Assembly: GCA_040954595.2 (NCBI GenBank) | Contig: CM082587.2 | Location: forward strand, 8,809,403-8,873,402 | Length of the DNA: 64,000 nucleotides | Direction of reading: 5' to 3' | Source: Balanoglossus misakiensis | Taxonomy: Eukaryota > Animalia > Hemichordata | Shown: positions 1-64,000 of the stretch, in pieces | How the letters are laid out: each line of letters starts with the position of its first letter | How positions within the stretch are numbered: the stretch's first letter is position 1 | Made by a program: the position numbers and the translations under genes | Notes under the pieces: model-generated | What the model saw: the letters and a program-made list of their open reading frames with translations, nothing else | Told to the model about the DNA's origin: nothing | Database searches by the model: none

Positions 1-563
1 ATTGTTTCTAAAATTGGCGAAAAACTGATTTCTTGAAAGGCCGAAGAGCCTTATGACCATAATGGTTTTGTACTATGCACCACCCTAGCCCTGTTCCCCC
101 AAATCATTGCTTCGAAATATAAACTTTGAGCATTCAGGACTTGATAATTGACACCATGCTGCAATTCCTGAAAGCGCCATTTCTGATATTCTTCCTATTT
201 CATTCACAGAGAATGAGGCGAAGGCAGAGATGTCTGAAACAATTTGGAGAGCGAGAGAGGCGTGTAGAAGCGTTGAGATGCATGGTAAGTGATTTACAAC
301 AATTGCAGATAACCTGAAACTGAAGTGTCTTTTCATATCTGTAACCCAGAAATAGACAAACACATTTTGTTCACATATGGCACATGTAGCTTGCATATGA
401 ATATCCGCTTTTTATATCTACTTGAAGCTTTTCGGATATAAGTAGGCTGACGGTGGCGCTCTTTTTTTCGCATGTGCCACCCACTGAAAATCTATCTGTG
501 ATTGGCTAGATCTCAAATTGCCATGGTAACTTTGGCTTATTCTCCATAAGTGACCGTATACCT
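1..563. mobile_element. Possible right end of a TTAA-flanked (Kolobok-like) non-autonomous DNA element
   Basis: Ends ...gaccgtataCCT|TTAA (564-567), resembling other TTAA-flanked termini in the window. The other end is not visible. Confidence 0.3.
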
Positions 564-2449
564 TTAACGGAACCACTGATGATTATAGGACTAATCTTTA
601 TGGCAATATAACTGTAGCCATTGTACAGACTTTTATATAACAAATCCGAGTTTTTATGCATTGTTCAATGGGATTCTGCAATGATGCAAACAAAAGAATA
701 ATTTTTGTGCTACATTCTGGCAAATGGGGATATAGCTAATACTAGTATGAATTTATGAGTGCCTAGGAAGGCTATCTGTGACATGGATGAACTGTACTAT
801 GCGATCGAGTTGCACATAAGGTGGGTCATGGGCATTCAAATACATAACAGCGCCCTCTATCGGTTGGATATGTAAATGTCAAATTCGAACTAGTACCAAG
901 GCTCACGAGTGTGAACAGTTAATTAAAGCAACATAAAGGAAATATTGGTAATTTTAAAAAGCGAAATTTTGGCACTTCAAAAAGACTCAGTGTACGAAGT
1001 CGTGTTGTAACAAGTTCTGCCTGCGTACTAGCCTGTCATCTGCACCAGGTCTAGAATGAGAAACCTAGATGTCAGAGAGAAAAGGCTTCCAAAATGAGCA
1101 TTTAGGAACAAATTTTCATTTTATTTGATTGGGCTGGTCATAAAACTTCTCTGCAACCACACATTTTTTTGGTAAAACTTATAGAACATTTTCATCAGGT
1201 TGACCATTGTTTAATTTTAGAAGAAAACACCCAATTTTTGTTAATTTTAGTTGTTTATGGCCCCATTTTCTGGAAATTTTGCGGGGAACATGTTTTTCTC
1301 ATTTTTTTTTCAAAAAAGGTACCTTACTTATGCGAAATGAAATAAACTTTTGAATTTTTGATATCTCCTAAGAGAAAATCATGATCTGAGACTGTTTTAA
1401 ATGATGTCTGCGACCAGTATGGGCTATTAAATTCTTTGCGCACAACAGTTTGACAATGTTTGCAATTGTCTTGCAAATGATATCTACCGGTACATTGTCA
1501 CAGTTGTAGTTTGTGACATGTCATTGACAATGCTATCTGGGACCAAGTATTGGAGACATATAGCTACAGTTCCCATCCCATTTGTGCTCTGTACACTACA
1601 CTCAATTATATACAGGATCGTCAGGGTGACTGCTGACTGCATGTGTGGTAGGCTCTGCAGACCTGAACGACTTTCACCAAATTGCTTATCACATGAAGCA
1701 GTGGAAGACTTCATTTGAAACTACTAAAGTGCTACTCACACATGTATACATGTACCAGTCACAGATAGCTTTCTGCAGTACCCTTACACTTGCTTTGTGA
1801 TGGATGCCAGTAATTTCGCACACCAAAGAACACAGGCTTCAGAGAACAGACAATTTGTGGTCAAAAAATCAATTTTTCTAGCACTGCTTGTAAGATTGCC
1901 ATGACACGTGACATTTCATTGGGCATGTTCCTAGTAAATGTTTTTACATTTCCATATATCTATATGGTGAGGTCATTATGGAGAAGGATTTGCTAATTCT
2001 ATTTTTTGTATCATTTGAACTTAGACCAAGGATCCTCTAGAAGATCCTCCAGAAATGCCCGATGTAAGTAGCTTTGATTGTTCTGATCTCTTTTAGTCAT
2101 GTGTGCTTTCATACAATGTTTATAGTGCTACAGTATTGATTTGTTGATTGTATATTCACCAATTAATGCTCCTCGTGCATACTTTGCGGTATTTTCGTAA
2201 TAACCTCATAGTATGTAAGTTTGCAATTTTGTGTGTGTTTTTTTTGTGTGTGTTGTGTTTTCTGTATCTATGTTCTCTACAAATAACTTTGTGTAAGATC
2301 TGTATTTTGTATAGAGGTGCATTGTCACTTATCAGTTTTATTTTTACTTTCCAGCTCCAGGTTTTTTGGTGGGTGCTGGTCATGGTTCTTGCAGTGGTGT
2401 GTTGTGGTTTGGTAAGTAAGCACATGTTAAACTGTTATGACAATTTATG

Positions 2450-2660
2450 TTTGAAAACCACCACGCGTATCACCTTGATATTTGGAGTGCAGAGATCCTG
2501 CATGCTGGGCTGTAGATGTAAATATGTACCAGTATGTACACCTTCTGTAAAATTCATATGGGTACCTAAAACAATTTTAACTTGGTTGACATGACAATAT
2601 TAGACAACTCTTCTAATTTGCATTATTCAAAATGGCCGCCAAAATCCTCTTTAACTTTTG
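2450..2660 (+). repeat. Internal fragment of the Helentron-type (HINE) family seen at 19126, 32957 and 48114
   Basis: Shares cgcgtatcaccttgatatttgg...gctgggctgtagatg with those copies, plus one ~110-bp subunit like those at 31337 and 35309. Confidence 0.6.
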
Positions 2661-3809
2661 GCCTTCTTGTCCCACGATTGTCAGATTGCTTTGAAATTTA
2701 TGATATCAAAGTCTGATTTTGTGGCTTTTTTGTAATTTTTTATTAACATCAAGAGGATATAAAAAGGGTTTTTACATGTCATTTTTATCAGGGCTCACTT
2801 ACATTTTCACTCAGTGAAATTGGTACAACAAAACTAAAAATATCACGAAGTTGCATTGATTCAATAAAAAAATCCAAATAGCATGCGTGACTGACCAAAG
2901 TCTCCATCCTACCAAATTTCAGCAGAAGTAACTAAAGCGTTTTCAAACGGTGGATGTCAACGGCTCACAGCAAGTGTTATTGTATACAGAAAATCACAAA
3001 ATTTCGAGACCCTATTTAAGACTGGGGGAGCTAATTCGAAACTGTCTGGATGAATCTTGCGTGGTGCACCTGACTTCGAGAGTACCTGTGTGCAAACATT
3101 GGAAGCAGTCATCTTGGGCATGGCTGGATAGAAGTTTTATGCAAGATGGTGGGCCCGTACCTGACCCTTTCCTTTTAGCTAGTGCTGCCAGCCGTGGGAA
3201 TGGGGCAGGGGATCAGACTACTGGATGCATTTCTCCTATAGGCAACATTTTAAACTTCTTTTGCTTTTTCCTCAGGTACTTCCCTTGGGTCAACATAAAA
3301 AAGACACATTAACCTTTCAACAACTGGAGAATTGGCAAATACAGAAGGAGAGGCTCCTAAAGCAACAACAACATTTACAGAACGAAATTGATTGGATAGA
3401 CCAACAATCGACACTCTTAGAGGATTTCACTGTGCTTGAAAATATATTCACGACCTTGCAGGAGGAGACAAGGTAGGTGTGGTGTACACTTGGATATTTG
3501 TGTAAAGTTGAATATACATGATACTACAGTGGCACCTCTGTGCCTACAAAAATTGGCACAAAGTCTAAATTTGTCGTCAGAACTCTAATATTTGCAGTCA
3601 CATTTTATGTTTTTCAGGACACAATTTCCATTTTCATTAGAGCGCACTCATAACATTTGCATATTGTAAATGTGGTAACTCATGACAGTAGTGTAGTCGT
3701 CATGTGCCACATGACTGGTCGGCCCAGCCTCAAGCACTTCAAAAATAGCAATATGTACTCAAAAGGAACGTGCCAACGAAATGTGGCAGTCAATAATTGT
3801 AGAAAGGAA

Positions 3810-4000
3810 TTCAAGGGACAAAGTCTCTCTCTCACTGCCCTTTTTCCATTAATTATGTTTGATGGACACCATTTGTGTTATTCTACATGTGGACATGTAG
3901 TGAGTCAATGTTCGACATCACACAACTTCCATCCCACTTGTAGACACAAGAGTGAAAAAAACTCGCCAAATTTAATAATCGGTCTCTACCATTGGGGAGA
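3810..4000 (+). repeat. Interspersed repeat starting (TTAA)AGGGACA; related copies near 17340-17600 and 26811-26990
   Basis: Shared ctctctc..gcccttttt-ccatt..ttatgtttgat..acaccattt.tgtta in three places, preceded by ttcaagggaca, ttaaagggaca or ttaatggaaca. Confidence 0.55.
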
Positions 4001-7000
4001 TTTTTACTCTTGTATCCTATAATAATTTTGGCAATTACTGAAAAGAACAGTAAATTGAGTTCGTTTGAGCTCATGAGTCTTGTGCGTACTATCAACTATC
4101 TCTAATGTTGTACTGTCTTTGGTTTCTTTCAGCTGGGATGAGCTGCACGGCTCAATAGAAGCCAAGTTGTATTATGTTGAAAAATTAAACCACATGGATG
4201 AGGTCCTCAACACAATGGCTGTAAAAACGCGACTATTGAAAATGTGGCTTGCCATGGACCCGGAACGTTGAAAGGTAAATGGTGAATCTTGACCCAGTGT
4301 GTGACCTTAAATTTACATCCTGGCATTTTGTTGGTATGATTTAACCATTTCGAGTTTAAAGTCTGGATCAATCTACCTTACTTACTGAATCTGTGCACTG
4401 TAAATCATCTCAAAATAAAATGTTTGAATATTGTCTATTACACAAAATGGAACATATTGTAATACATGTATGTTGAATTATGTATGGCACCATGCCAACA
4501 AAACACGGGTGTTTCTAAAACTTGTAACGAGCAGAACCTACTGTAATGACCAATAATATGACCTTGAAATAGAATCGTTGTCATGTAGACTGTGTATAGT
4601 ACAACTTGATGGACTCTTACATTTACATTATCTGACCTGTGTACTGCAAAGACAATAATGCCTGGAGTTATAAAGGGCGTTTGATCACAGAAGCTGTCTT
4701 TGTGTCACATGCAGTCGAATTACTCCTCATTTTACACCACCACCCCAAGCTCATCACTTATTTTCCTGCATCTGTTTGCTTTTTTTCAGATCCACGAGTA
4801 ACGTACTACCCCCGGTAGATGGTGTGTTGCAGGCTGGTGAACATCTCTGCCAACTGGCTGAGGAATTCGTAGAGATGATTTTGAACAGAAGTCCGACTAC
4901 ATGTACAATGCAGCTTTCATTATGCCTTATCGGTCCACATGAGGTTGTATATATTTTTGTAAATTTTGTTAAGTGTACACATCTGTATTTGAACAGTTTT
5001 TTTATATATGGATATTAAGTTAGTTTTATTATAATTAGTTATAGTATAGTATAGATATTTTCTGTTTATTTGTTTGTTTGTTAGGTTGTTTGTTTGTTTG
5101 TTTGGTGTAAGTGTGTGTGTTCATATTTATTTATGAAGTGTTGGGTGTACCATATAATACCACGGCCACACTGATAAAAATTGAAACGTTTCAGAGACAC
5201 TATTTGCCTTTTGTATACACAGATAATTGATCCTTTGACTCGCTTGTGTCCACACACACAAAATTTATGTATAGGCACTGAGGCTCGGTCCGATAGATAA
5301 TGGGTTTTGGAGTTATGTTAATCCTTACATCAGGTCTGGCTTTGCCGTCGCAGAATGATAACCCCTGATTCAAATTGCCCATTTGACATCAAACCATCAA
5401 TATTCAGAAAAGATGTGAATTTTCTATGACTTCCAATTATTGTTTTCATAATGTACAGAAAAGTTTACATTGGATCACTTAATCATTCAGCAATCCATTT
5501 TCTTTTGATTTTGAATATATCTAGTTTTGTTTACACTTCCCTGACTGTGTGCTTTACGATAAAATAGTACACTTGACGTCAGGGGTACCATGATGTGCAA
5601 ATGTCCACTACCAAGCTTGGAGTAGGAATTCTTGAGCATTCATAAAGAAAGCAAATTTCTCTGTCATGCAATTTTGATTTTGAATACTAGTATATCTAAT
5701 TTTGTTTACACATGGTTCCATGACTGTGTGCTTTACGATACACATTTTCATTGATTTGTTTCACAATATAATCTAATGTGGCTGTTGGGCCATATTGGAT
5801 GGTATTGTGACGTGTTGTTTGCAGTGAGGTTTGATACAGCTCCCAGCAGACACCACTTTGTGTGAATTTCTTCATGTCATCGCCAATTTGTCACTTTTGT
5901 GGGTTATTTGTTTGGTGTTATGATTTCGCCCCTTTAACTGTCGATCCAGTAGAGACAGTGTCATTAACAATGGATTGCCATGCATAACTTGACGAGGAGA
6001 GTCCATGGAAAGTCAGTTTTATTCAAGAACTAGATTAGGTGGTGCCTTGAAGGACTAAATCGTAGAATTTGTAATAATAACAGTTGACCCTTTGATACAA
6101 GGTGTCAGTAAAGAATTTGGAGTCGCTTACAGGCAAAAATTCAGAAAATGTGGATCATGAAAGTGAGAGTTCGTCCCTACAATGATTGGAAGTCTTCATT
6201 CATGTTATAAAAACATGCGCAAATTAAAGAACATACGTAAGACAGTATGTTGTACGACATCTTTGGAGGACATATAAATAGAGTTTACTGCTTGGAACAG
6301 CATTCCGTTGTATTGCCTTGTTAGCCTTTGTGTAAATTACAGGCTCTTGCTTCTAATACTTGTGTCAAACATTTTTCTACACCCACACTCATAGTGGGTG
6401 TATGGTTTGGGTGCTACTTCTACTTTCATACTCCTATGGCCCATGTGTGTCCTGACTTCAATATTGCAGAATCTTGTCTTAGAAATGTGGGTTTATGAGT
6501 GGAGCCACCAGCGCAGCTGTAATATTTGCACCCTTGTCCACTTAGCACAGATTATAACTGCTGTCTTGAAATCTAGCAATATTACTTTACCGACTGAAGA
6601 AGTGAATGGCTGATCTGTAACAGACATGCTCTATAACTTTGCTGACTTCTGCACCTGGGCTTCTGGGATACAGCTATATGTCACATATACCCCTATTGAT
6701 CAGAGTCAAGTGTACCGGTATAGGATGCCATTTGGGGATGCTGCAATCATGGATCACCACAGGGTTCCACCTGGAGGACAGTTAAACGTGGCTCACAAGG
6801 CAGAAATATGTACTGCAAATGGATTTCTCATTGGCTACCCATTGGCTGCCCATATGCTCTGTTCCTATAGTTTTAGCAGTTGTCAGAATTCCTTCTTCCT
6901 TGCCATCAGTGGCATACTATTCTTTCCACATTATGAAACTATCATTTTATAGGTTACCGGTATACATGTACATGTGCGTGTACGTATGATATTATGGAGG

Positions 7001-8309
7001 TGCAGGCAACACCTGTGGGGTATACGTCCACCTGTGTTCACTAAGATACATCTCTCAGCTGAGCCTCTGATCATAGTGATCATCTTCCTTGTGTCTTGTC
7101 TAATGAAACACACCATTTACTGGTATTGTCATTGATATCTCTGATATTGTCAGATCTGTCAGGTTGTGGGCAGCTGCATCTTTCTGAGACCTCTGGTTAT
7201 CTGAACTTGATGACAACCGTTTACTTGAAGCGGTAAGTTTTAATGGGATCTTATAGTCATTCAGCATACATGTATATCCAGAGCCAGTACGTACCACGCA
7301 ATTGTAGGATATCTTACCCAGTGACTTAACTCTTTATCTATCAATTCTTCTGGTGGCCATTCAAAACCAGTCATTGTGTTAGATGACTGAGCTAACACTA
7401 AAACAGATCACCTGCAGCGTCATTGCTTGTCTGGCTATTGCTCAGGCCAAATCACTCAAGTGTAAAACTTTTTCCATCAAAGATTAATGTACTGATTGGG
7501 AACTGGCTTCAAAATGCAGTGAAATGTATGGTGGCAATCACCTAATAAACATTCGTGCTTCACTGCAAGTCTTGATTTGGATCAGACCATTTTTCTGCAT
7601 GCCCAGGCAGTCCAGTTAAGTGTCGTGGGAATCCCACATAAACTTAGCTGCATGCAGTTCTGTCTTTTACTATATACCCAGAAAGCACATAGCCTATCCA
7701 TTCAAGTAGTACTGGTAGCAGTGAGACAAGAACAGCCAATACCACATCAACTGGCCTGGCAAGAGCTCTGTTTAATTATTTCTCTCAACTCCTCTTGCTC
7801 AATGTACTCACTGGATCCTGTTCCCTCAGCCAATCCATTCACAGTTTGTAAACTACATGATGAATCTGTATGATGGCAGCTTTCTTTTCTCTTCTCTATT
7901 GTCTATGTTTCTTGGTAGTACGTGTCCAGATGGTTTTAACAGTCGTGTCTTTTCTCTATTTGCGGAGGCCTCTCTGGCCAATTGGCTTATTTGCGATGCA
8001 CACAAAAATACTTGCCAAGAGGATGGATCAACTAGGTCAGCGAGATCACTCTATTCCTGACAACTACTTTGAGCTAGACCATCAACTCATGCTTTCAACC
8101 CTAAGCTATCTTATAGCAGGGTCCCAGAGCCATAGTTTCTCACCATGTGATGAATCCTTGTCCAACCATGGAGTATTGCTCTTCAGGAATTATGAATAGT
8201 CAAGCCATTGTAGGAAGAGTTCAGTGGAGATTGCATTGTACTTCACCAAGGCATACTAGAGATCATGCCAGCTGATGTGGCTGATATATCTTACCAGGAG
8301 ACCTACATG

Positions 8310-8792
8310 TATTTGCTTTATGCAGTTTGTTATGCTCAGATCTTTGTTATTCTGATTCACAAAGCCCTGGCTCCTACTTTTGGAGTGCTCATGGGCGGAT
8401 CGTAAAAGACCTAGCTTCTGGCGAACACTTAGGGAAAACAGACCAAAGCAGACCACCGTTACACCACAGGGATGTTTGCAAGAGACACGAAGGCCCTGGA
8501 CATCGACACAAACTCTAAGCCTCAGACCGAATGACCTGGAGACAAGTGGTTGGCAGCGGCCTGTCCAACTTTGAAGAAACACGTCCTCACCCAAACGTCC
8601 GAAGTCAAGACACAGAGAAGGAAGACATCAAGGCAGGCAAACAGATCCTTCTTAGCCTTCATCTGTGTAAAGTGTCAGAGAGACTGTTATTCTCACTTTT
8701 CATTGACTATAGTCACACCTGATGCTGTTCCAGATCTAGACCAGCATCCCAGCATGCAGATCCATTAGTCTCTCGAGACTGAAGGATGCCAC
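8310..8792 (+). mobile_element. Decayed 3' end of an RTE-clade LINE
   Basis: Frameshifted peptides GRIVKDL..GE...RPPLHHRDVCKR, WRQVVGSGLSNFEETR and FICVKCQRDCYS, followed by the typical RTE tail LVSRD*RMP. Confidence 0.75.
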
Positions 8793-11196
8793 CGCACCTC
8801 ATCCCTACTGCCTCCACATCTATGGGACAGTTTAATCTAGTGGAACACACTCTGAGCATTTCACCATCTATCTCATACATCTGCATTATGGAGATGATTT
8901 CATTACTTCTGTCTCACTTCAGAGAGGGGAAATTTACACAAAGGCTTTTATTAGGGATTCAAGATAAAATTCTTTCGTCAATTTAAGTGATGGTTTCCAA
9001 AAGTCACACAACCCATGAATCAAGGTGTTATAACTCACCTCATCTGACCTTGAAACAGACACAACAGAAATGTTTACAACATCAATAATAATGTATGGAT
9101 ATAAGCAATCTCAAGCCAGTGAATGGGATCTTGTATATTTCGACAAATGAAAAATAACAGCATCTGGCAGTCACACATGTTCACTTATGTCATATGGTGT
9201 AAACCCAAACATAATGTCGAAAAAAAATTGCATTAGAGATTGTAGCGTCCTGCAATGTGTTGCAAGTAAATTTGTTGATAATATGATGTGACAGCTAGAC
9301 ACTAAAAACGGAAATCATACACTTAGTATGGAAATTGGAATGTTACGTTTGTTACAGAGTAAACAATTATTTGCATTTATTATTAAATGCATTGAAATTT
9401 GACAAAGCAAAGAGAATAACTCTGATGGACAGACAAAAACTACTCTTCTCAAAATTGTCATACGTGCTGTCTAGAAATCACATATTATCACAGTCTACTG
9501 GTCAGGACCTTGCAGGCCTACAGATTCTCTGATGACTGCTTTCAGGACAGTTATCACTTGAACATTACAGCCTTCTATTCCCACACCTAACCTCTAACCC
9601 CTAACCCCTAACCTGAATAGCAGGCAGGAATGTCTAGGTTTACTGTCCATGATACCTTCTGAATATTTGGCAAAAATTAGTTTTACCTCTACACCAAAAC
9701 ATAGGTGCCAAATTGTATGACTGCCTACAATTTTTATTCACTCTTTGATGTGTCAAACTTCAACAAATTATGCCTGCCCAAAAAACAGAACATATTTCGT
9801 AAGAACTTTTATTAAAGTTATTATCAAACATTTGGTGCATTACTGTTTCAAGGCTGAAGTAGTGAGAATTAATCCTTAGTCATGGGTTGTCAGAATCTCT
9901 AGATGCCAGTATTTTCATGATCATACTCATAAACGGAAATTTTCATAAAATGTATGATCTCCAACGATGCATCACAGGGAAAATATTTTACAACTTTTTT
10001 GCTAGTTTATTTTTAATTTATTATCAGACCATCATAGGCTTCCTGTCATTACAGGTACTACTCTCATTTGCATGTTACATATTTGCTGCATTTTTATCAC
10101 CAAGCGTTTCAAATTCTTGTCCTGATGCATTGATATCAGGGAGACAACGGTATTATTATTGCAAATCCCATGGTTTAGACCTTCAAGGCACTGGCTATTC
10201 TCGTTTTTGAATGAAGCTGGTTTTCCCTCTGGGCCCTCTGAGTCAGTTATGCATGTGCAATTCATTGTTAATGACATTGCCTCTGCTGGATTGACAGTTG
10301 CAGGGGTTAATCATAGCACCTCACAAATGATCCACAAGACTGACAAATTGGTTGAAGACCTGGAGAAATTCACGCAAAGTGAATACTGCTGGGAGCTATA
10401 TTGAAACACATTGTAGACAGACACATTTCACAATACCATCCAATATGCTATGGCATCAACATTCAATCAGTCACTGTTAAACAATCTGTCGGCATTTGTA
10501 CTTTCCACCTTGTTGTAAGAGTTGCTCGCTTTGCTTGACATCTCTTGCTTTGGCTGTATTTGCCTGAATGGCAAGTCTGCAAAGTGTTTGGCAATTGTTT
10601 GAAATCTATTATTTTTTTTATTTGATTTTAATTTGATTGATTTTTCTTGTTTGAATACTTTCTTTAATTTATATGCAATTTTTCTGATCTTTACTTAATG
10701 TTTGTAGTTGTAGTTTATTCCGCAACATTTTTTGGGGGTTGAAACCCAAGATGTGAAGTCTAGACAGGCTTAAAAAACAGCAGTTCAGATACACAAGAAA
10801 ATCAAACATTTGTAGCCTGTTTCTCCAACAAGCTGTATTTTGTTGGTACATAACATTTTAGATGATACGAGTAAGAGTTTGAAAAGCGAAAAAAAAAAAC
10901 TGACCAGAACACTGGCGTAGCTTATTTACTCCATCGTTGCAATACAATACATGGATGTGAAAGTTTTTCATGTAACTATTGTTTCATAACAAAAGAAAAT
11001 ACTCTGCATCTTGTCTGTCAAGTGCAAACTCCAATGAACACTTACCATGAATCGGTAACGGATCATGTAAATGCCCATTGATCTCCAATGTATTTTATAC
11101 TCAAGAAACATGTGTGGACACAAAACCTGTCTTGGCCAAAACTGCCCCCCCCCCCCTGTAATGCCCAATTTGATGTACCTATTTAATTGTTTGTTT

Positions 11197-11550
11197 GTTT
11201 CGTCTGACTGTCTGTCTGCATATCTGTCTGTCTCTCTGTCTGTCTGTCTGTTTGAGTAAGTGAGTGAATGAGTGAGTTTAGTTTAGTTTAGTTTAGTTTA
11301 GTTTAGTTTAGTTTATCATTATACATTAGTTAGTTAGTTAAACCCTGGACAGAAATAAAAAAATACAAAAAACAAAAACAAAAAATACATTAGTTAGTTA
11401 GTTAAGTAGTTAGTCAGTTAAGTAGTTAGTCAGTTCTTATTTAATTAGTTAATTAGTATAAGTTAAGTAGTTAGTTAATTAGGTTTATTTATTAGTTTAG
11501 TTAGCATACATTTATTTACTTAGTTGATTTATTTATTTTATTTATTTAGT
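11197..11550. repeat. Compound microsatellite: (TGTC)n, (GAGT)n, (GTTTA)n, (TAGT)n, (TTTA)n
   Basis: Short tandem repeats are directly visible. Confidence 0.85.
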
Positions 11551-12489
11551 CAATACAGATGTGTACACTAATTGTTATGAAATAAAAATATATTTTTTCA
11601 ACGTGTGGTCTTATATGTCTGCACTGACTGGAGGGGTAATATGAATTGGTTGCTGTAACAGAGCTTTCATTTATTCTGAGGTGCGGGCCACAAGTCAATC
11701 AGTTGTGTTAAATGCAGATCTCTCCCAGCAGCTGAAAGCTTAAGTGTTACCCTCCCACTACATTAGTCCAGATTTGTATAATGTAATCCTCGCACAAAGG
11801 GGTGTGTTAAATTTAGATGCAAGTATGCCACCTCAGCTTGGTCGTATCAAACTGTACCCAAAGTGCTTAAATGTGACCCTCTAGTCCTCATTTGTATAAT
11901 GTAAGTCTCCCACAAAGGGCTAATGTTAAATTTTAATAGAGGCATGCCACCTGCTTGGTCACATAAAATCCTACCCAAATATACAAGGTTGTTTATGGTT
12001 TTTACCCACGTCAAGAAACAGGATTATAGAGGAAATTGACCAAACAATACAATTAGGACTTAAGTCATAATTGGTATTGACTGAACATAGGGGAGTAGAT
12101 AGGCGGGAGGAGGGTAAGGTCAAATGTCATTTCAATCACCGTGCGAGCAGAACATTTTAAACTTTAGTTTTGATTTACATGAGTGCTAGGTGGGCAGGAT
12201 CAGAGCTACATGTATCACTTAGTCTCAAAACAAATGCCTTACGGAGCACCCACAAACACAACTGTACCTTATTGTCTATTGTGTCATGAAATGAGGAAAG
12301 CTTTTCAGTATTTGAAAAAGGTGTCCAGTCAAAGCAGTGTACATGCAGTATTATCTCCTTCAGATTCACAATCATTGGCTTAATTCTGATATTAACATAT
12401 TTTATACAAGGTTTGATAAGCAAGACTTCTCTGAGGAGTGTGACAGGTGGCTGTCCTCCTGTCCACCGCCAGTCCACCCCTATGTCAGA

Positions 12490-12800
12490 ATGATGTAGTC
12501 ATCACTGTATGTGATGTACCAACCCAAGTGTACAAAACCATGCAAAGCCCCTGGCCCAATGGTATAACCGGTCATGTGCTGAAGACATGCGCAGATGAAC
12601 TACATGTAAGGCCCCATGTTTCAGATTTGTTTCAGCACTCTATTGATACAGGCACTATTCCCAAAATTTGGGAGACTTCAACAATTGTACCACTGTTCCC
12701 AAAATAACTTTTCCTTCGGAGCTTAACCATTACAGACCAGTCGCTCTTACATCCCTCATAATGAAATGTTTAGAACGGTTGATTTTGGCTCATCTACTCT
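12490..12800 (+). mobile_element. Rex1/Babar-like LINE reverse transcriptase fragment (frameshifted)
   Basis: PNGITGHVLKTCADEL...LFQHSIDTGTIPKIWETSTIVP, then in another frame ELNHYRPVALTSLIMKCLERLIL. Confidence 0.75.
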
Positions 12801-13149
12801 CCTAAACGTTTTAAAAAAAGATGACCCCCCCCCCCCTTTTGGATTTCAAAATTTAAGTGACCCCCCCCCCCCCTTGGATTTTGCCGGCCGCCCCCAGGCT
12901 GTAAAAACTGAACGGTCCCTAATCATGCTAATAGATGTTTGCTTCCCAAATATACAGACAAAACATCATTCCAGTTTCACCTTCTTATTAAAAGCCAATA
13001 AATTCTGTTCCATTTCAAAATCTACATGAATAAGAGAATAAAACAGTTAAAATTGGGTGAATCTTGAATTTGAAGGGGAGTTGCGGCTAGCCAATCAAAT
13101 TGCATGTTACGTCGATCTCCCCGGTACACTGAAGGATACGTCCTATTGT

Positions 13150-13352
13150 TCTCTATAAGGCGCCCGTAGCTGTGGTCAGCTAAGGCGCCTGCTGATTGGT
13201 TTATTGGTACAGTAAAGCCAGAGATTTTTGAACGGGAGCTTCTGAGGGAGTTGGTCAGATGGACCGTATTGCGAAGCGACAGCATAAGAATACTGTACGT
13301 ACTGCGAAGTAAAAGACGTCACTGTACCCTACATCTGATTTTAATCAGATTG
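13150..13352. repeat. Interspersed repeat with an inverted copy at ~26994-27160
   Basis: ...gtaaaagacgtc...ccctacatctgattttaatcagattg is the approximate reverse complement of caatctgactaaaatcagatgtagggaacggcgacgtcttttac. Confidence 0.65.
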
Positions 13353-13385
13353 ACCTCTGTGCATCTCTGAATAGTGAAACATTAA

Positions 13386-14122
13386 GGTGGCATTGCATGA
13401 AAAGTTGTGATTTATGTCAAATTTTTACTTTTTTTTTTTTTTACATAAATCGGTAGGTCTAATACTGATCCACATTCTGACTAACGTGTCTTGGCGGAAA
13501 TGGTGCATAATCACCGAAAAATAGCACTTTTCTGAATGAGTCCACAGCTTAAGAAATAGGTGTCAACAATGCAAATGGCCGTTTTTCTCAGTTTGCATTT
13601 TCGCTGCTTTTGACAACTTCAGAAGAATTTAGCTTCGCTCTGCGTTGGCCGAATTTACTCAAATTTTAACAGGGGATTGTGTATGACCCATCTAACAAAA
13701 CGAAAATTTTTTAGTCGATAAAGTGTCCCTGAGGGGAATAAACTCTGATTCAATACAACTCATCATGAATTTGATCATATTTTCTAAAAATCTAAATTTC
13801 AAACGCTGTTACTCCTCAATGGAAGCATATAACGCAAAAAATGTTTTTATTGCACGTGTACTCTAGTTTCGAATGACATATTAAGATACATGATGCATGG
13901 TCAACTAACTTTTTTACCTAATTTCAATTGAATGACAATATAAAAAAATGGGTTTTCTAACCCAAAAACGCCACCATTTCCGGGGGTCAATGAAATGTGC
14001 AACTCAAACAAAAGTTCACAAACTCAGCTTCCAGAATATGTATGGTTTATAGGGGTTTTAATGTTGTCTTTGATGAGAAATAGGCCTCTGAAAAAGTCTT
14101 GACGATTTCGTGCAATGCCACC
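13386..14122. mobile_element. Complete non-autonomous DNA transposon, TTAA TSD, GG termini (Kolobok-like)
   Basis: TTAA|ggtggcattgcatgaaa ... tttcgtgcaatgccacc|TTAA gives a 16/17 TIR match. A second, inverted copy starts at 63829. Confidence 0.85.
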
Positions 14123-16047
14123 TTAAAAGATAGGGGACAGCTGGCTCAGATGCATTGTATAGTTATTATATTCCATACCCTATAAAATTGAGTAAACATG
14201 TGATTCACTGTGTACCGGAACATGTTGTCTGCTCTGAAATCAACCTAGAATGTCAGACCCCTCCCATTTCAAGGAGCCAGTTACAGAGTTAATTTATCTG
14301 AAATGTCCACACGTGGTTTTAAATTTGACAGCCGGAGCCTGTCTGCACCTTATTCGTCTGGACTGCAAAACCTGCCCGACAAAAGTCCGACATTTGGCAA
14401 AACTTTTCCGGTAACTCACAACAAGCTAGGCTGTGTGGTTGTGTATACTTGGTTTCTATATATTGACACGATGCCCGTTGAACTGTGCATTCCGGTCGGG
14501 CATTTCTTTCTATCAAACACAAACAAAAGTGTATGATGGATACGTCAATATTTTTCTGTCAAAAACTATGGCTTACATATAATAAAACAGACTCTCAACC
14601 AATCACAATGTCGGATGTATTTGTTGCCATTACAGCGAAATAATATGATAATGTTTTTTGTTGTATGTAATATGGCAGCAGATTTATGACCTGTCATACT
14701 CTCCCTGTGTTCCAAAAAGTCGGCTACTGACCGAACATGATGCGGTGACGATTCTATCTGCTTCACAATTTCTAAATCTGCACAAAAGTTTAGCTTCATA
14801 TTTATATAGTTTAAAAGGCGGGTCTCGTCCTTAGCTTGCTTGTCAGTGGTTGACGTGTCGACCCCCTCAACGATGATACGAGGAAATTATATGTATGACG
14901 TCATGCCTAACAACATTAAAGATGGCCGTCCACCTGGACTTCATGGATCGGATAATAACAAGTCGGATCGTTCCATCGTCAGTGCTGGTATCCTAGCTGT
15001 GCCGTTGGAAAGCTGAAATTTGGTGTCAGTAAGTTAAAACTATCATTATAGCATGTCCAGCTGGGGTTTCCGTGGCAAAATTTCTCAGCACTACTTGTTC
15101 CCCAAAGTGTGAAAATGTTCATGTCCTGCATGTGTCCAAATTCCTTAGGGCTAATGGTGGACCACTTGATATCGGGGGGGGGGGGGGGGGGGGGGGGTCC
15201 GGAAGATGGATGAGGTACCGTTATTTGTTTTAATGTGATCCACCGACCATTATTTGTTTGTTCACTCTCTGATTTCTGACAACTTTCTTTGCATCTCTCA
15301 TTTGTGGAGGACATTTTTCCAACAACGTCACAAATTTGGTAGAGGAAACAAATGGCCTGACCACATAGTGTAACATTTGTAAACTGATGATTTAGCATAA
15401 TTTCAACATAATTTCAACAAAGAAAAAATTGTTTAATAATAATATCAGAAGGTGTAATCTTTGTCCTTTTAAGATCACGATGTTAAGCATTTCATTTACC
15501 ACCACTTTTAAAAGGACAATCTGTGTAAACTTTGTGTTTGTTTTTTTGTCTTATTCAAACACATTAGAGTGTCATGTCACGGCCTGATAGCGCTAGAATA
15601 TAAGAATAGTTTGTAACTTTTGATGGTTTTTGGCCAAAGAACAATAGCGCCAAAGGGCACTTGGAAAATGTATATGTGTTATATATGCTAGAGTTGATAA
15701 AGCCCTGTCGCATGCGCTGATATTGCCCGTTGGGTTGTTTTGGTGTTCTGCGCATCTTTTCTGCGCATAACAAACTGTCGTGCAATGGCTTCCTCCACGA
15801 TCAGTCAACTTCCGCATCTATGGCTTCAAAGCGACACACAGGCCTAACACATGTTCAACTGGATGATGTTTTACTGCATACAGACAGTAAATACACCAAA
15901 AGCGCAACCTACAGCGTGGTATCGTCACAATTATCTGAGTTCGAAGTAGGTATATATAGCTACAGTTTTTGGGAGATCAATACATTTTAGTTCACTGGAA
16001 CGTACAACTTTCTTCTATGCAGTATGTATGTTCAAATGTTTGGCGGA

Positions 16048-16215
16048 ATAAAATTAATAACACATGATGTTTGGGCAACATCACGATTTGAAGCCTGCAC
16101 GAGGGATGGTGATCTCTGACCACAAAATTGATGACGCCCAAGCCGCAGGTGAGGGTATCATCAATATTATGGTCAGAGAGCACCAGCCCTCACTATCATG
16201 TGTTATTATTTATTT
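16048..16215. repeat. Fold-back (palindromic) element, copy 1
   Basis: gagggatggtgatctctgacca...tggtcagagagcaccagccctc inside aataacacatgat/atcatgtgttatt arms. Confidence 0.7.
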
Positions 16216-16815
16216 ATTACATAATGTATTGTCGATTACTTGCACCGAGCACGCGCGTAACATCGGTATTTGCACTCAGTGCAATACCAAAAACATTATG
16301 CCATACCTGTATGCAAATGAGTTTGTTACCGGAACTGCGTTTGGTTGTAAACAAATCGTCTAACTCACAGATCAGTCAACCCTAACATGATACATTGTAC
16401 GCTTCGGTATTGTCCTTGACGCTGCACGTCTCGAACAATACCTCTGCTGTACAATGTACTCGGACATAAATCTGGGTATTTTGCATGTGAATAAACTTAT
16501 ATAACAGTGCTGAAATATACTCATGTGCTGAAAATTATGTGGGAAAAATGTGTTATAGTTAAAACCCAGGTGACCATATGCTGTCAGGCAAATGGTCACC
16601 TGTCCTATGGTAAAAACTTCATTGCGGAGTTATTCTGTGAAGCTTTATAACTATTGATTTGCCATTTTAACTGACTGACAAACCCTAACCTTAACACTTA
16701 TTGCTAACCGCAGCTAACTGTAACACTAACACTATCACTAAGCTAATACTTACCCTAATTCAAAGATGCAAGGGTGCAAATCCTCAATACAGTTTTTACT
16801 ATCTACTGTTTAAAG

Positions 16816-16990
16816 AATAACATAGGGAAGGCAACATCACGATTTGAAGCCTACAAGGGATGGTGATCTCTGACCATAATATTGATGATGCCCGACCCGC
16901 ATCAATATTATGATCAGAGAGCACCAGCCCGAGGTCAGGTTTCAAATCATGATGCAACCTTCAGGAGCATCATGTGTTATTAATTTTATT
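16816..16990. repeat. Fold-back element, copy 2 (same family as 16048)
   Basis: catcacgatttgaagcct...gatctctgaccataatattgatg...catcaatattatgatcagaga...aggtttcaaatcatgatg. Confidence 0.7.
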
Positions 16991-17140
16991 AGGCTGAACA
17001 TTGGAACATACATACCGGTACAGCATAGAAGAAAGTACGTTGTACGTTGTAGTGAACTTAAATGTCTCGATTTCCCAAACAGTTGCTGTAATACTACTTC
17101 GAACTCAGATAATTTTGCGGATACTGCGCTACGTTGCTTG

Positions 17141-18260
17141 CATTTTGCTCAGTTGAACAATGGAAACTTTTTTCTGGACATAATTACATTTTTGTGTGTT
17201 GATGTATGTACCTAGATTGTGTGAGTGAGGATGGGTTCAAGACTCACCTAGGGTATTGAAATATCCTTTTTAGGATGTGGATTTAGCCTGGTAGTCTTGT
17301 GCACACCCTTGCTCAGTATGCAAACTGGTACAGTATGTCTTAAAGGGACATTAAGTCTCTCTCTCGTTGCCCCTTTTTCCATTATTTATGTTTGATTCAA
17401 GACACCATTTATGTTATTCTACATGTGGACCGACATATAGTGAACCAACGTTTGACCATACACAACTTTCATCTTGTTTGTAGGATATGAGAGTAAAAAT
17501 CTCGCTAAAATGAATAAATGGTGAAGACCGATTATTTGTTTTGATGATTTTTTCACTCTCGTGTCTACAAATGGGAATGGAAGTTGTGTGTGGTCAGACA
17601 TTGATTCACTATATATCCACACGTGGAATAACATAAGCTGTGACTTGTATCAAACTTAAATTGCCCCTAAATTAGAAGTTGTTTTTATGTCCTGAGCTGG
17701 TAATACTACTGTCGGACAGCACTATCCCTTAGACTATCTTTTTTCCAGTTGAACAACGGAAACATTGTTCTGAACATATTAATGCATCTTTTTTTAATAT
17801 TTTGTGTGTGTTTTGATGTTCTTTGTGAAATGTGAGTAAGGATGGGCTCAAGACTCACCCATGGTATTGAAATGTCCTTTATTGAGGATGTGGATTTAAC
17901 CTAGTGGTCTTGTACACAGAGTTGCTTGCTATGAGAATTTGTAAGGAAGGTTTTGGTTTAAATCACCTAAAATACAAGTTGTTTTTATGTCCTGAGTACA
18001 TTTTGCTCAGTTGAACATTGGAAACTTTTTTTCTGGACATATTTATATTTTTGTGTGTTAATGTACCTAGATTGTGTGAGTGAGGATGGGTTCAAGACTC
18101 ACCTAGTGTAGTGAAATATCCTTTTTAGGATGTGGAATTAGCCTAATGGTCTTGTGCACACCCTTGCTCGATATGGGATGGTAATAGTACTGTCAGATAG
18201 CAATGTTCCTTAATAGACTACCTTTTGTTTACTAAAACAATGCAAACATTGTTCAGAACA
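17141..18260 (+). repeat. Degenerate tandem array of three units (~17141, ~17745, ~18000), interrupted by the AGGGACA-type repeat
   Basis: Recurrent cagttgaaca..ggaaac...gtgagt.aggatgggYtcaagactcacc...ggatgtgga.tta.cct. Confidence 0.7.
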
Positions 18261-18787
18261 TACTCATCCTATCATAGCCCCATGCTTGTTTATAAGCCCC
18301 TTCCCCAAGTTTTGGGAAATTTTGAAAATAATTTACATATAAGCCCATACCATTTTGCTGCAGAGCAAGGACTTCAAAATACAATCATATGACCAGAATG
18401 ACATGCAGGTAATCTTTGCAAAAACCCAGTGAGAGTGTTTTTTTCTGTGCGTGAAGTGCTACTCAGTTTTACATTGTCTCTGGATCATGTAGGGTGACAC
18501 CATTTTTTCAGAGGAGTGCCCAATGTGTTGTGTAGAGAATGTGGAGAGTGACGATTTAGTCTTTTATCCGAGAGACCAGAAAAGGTAAATCACTTGAAAC
18601 CTCAGCTGGGGACTATGCCCAGAGACCCACCCATTCAACACTTTCTGCATAGTTTCAAATTCTGCTTTGTTAGTAATTTCGCCTTTTCATGTAGCTGGCT
18701 TGTCTCAGTCTGTAAGATGAAACCAATATTTTGAGAGGGGGTCTGTGGTGAAACAAACACCTTTTGTTAACATTGATCATCAAATTA

Positions 18788-18992
18788 CTAAAACACTTAA
18801 TTTTCGCGAGTCAAAATTTTCGCGATATCGAGAGAGGCCACTGTTTCGCGAGTATTAATTTTCGCGTTCTCTTATTTCATTCACTGCATCGTTACCTTCA
18901 AAAAAATTTACGCGACTTTTTATTTTCATGCTATTTTGGCTCTCGCGTATTTGGCGAAAATTAATTGCTCGCGAAAATAAAGTGTTTTATAG
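18788..18992. mobile_element. TA-flanked MITE (Tc1/mariner-type)
   Basis: TA|ctaaaacacttaattttcgcgag ... ctcgcgaaaataaagtgttttatag|TA, with internal ttttcgcg repeats. Confidence 0.75.
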
Positions 18993-19125
18993 TAGTTTCT
19001 GGCAAAGGAAAAAAATACACTACTGACTTGGCTGTGCATTAAGTAATTTGCATAAATTAGCATATATAAAAAATAAGCCCAAGCGTATAGAGACAACATT
19101 CCATTATAAGCCCATACCCATCACA

Positions 19126-19950
19126 TTTTTAGGTCCCTTTGGTACGTATATTTACCATGGGACCAAATGGAATCAGTTGCGTCTGTATGTACCCGCTACC
19201 AGTACATGTATGTATGTCCGTCCACATCAAAAACTTGAAATCGCTATGCGTATCACCTTGATATTTGATGTGTAGATGCATGCTGGGCTGTAGATGGGAG
19301 TTTTTGTTCAAATGAAGGTGTCATTGCAAAATTAGCTGGGAAAATGTGAAATTGGTCAAAACTCTGAAACCCGACAACTACTAAGGAAATTGCTTTGAAA
19401 AATTGGTATACATGTACAATATGTAAACCTCACACAGTCCTGAAAGTTATAAGTTAATATTATGAATTTTCTATTTTTTATGAATTTTTTAGTCTTTTTC
19501 CATATTATAGGTGATTTTTCTTCTTCTGAAAGTCATGGGTCGATTGCTCTAAAATTTAGTATGAAGCTTCCTTTAGGTCATTCAAATCATTTTTTTCAAT
19601 TTCTGGCATAATTTGCATATTTGTAATTTTGGGGCAATTTTTGCTGAAACCTCTTGTCAGATTCCTTAGAAATTTGGCAGGCATGTCCCGAGGGATAACC
19701 AAAGTATGTTGTTGTAAAACTTTGGTGAAATTTCCATATTTGTGTTCTTGGGGCAATTTTTGCACTTTTTCGCCAAAGATTGCTTTGAATTTGGTATTTT
19801 TGTATGGCTTCACTTGCGTGTTGATGTTGCCATGGTGACCGTTACTGGGCTGTCTTGTATGATTGATAAGCTAAGGATGGAGGGGTTTCCCCATCTTGCC
19901 CTCGGTGAGTTCTACACCAATCAGAAGTACGTTCTGGGTACATGTTTAGC
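19126..19950 (+). mobile_element. Helentron-associated non-autonomous element (HINE/DINE-like), 5' part
   Basis: T-run, then a ggtccc...gggacc inverted repeat, a (TGTA) microsatellite and the gtccgtccacatcaaaaacttgaaa block shared with 32957 and 48114. The 3' end was not located. Confidence 0.65.
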
Positions 19951-20110
19951 CTGCTACCATGTTTTTTAGGAGTGAATTACCGGCGAGTTCCGACCGCTGT
20001 GTTTACAGACACTGATGTTTGTAAGGCTGGCACGGGTCCGTCTGCGCTACTGGTTCTCAGAGTTGGACCGTTCTGGCTTCTGTCACAATATTCCTTATGG
20101 TGATTGTTTA

Positions 20111-20515
20111 GAGGTTATAAACGGTGCGCTCGGGACTTTGGTACGAATATAAGACCTTTCAGGTGAAAATTATCATATTTGGCTAATATGCTAATTTTCA
20201 CCTGAGAGGTCTTATATCCGTACCAAAGTCCCGAGCGCACCGTTTATAATCTCATTATATATTGTATGATTTTGTGTGATAAAGATAAACAATTTCATTA
20301 TTTCAAATCCGTTGTTTGCTTTGGATTAAATCATGCCAGTTCCAGGGCCTCATCGCTCACTCTTCCAGAACGTGCCAGCTGAGCTCGTGCAAACATGTTC
20401 TAGAATTTCTAAATGTCACGTGACTATTCACTGTTCAGGGTCGGGTCTTCTTGTCGAGAATATGAACCCGGCTCCAGCCAATCAGCGAGCTGGATTCACA
20501 CCAAGCATATTATAA
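20111..20515. mobile_element. Element with a ~140-bp terminal palindrome (20111-20253) and TTATAA-bounded ends
   Basis: ttataaacggtgcgctcgggactttggtacg...cgtaccaaagtcccgagcgcaccgtttataa is a near-perfect inverted repeat. The body ends ccaatcag...tattataa. Confidence 0.7.
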
Positions 20516-22024
20516 AGTAAGATATTGCACAATTCTGGTGATATCAGTATATTTGAACAAATATTGTTTTCTCTGAAACTGCATGTGTATGTCGAATTTC
20601 TAGTAAATTTTGAAATGCACGGCCAGTTGGCCAGCCTTTGATGGGCAAGCCACTACACTAGCGGTTCTAAAAGAAACTTTCATAACAACATGTACACTTG
20701 ACGTGTTCAAGTCAAGGCAGACCTAAAATGTATCAATTTGATATTATATGGTGTGATGTGTTAAACATGGATGATTGTAATCTAACCTATATGATCATGT
20801 ATTCAATGGATGCACTGATCTGGATTTGAGGATTTCTTTGATTACTGGACATGTTCTGATTGTGATTGTGATATTGCCACACTCAGTCAAGTTGATACAT
20901 CTGCAGGCATAGTAACAGGCTAGTCGTTCATGAATCAATCTCATGAATATTTCAAGTAAAAAGAATATTGGTTTTGCCCGAGACATGATTACCGTACTCC
21001 TGATGGACTCTTGTGGAAGGCCTGGGATTGTTTTCTTTGGTGATGGAGTACACATTTTGTGAATGTTACAGTTTCATTTGGTTTTAAGGAATTTATCTTC
21101 TGATGAGATTTGTTCAGCAGAATGCATAACGTTGTTTTCTTTTTTTATATTTCAGGTATTTGAAGATTAGTTTCAGTAGTAAGGATTTGTTACAAGATGT
21201 TCAGCAACCAAAATGATCCATTACCAGGAAGTAATCGCCAAACAGTGCACCCATAATAGTTTCAAGCCAAATTTATACATCTACAATTCTATTCAGAAAA
21301 TTGCTATCAGCCTTGATGATCCACAGTTTATTGACACTCAGCTGTGCCAACAGAACCTTATCTGTGAGATGCATGTTAAAATATTCACGTATTATTTATT
21401 GTAGGACACTAACTCATGATGATCCATACATTAAAATGTCCAGGACTCTAAATATGATTCAGATGGAGCATTGATACCAGACAACATAGTGGTGCCCAAA
21501 ACAGCCTGAACAGGTAATATTATATTTTCTAACAGCAAAAAAATTTTTGACATCTGATCACATCGTCTCTGTGGTCATAAAAAGCCTGTGTGAAACCATG
21601 TAAAGACCGAGGACTCCAAGAATCGCTGACCAGACTTGCCCTTATACCTTTTAATATTCAACCAAGGCAAACTAAAGGAAGCCTGTATTTTTTATTTCCA
21701 CGCTAAGGACACCATCAGTGGGAATTCTTACTCCCTGAAAAACTAGAAATTAACACTGAGAATGTGTAGATTGTTTCTAGCTTAAGACCTTAGTGCATTA
21801 ACCCTGATGCATACTTGTAATTGAGTCGCAGAACAAGTTTTTTGAATTCGCTGTGTTTGAATGTTCCATGATAACAGTGGTTATATTCGCATAGGTGACG
21901 TACTGTACGGTATACCTTTAGTGCCCTGTACTGTACATAACCACAGTGATTCCATTGCCTGAAATATCTATAGTTACACACAGTGAGGTAGCATCAGCCA
22001 TTGAAACAAATCCTTCTTTTTCAG

Positions 22025-22225
22025 CCCCTGGAAGAACTAGGTTTTGCAGGACCAACCCTTGTTCAAGCCTATGCATGGCCTGCTAGTGTATTAAGAGGCC
22101 GAGACTTTGTTGGTATCTCGTCTCGATCGTCCAGAGGCACCGGTAAAACACTGGCTTATTTGCTGCCAATAATGACGCAACTGTTGCAGGCCTATACATA
22201 TGCCTCCCTGCTACCTGGTGAAGGG
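22025..22225 (+). pseudogene. Orphan DEAD-box helicase exon (Q motif + Walker A), TDRD12-like
   Basis: tttttcag|...|gtaagc, 201 nt, phase 0/0. It reads LEELGFAGPTLVQAYAWPASVLRGRDFVGIS...GTGKTLAYLLPIMTQLLQ...YASLLPGEG. The GP..Q.Y.WP..RG.D and Y.SL...G pattern resembles TDRD12 from memory. No flanking helicase exons were found. Confidence 0.65.
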
Positions 22226-22310
22226 GTAAGCACTCTTTTTTATTCAAGTGTATAATGTTGTTAGACTACAGATTACAGTGAGTGCAGATTGAAGATAAGA
22301 GATGACTTAA

Positions 22311-23103
22311 GATGGGTCCCCCGGATCTTTTTGCTTGTTGCTATGGGCCTTTGCAGGACATTACACCCCGATTTGGACTAAGTCGTTTTCAGAGTCTAAC
22401 AAGGGGCTGGTAACTAGTTGAAAATCTGCACGATTGTGAGCGCGCGCCCCCTGACGCCATTGATATGCAAATTAGTTAGGTCAAATTTCAAAAGCCTAAG
22501 GCTTTTTATTCCGTGACCTCAAAAACGAACTTGATACGTATTCATTAGTTGCTTGAACCAGGGAAGATCGTGACGGATTTTGTTTTCGAATATTATCGTT
22601 GTATCCTACGATTTCAGCATACCAGTACCACACCTGAAAAAGTCATCAATTTTTGGTGTTTTTGGACGCACTCTTCCACCGGTATCGCTTCTTAGCACGA
22701 CGAAAACCGAAAAAACGATCCGTCACACTGTGCGGAAGTGCGTTCTCAACAAGCATGTCAAATTTGACTGGCGTACGTGACCTATGAAAAAAGCCTTAGG
22801 GATTTTCGTGAACGGTACAAAATCTCTGTGTACAAAACATTGGATTTTTAGCGTTCGATCCAGTTACTGTGGTTACAGGACGCGCACGCTATCGCTGACC
22901 GCTGCTTTGCCGTATTAGCGTGGCGGCCTATGGCCGGGCGGTAGCTGCCGTAAACATACTCGGACAGGGTGTGTGCACACAATCGTGCGTATTTTTAACT
23001 AGTTACAAGCCCCGTTGGACGTTCATAACGGTTTCGATCAAAATTGAGTGTAGTGTCCTATAAAGGCCCATAGCAACGAGCAAAAAGATACGGGGGACCC
23101 ATC
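22311..23103. mobile_element. Complete non-autonomous DNA transposon with ~135-bp imperfect TIRs and TTAA TSD (Kolobok-like)
   Basis: TTAA|gatgggtcccccggatctttttgcttgttgctatgggccttt ... aaaggcccatagcaacgagcaaaaagatacgggggacccatc|TTAA. Confidence 0.9.
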
Positions 23104-23871
23104 TTAAATGTATCTTCCTATACGAAATGTCTGCATCGGTTATATAGGTACCCACAAAGTTATGTTATGGAATATTGCCGCTGATTGTGCATTTCACTTA
23201 TTATTGAACACAATTATATGCTCAAAAGTCTTGATTTAGCCAATTTATATCTATATCAGGAATTGTTTATAAATATTTAAGTATCAACAATTTCTTTATA
23301 AACAATCCTGAAAAAATTAAATTATATACAAATAAATTGAATGTAAATTCTATATACACTGTACTTATATATAATCCTATAATATTTTTCTTTGTTTGTC
23401 GTCATTGTATACGAGTGGTTTTCGCAGAGCCGTGCGACTTCGAGCCGTAGGTGAGAAGTTGTATGACATCATATATCTTGGTCCAAAGTTAATAAAAAAG
23501 ATAGGAAAAATAGTAGAAAAATCTTCTTCTCAAAATTGGCCCGGCCACCATGCCAAGTTTCAGAAGCGCAGCTGCAGCAGTTTCTGAGATCTAGGTGAAC
23601 AAAAAAACGACTCAAGAAGAAAGAAGAATTAAAGCTGCAAGCAGCATCGAAGGGACCCAAGCAAATAGAGATAATCATGACAAATCCATTGCATCAAATG
23701 TGAATGCTGTTGTAGTAATTTGTGGGTCTTCTGGTCGTTCTAAAAAGTTTCGCTTTAACAAACATTACAGCGCTTAAAAGAATACATTTTATCAGATTCG
23801 AGGTATAAATTGGACAAACCCGGAGAAGAAGCCAGAGTGCTGCCCTGGGTAAAATCGTAACAGCAACAGAG

Positions 23872-24065
23872 GTGAAACCACTGGATCTGGTGTATCTGGC
23901 AGACGTCCTCCTACAGGCAACTGGTCTGGAGAGCGACCTACAAGAGTTTCTGGCCACCGGTCACACCTTGATGAAATGGTTCCATGTTGTTGGTCTGGAT
24001 GAATCCACACCTGAAGAATTACGTCTCTCAATCTCAATTTTTTTGTGCAATATGTGTCACAGTCA
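23872..24065 (+). pseudogene. Decayed coding segment containing the C-terminal half of a PHD-like finger
   Basis: KWFHVVGLDESTPEEL...FLCNMC matches the W-F-H..VGL....C..C PHD pattern. The N-terminal cysteines are missing. Confidence 0.4.
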
Positions 24066-25251
24066 AGATGGCTTCGACTGGCCCACCTCGACAGTACAGT
24101 GGTCCCTGGACTCCAACAATTCATCCAACTCAAGAATTATCAATAGATTTTTAGTCAATAATTTACTGAGTGGTTATGTCTCACTGTGCGAAACATCAGC
24201 AACTTGTATGTTGAACCGGAAAGTGATGGCACAAACTTGTGGTGCACATTGAAATGAACCAGCCCAGTTAGGAGGCCATTTTCTGGCCTTTTTCCATTAC
24301 CATACCTGCTGTCAAATGTTTATTTCCCTATGGACTGAAGTGCTCTTTACTTCACTGGCAATGTGAGTAAATTTTAACACAGTGAATGCTCCATTTGAAG
24401 GGCATATTCCGAAGTATTGTACAACAAAGATGAAGAGATACAACAAAATGTGGACCTTAGTGATGACATTAATGGAGATTTACATTTGGCAATTGCATGT
24501 TCTTGTTTAAAACAATACCTAGTAGCTGTAATTCAGGAAAATTTACTCTTTGTGTGGATTGACTAGTGAATTGCATGTGTTCAAAGATTATGTCTGTCTA
24601 CATTGTGCCATATATGGCTACATTAGCCATACTACAATATCTGTATCATGTATTTATCCTAGCTTCCACAAGCTGACACCCTTATGTTTGCACAGTGAAA
24701 TCAGCCCAAGAATACATACAGTTCAGGGGCCGCGCTAGGATTTCAAAGTTGTCCGCCAGACAGTTAAACTGTGTCAAAGGGAGTGTCAATATTGCAAGGA
24801 ACAAATAACTTGTTCCTGAGCGAACGTCAATTCATAAGCCTGGACAAGGCAAAAAGAATCCTCTCAGTGATGAAGAAGTTTTCCATGCTTTGATTCAAGT
24901 TATTAATCCTGATAACCTGTCATCCATTCAATGTGTCCGAGCGTTGTGGAGAATTTACATAAATTTTATTGACGCGAAGCATGATTTGCTGATGTTACAA
25001 CCTGGTACTTTCAGGTACCTGAAAAACCCACCAAAGGTCCCAATCCCACGATTCGATCTGATGATAGCAGGATTTACAGTCCGAATGTTCTACTTCAGAC
25101 AAATGACACTTGAAGCTGACAGCAACGTTACACATCTGTCAGAAATGTAGACCAAACAAATTCAGAACCTTGACACAAGAATAGATGTGTGCATTGTGCA
25201 GTCTATGTTAATTTTCATTAATGTCCTCTATCAATATGTTTTGTCTTGCAG

Positions 25252-26248
25252 AATCAATGATATGTACATCAAGAAATTACTGAAATACCACCGGAAATCG
25301 ACATGGATGAATGTCTGAAAAAAGAGATATTCCGATTTTTGTTATGGAGCAGCTCTATAAAGGCACTACCATCTGATCAATTTGATCCAGCCAAGCCATT
25401 TAGAGTGAGATTCACTGGTGAATCAGCAGTAGATGAAGGAGGACCCATGTGTGAATGTCTAAACCTGTTGATGCAAAGTGTGGTAACCAGTGGAGTATTC
25501 GAAGGGAACCCCACTCACCTGACCCTGGCATTTGATTTTGGTATGCTGTCTTCCAGGAAGTATCACTTGATTGGGAGGTTAATAGCTATATGCATTATGC
25601 ATGGTGGGCCCAGCGCCAAACTTCCTTGCAAAATCAGTATACAACTTCATTGCAAGACGTCAGATGCCAACAGATACTGCCCTGCTGGAAGAATTGTATG
25701 ATTTTGATTCAAAACAAGTTGCATACTAGGTACAAATATTTAATCTGCAAGGACTATTATTGACAAAGGCTGCTTAAAAAAAGTTATCTACTCGTATGAA
25801 AAATTTAAAGGAAACTTGGGAAAACTGAAAAGATTCACACATGTTTACTATTGTTCTATGTTCCATCTTAGCTTGTTTAGATAAATGTATGCTAGAGATT
25901 TATTTGACCATGCAGTCAGACAGTGTGAACTTGATTTGCTTTTTGACAATTGATATTATAGCTCAAATTTTTCTGAAGGTGAACTTTGTGCTGCCATGCC
26001 AGTGTCACTGACAATTTGTTCATGATTATTTTTTAGTTGCAGATATTAGAATGTCGCAGTCCAACTGAACTGGTTACTTATTGCAAACGAGAAGGTGCAA
26101 AGGCAATCCTCAGACAATGTTTGAACAGAGTTGATGGTCCAAGCAATAATGCAGCAGTTCCTGATAAGTGACAGAATATCAGCCATATATCAGTCTGAAG
26201 AGGGACTGGAAGTTCTTGGTGTTTTAAAGTTGAAAAAGACTGTACCAG
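25252..26248 (+). pseudogene. G2E3-like HECT E3 ubiquitin ligase pseudogene (exons ~25252-25729 and 26043-26248)
   Basis: VRFTGESAVDEGGP..ECL.LLM...SGVFEG...YHLIGRLIAICIMHGGP, then a frameshift. The second exon reads AIYQSEEGLEVLGVL. Splice signals are present, and part of exon 2 is duplicated at ~26685-26804. Confidence 0.75.
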
Positions 26249-27344
26249 GTTAGTTAAAGGAACAAATTTTCTTACGTTCTACGCACATTCAGAGTGTAAG
26301 AACACTAGCTGAGTGTGGGATAGATTTGTTCTCACACTCTGTATTGAGTGTTGATTGGTCAATTTGGACACGCTTCTAATCTATATGTGTAAAATTTGAC
26401 GAATAGAATGTCGCGTAATATACAACCGGAATTACAGCAGTCAGTCGACTGTATCACAAAGTGATGAGGTTTTTGGATTTCCAGGTTCCGAGTATGGACA
26501 GCGTCGGCGACAAATACTTGAAGAATAACCGCATATTTGTTGAAACGGACAAATTTAGACCTTTAGGAACATATCGGCTGTTTACGCTCGTCGATAATAT
26601 TTCCGGTGAAGAACTGACACTATTGTCAATTCAGATAACTGATTTACTGATTCTGATATCATTGATCAGACAATATTTGAACAGAGAACAGAGTTGATGG
26701 TCCAATCAATAATGCAACAGTTCCTGATAAGTGACAGAATATCAGCCATACCGGGGGTATATCAGTTTGAAGAGGGACTGGAAGTTCTGATAAAGACCGA
26801 ACCAGGTTAGTTAATGGAACAGATTCTCTCGCTGCCCCTTTTCCATTGATTATGTTTGATACAATACACCGTTTATGTTAATGAACATGTGGATACTCTC
26901 CAAAATGAATAATCGGTGTTTACCATTTATACATTTTGGCGAGATTTTTACTCTCATCCTTCAAACGGGATTGAAGTTGTATGTGGTCAAACCCAATCTG
27001 ACTAAAATCAGATGTAGGGAACGGCGACGTCTTTTACTTAAATACGCAGTACGGTTTTCTGATGCTGTCGCCTCACACTACATCTGACCAACTCCCATTG
27101 AAGCTCCTGTTGAAATCTTTACTGGGCCAGTAAACCAATCAGAGGGCGCCTTATAGCGAAAATAGGTATCCCAATTATCACATGACCTGGCCCATTGCGA
27201 CTGTCACCATGGAGCTACCACAGACGTATATTATTTCCTAGGCGAATCAATTAGCATAATCAATATGGCCGCCAACTTATTGCATTTTGGCTGAGAAAGA
27301 AGACTCAAACAAATTTTATACACCCTGTAGCTTTGTTTTTATGA

Positions 27345-29100
27345 TTTCACCCACAGTAGCACAGAAATTGAAAATACATAATGAGTGGGGAGGGCCTTCA
27401 CATGGTACCCAACATATTTGTGGCACAGCAATTTTGATAAACCGAAAATCAACCCATATGCAAATAGGTTCAGTTATATGGCACAATCAAGGGAGGTACA
27501 TTATTACTGAAATAACATCAGATTATTTTAAATTTCTACTTATTAATGTCAATGCGCATAATGACGAAAAAAGCCAAATCCCATATTCTTTTTGTCCTTG
27601 AAAAGGCTGTCGATTCACTCCGATTTCCCACATTCAGATATCTGTATGGGAAGCAATTTTAATGTTGTAGACTTGCCAAGTCTGCAGCTTCAGGAGAATA
27701 GCATGGACACTTCTTCAACTCAGGGGAACTCCTTGAGGCTTGGTTTCACAACATTTGGCACACATAATGACTGAGTGTATGAAGAAACAGTACAGCAGAC
27801 TGCGGGTTGGTTATTCTAAAAGTAATTTGGATGGTGGTAGCCAGGAAAATGTCATTTCCACTGGTATTTGCAGTTCAAAAGATCATAAATGTAAAGCAAG
27901 GAATTAACTTCATCAATTAATGAACTCCATGCACCTTCTTGACACATTTAGGCAGTTTAATCCAGAAGCTTACAGATATACTTGGAGAAGGCAGGAAAGC
28001 TGCTCAAGACTTGATTATTTTTAGTTTCTACTTGTATAGGGCAGGAAACAAAAAAGCTGAAATAATCAGAAGTATAAAAACAGACCACAGTGCTGTATCT
28101 TTAAAATTTAATATCCCCAACACAAAGAAAAAAGGATTTTGGAAATTTAACACAAGTCTTTTAGATGACCCAAAATATTTGAATATAATGAAATTACACA
28201 TCAAAGAATCATAAGAGAAAATGAAAGATCGCATATGAGTTACTAAAATATAAAATTCGAGAAAAAACTGTGTCATTTTGCAGAATTAAACGGAGCAAAT
28301 TGAGAGATGAAGAAAAAGATCTACAAAATAGGCTTGATAAACTCGAAGAAGAAATAGACGAATCATTAGATGATCAGGTGCTCGCTGAATACAAAAGAAC
28401 TAAACAAGAATTAGAAAAAATAACTCTAACTAAAATAGAGGGAGCAGCTATACGATCAAGAGTTAGGTGGTGCGAACAAGGCGAAAAAAGTAGCAAATAT
28501 TTTCTTAACCTTGAAAAAAGAAACTTTAATAAGCAAACTATAAATAAATTACGAATGGACAATAGAGATATCGAAGACCCCAAAGAAATACTTACCTAAC
28601 TCAGACAATGTGCAATTGTATAAGTCAAATGACATTAACATTGATAATCAAGATTTTAATACCTTCCTTAACCTAACAAACGTACCTAAATTGTCAAAGC
28701 TTGAATGTGAACGCGATGCAAAGGTCCCCTAAATGAAAATGAAATACTAGAATCGTTAAAGTCATCCCCTAAAAACAAATCGCCAGGCAGTGATGGATTA
28801 CCACCTGAATTCCATATAGCATTTTGGGACAAACTTTGTAAATTAAGCTTGTGGATAGCCTAAATGATGCTTATGAATCAGGACAACTTTCACATACCCA
28901 GAGACAAGCAGGTAATCACTCTCATCCCTTAAACAGGTAAAGATCCCCATGACGTAGAGAATTGGCGCCCCATTTCCCTTAAACTCCGATTACAAAGCAG
29001 CAAGTAGGAGCATATTGTTTCTCGAGTTTCTTAAGTTCTACCTTTAATTATTCACCAAGACCAAACAGCCTTCGTCAAGGGCAGAAGCATATCAAATATA
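27345..29100 (+). mobile_element. Decayed L1/Tx1-clade LINE ORF2 (endonuclease to RT N-terminus)
   Basis: EWGG.SHGT, QGRYII, TDHSAV, GFWKFNTSLL, GAAIRSRVRWCEQGEKSSKYFLNLEKRN, KSPGSDGLPPEF, NWRPISL, IHQDQTAFVKGR, with many stops and frameshifts. It is truncated at the Academ fragment. Confidence 0.9.
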
Positions 29101-30524
29101 TCAATTGTCATGTGAACTATCACCAGCCGCTTCTGCTCTTTTCAATGACTCAGGAGAGATGCGCATCTCTAAATCTAAGTCAGTTTTGAAGAACCAAATG
29201 AAGGTTGAACTTTCAGCTAGACATGTCACTAAAGAAGCATCATGCACTGTGATTGATGGTTGCGCTCTTCTGTGGATTCATTGTTGGCCGGCATCAAGTA
29301 CAATGATACAGCCCACTGTATTAGATTTTGTAAACAAATTCAAAGATCACATCGAACAGAGACTGAAAACCAGTGATGTATAATTAGTGTTAGACAGATA
29401 TGATGATTTCAGTATGAAGAGCTCTACTAGGATATCCAGAGGAAAAGAAGGAAGCAGGGTTTATCAGCTGAGTTCCACAGCGCAATTGCCTCCCAAAAAA
29501 CCTGCCCTAACTGTCACACAGAATTAGAAGTAACTGTTAGAAATTATATGTAAAGACCTCCAAAGTGATACAGATTTCCATGACTGGAATACTCAAAATC
29601 ATAGGCTCATAGTAATAGGGCAAGATAACACATCCGTAGAAATGTGGTGTGGTTTTAAGGAGACATGACATGGCGACTGCACTCGAAGAAGCTGAAAATA
29701 TTATCGTACAGCAAGCGATACAAGTTGCAGTCACAGAGAAAAGGCATGTTACTGTGCTCGCAGATGACACAGATGTGTACGTTCATTTACTTCAACATTA
29801 TCTACACCAAGAATTGCAGTTACATGTACCTATGGTAATGGAATCCCCTATTAAAGAGAGAACAGTTATTGATATCCGTGCTTCTGTAGATGAACATCGG
29901 AACATCATACCAACAATACTAGCCGGCCATGCTCTAACTGGATGTGATACTGTAGCAGCTATTACTTTGGTGTTGGAAAAGGAACCATGTTGAAAGAGTT
30001 GAAATCTGGTGTTCTCTTAATTCGATTGGCGATATTGATGCTGATTGGTCAGATGTAACCAACTTTGTAGCTTCATGTTATGGACAGAGGCAAGGATTAA
30101 TGTTTGGAGTAAACGAACGGGGAGACCTAGAGCAACTCACACTCCAAAACTTGCCTCGTTGCCGCCAACCACAGAGACATTCGCTGAGAATGTTAAACGT
30201 GCTCATTGGCAGACTTGTATTTGGAAGAATGCACTAGAATTAGTTCCACCAAGCTTTGACCCCTCGAACTGTGGTTGGGTGAAGGATGAGAGTAAAAAGT
30301 TACTTTTCCCCAAAACAGTATTTTGAAATGTTCCCCTAGCTCCTGAAAGTATTTCAAAGTTAATCAGATGCTCATGTGCAAGTACTAGTCCCTGCAAATC
30401 ATCCGGATGTGGATGTAATTATGCAAAACAGGCATGCACAATATTGTGTTCCTGTCATGCAACAATTGTATGCTGTAACGAACAAACAAGAGTGATAATG
30501 AATGAGGATGATGATACAGAGTAG
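29101..30524 (+). mobile_element. Academ (XPG-type) transposon remnant: XPG/PIN-like nuclease plus C-terminal Cys-rich finger
   Basis: VIDG, LVLDRY, EEAE, ADDTDV, HALTGCDT, LPPT...VKRAHWQ..IW, GW and CSC...C.S.GCGC....CT.LCSC. Stops and frameshifts are present. Confidence 0.8.
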
Positions 30525-30985
30525 CACTCACAGACAAATCAATGCTCAATGTTTTGCAAATGAGGCTCAAAATTATTAGTTTAGATTTTTGAGCATTTTG
30601 GCTATACCTGTTTGAATGAGCCATGAGTCAAAGTCACGCCCCCATAAATATGCCTCAGTAGATTATGAGGATGATAAAATACACAACCTCAGCTGTTCAG
30701 ACTATAACTTTAACCACGAAACAAACACACAAATATTGTCAGAACAATGTCTAGAACATATTTAACCATCATTTACATATAACTCAGAGAATTGGTTATA
30801 ATCTGCATTTATAAAGTCAATTTTCCTATAAAATGTGGTTTATATGTTAATTTATGCTAATTACTAGTAGTATGTACAAATATTCATTTATGATTACTAA
30901 CTCGTTTGTATCGAAGCACTAAGAGAAAAACACTTTTATTATCAGACTTTTACATTATAAAGCCCATTCCTATTTCTCCCATTGA

Positions 30986-32840
30986 CTTATCACCACCGTT
31001 ATTTGCTTTGTTTATCAATGATTTAGCTGTTGGTTTGAAAAATCTCCAAAAAGGAGTACAGATCGGTGGTGATAATGTGTCTATCTTGTTATATGCTGAT
31101 GACATTGCAGTTATCTCTGATAATGAAGAAAATATGCAGCAAATGTTGGATTTTATTACGGATTGTTGTATAAAGTGGCAACTTCGGATAAATATCAAGA
31201 AATCCCACAGTGTTCATTTTAGAAAAAGCAGATGCTAGAAGTGATTTCATGTTTTATTTGTCAGGAGTGAAAATTGATTATGTTAACAATTGTAAATATC
31301 TCGGGGTTATGTTTGATGAATTTTTAAATTTCAGAATTGACAGTCCTATATGCTCAATGGTGAACCTAGAAATGTTCTTTCCTAGTTTTTATTGCTAATT
31401 TGCATTCATATGGGTCCCTAAAGCAATTTTAGCTTAGTTGCCAAAATGGCAATGTTGGGCAATTCTTCTAATTTGCATAATCAAAACTGGCCGCCAAACA
31501 CATTCTCTAAAACTAAAATTTTGATCATTATGGCTCAAAATTGTGTGTAATATATCATTTTAAGCATTTGCTTCATACGGGCAGCCAAAACAACACAATT
31601 TTATTGTCAAAAAGAGAGTGTCGAACAACTCTACTAATTTGCATAATCAAAAATGGCCGCAAATGCCTTCAAAATTTAAATTTTGCCCTGTTAATCCCAA
31701 AATGGTGTGTTACGCCTCATTTTCAGGATTTTCATTTACATGGGCACCTTAAGCAATTTTGACTTTGTTGCCATGGCAGTATTGGACAACTCTCCTAATT
31801 TTCATATTCCAAAAATGGCCGCCGAATGCCTTTAAAATTACCCTGTTTCTCTCTAAATGATGTGTTATGCCGACTTTTGCGTCATTGTCAGGATTTTCAG
31901 TCACATGTGCATCTAAAACAATTTCGACTTGGGCAGTATATGACAACTCTCCTAATTGGCATAATCCAAAAGTTATTATCAGAATCTGCCAATAGAGCTC
32001 TAGGTTATATTTGTTCTAAATTTAAATCCATCAAGAACATAGAATTTAAGACATTTTCGAAACTTACGACAACTTGTGTTGTTCCAATATGGATTACTGC
32101 TCAGGAGTTTGGGGTTTTAATAATTCCATGAATAGTAATGAGATACAAATAAGGGCTGTTAGATTTTATCTTGGTGTACATAGATTTGCACCTACTGCAA
32201 CCGTGGTCGGAGACACTGACTGGATATCATCAAAAACTATAGGCATTATGTTAACATGGCAACACTTTGGAATAGGTTGGTTTTAAATAATTGGAGTTTT
32301 GAAATGAATGAAATCTTTAATTCTGTAGACATTGATGTACTAGAAAATGGGGGAATTTGTAATATTGATCACTTAAAAGAAAAACTCCATGCTGATACAA
32401 TTGATTCTTGGTCAAACAATACTATTAATATTCCAAAACTGCGTACTTTAATAGACAATCTAAAACGTGGTATGGAAAATAATCATATTTTTCACGTATT
32501 CTGGATCGTAGTAAACGTTCTTTCCTAGCTCTACCCAGACTTGGAATTTTGCCTCTACGAGTTGAAACAGGCAGATTTAGAGGAGAAGCTTTGAATGAAA
32601 GAATTTGTATATTTTGTTCAGAAAATGCAGTGGAAGATGAATTTCACTTTCTTTTGCACTGTATATACTGAATATCGAGAGCATTTATTTGATATTAATA
32701 GCAAGCATTTTACAGAGTTCCAAGATTTATCAGAAATAGAGAAACTAAAACTGCTCCTCAATGAAATGAGTCGAAGCACATCAAAATATATTGCTAAAGC
32801 TTATTGGAAACATCAGTCTATACTCTATGAAGTACGCTGA
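30986..32840 (+). mobile_element. Decayed CR1/L2/Crack-like LINE 3' half, interrupted by an insertion at 31337-31971
   Basis: LSPPLFALFINDL, LLYADD, KYLGV, then after the insertion ANRALG, MDYCSGVWG, FYLGV, LRVETGRF, ERIC.FC...VEDEFHFL. Confidence 0.85.
31337..31971 (+). repeat. ~635-bp block of ~110-bp subunits, highly similar to 35309-35919
   Basis: Both start ttgacagtcctatatgctcaatggtgaacc and share sequence up to ggcataatccaaaa. Confidence 0.85.
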
Positions 32841-32956
32841 CTACCTATACCTTTTTGTCTCCAATTATTGTGCGTTCGATATTTTCAGATACCTGTGTAG
32901 TTTTTACTTCTTTTTGTGTGTGTATCTTGAACAGCAACTCAGATGAGAATGTATTA

Positions 32957-34222
32957 TTAGGTCCCATTGGTATAGGCCTATATACCATGGGACCTTATGG
33001 GATGGGTTGCGTCTGTATGTATGTATGGATGGATGGATGGATGGATGGATGGATGTATGTCTGTATGTCCGTCCACATCAAAAACTTGAAAACCGCTGCG
33101 CGTATCACCTCAATATTTGGTGTGTAGGTGCAGGCAGGGCTGTAGATGGGAGTTTGTCCAAACGAAGTTGCCAGGCCCAAAAATATGCAAATTAGCTTGT
33201 AAAATGTGAAATTTATCAAAACTCAACAATTAATGGTCAGATTGCTTTGAAAATTGGTATGCATGTACCTTATGTCAACCTCACACCGACCTGTAAGTGT
33301 TAAGTTGATATCATGGATGTTTTATTTTTTATGAATTTTTTAGTCTTTTTATTAAATTTATACCTTTACTTATACCTCTATGGTTAAGCTATGTCCACGT
33401 CTTATTGTGGAATTCTGGTCTGTGCAATAGTCCTGTACAGTGACTGTCTAGTGAGCACAATGGGGCCAAAATAAAAGGCAAATTTTTGGGCTCACCTGTA
33501 ACACCTGCTTAACACATTTATTATGTGCATACCTAATTCCGGGCTAACTAATAGGGCTATAGGTTTGGTTTTTGTTGAACATGGACCAGTATAGGGTCAA
33601 AATTTCTTGCCCAAATTTTGCATGACCTCAGGTGACCTTTGACCTACTTTTCCATATCTTGGCATCCAGAGCAGGTACAGACTTGGCGTTTGGAGGGTTG
33701 GGACTAAAATTGAAAAGCCAAAATTGGGGGTCACCTGTGACACCTGCATATCTCATTAATTATGTGCATACCTAATTCCAGGCTAACCAATAAGGCTGTA
33801 GGTTTGGTTTTTATTGAATATGGACCAGTATAAGGTCAAAATTTCTTGCCCAAATTTTGCATGACCTCAGGTGACCTTTGACCTACTTTATCATATCTTG
33901 GCATCCAGAGCAGGTACAGACTTCGCGTTTGGAGGGTTGGGACTAAAATTGAAAAGCCAAAATTGGGGTTCACCTGTGACACCTGCATATCTCATTAATT
34001 ATGTGCATACCTAATTCCAGGCTAACCAATAGGTCTATAGGTTTGGTTTTTGTTGAACATGGACCAGTATAGGGTCAAAATTTCTTGCCCAAATTTGGCA
34101 TGATCTCAGGTGACCTTTGACCTACTTTTCCATATCTTTGCATCCTGGGCAGATATGCTTATTGCTATGTTGCTATGTGCTATGTCCTCAAATGGGACCA
34201 CAGTGTCCTTGACGCTATTTTT
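32957..34222 (+). mobile_element. Complete Helentron-associated element (HINE) with a ~239-bp tandem core array
   Basis: 5' ggtcccat...atgggacc inverted repeat (32960-32994), then a (TGTA/TGGA)n microsatellite and core units at ~33494, 33732 and 33971. The 3' end has subTIR atgggacc (34192-34199), hairpin agtgtc-ctt-gacgct and a T-run. Confidence 0.8.
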
Positions 34223-35308
34223 ATTTAAAGTGACTAATCAGCCCGTTGTGGCTTGGTGTATTGCACTAGTCACTATAATAAATATTATCTATCTATCTAC
34301 AATGGTTACCATTTTTTTCATGTCAGGAACCATTAGATACACCTGCTACATTCAGACTTTGTTCAAAAAATGTTCTTATACATGATTCAACTAATTTCAT
34401 TCACTCACTACAAGTATTGTACAGTTAACATTTTGATGTCATTCAACCAGGCAAATACTCTTTTTAAAACTTTGTCAAAGCCACTGCAGGCATACCTTTA
34501 CTGATATTCCATGTGGCTTCAGTTCATTTTGTCTATCGATCCAATGGAGACTAGGTCATTGGCAATAGCTTCTTCTGTAAATTTGACCACTGATGTCTTG
34601 GCACTATGTTTGTATTGACTAGTTAAATATGATGTTGTTATTTTTTCTGCTTTTTCCCCTCAAGATTGTATGGAAAACATATTTTGCTGGAACCAAGACC
34701 AATACAAACCGACTGCTGAATACTTTAACAAACACTCAAGCATTGAGAGAACAGCAAGGGGCCGGTTCATCAAGCTACCAACTGCAGAACATCACAGAGT
34801 ATCTTTGGAATGAGTTCCTTAAATCATGTGAGAAAGGTATAAACCACACCTCTTGCATCAATTGGCTACTATTGGACTAACAATGGACTAGCCAAGTGTT
34901 GTCAGAGGTGGTTCAAATGTTTGTGGACCTGAAATGTCTGCCCCGTAACAAAGCTGTTGAGAGTGATGTGAATACAGAACTGTATCAGGGCCGGGTCTGA
35001 TTTTTGTTGTTTCAATGTACACACAATTATGCCTGCCGTAGCGCTAGCTGAACCACATTGGAAAAAAAAAAACAATATTGTTGACAGAAATAAATGATTT
35101 TGGCTTTTTACACATGAATAACACTGATTCAACTAAATATCTGTGAACTACCAAAATACCACACACTCCCGAACTGATATCACACCACATTTTGAGTGTG
35201 CAAAAACAGGGTGACTGACATGCACAAGCCCACAAAAAGAGACAATCACAATTTACAGTGGACTGTGTCATCGATGATGACTTGTTTGTTGAGTACCTAA
35301 TAGTTGAG

Positions 35309-36125
35309 TTGACAGTCCTATATGCTCAATGGTGAACCTAGAAATGTTCTTTCCTAGTTTTTATTGCTAATTTGCATTCATATGGGTCCCTAAAGCAATT
35401 TTAGCTTAGTTGCCAGAATGGCAATGTTGGGCAATTCTTCTAATTTGCATAATCAAAACTGGCCGCCAAACACATTCTCTAAAAGTAAAATATATCATTT
35501 TAAGGATTTGCTTCATATGGGCATTTAAAACAAAACAATTTTATTGTCAAAAAGAGAGTGTCAAACAACTCTACTAATTTGCATAATCAAAAATGGCCGC
35601 AAATGCCTTCAAAATTTAAATTTTGCCCTGTTAATCCCAAAATGGTGTGTTACGCCTCATTTTCAGGATTTTCATTTACATGGGCACCTTAAGCAATTTT
35701 GACTTTGTTGCCATGGCAGTATTGGACAACTCTCCTAATTTTCATATTTCAAAAATGGCCGCCGAATGCCTTTAAAATTAACATTTTACCCTGTTTCTCT
35801 CTAAATGATGTGTTATGCCGACTTATGTGTCATTTTCAGGATTTTCAGTCACATGTGCATCTAAAACAATTTCGACTTGGGCAGTATATGACAACTCTCC
35901 TAATTGGCATAATCCAAAATTCCTTAAAATTTAAATTTAAATTTTGCCATTTGTCTCAAAATGATGTGGTATGTCTCATTTTCATGATTTTCAATTATAT
36001 GTGTATCTTAAACAATTTCGACTTGGTTACCATGACAGTATTGGCAACCCTTCTAATTAGCATAACTCAAAATGGCTGCCAAACATCTTTTCGGGAATGT
36101 AATTTTGCCCTTCTTGTCCCAGGAT
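35309..36125 (+). repeat. Tandem array of ~110-bp degenerate subunits (HINE-type core repeat)
   Basis: Recurrent caattt...ttg...atg.cagta...caactct.ctaatt.gcataatcaaaatggccgc. Confidence 0.8.
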
Positions 36126-37011
36126 CATGTGAAATACCCTATTTAATTTTTAATATATTTGTATACTCCTTTCTCTGATGTTTATTTATTTAGAACAAGT
36201 CACTTCAGTGTAAAAATTGCCGAGCCAATTCAAATGTGACGTCCTGGTTGACAATGACTGGACACTTCAAACACCTTGTTATTTATCTTGGGGTTGGCCA
36301 AATCATGCTCAGCAAATATCCATGTTAATTTTAAAGGCATTCGGCGGCAGAAGAACCAAATAGCTAAACTAATCATCAAACAAAATGTCAACAGTAGAAA
36401 TGACAACATTAATTATTCACCCGTTTTTTCAGATTTCATGCTGTCTGTGGGTTTATTTCGTCAAGAACCACACGAAATAAAATCATGAAACATGCAACAT
36501 AGCTTTGTAACACACCATAGTCGAAAATTTATAGATACAAAATTTCATGACTAATATGGATTGGAAATATATAGTTACAAGATGGGTGTGTTTATATTTC
36601 AGTACCCTCTGCTGAATGGATGTGAATTACTTGTAGCAACCCTAAACTGTTTGTAGCTGATGTTAGAAAAGGACTACAGAAGTTTAAGAAGACTTTTTCA
36701 TCTGATAGGTACTGGTAATTAATTGTTGGCTTCTCGTTATCTCCACTGATGGTCATAATTATTGGTTTGCAAATTGACTTGTGTATTTTTATGCTATAGG
36801 CATGATACTTGAGTTGGCATTACTCAATTATGAAACGACCCAAAAACGACCATCATAAATTAGAGTTTGCTTGCAAAGCCGTTGGTGTAACGTTATCGAC
36901 AAAAAAACGTGAACATCATTAGACAGACCTTCTCACCCCTGCATAGAATAGTATCTGCCGTGGTCATGTGTATTGTTGTTGTTAGGCCATGTTCTGGAGC
37001 CTTGATTAAAC

Positions 37012-37274
37012 CACAGGGGGCGCTCCCTCCATGCTTTTATCGTGTGTGTGTGTGCGTTTGTTGGTTTGTCTTTAATGATTGGCATAATAAACAAGTCTCT
37101 CTTTGTTTATTGGGAGTGATGCTGTGGAGTGAAAAAAATCCCAACACAACCCTAACCGTTGAATATACCCAAACATGTCAACAAACAATGTGACCATATT
37201 TCTTTGTTTATTATGCCAATCAATAACAACAAATAAACACAGACAATCAAATCACGGAGGGAGCGCCTCCTGTG
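37012..37274. mobile_element. MITE with CACAG...CTGTG TIRs and a 7-bp (or 9-bp) TSD
   Basis: attaaac|cacagggggcgctccctcc ... ggagggagcgcctcctgtg|attaaac, with inner IR tgattggcataataaacaa/ttgtttattatgccaatca. Confidence 0.8.
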
Positions 37275-37779
37275 ATTAAACCTATCCATGGGACAAGTTT
37301 TTGTTGTTTCAAATAACGTCTTACAGTCGTTATTTATTTGACGTCATTTGAGGTATGACCTTACAGTTGGGGCCTGCCATCTTTGTTTCTCGACAGTGAC
37401 TCTGAGGGCGCTCTCCATTAGTTGATTTCACTTCACATGTATCCATGCATCCATGCAATACAGGATGAAGTGAGCCCTCAGCTACAGTGCCATTTTTTCC
37501 GTCGCCTGTGGTGCCCATAATATATAAGCGCCTTTCGCCTTGTTTAGCCTAAAGTCTGCCTCCAATTATACTGTCTCCAGATCTGCTTTTTTTTCTTTTG
37601 GAGGGGGAGGGGTTGGGCACCAGATAGCTAATGCCATGAAATCCGTTTTTTTTCATGAAAATCATGTTTCTGTTATTTCTGTATCATTTCATAGTCGAGA
37701 TGCATGAAAACGAAAGTATTGTATGGTTAATGCCATATGAGGGCGCTGTATATGTTTACATCAGGTAGGGCTAAATTTC

Positions 37780-38957
37780 AATATGGCTGCCGCTAACAAT
37801 AGACATGCAGCAGTGTAGGGAACTATACCAATTCTTATACTTGTACCTCTATAGTAAGGCTATGGCCACCTGGGATTTGGGATTCATGCCCAATATCTCA
37901 AAATCTGCCAGGCTGATCAAGTTCAAATTTGTGTGCAGGTAGCCTACCTTCCACCGACAATCGTTTTCAGCAAAAAAAAAATAATATGAAAAATCGACCG
38001 ATTTTTTTATATTAATTGTTTTAATGAAATTTGTACCTACACTTATACCTCTATTGTTAAGCTATGTTCACATCTTATTGTGGAACTCAAGTCTGTGCAA
38101 TGGTCCTGTACAGTGACTATCTATTGGCAAGTAAGCAGCATGGGACCAAAATAAAAAGGTTTATTTCGGGGTCACCCGTAACACCTGCTTAACTCACTGA
38201 TTATGTGCATACCGAATTCCAGGCGAACCAATAGGGCTGGAATTTTGGTTTTTGTTAGACCTGGACCAGTATGGGGTCAAATTTCTTTTGCCCAAATTTT
38301 AGGTAACCTCAGATGACCTTTGATCTACGTAACTTCCTATATGTTGGCATCAAGAACAGGTACAGCATTGGCGTTTGGAGGGATGGGAGCAAAACGAAAA
38401 GCCAAATTTTGGGGTCACCTGTGACACCTGCTTTATAACTCATTAATTTTGTGCATACCTAATTCTAGGCTAACCAATAGGGCTAGAGGTTCGCTTTTGT
38501 TGAACATGGACCAGTATGGGGTCAAAAATTCTGCTAAGATTTTGGGTGACCTAATGTGACCTTTGACCTACTTTCCCATATCTCGGCATCCAGAGCAGGT
38601 ACAGCCTTGGCATTTGGCGGGATGGGACTAAAATGAAAAGTCAAATTTTGAGATCACCTGACATACACCTGCTTATCTAATAATTATGTGCATACCTAAT
38701 TCCAGGCAAACCAATAGGGCTAGAGCTCTGGTTTTTATTGGACCTGAACCAGTATGTGGTCATTTTTTTTGCCCGAATTTTAGGTGACCTCAGATGACCT
38801 TTGAAATTAATATGACATAAATGCGAATTACTACATAACTTAAGGGCCTACTGACTTTATATTTGGTGAGAATAAGCGCACATATGTACTGGTTACCCTT
38901 ATGTTGCTATGTGCTATTCGGGCTTGGGCCTCGCTATTGCTGCTTGCAGCTATATTT
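37780..38957 (+). mobile_element. Second HINE-type element with the same ~240-bp core array but a different 3' terminus
   Basis: 38035-38916 is homologous to 33360-34185, with core units at ~38173, 38416 and 38654. It ends with hairpin gctgc-tt-gcagc followed by tatattt. The 5' boundary is uncertain. Confidence 0.7.
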
Positions 38958-38981
38958 CTCTCTTCGGTGCTATTGATATTC

Positions 38982-39622
38982 TGTAACGGCCTTGTTGATC
39001 CATTGAATTTGTATACATGTATATCTGTATGTATGTTATACCTGTATCTTATAGTAATTAGTTATTCAATTATTCATATGACGTAATAGTACTTACCTTC
39101 AATTGGTTGATCTTAATTATATGCAAACCACCTGGAAGTTTCATTTGACCAATGAACACAAGCTAATCTGGCACTATGATGTAATTGCTGATATAAAAGG
39201 ACATGGTGCATAAAATTGGTCAGTTCACCTCTGTAGCCAGACCGGCCACACACGTTGGAACTGACATGTATTTGTTCCATTTCAGGTTAGTTTCCTTGTA
39301 CCTTACCTGTTGCTTGAAGCTTTGTATTTTGGTGCATTCTACCGACTCATTTCAGCACAAGTAATTGGTGTCGTTAACTTGCGTCAATTTTCCAATTGTA
39401 TGTCTATATTTTTCACTTGAATGAATTTTGGTGTATTCTGTTGGAGGTGAACTCCCATACATGTGTGTAATTTAGAGTTCACCTCTGTAGCCAGACCGGC
39501 CACACACGTTGGAACTGACATGTATTTGTTCCATTTCAGTTATTAAATGTAAGGCCTATGTCTTTGTTACCCGTAACCTGTTTGGTGTGAATATGTTGGA
39601 ATGAACGGCGACAACCGTGACA
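38982..39622 (+). repeat. 5' LTR of element A
   Basis: tgtaacgg...ccgtgaca; TATAAAA 39192-39198, Inr TCAGTT 39220-39225, ATTAAA 39542-39547. Internal exact 64-bp repeat at 39222-39285 and 39476-39539. Confidence 0.96.
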
Positions 39623-39624
39623 AA

Positions 39625-39643
39625 TGGCGTAGTCGGCAGGATT
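39625..39643 (+). promoter_or_regulatory. Primer binding site complementary to the tRNA-Ser 3' end
   Basis: TGGCGTAGTCGGCAGGATT is the reverse complement of AATCCTGCCGACTACGCCA, the metazoan tRNA-Ser 3' terminus. It lies 2 nt after the LTR. Confidence 0.92.
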
Positions 39644-40709
39644 TGGCAATTCCTACGCAAGTTCTTGTTTCGGGACGGAGAGGATGATACTGACAAGTGC
39701 CATGTTTTAACTGGTCAGAAGTGTCTGGACAACGGACAACGCCCAACCAGGTGTGTCTTTCGCTGAGCTGGACGTCCTTGGGGAGCCACCCGGACTGCAG
39801 ACAGACGGGAGCCAGGTCCAAGCGTCAACGGCGAGGAAAATTCTCTGCAGAGTGCCAAGTGGTGAAGTCGCTGAACTGTTACCGGCCGGAACTGTTTAGT
39901 GTGAAGTGTTCATCGCGGTATACAAGGTATTGTGTGTCCAGAACTTGACAGTGTTATTCCGTGCGAACTATAGACAGTGCGCATAAATTCCGTCCGTGGC
40001 GCATAGTTTCCATCTGTGATAACTTCGGACTTGAACTTGTGGACTGGGTATTTTATTGCAAACGAACTTTCTGGTTATTCGCCGTAGAACCTGGTGTAAC
40101 GTAATGTTTGTAAATTTTTCTTAGAAATTTCAATATTGTCTATATAATGCAATGTGGTCAAAGTAGTTTTGACTTTGATTTAATTGTTGAAGTGGGCTCC
40201 ATGTGGATATAAACCCCTGTTTTGTTGCCTTTAGCCTGCTTTAAACGAAAAAAATATATATATATAAATTTTATTTTCTTTCAACAGTATATTTTGGTTA
40301 AGTGCTGAAGTATAATTTTCTTTGTAAATTTCAGTTCATTATTTTCCAAACGACGTGGAAAAAAAAAATTGTCAGCACTTGTTGAAAAAAAAAAATATTA
40401 AGTTATAAGTTAAATATTGTATATTGACTTGAGTTAGTTTATTATTGTATTAGTTATTTAGTTGTTTCATTATTATTGAGACTGTCCATGAATGGTCGTA
40501 TTCATCCAAATCATACATTAGTCTCTATAGAACCTTTGGCAGTGTCTGTAAGCTATTCTATGCTTATTTCATTCCCTGTTAACGTATGTGCTATGCCAGT
40601 AGATACTGATATTATTGTTAAGATTTTCCAGTGAAATAGCTTGCATTGCATTGTATTTAACGACACGTCAGAGTCCTCCCAAATTGCCTTTCATTTTCTG
40701 GGGAAAAGA

Positions 40710-42134
40710 ATGGCTGTGTCCAAAATATCAATTCAAGAGCGAAGCATTTATGTGCAACACTTGCCTTTTGAATGTACAAAGAAACATTTTAGAGAATTTA
40801 TCGAGTTACAGCTTGGTTTGGCCCAGGTTGATCAAATTTATATTTCTGATAAAGATTCCGCTTTTGTCATATTTGAGAATATAGAATCAGCCACAGCCGC
40901 TCTGCCAGTAATACATAAAAGCACTTTTGAAGAAAGCAAATTACGGGCAAGTCGTGTGACCACAGCCCGAGGGTTGGAACTGTGGCATTTAATTGAGGAA
41001 ACCGAACAAAGTACTGGCCTAGATTACAATGAAACCAGTGATCCCAAGACATCCAAACCCAAAGCAGATGTACAGGAAATTATTAACATGTTGAGTTTAC
41101 TGTCTGAAGCAGATAGGAAAGCGGTTGCACAGGCCATATCACCTGCTCCACTGAAACCAATCGTATCAACCCCTATGCCACAGCCGATTCCATTTCCAGC
41201 ATTTCCAGTACCAACTTCAGTTGCAGATTCTTCACCATTTATTATGTCTTCACCTGCCCAAGCAGCTGCTGCACAGCCAGCCAGAGCCACTACTGCTTTT
41301 CACTCGGTGGAATTCCCAAGAATAGTCGTCTTCTCTGGCAAAGGTGATGTCACTTATGAAATGTGGCGATATGAAGTTCGAGCACTACAGAGGGAGAATG
41401 TGTTTCCGGAGACCATAATTATGCAGGCTGTTCGGAAATCCCTACGAGCGTCCGCTGCTGAAGTCCTACTACATATGGGAGAAGACATCACAGTGTCCCG
41501 ATTGATGGCGAAGATGGACATGGTCTTTGGGAAAGTATTGCCACCGGAAGCAGTTTTGGAAAAATTCTATACAGCACGACAAACGAAGACAGAAAAGGTA
41601 GCAGAATGGGCCTGTCGCATCGAAGGACTTTTGGATGAACTCAGATCAGGTCAGTCCATCTCTAGTAATTCAGAAGAAACCATGCTTCGAACCAAATTCT
41701 TTTCTGGCCTGTCAGATGAGCACATTAAGAATGCAATCAGACACCGATATGATACAGGAGAAGATTATTCAGGATTGTTGCTAGCCGCAAGAAAGTTTGA
41801 AGTAAATAGGGAGACCACTACCAGGGTTCACCAAGCAACTGTTGCTGACAAGACGATGATAACCAAATTGGAGGAACTTACCAAAGGTCTGAAGAACTTA
41901 GCTGAGAAGGTTGCTGAACTAGAGAAGCGAACTTCAACATCATCAACTCCAGAGTCTACTTTTCGCCGACATGTCAACAATGAAAATGGCCGGGATCGGC
42001 GTGGCAACGATGGAACTCGCCAACCCAAACAAGTTTTCCCAGGCAACTGCTTCAAGTGTGGTGAACATGGACACAAAAAGACAGACTGTCCTTTAAATGG
42101 GGAGCGACCAGGCATCCGGAGGGACATGCGCTAG
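40710..42134 (+). CDS. gag: Gag: N-terminal RRM-like domain, PNMA-like capsid, coiled coil, CCHC zinc knuckle
   Basis: The ORF is open from 40641 and the first ATG is at 40710. Motifs: IYVQHL (RNP2-like), DSAFVIF (RNP1-like), FSG...YEMWRYEV, CFKCGEHGHKKTDC. Confidence 0.92.
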   Translation: MAVSKISIQERSIYVQHLPFECTKKHFREFIELQLGLAQVDQIYISDKDSAFVIFENIESATAALPVIHKSTFEESKLRASRVTTARGLELWHLIEETEQSTGLDYNETSDPKTSKPKADVQEIINMLSLLSEADRKAVAQAISPAPLKPIVSTPMPQPIPFPAFPVPTSVADSSPFIMSSPAQAAAAQPARATTAFHSVEFPRIVVFSGKGDVTYEMWRYEVRALQRENVFPETIIMQAVRKSLRASAAEVLLHMGEDITVSRLMAKMDMVFGKVLPPEAVLEKFYTARQTKTEKVAEWACRIEGLLDELRSGQSISSNSEETMLRTKFFSGLSDEHIKNAIRHRYDTGEDYSGLLLAARKFEVNRETTTRVHQATVADKTMITKLEELTKGLKNLAEKVAELEKRTSTSSTPESTFRRHVNNENGRDRRGNDGTRQPKQVFPGNCFKCGEHGHKKTDCPLNGERPGIRRDMR

Positions 42135-42156
42135 GTCGGAACGGTAACAGTCCCTC
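42092..42156 (+). promoter_or_regulatory. Programmed -1 ribosomal frameshift signal (T TTA AAT plus predicted pseudoknot)
   Basis: The heptamer at 42092-42098 is in gag phase, and the -1 frame is stop-free into pol. After a 6-nt spacer, stem 1 is 42105-42115/42126-42138 and stem 2 is gagggac 42119-42125/gtccctc 42150-42156. Confidence 0.8.
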
Positions 42157-42202
42157 TAATGTTATTGATTCGTTAATAGGCCACGCCAATGAAACTGAGA
42201 TT

Positions 42203-45200
42203 GTGTTGGAAGGATCCTCGTGTATTGCGCTGATAGACACCGGGTCCATGGTATCTACTGTTGCTGACACTTTTAACAGAGAGAAGCTACAGAAACCAAT
42301 TCATGACCTGAACAACTTGGTGAAGGTAGAAGGGGCTAGTGGTACAGAAGTTCCTTACCTTGGTTATATTGAAGTTGAAGTGAAATTCCCAGATAGCCAT
42401 GGACAAGAGATGTCTAAAGATATATTATTGCTTGTTGTTGAAGACACGGAATATAATCAGATGGTTCCAGTTGTGATAGGCACAAATGTTCTCCAACATT
42501 TTGTGGATGAAGATACACAGTACAATACAGACCTATCCTCAGTATGGAGACTAGCATACCAAGCGACTATGCACCGGCAGAGGGCCGAAGGTAGGACATT
42601 TACAGTTACCACTACTAAACCCACAACCATTGGACCATACGAACGCACAGTCATCCATGGATTTTGCAGAGTGGACCTAAGAAATTGTCAATCAGTAGTT
42701 GTGGTGGAACCAGAAAATGACAGACTTTTACCTGGTGGTTTACTTGTTACTCCAGCCGTGTTGAAGTTAGAGCCTCGTGGTAATTCGTGTCGAATCCCAG
42801 TAATGGTGACCAACTATGGAGCACGTGCTGTCACAGTTCCCCCTAAAAGCACCCTATGTAACATGAACTTAGCATCTAATGTCTCACAGCCTTTAGATCC
42901 ATATGGAGATGATATTGATACAAACTCAGATGGGACCACCTCACCAAAAGTACCCGATTGGCTGATAAAAGACCTGGGATTACAAGAGGCAGATACAGAA
43001 TTAACAGAAATCCAGAAAGACCAAGCCTTGGCTACCATTGGTAAATGGCAAACCGTGTTCTCTACAGGTGAGAGAGATTTGGGACACACAACATTGGTAA
43101 CACATTCGATAAAGTTAACGGATGAAACCCCCTTTAAAGATAAATACCGTCGAATCCCTATGGGTATGTACGAAGAATTGCAACAGTACCTGCAAGATAT
43201 GCTACAGAGTGGTGTGATTAGAGAATCAAACAGCCCGTGGTCCTCAAATGTTGTATGTGTCAGAAAACCTGATGGGAAGCTGAGGGTGTGTATTGATTAT
43301 AGACGTCTCAACGCCAAAACCATTAAAGACGCTTACGCATTACCCCGGGTATTGGATACGCTTGATAACCTTAGTAACGCCGAGTGGTTTTCATCGCTTG
43401 ATCTACGGTCTGGATATTACCAAGTAGAGATGGCGGAAGACGACAAAGCGAAGACAGCTTTCACGGTGGGAAACTTCGGCTTATTTGAATTCAACCGTAT
43501 GTCTATGGGTCTGACCAACGCACCTGCAACTTTCCAGCGTCTCATGGAGAAGTGTTTTGGAGAATTGGCGTTCAGAGAATGTTGTGTGTATTTAGATGAC
43601 ATCATAGTATTTTCGAAGACTTTTGAAGACCACCTCAATAGATTGGAGCGGGTATTCCAGCGGCTGGCATCACATGGATTAAAGTTGAAGGCAACGAAAT
43701 GTGTTTTATTCCAGAAGAAGGTGAAATATCTTGGACACGTGGTATCAGCCGACGGAATTACAACGGACCCAGACAAGGTAGCAGCTCTGAAGGAATGGCC
43801 AATACCCACTACTGTAACAGAACTGAGAAGATTTCTTGGATTTGCAGGGTATTACAGGAGATTTATCCAAAGCTACAGTAATATTGCCAAGCCACTTAAC
43901 GACTTGCTGTGTGGACGTCAGTCAAGGAATAAGGCGGGAAAATTTGAAAAACTCCAGTGGGGACAACAGGAACAACAAGCTTTCGACACTCTGAGGAAGA
44001 GCCTAATGTCGTCACCAATACTAGCCTTTGCTGACTACTCACTTCCATTTGAAATACATACTGATGCAAGTTCCACATGTCTGGGAGCAGTGCTGTATCA
44101 ACGCCAGAAAGGTATTCTCAGAGTAATTGCCTATGCAAGTAGAGGAATCACCAAGTCTGAAAGTAATTATCCAGCTCATAAATTAGAATTTTTGGCACTG
44201 AAATGGGCCGTCACCAAGAAGTTCAACGACTACCTGTATGGAAGCAAATTCACTGTGTTTACAGACAACAACCCTTTGACGTATGTGTTAACTTCTGCGA
44301 AACTGGATGCGGTGGGACACAGATGGTTGTCAGACTTGTCATTGTACGACTTCTCTATTGTTTACCGGAGTGGTAAGAAGAATATAGAGGCTGACGCTTT
44401 GTCTAGGATTCCATGGAATAGAGAGAATCCAGAGACGGAAACCAATCTGGGAGCCGATGTAGTCCAGGCGCTTTGTCGAGCAACAGAAGGTCCATACGTA
44501 ACTTCATTCGGAATGGTAGCAGATGAGGACAGACCTGCAGTAGTTCAAGGTGGGGATGATGTGTTCTGGAAGACGGAGCAGTCCAAAGATTCAATAATAC
44601 GGTATGTGACTGATCAGCTTGAAAAGGACCACAAACCACTTATGAGAGATCATACAGGAGATATCAGACTACTTATACGAGATTGGAAACGCCTTGTTCT
44701 GAAGAATGGAGTCCTATACAGGAAATGCTTCATCGATGATATACAATATTTGCAACTTGTCTTACCAGTACACCATAGAAAAGATGTCCTGGAGGAACTA
44801 CATGATAAACTTGGACACTTTGGCCAAGATAAAACCCTGGATCTGGTACGACGAAGATTCTACTGGCCTAGGATGTCGATGGATGTTCAAAAGAAAGTGG
44901 AACATTGTTTACCATGCATTCGCAGGAAAAGTTCAACTTCCTTACCCAGAACTCCCTTGGTTAATATTCACACATCACAACCGATGGAAATGGTGTGCAT
45001 CGACTTTCTCCATATACCAACACCAGATCAAGGATATAGCAACATATTAGTGATGACGGACCATTTCACTCGATACGCTATAGCAGTACCTACAAAGAAC
45101 CAGTCTGCCAAAACAACTGCCAAAGCATTGTTTGAACATTTGATTTTGCATTATGGGTTCCCAGGACGATTACACAGTGACCAGGGGCGAAACTTTGAGT

Positions 45201-46351
45201 CGTCTACAATTCAGGAACTTTGCCGAATAGCAAATATTAAGAAGTCCAGGACCACTCCATACCACCCCCAGGGAAATGGAATGTGCGAACGATTTAATAA
45301 GACGTTATTACAGATGCTGGGAACTATGAATGAAGACAACAAAACAAGATGGGCTTCACATGTCAATACGATGGTTCATGCCTATAATTCTACAAAGCAT
45401 GAAAGCACCGGATATTCACCTTTCTTTTTGATGTTTGGTCGTGAACCAAGACTGCCTATAGATGTATCTGGACATGCAGACCAGACCAACCTAGAATATG
45501 GTGGAACAGTTTCAGATTATGTGACGAAACTTGCCGAACGGTTGGATTACGCCTATAAAGTAGCAACGGAACGGTCTGTTAAGTCTGGTGAACGGCAGAA
45601 GAAGTCATATGATAGAAAAGTGAAGGTGGCCATAATACAACCTGGTGATACTGTGTTGGTGAAGAATACAGGACCTAAAGACAATTACAAATTGGCAGAC
45701 CAATGGGAAAAGGATCCATATACAGTGATTTCACAGCCCATAGAAGACATTCCAGTATACGTGGTACAAAAACAAGTTAAGGGTGGAAGGAAGCGGACAC
45801 TACATAGAAATTTGCTACTCCCAATACCAATAATTCCGGACGAACTGGATGACGATGTTAACACCAAGATGACGCAGCGTGATGTTAAGCAGAGTGTACC
45901 GGGTGTTATCAACAATGCTACCCAGGATGCAGTGGACGAAGAGGATGACGGCATTGGTAAATTGCAATTCGTGTCAACTATCAACTTGCCAACAGAACAC
46001 AATGCTCTTAATCCTACTGCTGCAGAATTCATCCCATCCAGAAGAGAAAGTTCCCTGATGGACAACCCCACAAGTATGGTTAATCCGGATGGACCTTCTC
46101 AAGTACTTACCTCAGATTTCTCGAATCATATTTTGCAAAGTACGGATGGTTGGTCATCGAGCGATCCAGATGGTATCACTCCTGCTACAACCAACATCAG
46201 TCCTGACTCCAGTAGTAGTACTCAACCTGAACCACGCTATCCTACACGACAGAGACGACCTCCAGATAGATATAGTCCCGAACAATGGAATCTAAAACAG
46301 TTTGCTCATACGACTTTATCGTCTATACCATTTATTAATTGCCACTATTAA
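42203..46351 (+). CDS. pol: Pol polyprotein (protease, RT, RNase H, integrase), probably made as Gag-Pol by -1 frameshift
   Basis: LIDTGS, YLDD, TDAS, H-x4-H...C-x2-C, IDF/SDQG/ERFN. The ORF is uninterrupted for 1382 aa and the frame stays open back to 42098. Confidence 0.96.
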   Translation: MLEGSSCIALIDTGSMVSTVADTFNREKLQKPIHDLNNLVKVEGASGTEVPYLGYIEVEVKFPDSHGQEMSKDILLLVVEDTEYNQMVPVVIGTNVLQHFVDEDTQYNTDLSSVWRLAYQATMHRQRAEGRTFTVTTTKPTTIGPYERTVIHGFCRVDLRNCQSVVVVEPENDRLLPGGLLVTPAVLKLEPRGNSCRIPVMVTNYGARAVTVPPKSTLCNMNLASNVSQPLDPYGDDIDTNSDGTTSPKVPDWLIKDLGLQEADTELTEIQKDQALATIGKWQTVFSTGERDLGHTTLVTHSIKLTDETPFKDKYRRIPMGMYEELQQYLQDMLQSGVIRESNSPWSSNVVCVRKPDGKLRVCIDYRRLNAKTIKDAYALPRVLDTLDNLSNAEWFSSLDLRSGYYQVEMAEDDKAKTAFTVGNFGLFEFNRMSMGLTNAPATFQRLMEKCFGELAFRECCVYLDDIIVFSKTFEDHLNRLERVFQRLASHGLKLKATKCVLFQKKVKYLGHVVSADGITTDPDKVAALKEWPIPTTVTELRRFLGFAGYYRRFIQSYSNIAKPLNDLLCGRQSRNKAGKFEKLQWGQQEQQAFDTLRKSLMSSPILAFADYSLPFEIHTDASSTCLGAVLYQRQKGILRVIAYASRGITKSESNYPAHKLEFLALKWAVTKKFNDYLYGSKFTVFTDNNPLTYVLTSAKLDAVGHRWLSDLSLYDFSIVYRSGKKNIEADALSRIPWNRENPETETNLGADVVQALCRATEGPYVTSFGMVADEDRPAVVQGGDDVFWKTEQSKDSIIRYVTDQLEKDHKPLMRDHTGDIRLLIRDWKRLVLKNGVLYRKCFIDDIQYLQLVLPVHHRKDVLEELHDKLGHFGQDKTLDLVRRRFYWPRMSMDVQKKVEHCLPCIRRKSSTSLPRTPLVNIHTSQPMEMVCIDFLHIPTPDQGYSNILVMTDHFTRYAIAVPTKNQSAKTTAKALFEHLILHYGFPGRLHSDQGRNFESSTIQELCRIANIKKSRTTPYHPQGNGMCERFNKTLLQMLGTMNEDNKTRWASHVNTMVHAYNSTKHESTGYSPFFLMFGREPRLPIDVSGHADQTNLEYGGTVSDYVTKLAERLDYAYKVATERSVKSGERQKKSYDRKVKVAIIQPGDTVLVKNTGPKDNYKLADQWEKDPYTVISQPIEDIPVYVVQKQVKGGRKRTLHRNLLLPIPIIPDELDDDVNTKMTQRDVKQSVPGVINNATQDAVDEEDDGIGKLQFVSTINLPTEHNALNPTAAEFIPSRRESSLMDNPTSMVNPDGPSQVLTSDFSNHILQSTDGWSSSDPDGITPATTNISPDSSSSTQPEPRYPTRQRRPPDRYSPEQWNLKQFAHTTLSSIPFINCHY

Positions 46352-46410
46352 TCAAATATCTTTAACTTACTTTAAATGACGAGGACGCCATTTCTCCTCG
46401 CAGGGGTGCG

Positions 46411-47051
46411 TGTAACGGCCTTGTTGATCCATTGAATTTGTATACATGTATATCTGTATGTATGTTATACCTGTATCTTATAGTAATTAGTTATTCAATT
46501 ATTCATATGACGTAATAGTACTTACCTTCAATTGGTTGATCTTAATTATATGCAAACCACCTGGAAGTTTCATTTGACCAATGAACACAAGCTAATCTGG
46601 CACTATGATGTAATTGCTGATATAAAAGGACATGGTGCATAAAATTGGTCAGTTCACCTCTGTAGCCAGACCGGCCACACACGTTGGAACTGACATGTAT
46701 TTGTTCCATTTCAGGTTAGTTTCCTTGTACCTTACCTGTTGCTTGAAGCTTTGTATTTTGGTGCATTCTACCGACTCATTTCAGCACAAGTAATTGGTGT
46801 CGTTAACTTGCGTCAATTTTCCAATTGTATGTCTATATTTTTCACTTGAATGAATTTTGGTGTATTCTGTTGGAGGTGAACTCCCATACATGTGTGTAAT
46901 TTAGAGTTCACCTCTGTAGCCAGACCGGCCACACACGTTGGAACTGACATGTATTTGTTCCATTTCAGTTATTAAATGTAAGGCCTATGTCTTTGTTACC
47001 CGTAACCTGTTTGGTGTGAATATGTTGGAATGAACGGCGACAACCGTGACA
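46411..47051 (+). repeat. 3' LTR of element A
   Basis: Identical by eye to 38982-39622. The 64-bp repeats are at 46651-46714 and 46905-46968. It is preceded by a short atypical purine tract, aggggtgcg. Confidence 0.96.
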
Positions 47052-48113
47052 ATTCTATTGTAATTCTAGTTCCAAATGATGTCACACTTTCTCGATTTTT
47101 GTCAAACTGATGACGGGCTGCAATATTCGCTTCTCCAACTTTCGGCCCATAGTCCTCTATCAGTCTTAGCCCGCGTGATATTGTCTTCTTTTACACGAGA
47201 TTACTCATTTGTTCTCTGACTGTATCTGTTGGCCTTGTTTTATCTTCATTCTACCAAATTTAATAAAATTTTCTTTGTCGAAGGTGCGTGTTTGACTTTC
47301 ATCGTAAAACTCGCATTTTCATGAAATGAGTGGAGAACTCTGACCACAATCAAACCGGCTGTTTCGTTCCTTGTCACAGTTTGAACTCTTGGCCTTTAAT
47401 ATAGTCAATTAGAAAGGGAGTAGTATGGTTAGCACTGTTATTTGTTATTGCGGATATCGTTGAATAAATATACAAGCGCTCAACAACAACGATAAATACC
47501 CAAATGCGCCACCCCCTTATCATCGTACCATATTTAGATGCAAATATTCAAGGATAGATGTTATCATGCTGTGCGCATCATCGCCATATTACACATATAC
47601 GAGTCTGTTCAAAACAATTGGTTTGATGGTGCACAGGTTGGTAATAGGATTATGATTCCAAAGATGAAGGTTATACCTCAAAAGGGCGACTTCAAGTGTG
47701 CAAATTTATAGACAAATTGTAATTTAGCACTTCATCATAACAGTTGCTTTCAACATAACTAATGCTAAAAGTTTATCAGCAGAATGTCAACAGAGATCAA
47801 TTATACACTCCATCGATCGATGATGTAAAGCTACTTGCACAATGTCAATCGTATGGGGTCACACAGGGACCATTAAGACGGTTCTGAAACGTCACAAATC
47901 AACTACTGGCAGAAATTATTATGTGTGAACGGTTTAAGTGGTCATGAAACATCTCAGATTTGAGACGGCTTTCCCGGCCAGACCTGAGCCGGTGTAAGGA
48001 TTAAGACCTCTGCGCAACCCATTGTCTATGGCACCGAGCCTCAGCGCCTATACAACTTTGTGTGTGTGGCTCCATCTTTACAAAAGGCAAATAGTGTCTC
48101 TGAACCGTCTCTA

Positions 48114-48690
48114 TTTTTAGGTCCCATTGGTATATACCATGGGACCTTATGGGAGCGGTTGCGTCTGTATGTATGGATGGATGGATGTATGGATGGATGT
48201 ATGTCTGTATGTCCGTCCACATCAAAAACTTGAAAACCGCTGCGTGTATCACCTTGATATTTGGTGTGCAGATGCAGGCTGGGCTGTGGATGGGAGTTTG
48301 TTCAAATGAAGGTGTCATCGCCAAAAATATGCAAATTAGCTGGGAAAATGTGAATTTGTTCAAAACTCAGTAACTCAAGTAGTACTGGTCAGATTGCTTT
48401 GCAAAGTGGTGTGTATTTACTTTATTGAGTTGGCAGGAAGTTCCCGGTGTGATTGATTTACACAGCAAATTCCTTGATTGATTACATAACTGGCTAAGTT
48501 TTAAAGAGGCCAGCTGTTCTATTTAGTGTATGTACAGTACATATGCCATTGGCAGCTTGTGGGCCAGTGCTTGCCCATTGATCTCTCGCTATGTGTGTGT
48601 GTGTCTGTCTGTATGGCCATGTACTCCGGTGTAGACTTTTTCTTGTGTAATAACTCAATGGGACCGCCGTGTCCTTGACGCGATTTTTTT
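48114..48690 (+). mobile_element. Short complete HINE with the same termini as 32957-34222 but no core array
   Basis: 5' ttttaggtcccattggtatataccatgggacc plus microsatellite; 3' atgggaccgccgtgtccttgacgcgattttttt. Confidence 0.8.
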
Positions 48691-49008
48691 ACCACTGTGA
48701 CCGTGGTATCATTGAGCTTGACGTTGTGTTTGCTGACTGTGTGCTTTGTTGATAAATGCATTGACCTTAACCATTGATAACTAATGGCAACGTAGAGTAG
48801 GAACCAGGTGTGGTGCCTTCTGGCTGACCTTAGACTATAGATTGCTTATTTAGATCAAGTAGACTATAGATTGCTTATTTTGATCACTACTTGTAACATC
48901 AGAGTCGTAAACAACTTGTAAATTGAGTGATATATTTGAGGCAACTGAAATTAACTAGCTTAGAATAGCTTCAGTGGGGAAAAGTTGTTCTCTTGACACG
49001 GTCCATTA

Positions 49009-49170
49009 CAGTCAAACCCCTGTTAATGGCCACCCCTATATAGTGGCCACTTTGTTACAGTCCCTGTGTAATTTAGATGTGCATTAATTAAACTCTATAT
49101 AAAGACCACCTGTCTGTAAAGGTCAGTTTAGGCAAGTCCCTTGACTGGCCGCTGTAGACAGGTTCGACTG
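49009..49170. mobile_element. TA-flanked pogo/Tigger-like MITE
   Basis: TA|cagtcaaacc ... ggttcgactg|TA. Confidence 0.8.
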
Positions 49171-49716
49171 TATATCGATGTATATGAGATCCAACATGTG
49201 AACTTTGATGAACCTGAAACCGGCCTCCGAAACCGGCCTCCCTGTAACATAATGAAACTTTTTCTAATATCATTTTTTCAGTGGAGCAATCCTGACAAAT
49301 GCACATAGGGGAAACATATGGCCATTACCTGAAAGAAGTAGATGCTCTCCATATCTTTACCTCTCCAACTGTCAGGCAATCCAGTGTAACTTAACAGGAA
49401 ATGGTGTAGATGCAGTATTTCTGTTATCGCCTTCAGGATAAATGAACCGATCAAATTCTTGTGAATCGATATTCGAGTACTCGAAAGACACCTAACAAAG
49501 GAAAGAAAACAGGTAAGTTATTGGTAGTTCTAAGAGAAGGCTACAGACAATAGGGATTTCGGACCAAAACCTCATATTTTATTTAAAAAATAGAGTCTTT
49601 CTCGTTTATGATGAAAACGAACGACTCTTAAAACACGAATGAATATGTGCAAATAAAACAAATTAACCATTATGCGCACACTCTTGTGCACATGAGGGCT
49701 AAATAAATGCTGATAT

Positions 49717-50097
49717 ATTATAGAAATAATGGACGACGCCCTGACCATTAACGTTTGTTTATGGGCAAGGGCGAGGGGAAAGCCAAAAATTCATGGGCGA
49801 GGCTTCCGAGCCCGCGCCCATAATCAAACATTAATGGTCTGGGCGGAGTCGGTTATTTCCATTATAATTTACCAACGAACTCAAGAAAACCGTCAAAATT
49901 TAAGAAAATGTCCCACGCAAAAGACTATAGGGCCCCGGAACTTGTGTTACGCAAAATGTAGTATTCACTGAACTGTATGCTAATATTACTATTCAGATTT
50001 ACGGGCATGTAAACAAACCATTACTGAGTATTTGTGGTCAGTGACGTCGTTCATCTCGACCAATTAAAATGCGGCACACAGGCCATGGTAATATAAT
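49717..50097. mobile_element. Element with a terminal ~150-bp palindrome (49717-49867) and TATAAT-bounded ends
   Basis: cgccctgaccattaacgtttgtttatgggc...gcccataatcaaacattaatggtctgggcg; the body ends ccatggtaatataat. Confidence 0.7.
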
Positions 50098-50500
50098 GAA
50101 CACCTATTGCCTGGCCATGAGGGCCATAGCAGCCGTTTATTACACCCGAGGGGCTGTGAGTTACCAGAATCATATGATTCTGGTAAATCACAGCCACGAG
50201 GGGGTAAAAACGGCTGCTATGGCCCGAATATAGGCCAGGCTATAGGTGTTTTATAATAAACCTCATGCTAACAGCTGGGAAAATCTTGCAATTTTCTCTT
50301 GAGGCTGGCAGACGACATCTTCAGCGGTGGCCAATGTGTCAGACGACGCGACGCTGGTTGACGTGACCACGTTGGTCACGTGACCGGTTTATATTTTTTC
50401 TGCTATTTCCCTAGCGGTTCATAGTCGATTCTATTTTCCTATCACGTGACGGATTCTGGCGAATCACCTCACAGTATTAGCATGAGGTATATTATAATAA
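50092..50500. mobile_element. Second terminal-palindrome element abutting the previous one
   Basis: The palindrome at 50092-50256 is centred on the perfect taccagaatcatatgattctggta. The body is bracketed by acctcatgctaa (50260-50271) and ttagcatgaggt (50477-50488), then tattataataa. Confidence 0.75.
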
Positions 50501-50837
50501 TACATATATCATGGTTATTGAAAAGTGCATTCTGGACTTCTGATATTCATCCCATCGAAGTCCTTTTCGAAATACCTCTATATGTAAAAAAATCTGCCTA
50601 AAATTTAGCATAACTTAAAAAAATCCGTGAAAATCCACAGGCAAAATAAAATGTTCTTGTTGGAGTACTCACTTGAGGTAGCAAAAGATGAACAGGGCAA
50701 TGGATAGGAAGATGACACCTATTGCATTCCCGATGATATAAATTAGTGACGCTGCTAGGTTAACCCCATGTACAACTTGCTGAAAGAACAAAATATCACA
50801 ATGCGAGCGATTAATTAAGGTACATTATGATGGCACT

Positions 50838-50971
50838 TATACTCTCTCACAGCCCCTCTTGTCGTCCATGCAGACTTATAGTCTGATTGCATGGGGCTTC
50901 TCCTTTGCTAAATGGTTGAGGGCGCGTAAGTGAAGAGCCTTGTAGAGAACCGTGGGCTGTGAGAGAGTCTA
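50838..50971. mobile_element. 134-bp MITE with TA(G/T)...CTA termini and a 9-bp TSD (AcademH-like non-autonomous element)
   Basis: gatggcact|tatactctctcacagccc ... gggctgtgagagagtcta|gatggcact. Confidence 0.85.
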
Positions 50972-51448
50972 GATGGCACTATAGTATGTTGCAATATTCT
51001 GAGTAAATTATTTGAAGAACGATGTTTGAAATTCAGCTTTTGTTAGTATGACATTCAAGCTGTCAGTACAATAAAGCTGAGTTTAAAAAAGAGTGCACAT
51101 TACAACTCAAAACTACCAAAAAGTTATTTTGTGTGTTGCGCTATGAAAACGCGTGCGGCGTCCTGATGCAAACGAATTTTGTTGGTAACACTGGTTCGTA
51201 CTATACAGAATCCATGCGAACTAGGAAGACTTGTATGTTTGTTTAGAAAGTTGACACAAACATTGGATTACAGAGTATAACATAAAAGCCTTGTTATAAA
51301 ACAGAAGGCCTTCCTGTTCCTCCGTCTTGTAGTCTTCTCGAGATCAAGTTTACATTTGTCAATTCACAACATCATTTTGGTTGTATTCGTGCCATTCTGC
51401 ATGGTCTTTCATTTTCTCAAACTATTGCAGAGACAAACCTGTCAATAA

Positions 51449-51977
51449 CTACATGAGGTGGACAATTCTGAGTGATTTACTGGAAGAGAACAAAAATATG
51501 CAAGGTTTCTGCGTATGACACAGATTTGGTGTTGGTTTAGAGGTATAAAAAAAATGAGAAATCAGATGTAGAAACTGTAGCTGTGCCACAATTGGCGGAA
51601 CTAGGAATCTTTATGTGACAAATATATAATTCATTTGTAGAAACGACTTTCCAACGAGAGCTACTGCTGTTTTGTGTAAAATAATTTGTTTAACCGATAG
51701 TAAGCAACGTTAAACTAGCGGCTTCTCACTTAACTAAATTATCTTTGAAAATCATTATGTTTTACACTTTGAGTATGTTGCACTGTTTCGTCGCGAGTGA
51801 CTGGCCTGGTCACATACACATCCATGTCCCTTTCTGTCAATGGTGGCGCTGTGCCCCCGGCCCTAGATTATACATCAATTACCGTGCGAGCGTTGACCGT
51901 TTACCACTTAAACCACAACGTACAAAAGCTTTAATCTTCCGTAAGTACTCAAGAAAGAGTGGATACACCAGAGAAAA
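51449..51977 (-). CDS. Candidate downstream exons of the GPCR-like gene (51883-51977 and 51449-51479) ending in an early stop
   Basis: ttttag|FSLVYPLFLEYLRKIKAFVRCGLSGKRSTLAR|gtaatt (phase 0/2), then a strong acceptor ttgttctcttccag|KSLRIVHLM*. The phases match the class B TM1/TM2 exon pattern, but the peptide is not a good TM helix. Confidence 0.4.
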
Positions 51978-52064
51978 CTAAAACACTCTCAAACATGATT
52001 TACTTTGGACTCCAAGGAACATACTAGTAGGTCATGTGCCTTTAGAAAGTTAACTTCTACTTAC

Positions 52065-52183
52065 ATTGATGGGTGGTTCCTTTGTTGTTGCCACAAATAA
52101 GTCATAGTATAAGCACAGTGTGTAGGAAAGATTGGACGTGTGCCATTCTCCATTGCTGTTGCACAGTCTAAAGGCTTGGTATC
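52065..52183 (-). CDS. Class B1 GPCR ectodomain exon, second half
   Basis: tttctgttcag|...|gtaagt, 119 nt, phase 1/0. It reads RYQAFRLCNSNGEWHTSNLSYTLCLYYDLFVATTKEPPIN (R.C..NG.W...Y..C) and splices in frame to 52688-52792. Confidence 0.88.
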
Positions 52184-52687
52184 CTGAACAGAAAAATAAC
52201 TATTATGATGGACTAGGAAACACAGAAAGCAAAGAAATGTCTAATGGTTTGGTACATCATAAATCCTGTTTGTATCGAAAGTTCCCATAGCTACTGAACG
52301 GTCAGATGATACGTTATTCCAAGCCTTACTAGTTCTACTAGTATTCGGGGTTCATGACAGTTGTATTGTTCTGTGAAGATACATTTTGTAAATGTGAGAA
52401 ATAGTCCGACCACATTTGTACCCCACGATGCCATTATCAAGCCTGATTCAGCATTCATTGAATGCCAGCATGCAAGGTATAATCCTAATAACGATGACCC
52501 TAACTCGAACAGCGCTACCGTAGTGAATTACGTATGAGCACACACATATATATAACAGTCAAATCCACGAAAGAAAGATATATGGACCTCTTGCAAGTCT
52601 CGCTGTCAAAAGAGTTAGAAGTCAAAACCTCAAAACAAAAATCAGTAATGCCATCAGCGAACATTTTACTGAGAGATACAAACTTAC

Positions 52688-52792
52688 TGCCTTCAGTTTC
52701 TGGGGTCCCAGGACAATTGACATACACAGTGGTATTGACTGGAGAAGGTGGCCAGCAGATAAGTCCGTCGAAGTGGCGAGCGCAGTGTGGTC
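52688..52792 (-). CDS. Class B1 (secretin-family) GPCR hormone-binding ectodomain exon, first half
   Basis: ttctatttaag|...|gtaagt, 105 nt, phase 1/1. It reads PHCARHFDGLICWPPSPVNTTVYVNCPGTPETEG, matching the C...FDG..CWP.......V.CP signature. Confidence 0.88.
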
Positions 52793-54022
52793 CTTAAATA
52801 GAACAGAAATTACATGTTTCCATAAACGATTATTGTAATTACACTGATGTATCTGTATATGTACATGAACAACGCATTTCTTTGAAAATGTTTGAGTAAG
52901 TCTGATCAATATACAAAGAAAATGGATTCAGCTGCACAGAAGGAATGTACTGACCATAGATTTTTTCAATCAACAGAAGAAAAAAGAAACATGCTTTGCC
53001 AGTCAAGGGGAAAATAAAAAAAGCCTCATGTGGTTGAAATGTTTACTTACAGGTGAATTAGTGAAAACGATAGGTGCACATTGTGACGAAAGCACAAATG
53101 TGGCTAAACATGTAAACTAATCAATTTTAAGTCAAATGGTTGATCAATGTGCTGTTCATAATTTGCCATCCAATGAAAAAATCCGAACTGCCCTCCAGTA
53201 TTCCATTCTTACCCAATCCCTACACATTTTGGTAATCCCCCCCCCTCAGAAAGTTTTGGAGAGTCCCCGGTCCCGTGGGGAAAAACTGTCCACTGTAAAA
53301 AAGGATATGATCCCGCGCCTCGTCGAGATGTATAAAGGCTTTCTAAAGGTTTTCATCCCGAACATAATCAATGTGAATAACTCATACCGACGTCTTTGAT
53401 CAGTATTTTTGTGAACTTTGGACCGTGAATATAAATTTCATTCCTGTACTGTTTCCCCTTTTCATTTTACAGGTAACTTTTGCCCGTTCCCTCAACGCAC
53501 CCGACCCAACATTCATTGATGTGTGATGCCATGCCGGCCGACGTCTAACCCTCAAAAAGGTTTGTACAATCAACTTGTGCCTCACCGTCACGTATCACGT
53601 GAGGACATTCTGTTCATATGTGGTTTAGAGTAAGTAAGCAAACAACGCTATCGGTCGTTATAGTGAATTCATTTCAAATTCGATTGAAGAAACATGGCCC
53701 TTGACTGCACTATACCTCATGCTTATCACGGTTTCAAAATTTCATTGCATGAAAATAGTTCAACCAGCCACTCCTTACAGCCTTTTCTAACATTCAAAGC
53801 TTATTTACATAAAAAGACTGAACAACTTCCAGCCAATTTCGTGGGAAACTAGTTCTCGTATCGCGCTCAACCCCGAGGTACCTATCATGAGATGCATACT
53901 AGAGTTCTGCGAGGCACGCCAAAAAGCCACGACCCCAATTTGGACTGGAATTGATGCTGTTTTCTGTCCCCATTTTAAATTTTGGACCTTTGGCCCGGGT
54001 CAAATGCCTAACATTAACGTGT

Positions 54023-54553
54023 TGTTACGATCTGTATAAAGGTCAAATACGATTTCAAGGGTTAATTAATCCAGAGCTCGGGAATGTCAATGTTTGATAG
54101 TATTTGATTTTATGTATTTGAAGTAGATAGGGAGAGCGGGTGTTTAACTGACTGCTCTGATTCTCAATCATCACCGAACTGACTTTGTTATATAACACTT
54201 TATGTAAATTGGTACGTATAGAGTTGAGTTGATGCCCAATGAAATTGTAACACATTGTATTTGTGATATTTTACATGGTTAACCACGCCTTGAGAAAAGT
54301 AATTATAAGAGAACCTTGTTTCCAAAGTTGGAGAAGAATAATCTAACGGGAGATGGGAGTACCTCAGGCTACTGAGCTCGTTCCCTTCCTCATGTACTTT
54401 ACTGGGCGTATTTGATGTACTATATAATTCCGGACAATAAATGAACGTGAATCAGATACGTGTCTCCGTGGATCACTGTTCTCGTCAGAGCCCGATACCT
54501 CATCGCTACAGATTCCCCGATGCATGAACAATCATGAGAAACCAGCCGTAATA
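54023..54553 (+). repeat. 5' LTR of element B (TG...TA termini)
   Basis: tgttacg...cgtaata; AATAAA at 54436-54441. Confidence 0.95.
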
Positions 54554-54555
54554 CA

Positions 54556-54574
54556 TGGTGGAGATACGTGGGTA
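54556..54574 (+). promoter_or_regulatory. Primer binding site, tRNA-Ala-like
   Basis: TGGTGGAGAT, 2 nt after the LTR, complements ATCTCCACCA of tRNA-Ala. The match is imperfect beyond 10 nt. Confidence 0.75.
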
Positions 54575-54630
54575 GACGAAACAAATCCATCGGAGACAGA
54601 AACGGCGACGTCCAGCGGAAAGATTACAGC

Positions 54631-57600
54631 ATGGATCGCGAGATGCTAAACGACATGAACAGTCAAATATCGGAAATACGACAGGTTACACTCAGAGCTG
54701 GAGGTCAGGTAGGCCCAGGTTTCTTTTCGGGTACAGAGACTGAGAATGCACACCGATGGTGGAAAAAATATATAGACTTTGCTGACTTTAAGCAATGGTC
54801 AGACGAGAAACGGCTTAAAGGAATCGGACTATATTTGACTGGTGAAGCGGAGCGATGGTTCTACAGACTGTCTGCTGAAAAGAAAAATGACTTGACGACA
54901 CTGCAAAATGTCTTCCTCGCTCGTTTTGATAAGTGCGGTCCGATGTGGCTGTATAACGAGAAACTATTTCGCCTGAAGCAACTGCCGGACCAGACTGTTG
55001 AACAATATGCGGAATTAATATGCGAAAAAGCAGAAAAAGCGAAAAAGACTGATGAGGAAATACTATCTTTCTTCATGAACGGACTGAGACCGGACATACT
55101 AAAGTTCGTAGCGGGAATGACACCTAAGGACTTCGAAACAGCGTACAAACATGCTCGAACAGCAGAGGTCGTGGCAGGATTACCAGAGACAGACGAGCCA
55201 GAAGCGGGTCTTTTACAACAAATCTCAACACGGATTGACGAGATGAAACAAGAAGATGAAGAAATGAAGACCAAATCAAGCGCGGCAGATCATCGAGGAC
55301 GATCGACAAAAAGAGAGAAGAAATCGCCGAATTACAGAGCAAGAGAACGAACAATAGACTATAAGGTAAAGAGGAACAGATATAATTTTACTGGGCACTC
55401 TACCCAACGTTTTCCTCGACATAGTCAATTTAATTCCCGTGCATGTTTTAATTGTGGGCGTTACGATCATATAGCTAGAAATTGTTCAAAATATGCGTTC
55501 TCTGGAAATGTTTCGAAGCCTAGTCGGAAATTTTATTTTGATGGATCGTCCGACAGCAGGTCATGTGCAGGTGTAAATGCACTCGGGAAAGAGGGTGCCT
55601 ATAATGTTAAAGATGGTGTAAACTTTGTTAACAAAGATGGGTGTGCTTTTCATGAGAATGTTATTCCAATTTCAATATGTCATGAAAAAGTGACGTCATT
55701 AATTGATACTGGAGCACATATTACTGTAGCTCCTATTCGGTTGTTAGAGCTTATTCCCGCTCTAAAGAATTATCCGATGTTCAAGTCCAGATATAATTGT
55801 GTACATACAGCACACGAAGACAAATTGAAGGTAATTGGATTTATGAAAATACCTGCTTTTATTGGGAATAAGCGTGTATTACTGTATGTTAATTTAGTTG
55901 AGTCTCTTCAGCATAATCTGATTTTGGGACTTGATTTTATGAAGCGTTATAGAGCTGTTATTGATTTCAAGGGTAATATTTTAAGATTACAATCAGACGT
56001 ACCGTTAAGAACAAATGTTGATGTTAACATTTCACCTGGAAGTGAAATGGTTATTCCAGTGAAAGTACCGTATAAATATCTTACTGGAGTTTTAGGTTGT
56101 ATTTGTGATAAACGAACACGCTTAACCCCGGGTATTTTGGTAGCTAAGGGTTTGGCCTATTCGAATAAGAATTTTCTTCCCATGCGAGTTGTAAACACTT
56201 TGGATACTGTGGTCAAAATTAAGAAAAACAGTGTTGTTGGAATGTTTTCGCCCTTGCCCCGTAATAGTGAAATAGTCCCACTCGATAATACTGCCGTTAA
56301 TTGTGTCTCACCTCAAGGGCCCCGTACACAGAAAGAGACGGATTATTTGATGGGTCAATTGAAATTTAATGAATTAGAGATAACTAAGGCACAGCGTAAA
56401 CAGCTTAGAGATGTTTTACTGCACAATATGGAAGCTTTTGTTGATTCTAGTGGTCGTTTAGGCAACTGTGATGTAATCAAACATACAATACGATTACAAG
56501 AGGGTGCTGCCCCGTTCCGTCGCCCACCTTACCGAGTAACGCCTGAGAAAAGGCGTGAACTTGAGCGACAAGTTGATCAGCTGTTAGAACAAAATATTAT
56601 CGAGCCGTCCACTTCACCGTTTGCTAGTCCAGTAGTTTTAGTCAAAAAGCCTGATGGTTCGTGGCGTTTTTGCACAGATTTCCGTCATTTGAATAATATT
56701 ACAGTGCCTGATTCGTTTCCCTTACCTAGAACTGACGAATCTCTTGAAATGTTAGGCAAGAATAAGCCTCAGTATTTTTCGACGCTTGATTTACAGTCAG
56801 GATTTTTTCAATTGGAATTAGATGAAGAGAGCAGACCAAAAACAGCTTTTGTCACACATCAAGGGTTATATCAATACAGGAGACTTGCCCAGGGGTTGCG
56901 AAATAGTCCCAGTTGTTTTCAGCGTACTATGCAACACGTGTTACGCAATATTATGTGGCAATATGTGTTATGTTATATCGATGATATTATTATATTTAGC
57001 AGCTCTTTTGAGGAGCATCTTCAACACATTGATACTGTCCTAACCAGGTTACGTCAAGCTGGATTGAAATTAAAGCCCAGCAAATGTCAATTTATGAGAA
57101 AGAGTGTTAAATTTTTGGGTCATATTATCAGTAAGGATGGAATTGCGGTTGACGAGAGTAAAGTAACAGCTGTTAAAGAATATCCCCGTCCTCATACTGT
57201 CACACAGCTGAAATCATTTTTGGGGTTGGCCAATTATTATAGAAAGTTTATAAAGAATTTCTCGATCATTGCAAGGCCTCTGCATAAATTGTTGGGAAAG
57301 GACACGAAATTTGAATGGAATGATCGATGCGAACATGCATTCGAGAAATTAAAACATGTCCTGTGTCAAGCACCAATTCTAGGGTATCCTGATATGAATG
57401 AAAATTTCACAATTTATACCGATAGTTCCACTCATGCCCTGGGGTTTGTTTTAGCTCAACGACAGAATGGTGTTGAACGAGTGATTTTATATGGGGGTCG
57501 AAGTTTAAACTGTCACGAAAGAAATTACTCAATTACAGAATTGGAAGCTTTGGCCGTCATTCATGCTATCCGACAATGTGATCACTATGTACGGAGCAAC

Positions 57601-59805
57601 CATGTCACTATAGTGACTGATCACTCCAATCTGACTTACATGTTTAAACAGAAAATACCAAGGGGGCGTATTGGCCGTTGGATAATGACCATGCAGCAGT
57701 ACGATTACGAAATTATCTATAGACCTGGTAAGAAACACATGAATGCTGACGGGTTGTCAAGGAGACCATATCAACAATGTGAGGGGTACAAGTCTGACGT
57801 CACTGATTTAGAGCATGCGCCTGAAATGAATTACAAGCCTAACAGTCAGCCAATGGTAGATAAGTGTGTAAACACTGAGCCCATAAACTCACCTTGTATA
57901 AATAATATACATACAGGGCAACAAACCGAACCTAGGGTTCATAATTCTGCTAATAGTGAGGACACATCTGGGTATGGGATTTTACTTAACAGTTCTAACG
58001 ACACTTCTAACACTGACGTGGAGGAAAATGCTTCCAACACTGAAGTGGATAAAACATTCGACAGTGAGGTGCAATCACGAATGAAGGGAGAACAGAGAAA
58101 GGATAATTATTTGAGTAAATTTCTTAATTATTTAGAGAATGATGAGTTACCAACTGATCAAAAGTTAGCTCGTAATTTTGTTAGTATGGCTCCAAATTAC
58201 GACATTGTTGACGGGGTTTTGTATCATTTTTGGAAACCCACGGGGAAATCAGCTGGTAAATTAGATTGTGTTAGACAGGTTGTGATACCTAAGTCCTTAA
58301 GAAATTATGTTCTGTGGTGGGCTCATGATTGTGTTTTAGCGGGACATTTGGGATACAGTAAAACGTTGGGAGTTTTAAGACAGAGGTATTTTTGGGAAAG
58401 GATGCCCCGGGATGTTAATATGTACGTAAAGACATGCGCACATTGTCACACACGAAAGAGAGCCACACCCCCTACTCATGCTAAGTTGTTACCTATTCCA
58501 GTATCAGGACCCTGGGACCGACTGGGTATGGATATTGTGGGACCCCTCCCTAGAACGTATGATGGTCATAAATACATCTTAGTACTTACTGATTACTTTA
58601 CTAAATTTCCACTAGCATATCCATTACGTAATGCACGAGCTGAGACAGTCGCTAAGATCTTGTTTGATGAAGTAATTGCTACTTATGGCAGCCCCAGAGT
58701 TTTGCTGAGTGATCAGGGATCGAATTTTTTATCCCAAGTAGTTCGTGAAACTTGCAAATTTTTCAACATCCAGAGGAAAGTTTCGACCCCGTATCGTCCA
58801 CAGACTAATGGCCTTACAGAGCGTTTCAATGGTTGCCTAGTCGACATGCTGTCCATGTTTGTCGATAGTAAACAGAAAGATTGGGATCGGTACCTAAGTT
58901 CAGTGCTTTTCGCTTATAGAGTTAGCCCTCAAGAGTCCAGTGGGTTCAGCCCGTATTATCTGTTATACGGTCGGCATCCAACATTGCCCATGGATGTTGA
59001 GTTTCAGCCAGTTGAGGGGAGGACGAGAAATATAGATACACACCTTAAACATTTAGCTGCTAAAAGGGAGATAGCTCATAAAATCGCCAAAGAGAATATT
59101 GATCGATATCAACAGAATATGAAGGACCGTTATGATCAAAATATCCAACGGTCACAAAATCTTAAAGTGGGGGATCCTGTATATTTATACACACCATCTG
59201 TTAAACCAGGAGTTAATAAGAAATTCGTACATAAGTGGACAGGTCCTTACATTATTTCTGAGAAGGTGGGTCCTGTTAATTACAAGTTGCGTTTCATAAA
59301 TAGCACCAGGAATTATCGTAAAGTCATACATGTGAATAGACTAAAAAGAGCTTATTTGCGCCCCTCTGAGTTTGACTCATCCTCATCTGATGAGTCGTGT
59401 GAAGAAAACGATGTCCCAGAAACCACAAATTATGAAAATGGGACCGAAATATGTCAAAGTCCAGAAGCAGAAACATATGCAGAATCAGAAAATGGTTCTG
59501 ATCAAATTGAGGGATTGGGATTGAGAGATTTGTCGTCAAGGACAAATCCCAGTGCTTTCGATGAAACTGACAACAATGGAAATTGTCAGACTAATGCTTC
59601 TGAGCCATTTTACGATATAGACAATGTGTTAAAGGGTCGATATAGAAATGGGAAATTACAGTATTTGGTTAAGTGGAAGAATTATTCAAACAAACATAAT
59701 ACGTGGGAGGATGAAGACAATTTGAACGAAACTGCGAAAGAGTATTTGATAAGAAATCCTGTAAAGATACAAGGGAAACAGGTTATAGCACATTTGCACA
59801 TTTAA
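54631..59805 (+). CDS. gag-pol: Single-ORF Gag-Pol polyprotein: capsid, CCHC, protease, RT, RNase H, integrase, GPY/F, chromodomain
   Basis: The ORF is open from 54568 and the first ATG is at 54631. Motifs: YLTGEAERW, CFNCGRYDHIARNC, LIDTGA, YIDD, TDSS, H..GH..CAHC, MDI/SDQG/ERFN, WTGPY, FYDIDNVL...YLVKWKNY....NTWE. Confidence 0.96.
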   Translation: MDREMLNDMNSQISEIRQVTLRAGGQVGPGFFSGTETENAHRWWKKYIDFADFKQWSDEKRLKGIGLYLTGEAERWFYRLSAEKKNDLTTLQNVFLARFDKCGPMWLYNEKLFRLKQLPDQTVEQYAELICEKAEKAKKTDEEILSFFMNGLRPDILKFVAGMTPKDFETAYKHARTAEVVAGLPETDEPEAGLLQQISTRIDEMKQEDEEMKTKSSAADHRGRSTKREKKSPNYRARERTIDYKVKRNRYNFTGHSTQRFPRHSQFNSRACFNCGRYDHIARNCSKYAFSGNVSKPSRKFYFDGSSDSRSCAGVNALGKEGAYNVKDGVNFVNKDGCAFHENVIPISICHEKVTSLIDTGAHITVAPIRLLELIPALKNYPMFKSRYNCVHTAHEDKLKVIGFMKIPAFIGNKRVLLYVNLVESLQHNLILGLDFMKRYRAVIDFKGNILRLQSDVPLRTNVDVNISPGSEMVIPVKVPYKYLTGVLGCICDKRTRLTPGILVAKGLAYSNKNFLPMRVVNTLDTVVKIKKNSVVGMFSPLPRNSEIVPLDNTAVNCVSPQGPRTQKETDYLMGQLKFNELEITKAQRKQLRDVLLHNMEAFVDSSGRLGNCDVIKHTIRLQEGAAPFRRPPYRVTPEKRRELERQVDQLLEQNIIEPSTSPFASPVVLVKKPDGSWRFCTDFRHLNNITVPDSFPLPRTDESLEMLGKNKPQYFSTLDLQSGFFQLELDEESRPKTAFVTHQGLYQYRRLAQGLRNSPSCFQRTMQHVLRNIMWQYVLCYIDDIIIFSSSFEEHLQHIDTVLTRLRQAGLKLKPSKCQFMRKSVKFLGHIISKDGIAVDESKVTAVKEYPRPHTVTQLKSFLGLANYYRKFIKNFSIIARPLHKLLGKDTKFEWNDRCEHAFEKLKHVLCQAPILGYPDMNENFTIYTDSSTHALGFVLAQRQNGVERVILYGGRSLNCHERNYSITELEALAVIHAIRQCDHYVRSNHVTIVTDHSNLTYMFKQKIPRGRIGRWIMTMQQYDYEIIYRPGKKHMNADGLSRRPYQQCEGYKSDVTDLEHAPEMNYKPNSQPMVDKCVNTEPINSPCINNIHTGQQTEPRVHNSANSEDTSGYGILLNSSNDTSNTDVEENASNTEVDKTFDSEVQSRMKGEQRKDNYLSKFLNYLENDELPTDQKLARNFVSMAPNYDIVDGVLYHFWKPTGKSAGKLDCVRQVVIPKSLRNYVLWWAHDCVLAGHLGYSKTLGVLRQRYFWERMPRDVNMYVKTCAHCHTRKRATPPTHAKLLPIPVSGPWDRLGMDIVGPLPRTYDGHKYILVLTDYFTKFPLAYPLRNARAETVAKILFDEVIATYGSPRVLLSDQGSNFLSQVVRETCKFFNIQRKVSTPYRPQTNGLTERFNGCLVDMLSMFVDSKQKDWDRYLSSVLFAYRVSPQESSGFSPYYLLYGRHPTLPMDVEFQPVEGRTRNIDTHLKHLAAKREIAHKIAKENIDRYQQNMKDRYDQNIQRSQNLKVGDPVYLYTPSVKPGVNKKFVHKWTGPYIISEKVGPVNYKLRFINSTRNYRKVIHVNRLKRAYLRPSEFDSSSSDESCEENDVPETTNYENGTEICQSPEAETYAESENGSDQIEGLGLRDLSSRTNPSAFDETDNNGNCQTNASEPFYDIDNVLKGRYRNGKLQYLVKWKNYSNKHNTWEDEDNLNETAKEYLIRNPVKIQGKQVIAHLHI

Positions 59806-60817
59806 ATCTATGGACAGAGAAATATATGCGTAACAGAAAAAAACGGAAAAGGGAGACACGTGGTTGAGTGAATTGAAAATGTGAATATGACTGAGAGGTA
59901 TGAGTGTTGGCCGGCCTGTATGAGTGAGTGTACGATTGGCGTGTCCCTTGATTCGTTTAATGTTACGTAAGTTGTCGAATGACATTTTATTATCCGTTGT
60001 TTGCTGAGTTTAGTTGTAAGTGCTGTGCAACCTGGTTCCCGTGTCACTCTGTTTAAATGTGTTTATGTATTTAAGTTGTAAAGAAATTACCAGTGAAGTT
60101 TGAAGTTGCAGAGATTTTAACACTGGAGAAAAATGTTGAGAGTTGAATTTGCCTTTCGTTTGATGACCTAAATATAGATGGTCCAATTTGTGTAAATAGC
60201 CCCTTTTAATGGCTATGTGTTTGTATAAAGAAACCAAAGAAAATCCGATTTTCGAATGAAGAAAATGCCATTTTCGAAGTTGTAAAGAGTGGATTTTTGA
60301 CAAAACGCTAAGATGTTTCAGTTTTAATTTTTTAAAGGTTATTGAATTTGCCCGACATGACGTAACTCGAGAATAAGGAATGTCGGATGATCGTTCGATG
60401 TAAAAGAATGCAAGAGTGTTTCTTTTGAGTCAATAAGACAACATATATTTAGATTGTGTTCAATGATGGATACAACGTTTTATGGGTTTACAGAAGGAGT
60501 TGCGATTTTATTGTTTATATTAGTAGGTGGATAGGTGTGCGAAGGTTTTATGTGCACATACTATTTTAAGTTTATATGTACTTTTATTCTGTAGTAATTT
60601 TTGGATTGTAATTTTATATATTTTTAAGACGATCACTTCATAGACATGACTAGATTTTTTTTTCAAATATTTTACTTCAATTTTGTTATATATATTGTAC
60701 TCTTACATTTCAAAATCATACGGTACATCTTAATATACTCTTGGGATGGAACTGAACGATTACCCTTGGTGTACTGCTCTTTAAGAGATTTGTGTCCAAT
60801 GCGGGACGCATTGGTTT

Positions 60818-60830
60818 AAAAGGAGGGGAG
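60818..60830 (+). promoter_or_regulatory. Polypurine tract of element B
   Basis: AAAAGGAGGGGAG immediately precedes the 3' LTR. Confidence 0.9.
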
Positions 60831-61361
60831 TGTTACGATCTGTATAAAGGTCAAATACGATTTCAAGGGTTAATTAATCCAGAGCTCGGGAATGTCAATG
60901 TTTGATAGTATTTGATTTTATGTATTTGAAGTAGATAGGGAGAGCGGGTGTTTAACTGACTGCTCTGATTCTCAATCATCACCGAACTGACTTTGTTATA
61001 TAACACTTTATGTAAATTGGTACGTATAGAGTTGAGTTGATGCCCAATGAAATTGTAACACATTGTATTTGTGATATTTTACATGGTTAACCACGCCTTG
61101 AGAAAAGTAATTATAAGAGAACCTTGTTTCCAAAGTTGGAGAAGAATAATCTAACGGGAGATGGGAGTACCTCAGGCTACTGAGCTCGTTCCCTTCCTCA
61201 TGTACTTTACTGGGCGTATTTGATGTACTATATAATTCCGGACAATAAATGAACGTGAATCAGATACGTGTCTCCGTGGATCACTGTTCTCGTCAGAGCC
61301 CGATACCTCATCGCTACAGATTCCCCGATGCATGAACAATCATGAGAAACCAGCCGTAATA
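60831..61361 (+). repeat. 3' LTR of element B
   Basis: Same sequence as 54023-54553 (offset 6808). The same 66-aa minus-strand ORF appears in both LTRs in the ORF track. Confidence 0.95.
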
Positions 61362-63828
61362 GTGTCATTACATGCATGTACGCGATGACAATTGGCAAAT
61401 AGGGAATATAAAGGTGTATCATGTTCGAGGGTGTAAGATATCAAGACATTGCCTCCATGGACAGAAAATTTACGGGGAAATACAAATACTGTAAGTAGAA
61501 TGTGAACTGTTTATATATAAGACAAATAACGGTAGACCTCATTTTAAACCATGAGCTGGAAGAAGCTGTACAACCCATAATGTGTTGTTCTTCAGACCCA
61601 AACATCGAAACTTCGCAGAACGATCGGAAATATAAAAAACGACACAAGTCTAGGGCGTATTCATTAATACATTGGCTTGGTTGACTGACCCACTGGTTGA
61701 TATTGATGGAATCTGGGGTGTACTAACAACTCAATTTCCAAATTGTTCAGAATCGCCTCTTCTTTTTCCAACATATTGAAAATGTTGCGTAACACTTCTT
61801 TAGTTCTGTCGGTGATTGGCCGATGTAACAGGTTACTTCAAAATAACAACATGAATTGTTGTCTTGATTTTTGTCTCACGACACAGCATGCAGTGAGTAA
61901 AGTTGTGCTCAATAGCAAAATATCACTGGTCAGTAAAATAAATTGAAATTGCTCGTCGCCTATACTTCTTTAACTTATTACAATCCAAAAGTCATTCATT
62001 TTAGCCTGGAACCGTGACCCAGACTTGAAGTACAATTCCGTGGAACTGACAACCATAATAACCCAAACAAATGTATCTTATTTGACCTGTACACTCAGAA
62101 GTCTGAACGTCGACTTATTTGTTGTAATGTAGGAATATCACTGACACGACGATTCAGTTCTTGCAACTGATATTGGTAAAGAAAGAAGGGACGTAGGTGT
62201 TCGTTTGTTTGTATCCATTATATTCTTTCCTCTCGTTTTTTTCGACATTGAATGGCAGGGTCGTCTTTATTTCCTAAATCAGATCTTCTTCGTGGGTCTT
62301 TACAACCGGTGAAGGAACTACCAATCAAATGTGGATAGATTTTCAAGGCGATCAAATGAAAGGGCTTATTTTTGCCTTTACAGTATTGTAAATCACGCAC
62401 TTCCAATAATGTGAAGAACTGTAAACGAAACCAATCGAATATGTACAAGAGTGTTTACAAGTCCAACAACACGTATTATAGCTGTACTAAAATTGTCTCC
62501 TTAATCTTCAAATTATGAGTGCATAGGGACCTCTAAAACCCCCCGATACTGGATGCTTTACATTTACGATAATCGTTTCTTAGTTTTCGTTCGTGTCTAA
62601 TCACAAAGGGCTTAGTTTCTTCATAACATTGCCCATCCGCACATGTGCATCTAGATGTGCGTGGCGTATCGTCATGATCACCAGACTATAACGTTATCTT
62701 GTAACAGTTCCCTGCTACTAGTACTAACTCACATCGTCAATCCTTTTCTCAGACACGAGTCTTAAATTCGAAAATTCGCTTCTTTATTGACTTATTTGGC
62801 GCGGCGCGGTACTGAAGATTATATCAGGTAATCAATCCGTAATCTTAGTACACGTATTGTTTTCATACAAACAAGGTTTGAACTCTCGAAAGCTTTTTGC
62901 CATCCCTTAGTTCTCAAAATCATTACAATTTTGTTGTTTATATAATATGTTCTAAATCAATGTTGTGTGCGACGATTTCCACGAGTTGCAATAAGTCATT
63001 CTCTCGTCAATTTTGCGCTGGCGCCACCTCTGTACAAAAAGTCGATTCATAATCCCCCGTCTTTTGTCACGTTCACTTGTGGTAAAAAAGGCACTTGTGG
63101 CAAAAGGGAAATACACGTACACCTAGCTGAAGAAGATTGATATTCTTACGGTGACATGTGCTACTTCCAAAACCTTTCATTTTGGAGAAAATCAACACGC
63201 TTGAACAACACTGTGAGCATTGGTTTTGAATATTTGACCCAAAGGTCAGGGAATATATAGTCTGCACCAATCAATATGGTACAGTCCCTTATTATTAATC
63301 ATCGTAGCTACAGATAATGTGATGGAATACGGAATTGGCATTTATATTCATGATTGGCCGACCGTCGTTTACGGTGGAGCCGCTGGCTACCTGAACATTT
63401 TACTAACTACAGGGAGCGTTCAGTTATTATGAGAGGGGTGGTCCATCTTATTCATCGTTTTGCACTTTCGGGGGTGCCGCGACTCCCTCAAGAGGTTCCA
63501 AGTCTTTTCGTTTCTGAATAACAGCCCCGCGGACTTTTACCTTTTGCAAGAAACCTACACACTCTCACAGGGTGAACAGCCCTGATCCCATTCACAAAAC
63601 TATTACAATCCAACTGCTGGCTAATTGTCCTCGAATTAGTCGAGTCAATCGTGAAATTCAGGACAAAGATTTTATCTTTCGAGTACTTCATATAAATACA
63701 GTAAACAACTTATAAATAATCGCACACCTGGCATTGATGGGATTTTACAAAACATTCATGTCAAACTCAATCAAAGAAGGTATCCCACCGCTATCTTGCA
63801 GAAGAGCTATAATAAGCATTAGACTTAA

Positions 63829-64000
63829 GGTGGCATTGCATGATACCGTCGAGACTTTTTCAGAGGCCTATTTCTCATCAAAGACAAAGTTAAAACCCCC
63901 ATAAACCATATATATTCTAGAAGCTGAGATTTTGAACTTTTGTTTGAGTTGCAAATATTATTGGTATTAATGGTGGCGATTTTGGGTGAAAAAAAACATT
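63829..64000. mobile_element. Inverted second copy of the 13386-14122 TTAA element, cut off by the window edge
   Basis: TTAA|ggtggcattgca...gactttttcagaggcctatttctcatcaaagacaa is the approximate reverse complement of the right end of that element. Confidence 0.85.

Follow-up and report, generated by a model that had tools for sequence, protein, structure and literature searches.

A Ty3/Gypsy element of Balanoglossus misakiensis with an exact repeat between start-site and splice-donor motifs in its LTRs: a candidate for an intron renewed at strand transfer

The window, the whole stretch of 64,000 nucleotides analysed here (Balanoglossus misakiensis contig CM082587.2, positions 8,809,403 to 8,873,402), contains a young, intact Ty3/Gypsy element that is ordinary apart from the layout of its LTRs. 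These span 38982-39622 and 46411-47051 (641 bp each), show 0 differences, begin and end with TG...CA and lie within a 4-bp target duplication, ATTC. The features of the element are listed in window coordinates, with the kind of evidence in brackets.

38978..38981, no strand: left target-site duplication, ATTC (sequence)
38982..39622, + strand: 5' LTR, 641 bp, TG...CA, identical to the 3' LTR (sequence comparison)
39192..39198, + strand: TATA box, 30 nt ahead of copy 1 (motif; a sister family with another U3 has it at an equal distance)
39222..39285, + strand: copy 1, predicted exon 1, from the initiator TC[A]GTT to CAG, its end doubling as a putative 3' splice site (predicted function)
39286..39539, + strand: predicted 254-nt intron, GT...AG, made up of the 190-nt spacer 39286-39475 and copy 2 (blind splice-pair scan)
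39476..39539, + strand: copy 2, with branch-like CTGAC at 39515-39519, pyrimidine tract and CAG, and a G just before it; predicted landing site of strong-stop DNA (sequence)
39542..39547, + strand: ATTAAA, predicted poly(A) signal (motif)
39625..39642, + strand: primer-binding site, starting with TGG (sequence)
40710..42134, + strand: gag, with a weak N-terminal RRM, a PNMA-like capsid region and a CCHC knuckle; frame open from 40635 (ORF and profiles)
42065..46351, + strand: pol, in the -1 frame and uninterrupted, with protease motif DTGS, RT, RNase H and integrase (ORF and profiles)
46400..46410, + strand: short purine-rich stretch ahead of the 3' LTR, PPT-like (sequence)
46411..47051, + strand: 3' LTR, with copy 1 at 46651-46714, the predicted intron at 46715-46968 and copy 2 at 46905-46968 (sequence)
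47052..47055, no strand: right target-site duplication, ATTC (sequence)

The domains of Pol follow the order protease-RT-RNase H-integrase (DTGS at residue 58, RT at 399-559, RNase H at 632-761 and integrase at 901-1118), and Gag gave PNMA and zf-CCHC profile matches over the cut-off. The primer-binding site is presumably of the tRNA-Ser type. There is no third ORF (env) between the pol stop at 46351 and the start of the 3' LTR at 46411, indicating that the element is not of the errantivirus type, and its DDE integrase and true LTRs set it apart from Penelope-like elements, which combine an RT with a GIY-YIG endonuclease and have pseudo-LTRs. The heptamer TTTAAAT at 42092-42098, in the gag/pol overlap, fits a -1 frameshift site and may act as one. 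An additional intron, in the leader, may use the acceptor-like TTTTCCAG at 40620-40631, 79 nt upstream of the gag ATG. The element is flanked by two satellite-like families, whose periods are ~239 and ~160 nt (33445-34204, 38125-38804 and 31334-36083), and the window holds a second intact-looking Gypsy element at 54023-61361, with a single 1755-aa ORF that includes a chromodomain and with identical LTRs of ~530 bp, which lack an internal repeat and whose shared stretch does not end in CA.

Both LTRs of the first element carry an exact internal repeat of 64 bp, at 39222-39285 and 39476-39539 and again at 46651-46714 and 46905-46968, which cannot be extended at either side. Across 30 shuffles of the 641-bp LTR, the longest exact match between two segments reached 11 nt, and the LTR of the second Gypsy element has none beyond 9 nt. 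An earlier reading, made from the sequence alone, had pointed out this repeat and a series of motifs around it, all of which are in place: TATAAAA at 39192, 30 nt ahead of copy 1, TCAGT at 39220, GTTAGT at 39286, CTGAC at both 39261 and 39515, and ATTAAA at 39542. The 3' edge of the repeat falls at CAG/GT, and the predicted intron that starts there (39286-39539, 254 nt) shows, as judged with weight matrices, the U2-type signals, namely a GT donor, a branch-like motif, a pyrimidine tract and YAG. Its donor has a T at +3 and scores 3.9 bits, near the bottom of the range for the set (3.6-7.4). In a blind scan covering 700 nt ahead of the primer-binding site, the ends of this 254-nt intron nevertheless formed the best-scoring donor/acceptor pair (p=0.04 against 100 shuffles). 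A shorter intron of 190 nt, ending at the AG just ahead of copy 2, is disfavoured, as this AG is not the top-scoring acceptor and occurs in only the window and L033 among 10 elements. RNA runs X7 and X13, picked by species label, yielded 0 reads and have no bearing on splicing either way.

Relatives were collected with an alignment of the window Pol and 34 matches as the query, which gave 112 loci, 32 from genome contigs and 80 from metagenomes; a search of viral contigs produced 29 pattern matches and 0 relatives. All 112 loci were compared with themselves, 14 candidates were read in context, 40 primer-site candidates were scanned and further LTRs were read, most of the loci being without a readable LTR. 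Related Pol proteins are ~41-51% identical to that of the window, with fish, amphibians and host DNA in bivalve-symbiont assemblies as named sources, and the RT of the nearest relative is 66% identical. The layout of the window element recurs in ten other families among these loci, with repeats of 104 nt (L001), 90 nt (L002), 88 nt (L033), 74 nt (L038), 101 nt (L047), 99 nt (L050), 64 nt (L054), 90 nt (L074, on a contig broken at the repeat) and 76 nt (L085), and with a copy 2 cut after 55 nt in L093; the repeat periods lie between 206 and 666 nt. An LTR could be read in about 22 in-clade relatives, of which 10 have the repeat and 12 lack it. One of four genomes matched, and the genome behind L001 held no further copy beyond the locus itself. 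Close repeats of another kind, tandem-like or diverged and without the pattern, were set aside in L008, L014, L030, L052, L080, L105, L025, L059 and L100. Self-comparison also gave close repeats in L101-L104 and a second one in L047.

Within an element, copy 1 and copy 2 are 0.96-1.00 identical across the window and the ten families, values that short-read assembly could have raised in some relatives by evening out close repeats. Between families, the copies resemble each other about as little as shuffled sequence does (mean identity 0.53 vs 0.50 for shuffles). The 3' edge of the repeat lies at CAG/GT in all ten elements in which it is visible (the window, L001, L002, L033, L038, L047, L050, L054, L074 and L085), the frequency of CAGGT in these regions being 0.0017 per position; identity continues one G past this edge in L033 and L085, and L093 is consistent with it, although its copy 2 is lost at the contig end. 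A pyrimidine-rich tract followed by CAG terminates every copy. In L002, the identity of copy 1 to copy 2 (0.956) equals that of copy 1 in one LTR to copy 1 in the other (0.956), which is what copies that were identical at insertion should show. L033 and L085, which are close relatives, share the first 8 bases of their copies, which have otherwise diverged to 0.60, yet each remains internally exact. The expectation of the sequence-only reading that related elements would have identical copies bounded by an initiator and a GT was thus borne out, with near-identical copies, a GT donor in 10/10 and an initiator-like start in 9/10.

The 5' edge, set by exact matching (n=10, L074 being left out because its edge is not visible), differs between the two copies. 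A pyrimidine/purine step marks the start of copy 1 in 9/10 elements (P 3e-5) and that of copy 2 in 1/10; conversely, a G lies directly ahead of copy 2 in 6/10 (P 0.008) and of copy 1 in 1/10. Contigs from runs X1 and X3 all carry one additional C just ahead of copy 2 in comparison with the window, so that their repeat is 65 nt long and starts at the C of TCAGT. The LTR of the window differs from that in X1 at three full-depth positions, one of which sits exactly at the 5' edge of copy 2. The repeat appears in X3 as one collapsed 65-nt contig at double LTR depth, and an X3 contig end (39207) carries a different U3 with TATAAAA at an equal distance from the copy. In HIV-1, about 5% of cycles at a test site acquire a G immediately ahead of R through copying of the cap, and misalignment at transfer leaves 1-3 nt deletions at the U3-R junction (PMC12172438, consulted in part). 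By analogy, the 5' edge of copy 2 appears to carry known marks of a U3/R junction, as expected where strong-stop DNA lands, with the promoter marks at copy 1.

We evaluated whether the spacer resembles an intron with the blind splice-pair scan, using weight matrices on up to 700 nt before the primer site in 9 repeat-bearing LTRs, 12 in-clade LTRs without the repeat and 9 from outside the clade. The groups of L050 and L083 were assigned independently of the tree, and L011 has an uncertain primer site. In 8/9 repeat-bearing LTRs the scan put the predicted donor first, and in 6/9 both predicted sites. Individual values of p <=0.05 were obtained in 5/9 repeat-bearing, 5/12 repeat-free in-clade and 0/9 outside LTRs, and as groups both in-clade sets scored above the outside LTRs (p 2e-4, 9 vs 9, with the repeat; p 0.004 without it). 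An intron-like LTR thus seems characteristic of the lineage, with the repeat as a derived state. Since the 12 repeat-free relatives are intron-like as a group, the repeat is not the sole apparent means of keeping an LTR intron. Repeat-free LTRs with an intron-like GT...AG and an acceptor shortly before AATAAA were seen in L035, L059, L060, L069, L078, L080, L083 and L086, and the short LTR of L094 is apparently intronless.

Run X1 contains a sister subfamily (depth 1418) with a spacer about 90% alike (21 other letters and 4 gaps over ~230 nt), in which the donor and the start of copy 2 are kept. Its contig is unbroken through copy 2, indicating that its copies share no 31-nt identical run, and in X3 the copy 1 found on a sister-type spacer differs at several positions from copy 2 of the X1 sister. 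This sister could be an old solo LTR, or a recombinant with its junction where copy 2 begins, either of which would be harmless to a model of renewal, or a family multiplying with unequal copies, which would speak against it. Depths in X3 were 4.0 for U3, 7.8 for the repeat, 3.8 for the spacer and 4.2 for the tail; low as they are, these ratios suggest that there is little room for intronless LTRs. The contigs showed no joints, which has no bearing on intronless forms because the 64-nt repeat exceeds the assembly word. A 10-base spacer deletion at 39425-39434 is at full depth in X3 and absent from X1, the spacer varying between sources while the copies stay identical.

In a quick RT/RNase H tree, comprising 100 of 114 rows from the fetched loci only, with L050 and L083 omitted for their short RT matches, repeat carriers sit among repeat-free relatives and the repeat needs at least three gains or losses. 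The subclade to which the window belongs (97% support) comprises six rows, of which five have the repeat, L047 included, and the sixth, L043, is unreadable; the repeat recurs in L001/L033/L085 and then again in L074 and in L093. A single origin of the repeat is unsupported by this tree, whose pattern would fit either inheritance with renewal and losses or repeated origin.

Both edges of the repeat are explained most simply if the template of copy 2 was an RNA with its start at copy 1 and a cut at the donor, which points to a spliced 5' end. We propose that, in each LTR, the identical 64-bp copies surround a GT-starting spacer that would function as a cap-proximal spliceosomal intron. The RNA would start at copy 1 and be cut at the donor, leaving a spliced 5' end made of copy 1 joined to the tail, and strong-stop DNA from this end would anneal, on an intron-retaining 3' end, to copy 2 and the tail. 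The daughter LTR would then read U3, copy 1, spacer, copy 2 and tail, with copy 2 rewritten from copy 1. That cDNA of the spliced 5' end lands in this manner on an unspliced 3' end, at copy 2, so that this copy is rewritten and the intron restored, is in our judgement probable. An intronless LTR would result if the cDNA landed on copy 1 or if the 3' end were itself spliced. Recurrent re-templating would suffice, not necessarily in each cycle, as occasional events would also keep the copies alike. This proposal coincides, except for re-templating in every cycle, with that of the sequence-only reading, which gains from the comparative results and from the marks at the edge of copy 2, but which did not foresee that many repeat-free relatives would be intron-like; because these relatives keep such an LTR, renewal is not required for it.

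The proposal presupposes that the 3' intron is retained in at least a fraction of the packaged RNA molecules. The 5' donor has the advantage of lying close to the cap; in addition, copy 1 ends in overlapping acceptor and donor signals, and in the window a foamy-type fold may mask the donor. The predicted masking by U3 is strong in the window (unpaired probability from 0.33 to 0.01) and present in only 4/11 elements, for which reason we rejected it as a general switch; it thus offers no general reason for the 3' intron to escape splicing. Moreover, AATAAA falls within the copy in L002, L038 and L054, leaving little tail for steering the cDNA to copy 2. As to its origin, the layout probably arose in a lineage whose LTRs already carried an intron ahead of the poly(A) signal, where a full-length spliced cDNA, anchored by its tail, would prime one exon length inside the intron; the product would remain spliceable only where exon 1 has an acceptor-like end. 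Splicing near the cap would probably aid export or translation, and U1 at the donor would probably help to silence the 5' poly(A) signal; an escape from HUSH-type silencing, as put forward by the sequence-only reading, is hypothetical. A broader version of the proposal portrays a widespread animal Gypsy lineage whose RNA is spliced at the 5' LTR and unspliced at the 3' LTR, in which the copy of exon 1 is both 3' splice site and strand-transfer target and the intron is regenerated every cycle, the element passing as an intron-bearing host gene; we consider that this version could equally well prove right or wrong.

Alternatively, the intron may be real and the packaged RNA may usually keep it at the 5' end, so that rare spliced strong-stop DNA would mis-land in the 3' intron and duplicate exon 1 once, in families that are young rather than renewed. 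Such repeated recent accidents would explain both edges and the G equally well, and they agree with the patchiness of the repeat on the tree (at least three changes), with the commonness of intron-like LTRs without the repeat and with the possibly unequal copies of the X1 sister subfamily. Nevertheless, we regard them as unlikely, because 10 of about 22 readable in-clade relatives have the repeat, mostly with 0 or 1 difference, which would need many independent and very recent events; because L033 and L085, with their first 8 bases in common, have diverged to 0.60 while each stayed internally exact; and because 5/6 rows in the window's subclade (97% support) share the repeat.

Considerably less plausible is the absence of splicing, with the GT site merely binding U1 to silence the 5' poly(A) signal and with template switching, or selection for a role in strand transfer or RNA pairing, keeping the copies alike. 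The splicing of the window LTR is indeed a prediction from sequence, but this explanation predicts neither the stop of identity at the donor in 10/10 elements nor the acceptor-like tract and CAG at the end of every copy. Template switching between direct repeats would delete the spacer rather than even out the copies, which also counts against it. In its favour, a donor that precedes the poly(A) signal serves foamy viruses in just this way (PMC3694450, from the parts consulted). Finally, it is hardly credible that transcription starts at copy 2, as an ordinary U3/R border with copy 1 a duplication in U3, or that the assembly created the repeat. Any model that places the start of R at copy 2 accommodates the G and the single-base difference at the edge of that copy, but the TATA box and the initiator context lie at copy 1 (9/10 vs 1/10) and reverse transcription has no route for renewing an upstream copy, while the repeat is found in both LTRs, in independent runs (the collapsed 65-nt X3 contig at double depth) and in ten other assemblies.

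Renewal of the intron at strand transfer, as we propose, has partial counterparts in known systems. In engineered split-intron retroviral vectors, a working intron is likewise assembled from LTR parts by reverse transcription; these vectors differ in being artificial and limited to a single round, with the donor placed in U3 and without exon duplication. The element shares its anatomy, tRNA primer site, PR-RT-RH-IN order and homology-based transfer with the canonical Ty3/Gypsy and retroviral scheme of a U3-R-U5 LTR and a first strand transfer through R (PMC12789967, in the sections consulted), whereas here an intron would distinguish the 3' end of the RNA from the 5' end, and strong-stop DNA would land on an internal second copy of exon 1 instead of at the start of R. 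Penelope-like elements also keep a cap-proximal spliceosomal intron through retrotransposition: it is 75 bp long and lies 46 bp after the start, and its deletion abolished reporter protein without lowering RNA, making a benefit for protein plausible here too (PMC2377424, in part). They belong to another order of retroelements, their pseudo-LTRs do not derive from reverse transcription, and the consulted part of that study describes no duplicated exon (PMC2377424). Foamy viruses similarly have a donor near the cap and upstream of the poly(A) signal that is handled differently in the two LTRs, although the same portion of PMC3694450 describes neither a repeat of exon 1 nor a self-contained LTR intron. 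With the HIV-1 U3-R junction, the G just before the transferred sequence and the 1-3 nt deletions are features in common (PMC12172438, likewise in part), but here the marks occur 254 nt beyond the predicted start site, where copy 2 begins.

The LTR layout appears to be new, in an element that is itself an ordinary Gypsy. A literature search that covered largely open-access articles found no prior description of it; the consulted parts of PMC6431247, PMC2678813 and PMC6238403 contain nothing on LTR introns, and the last, in those same parts, gives no diagnostic LTR trait for the named Gypsy clades (Mag A/B/C, MolGy, CsRN1 and others). Introns are expected to be lost upon reverse transcription of spliced RNA, and LTR elements are accordingly thought to be intron-poor. 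If our proposal is correct, the life cycle of LTR elements would include a new step, in which an intron is rebuilt at strand transfer, and it would become clear how a retroelement can obtain the expression or anti-silencing benefits of splicing. The layout would also constitute a record, in DNA alone, of start sites and splice junctions; it predicts a single RNA species without the spacer at its 5' end and with it at its 3' end, and could inform vector design.

The N-terminal RRM of Gag scored just below the cut-off in the window (40746-40943). It was over the cut-off in 4/15 relatives scanned, three of them repeat-bearing (L038, L047 and L050) and one with an unreadable repeat status (L043), and in 0/8 of the scanned relatives without the repeat. 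The carriers belong mostly to one subclade, so kinship may explain the association between RRM and repeat; the domain is a candidate regulator of RNA processing. Lastly, L094 (2-190 and about 479-764) contains a histone-fold ORF fragment (Pfam Histone, E 5e-19), probably H3-like, shortly before the purine tract of its short LTR, suggesting a possible histone capture.
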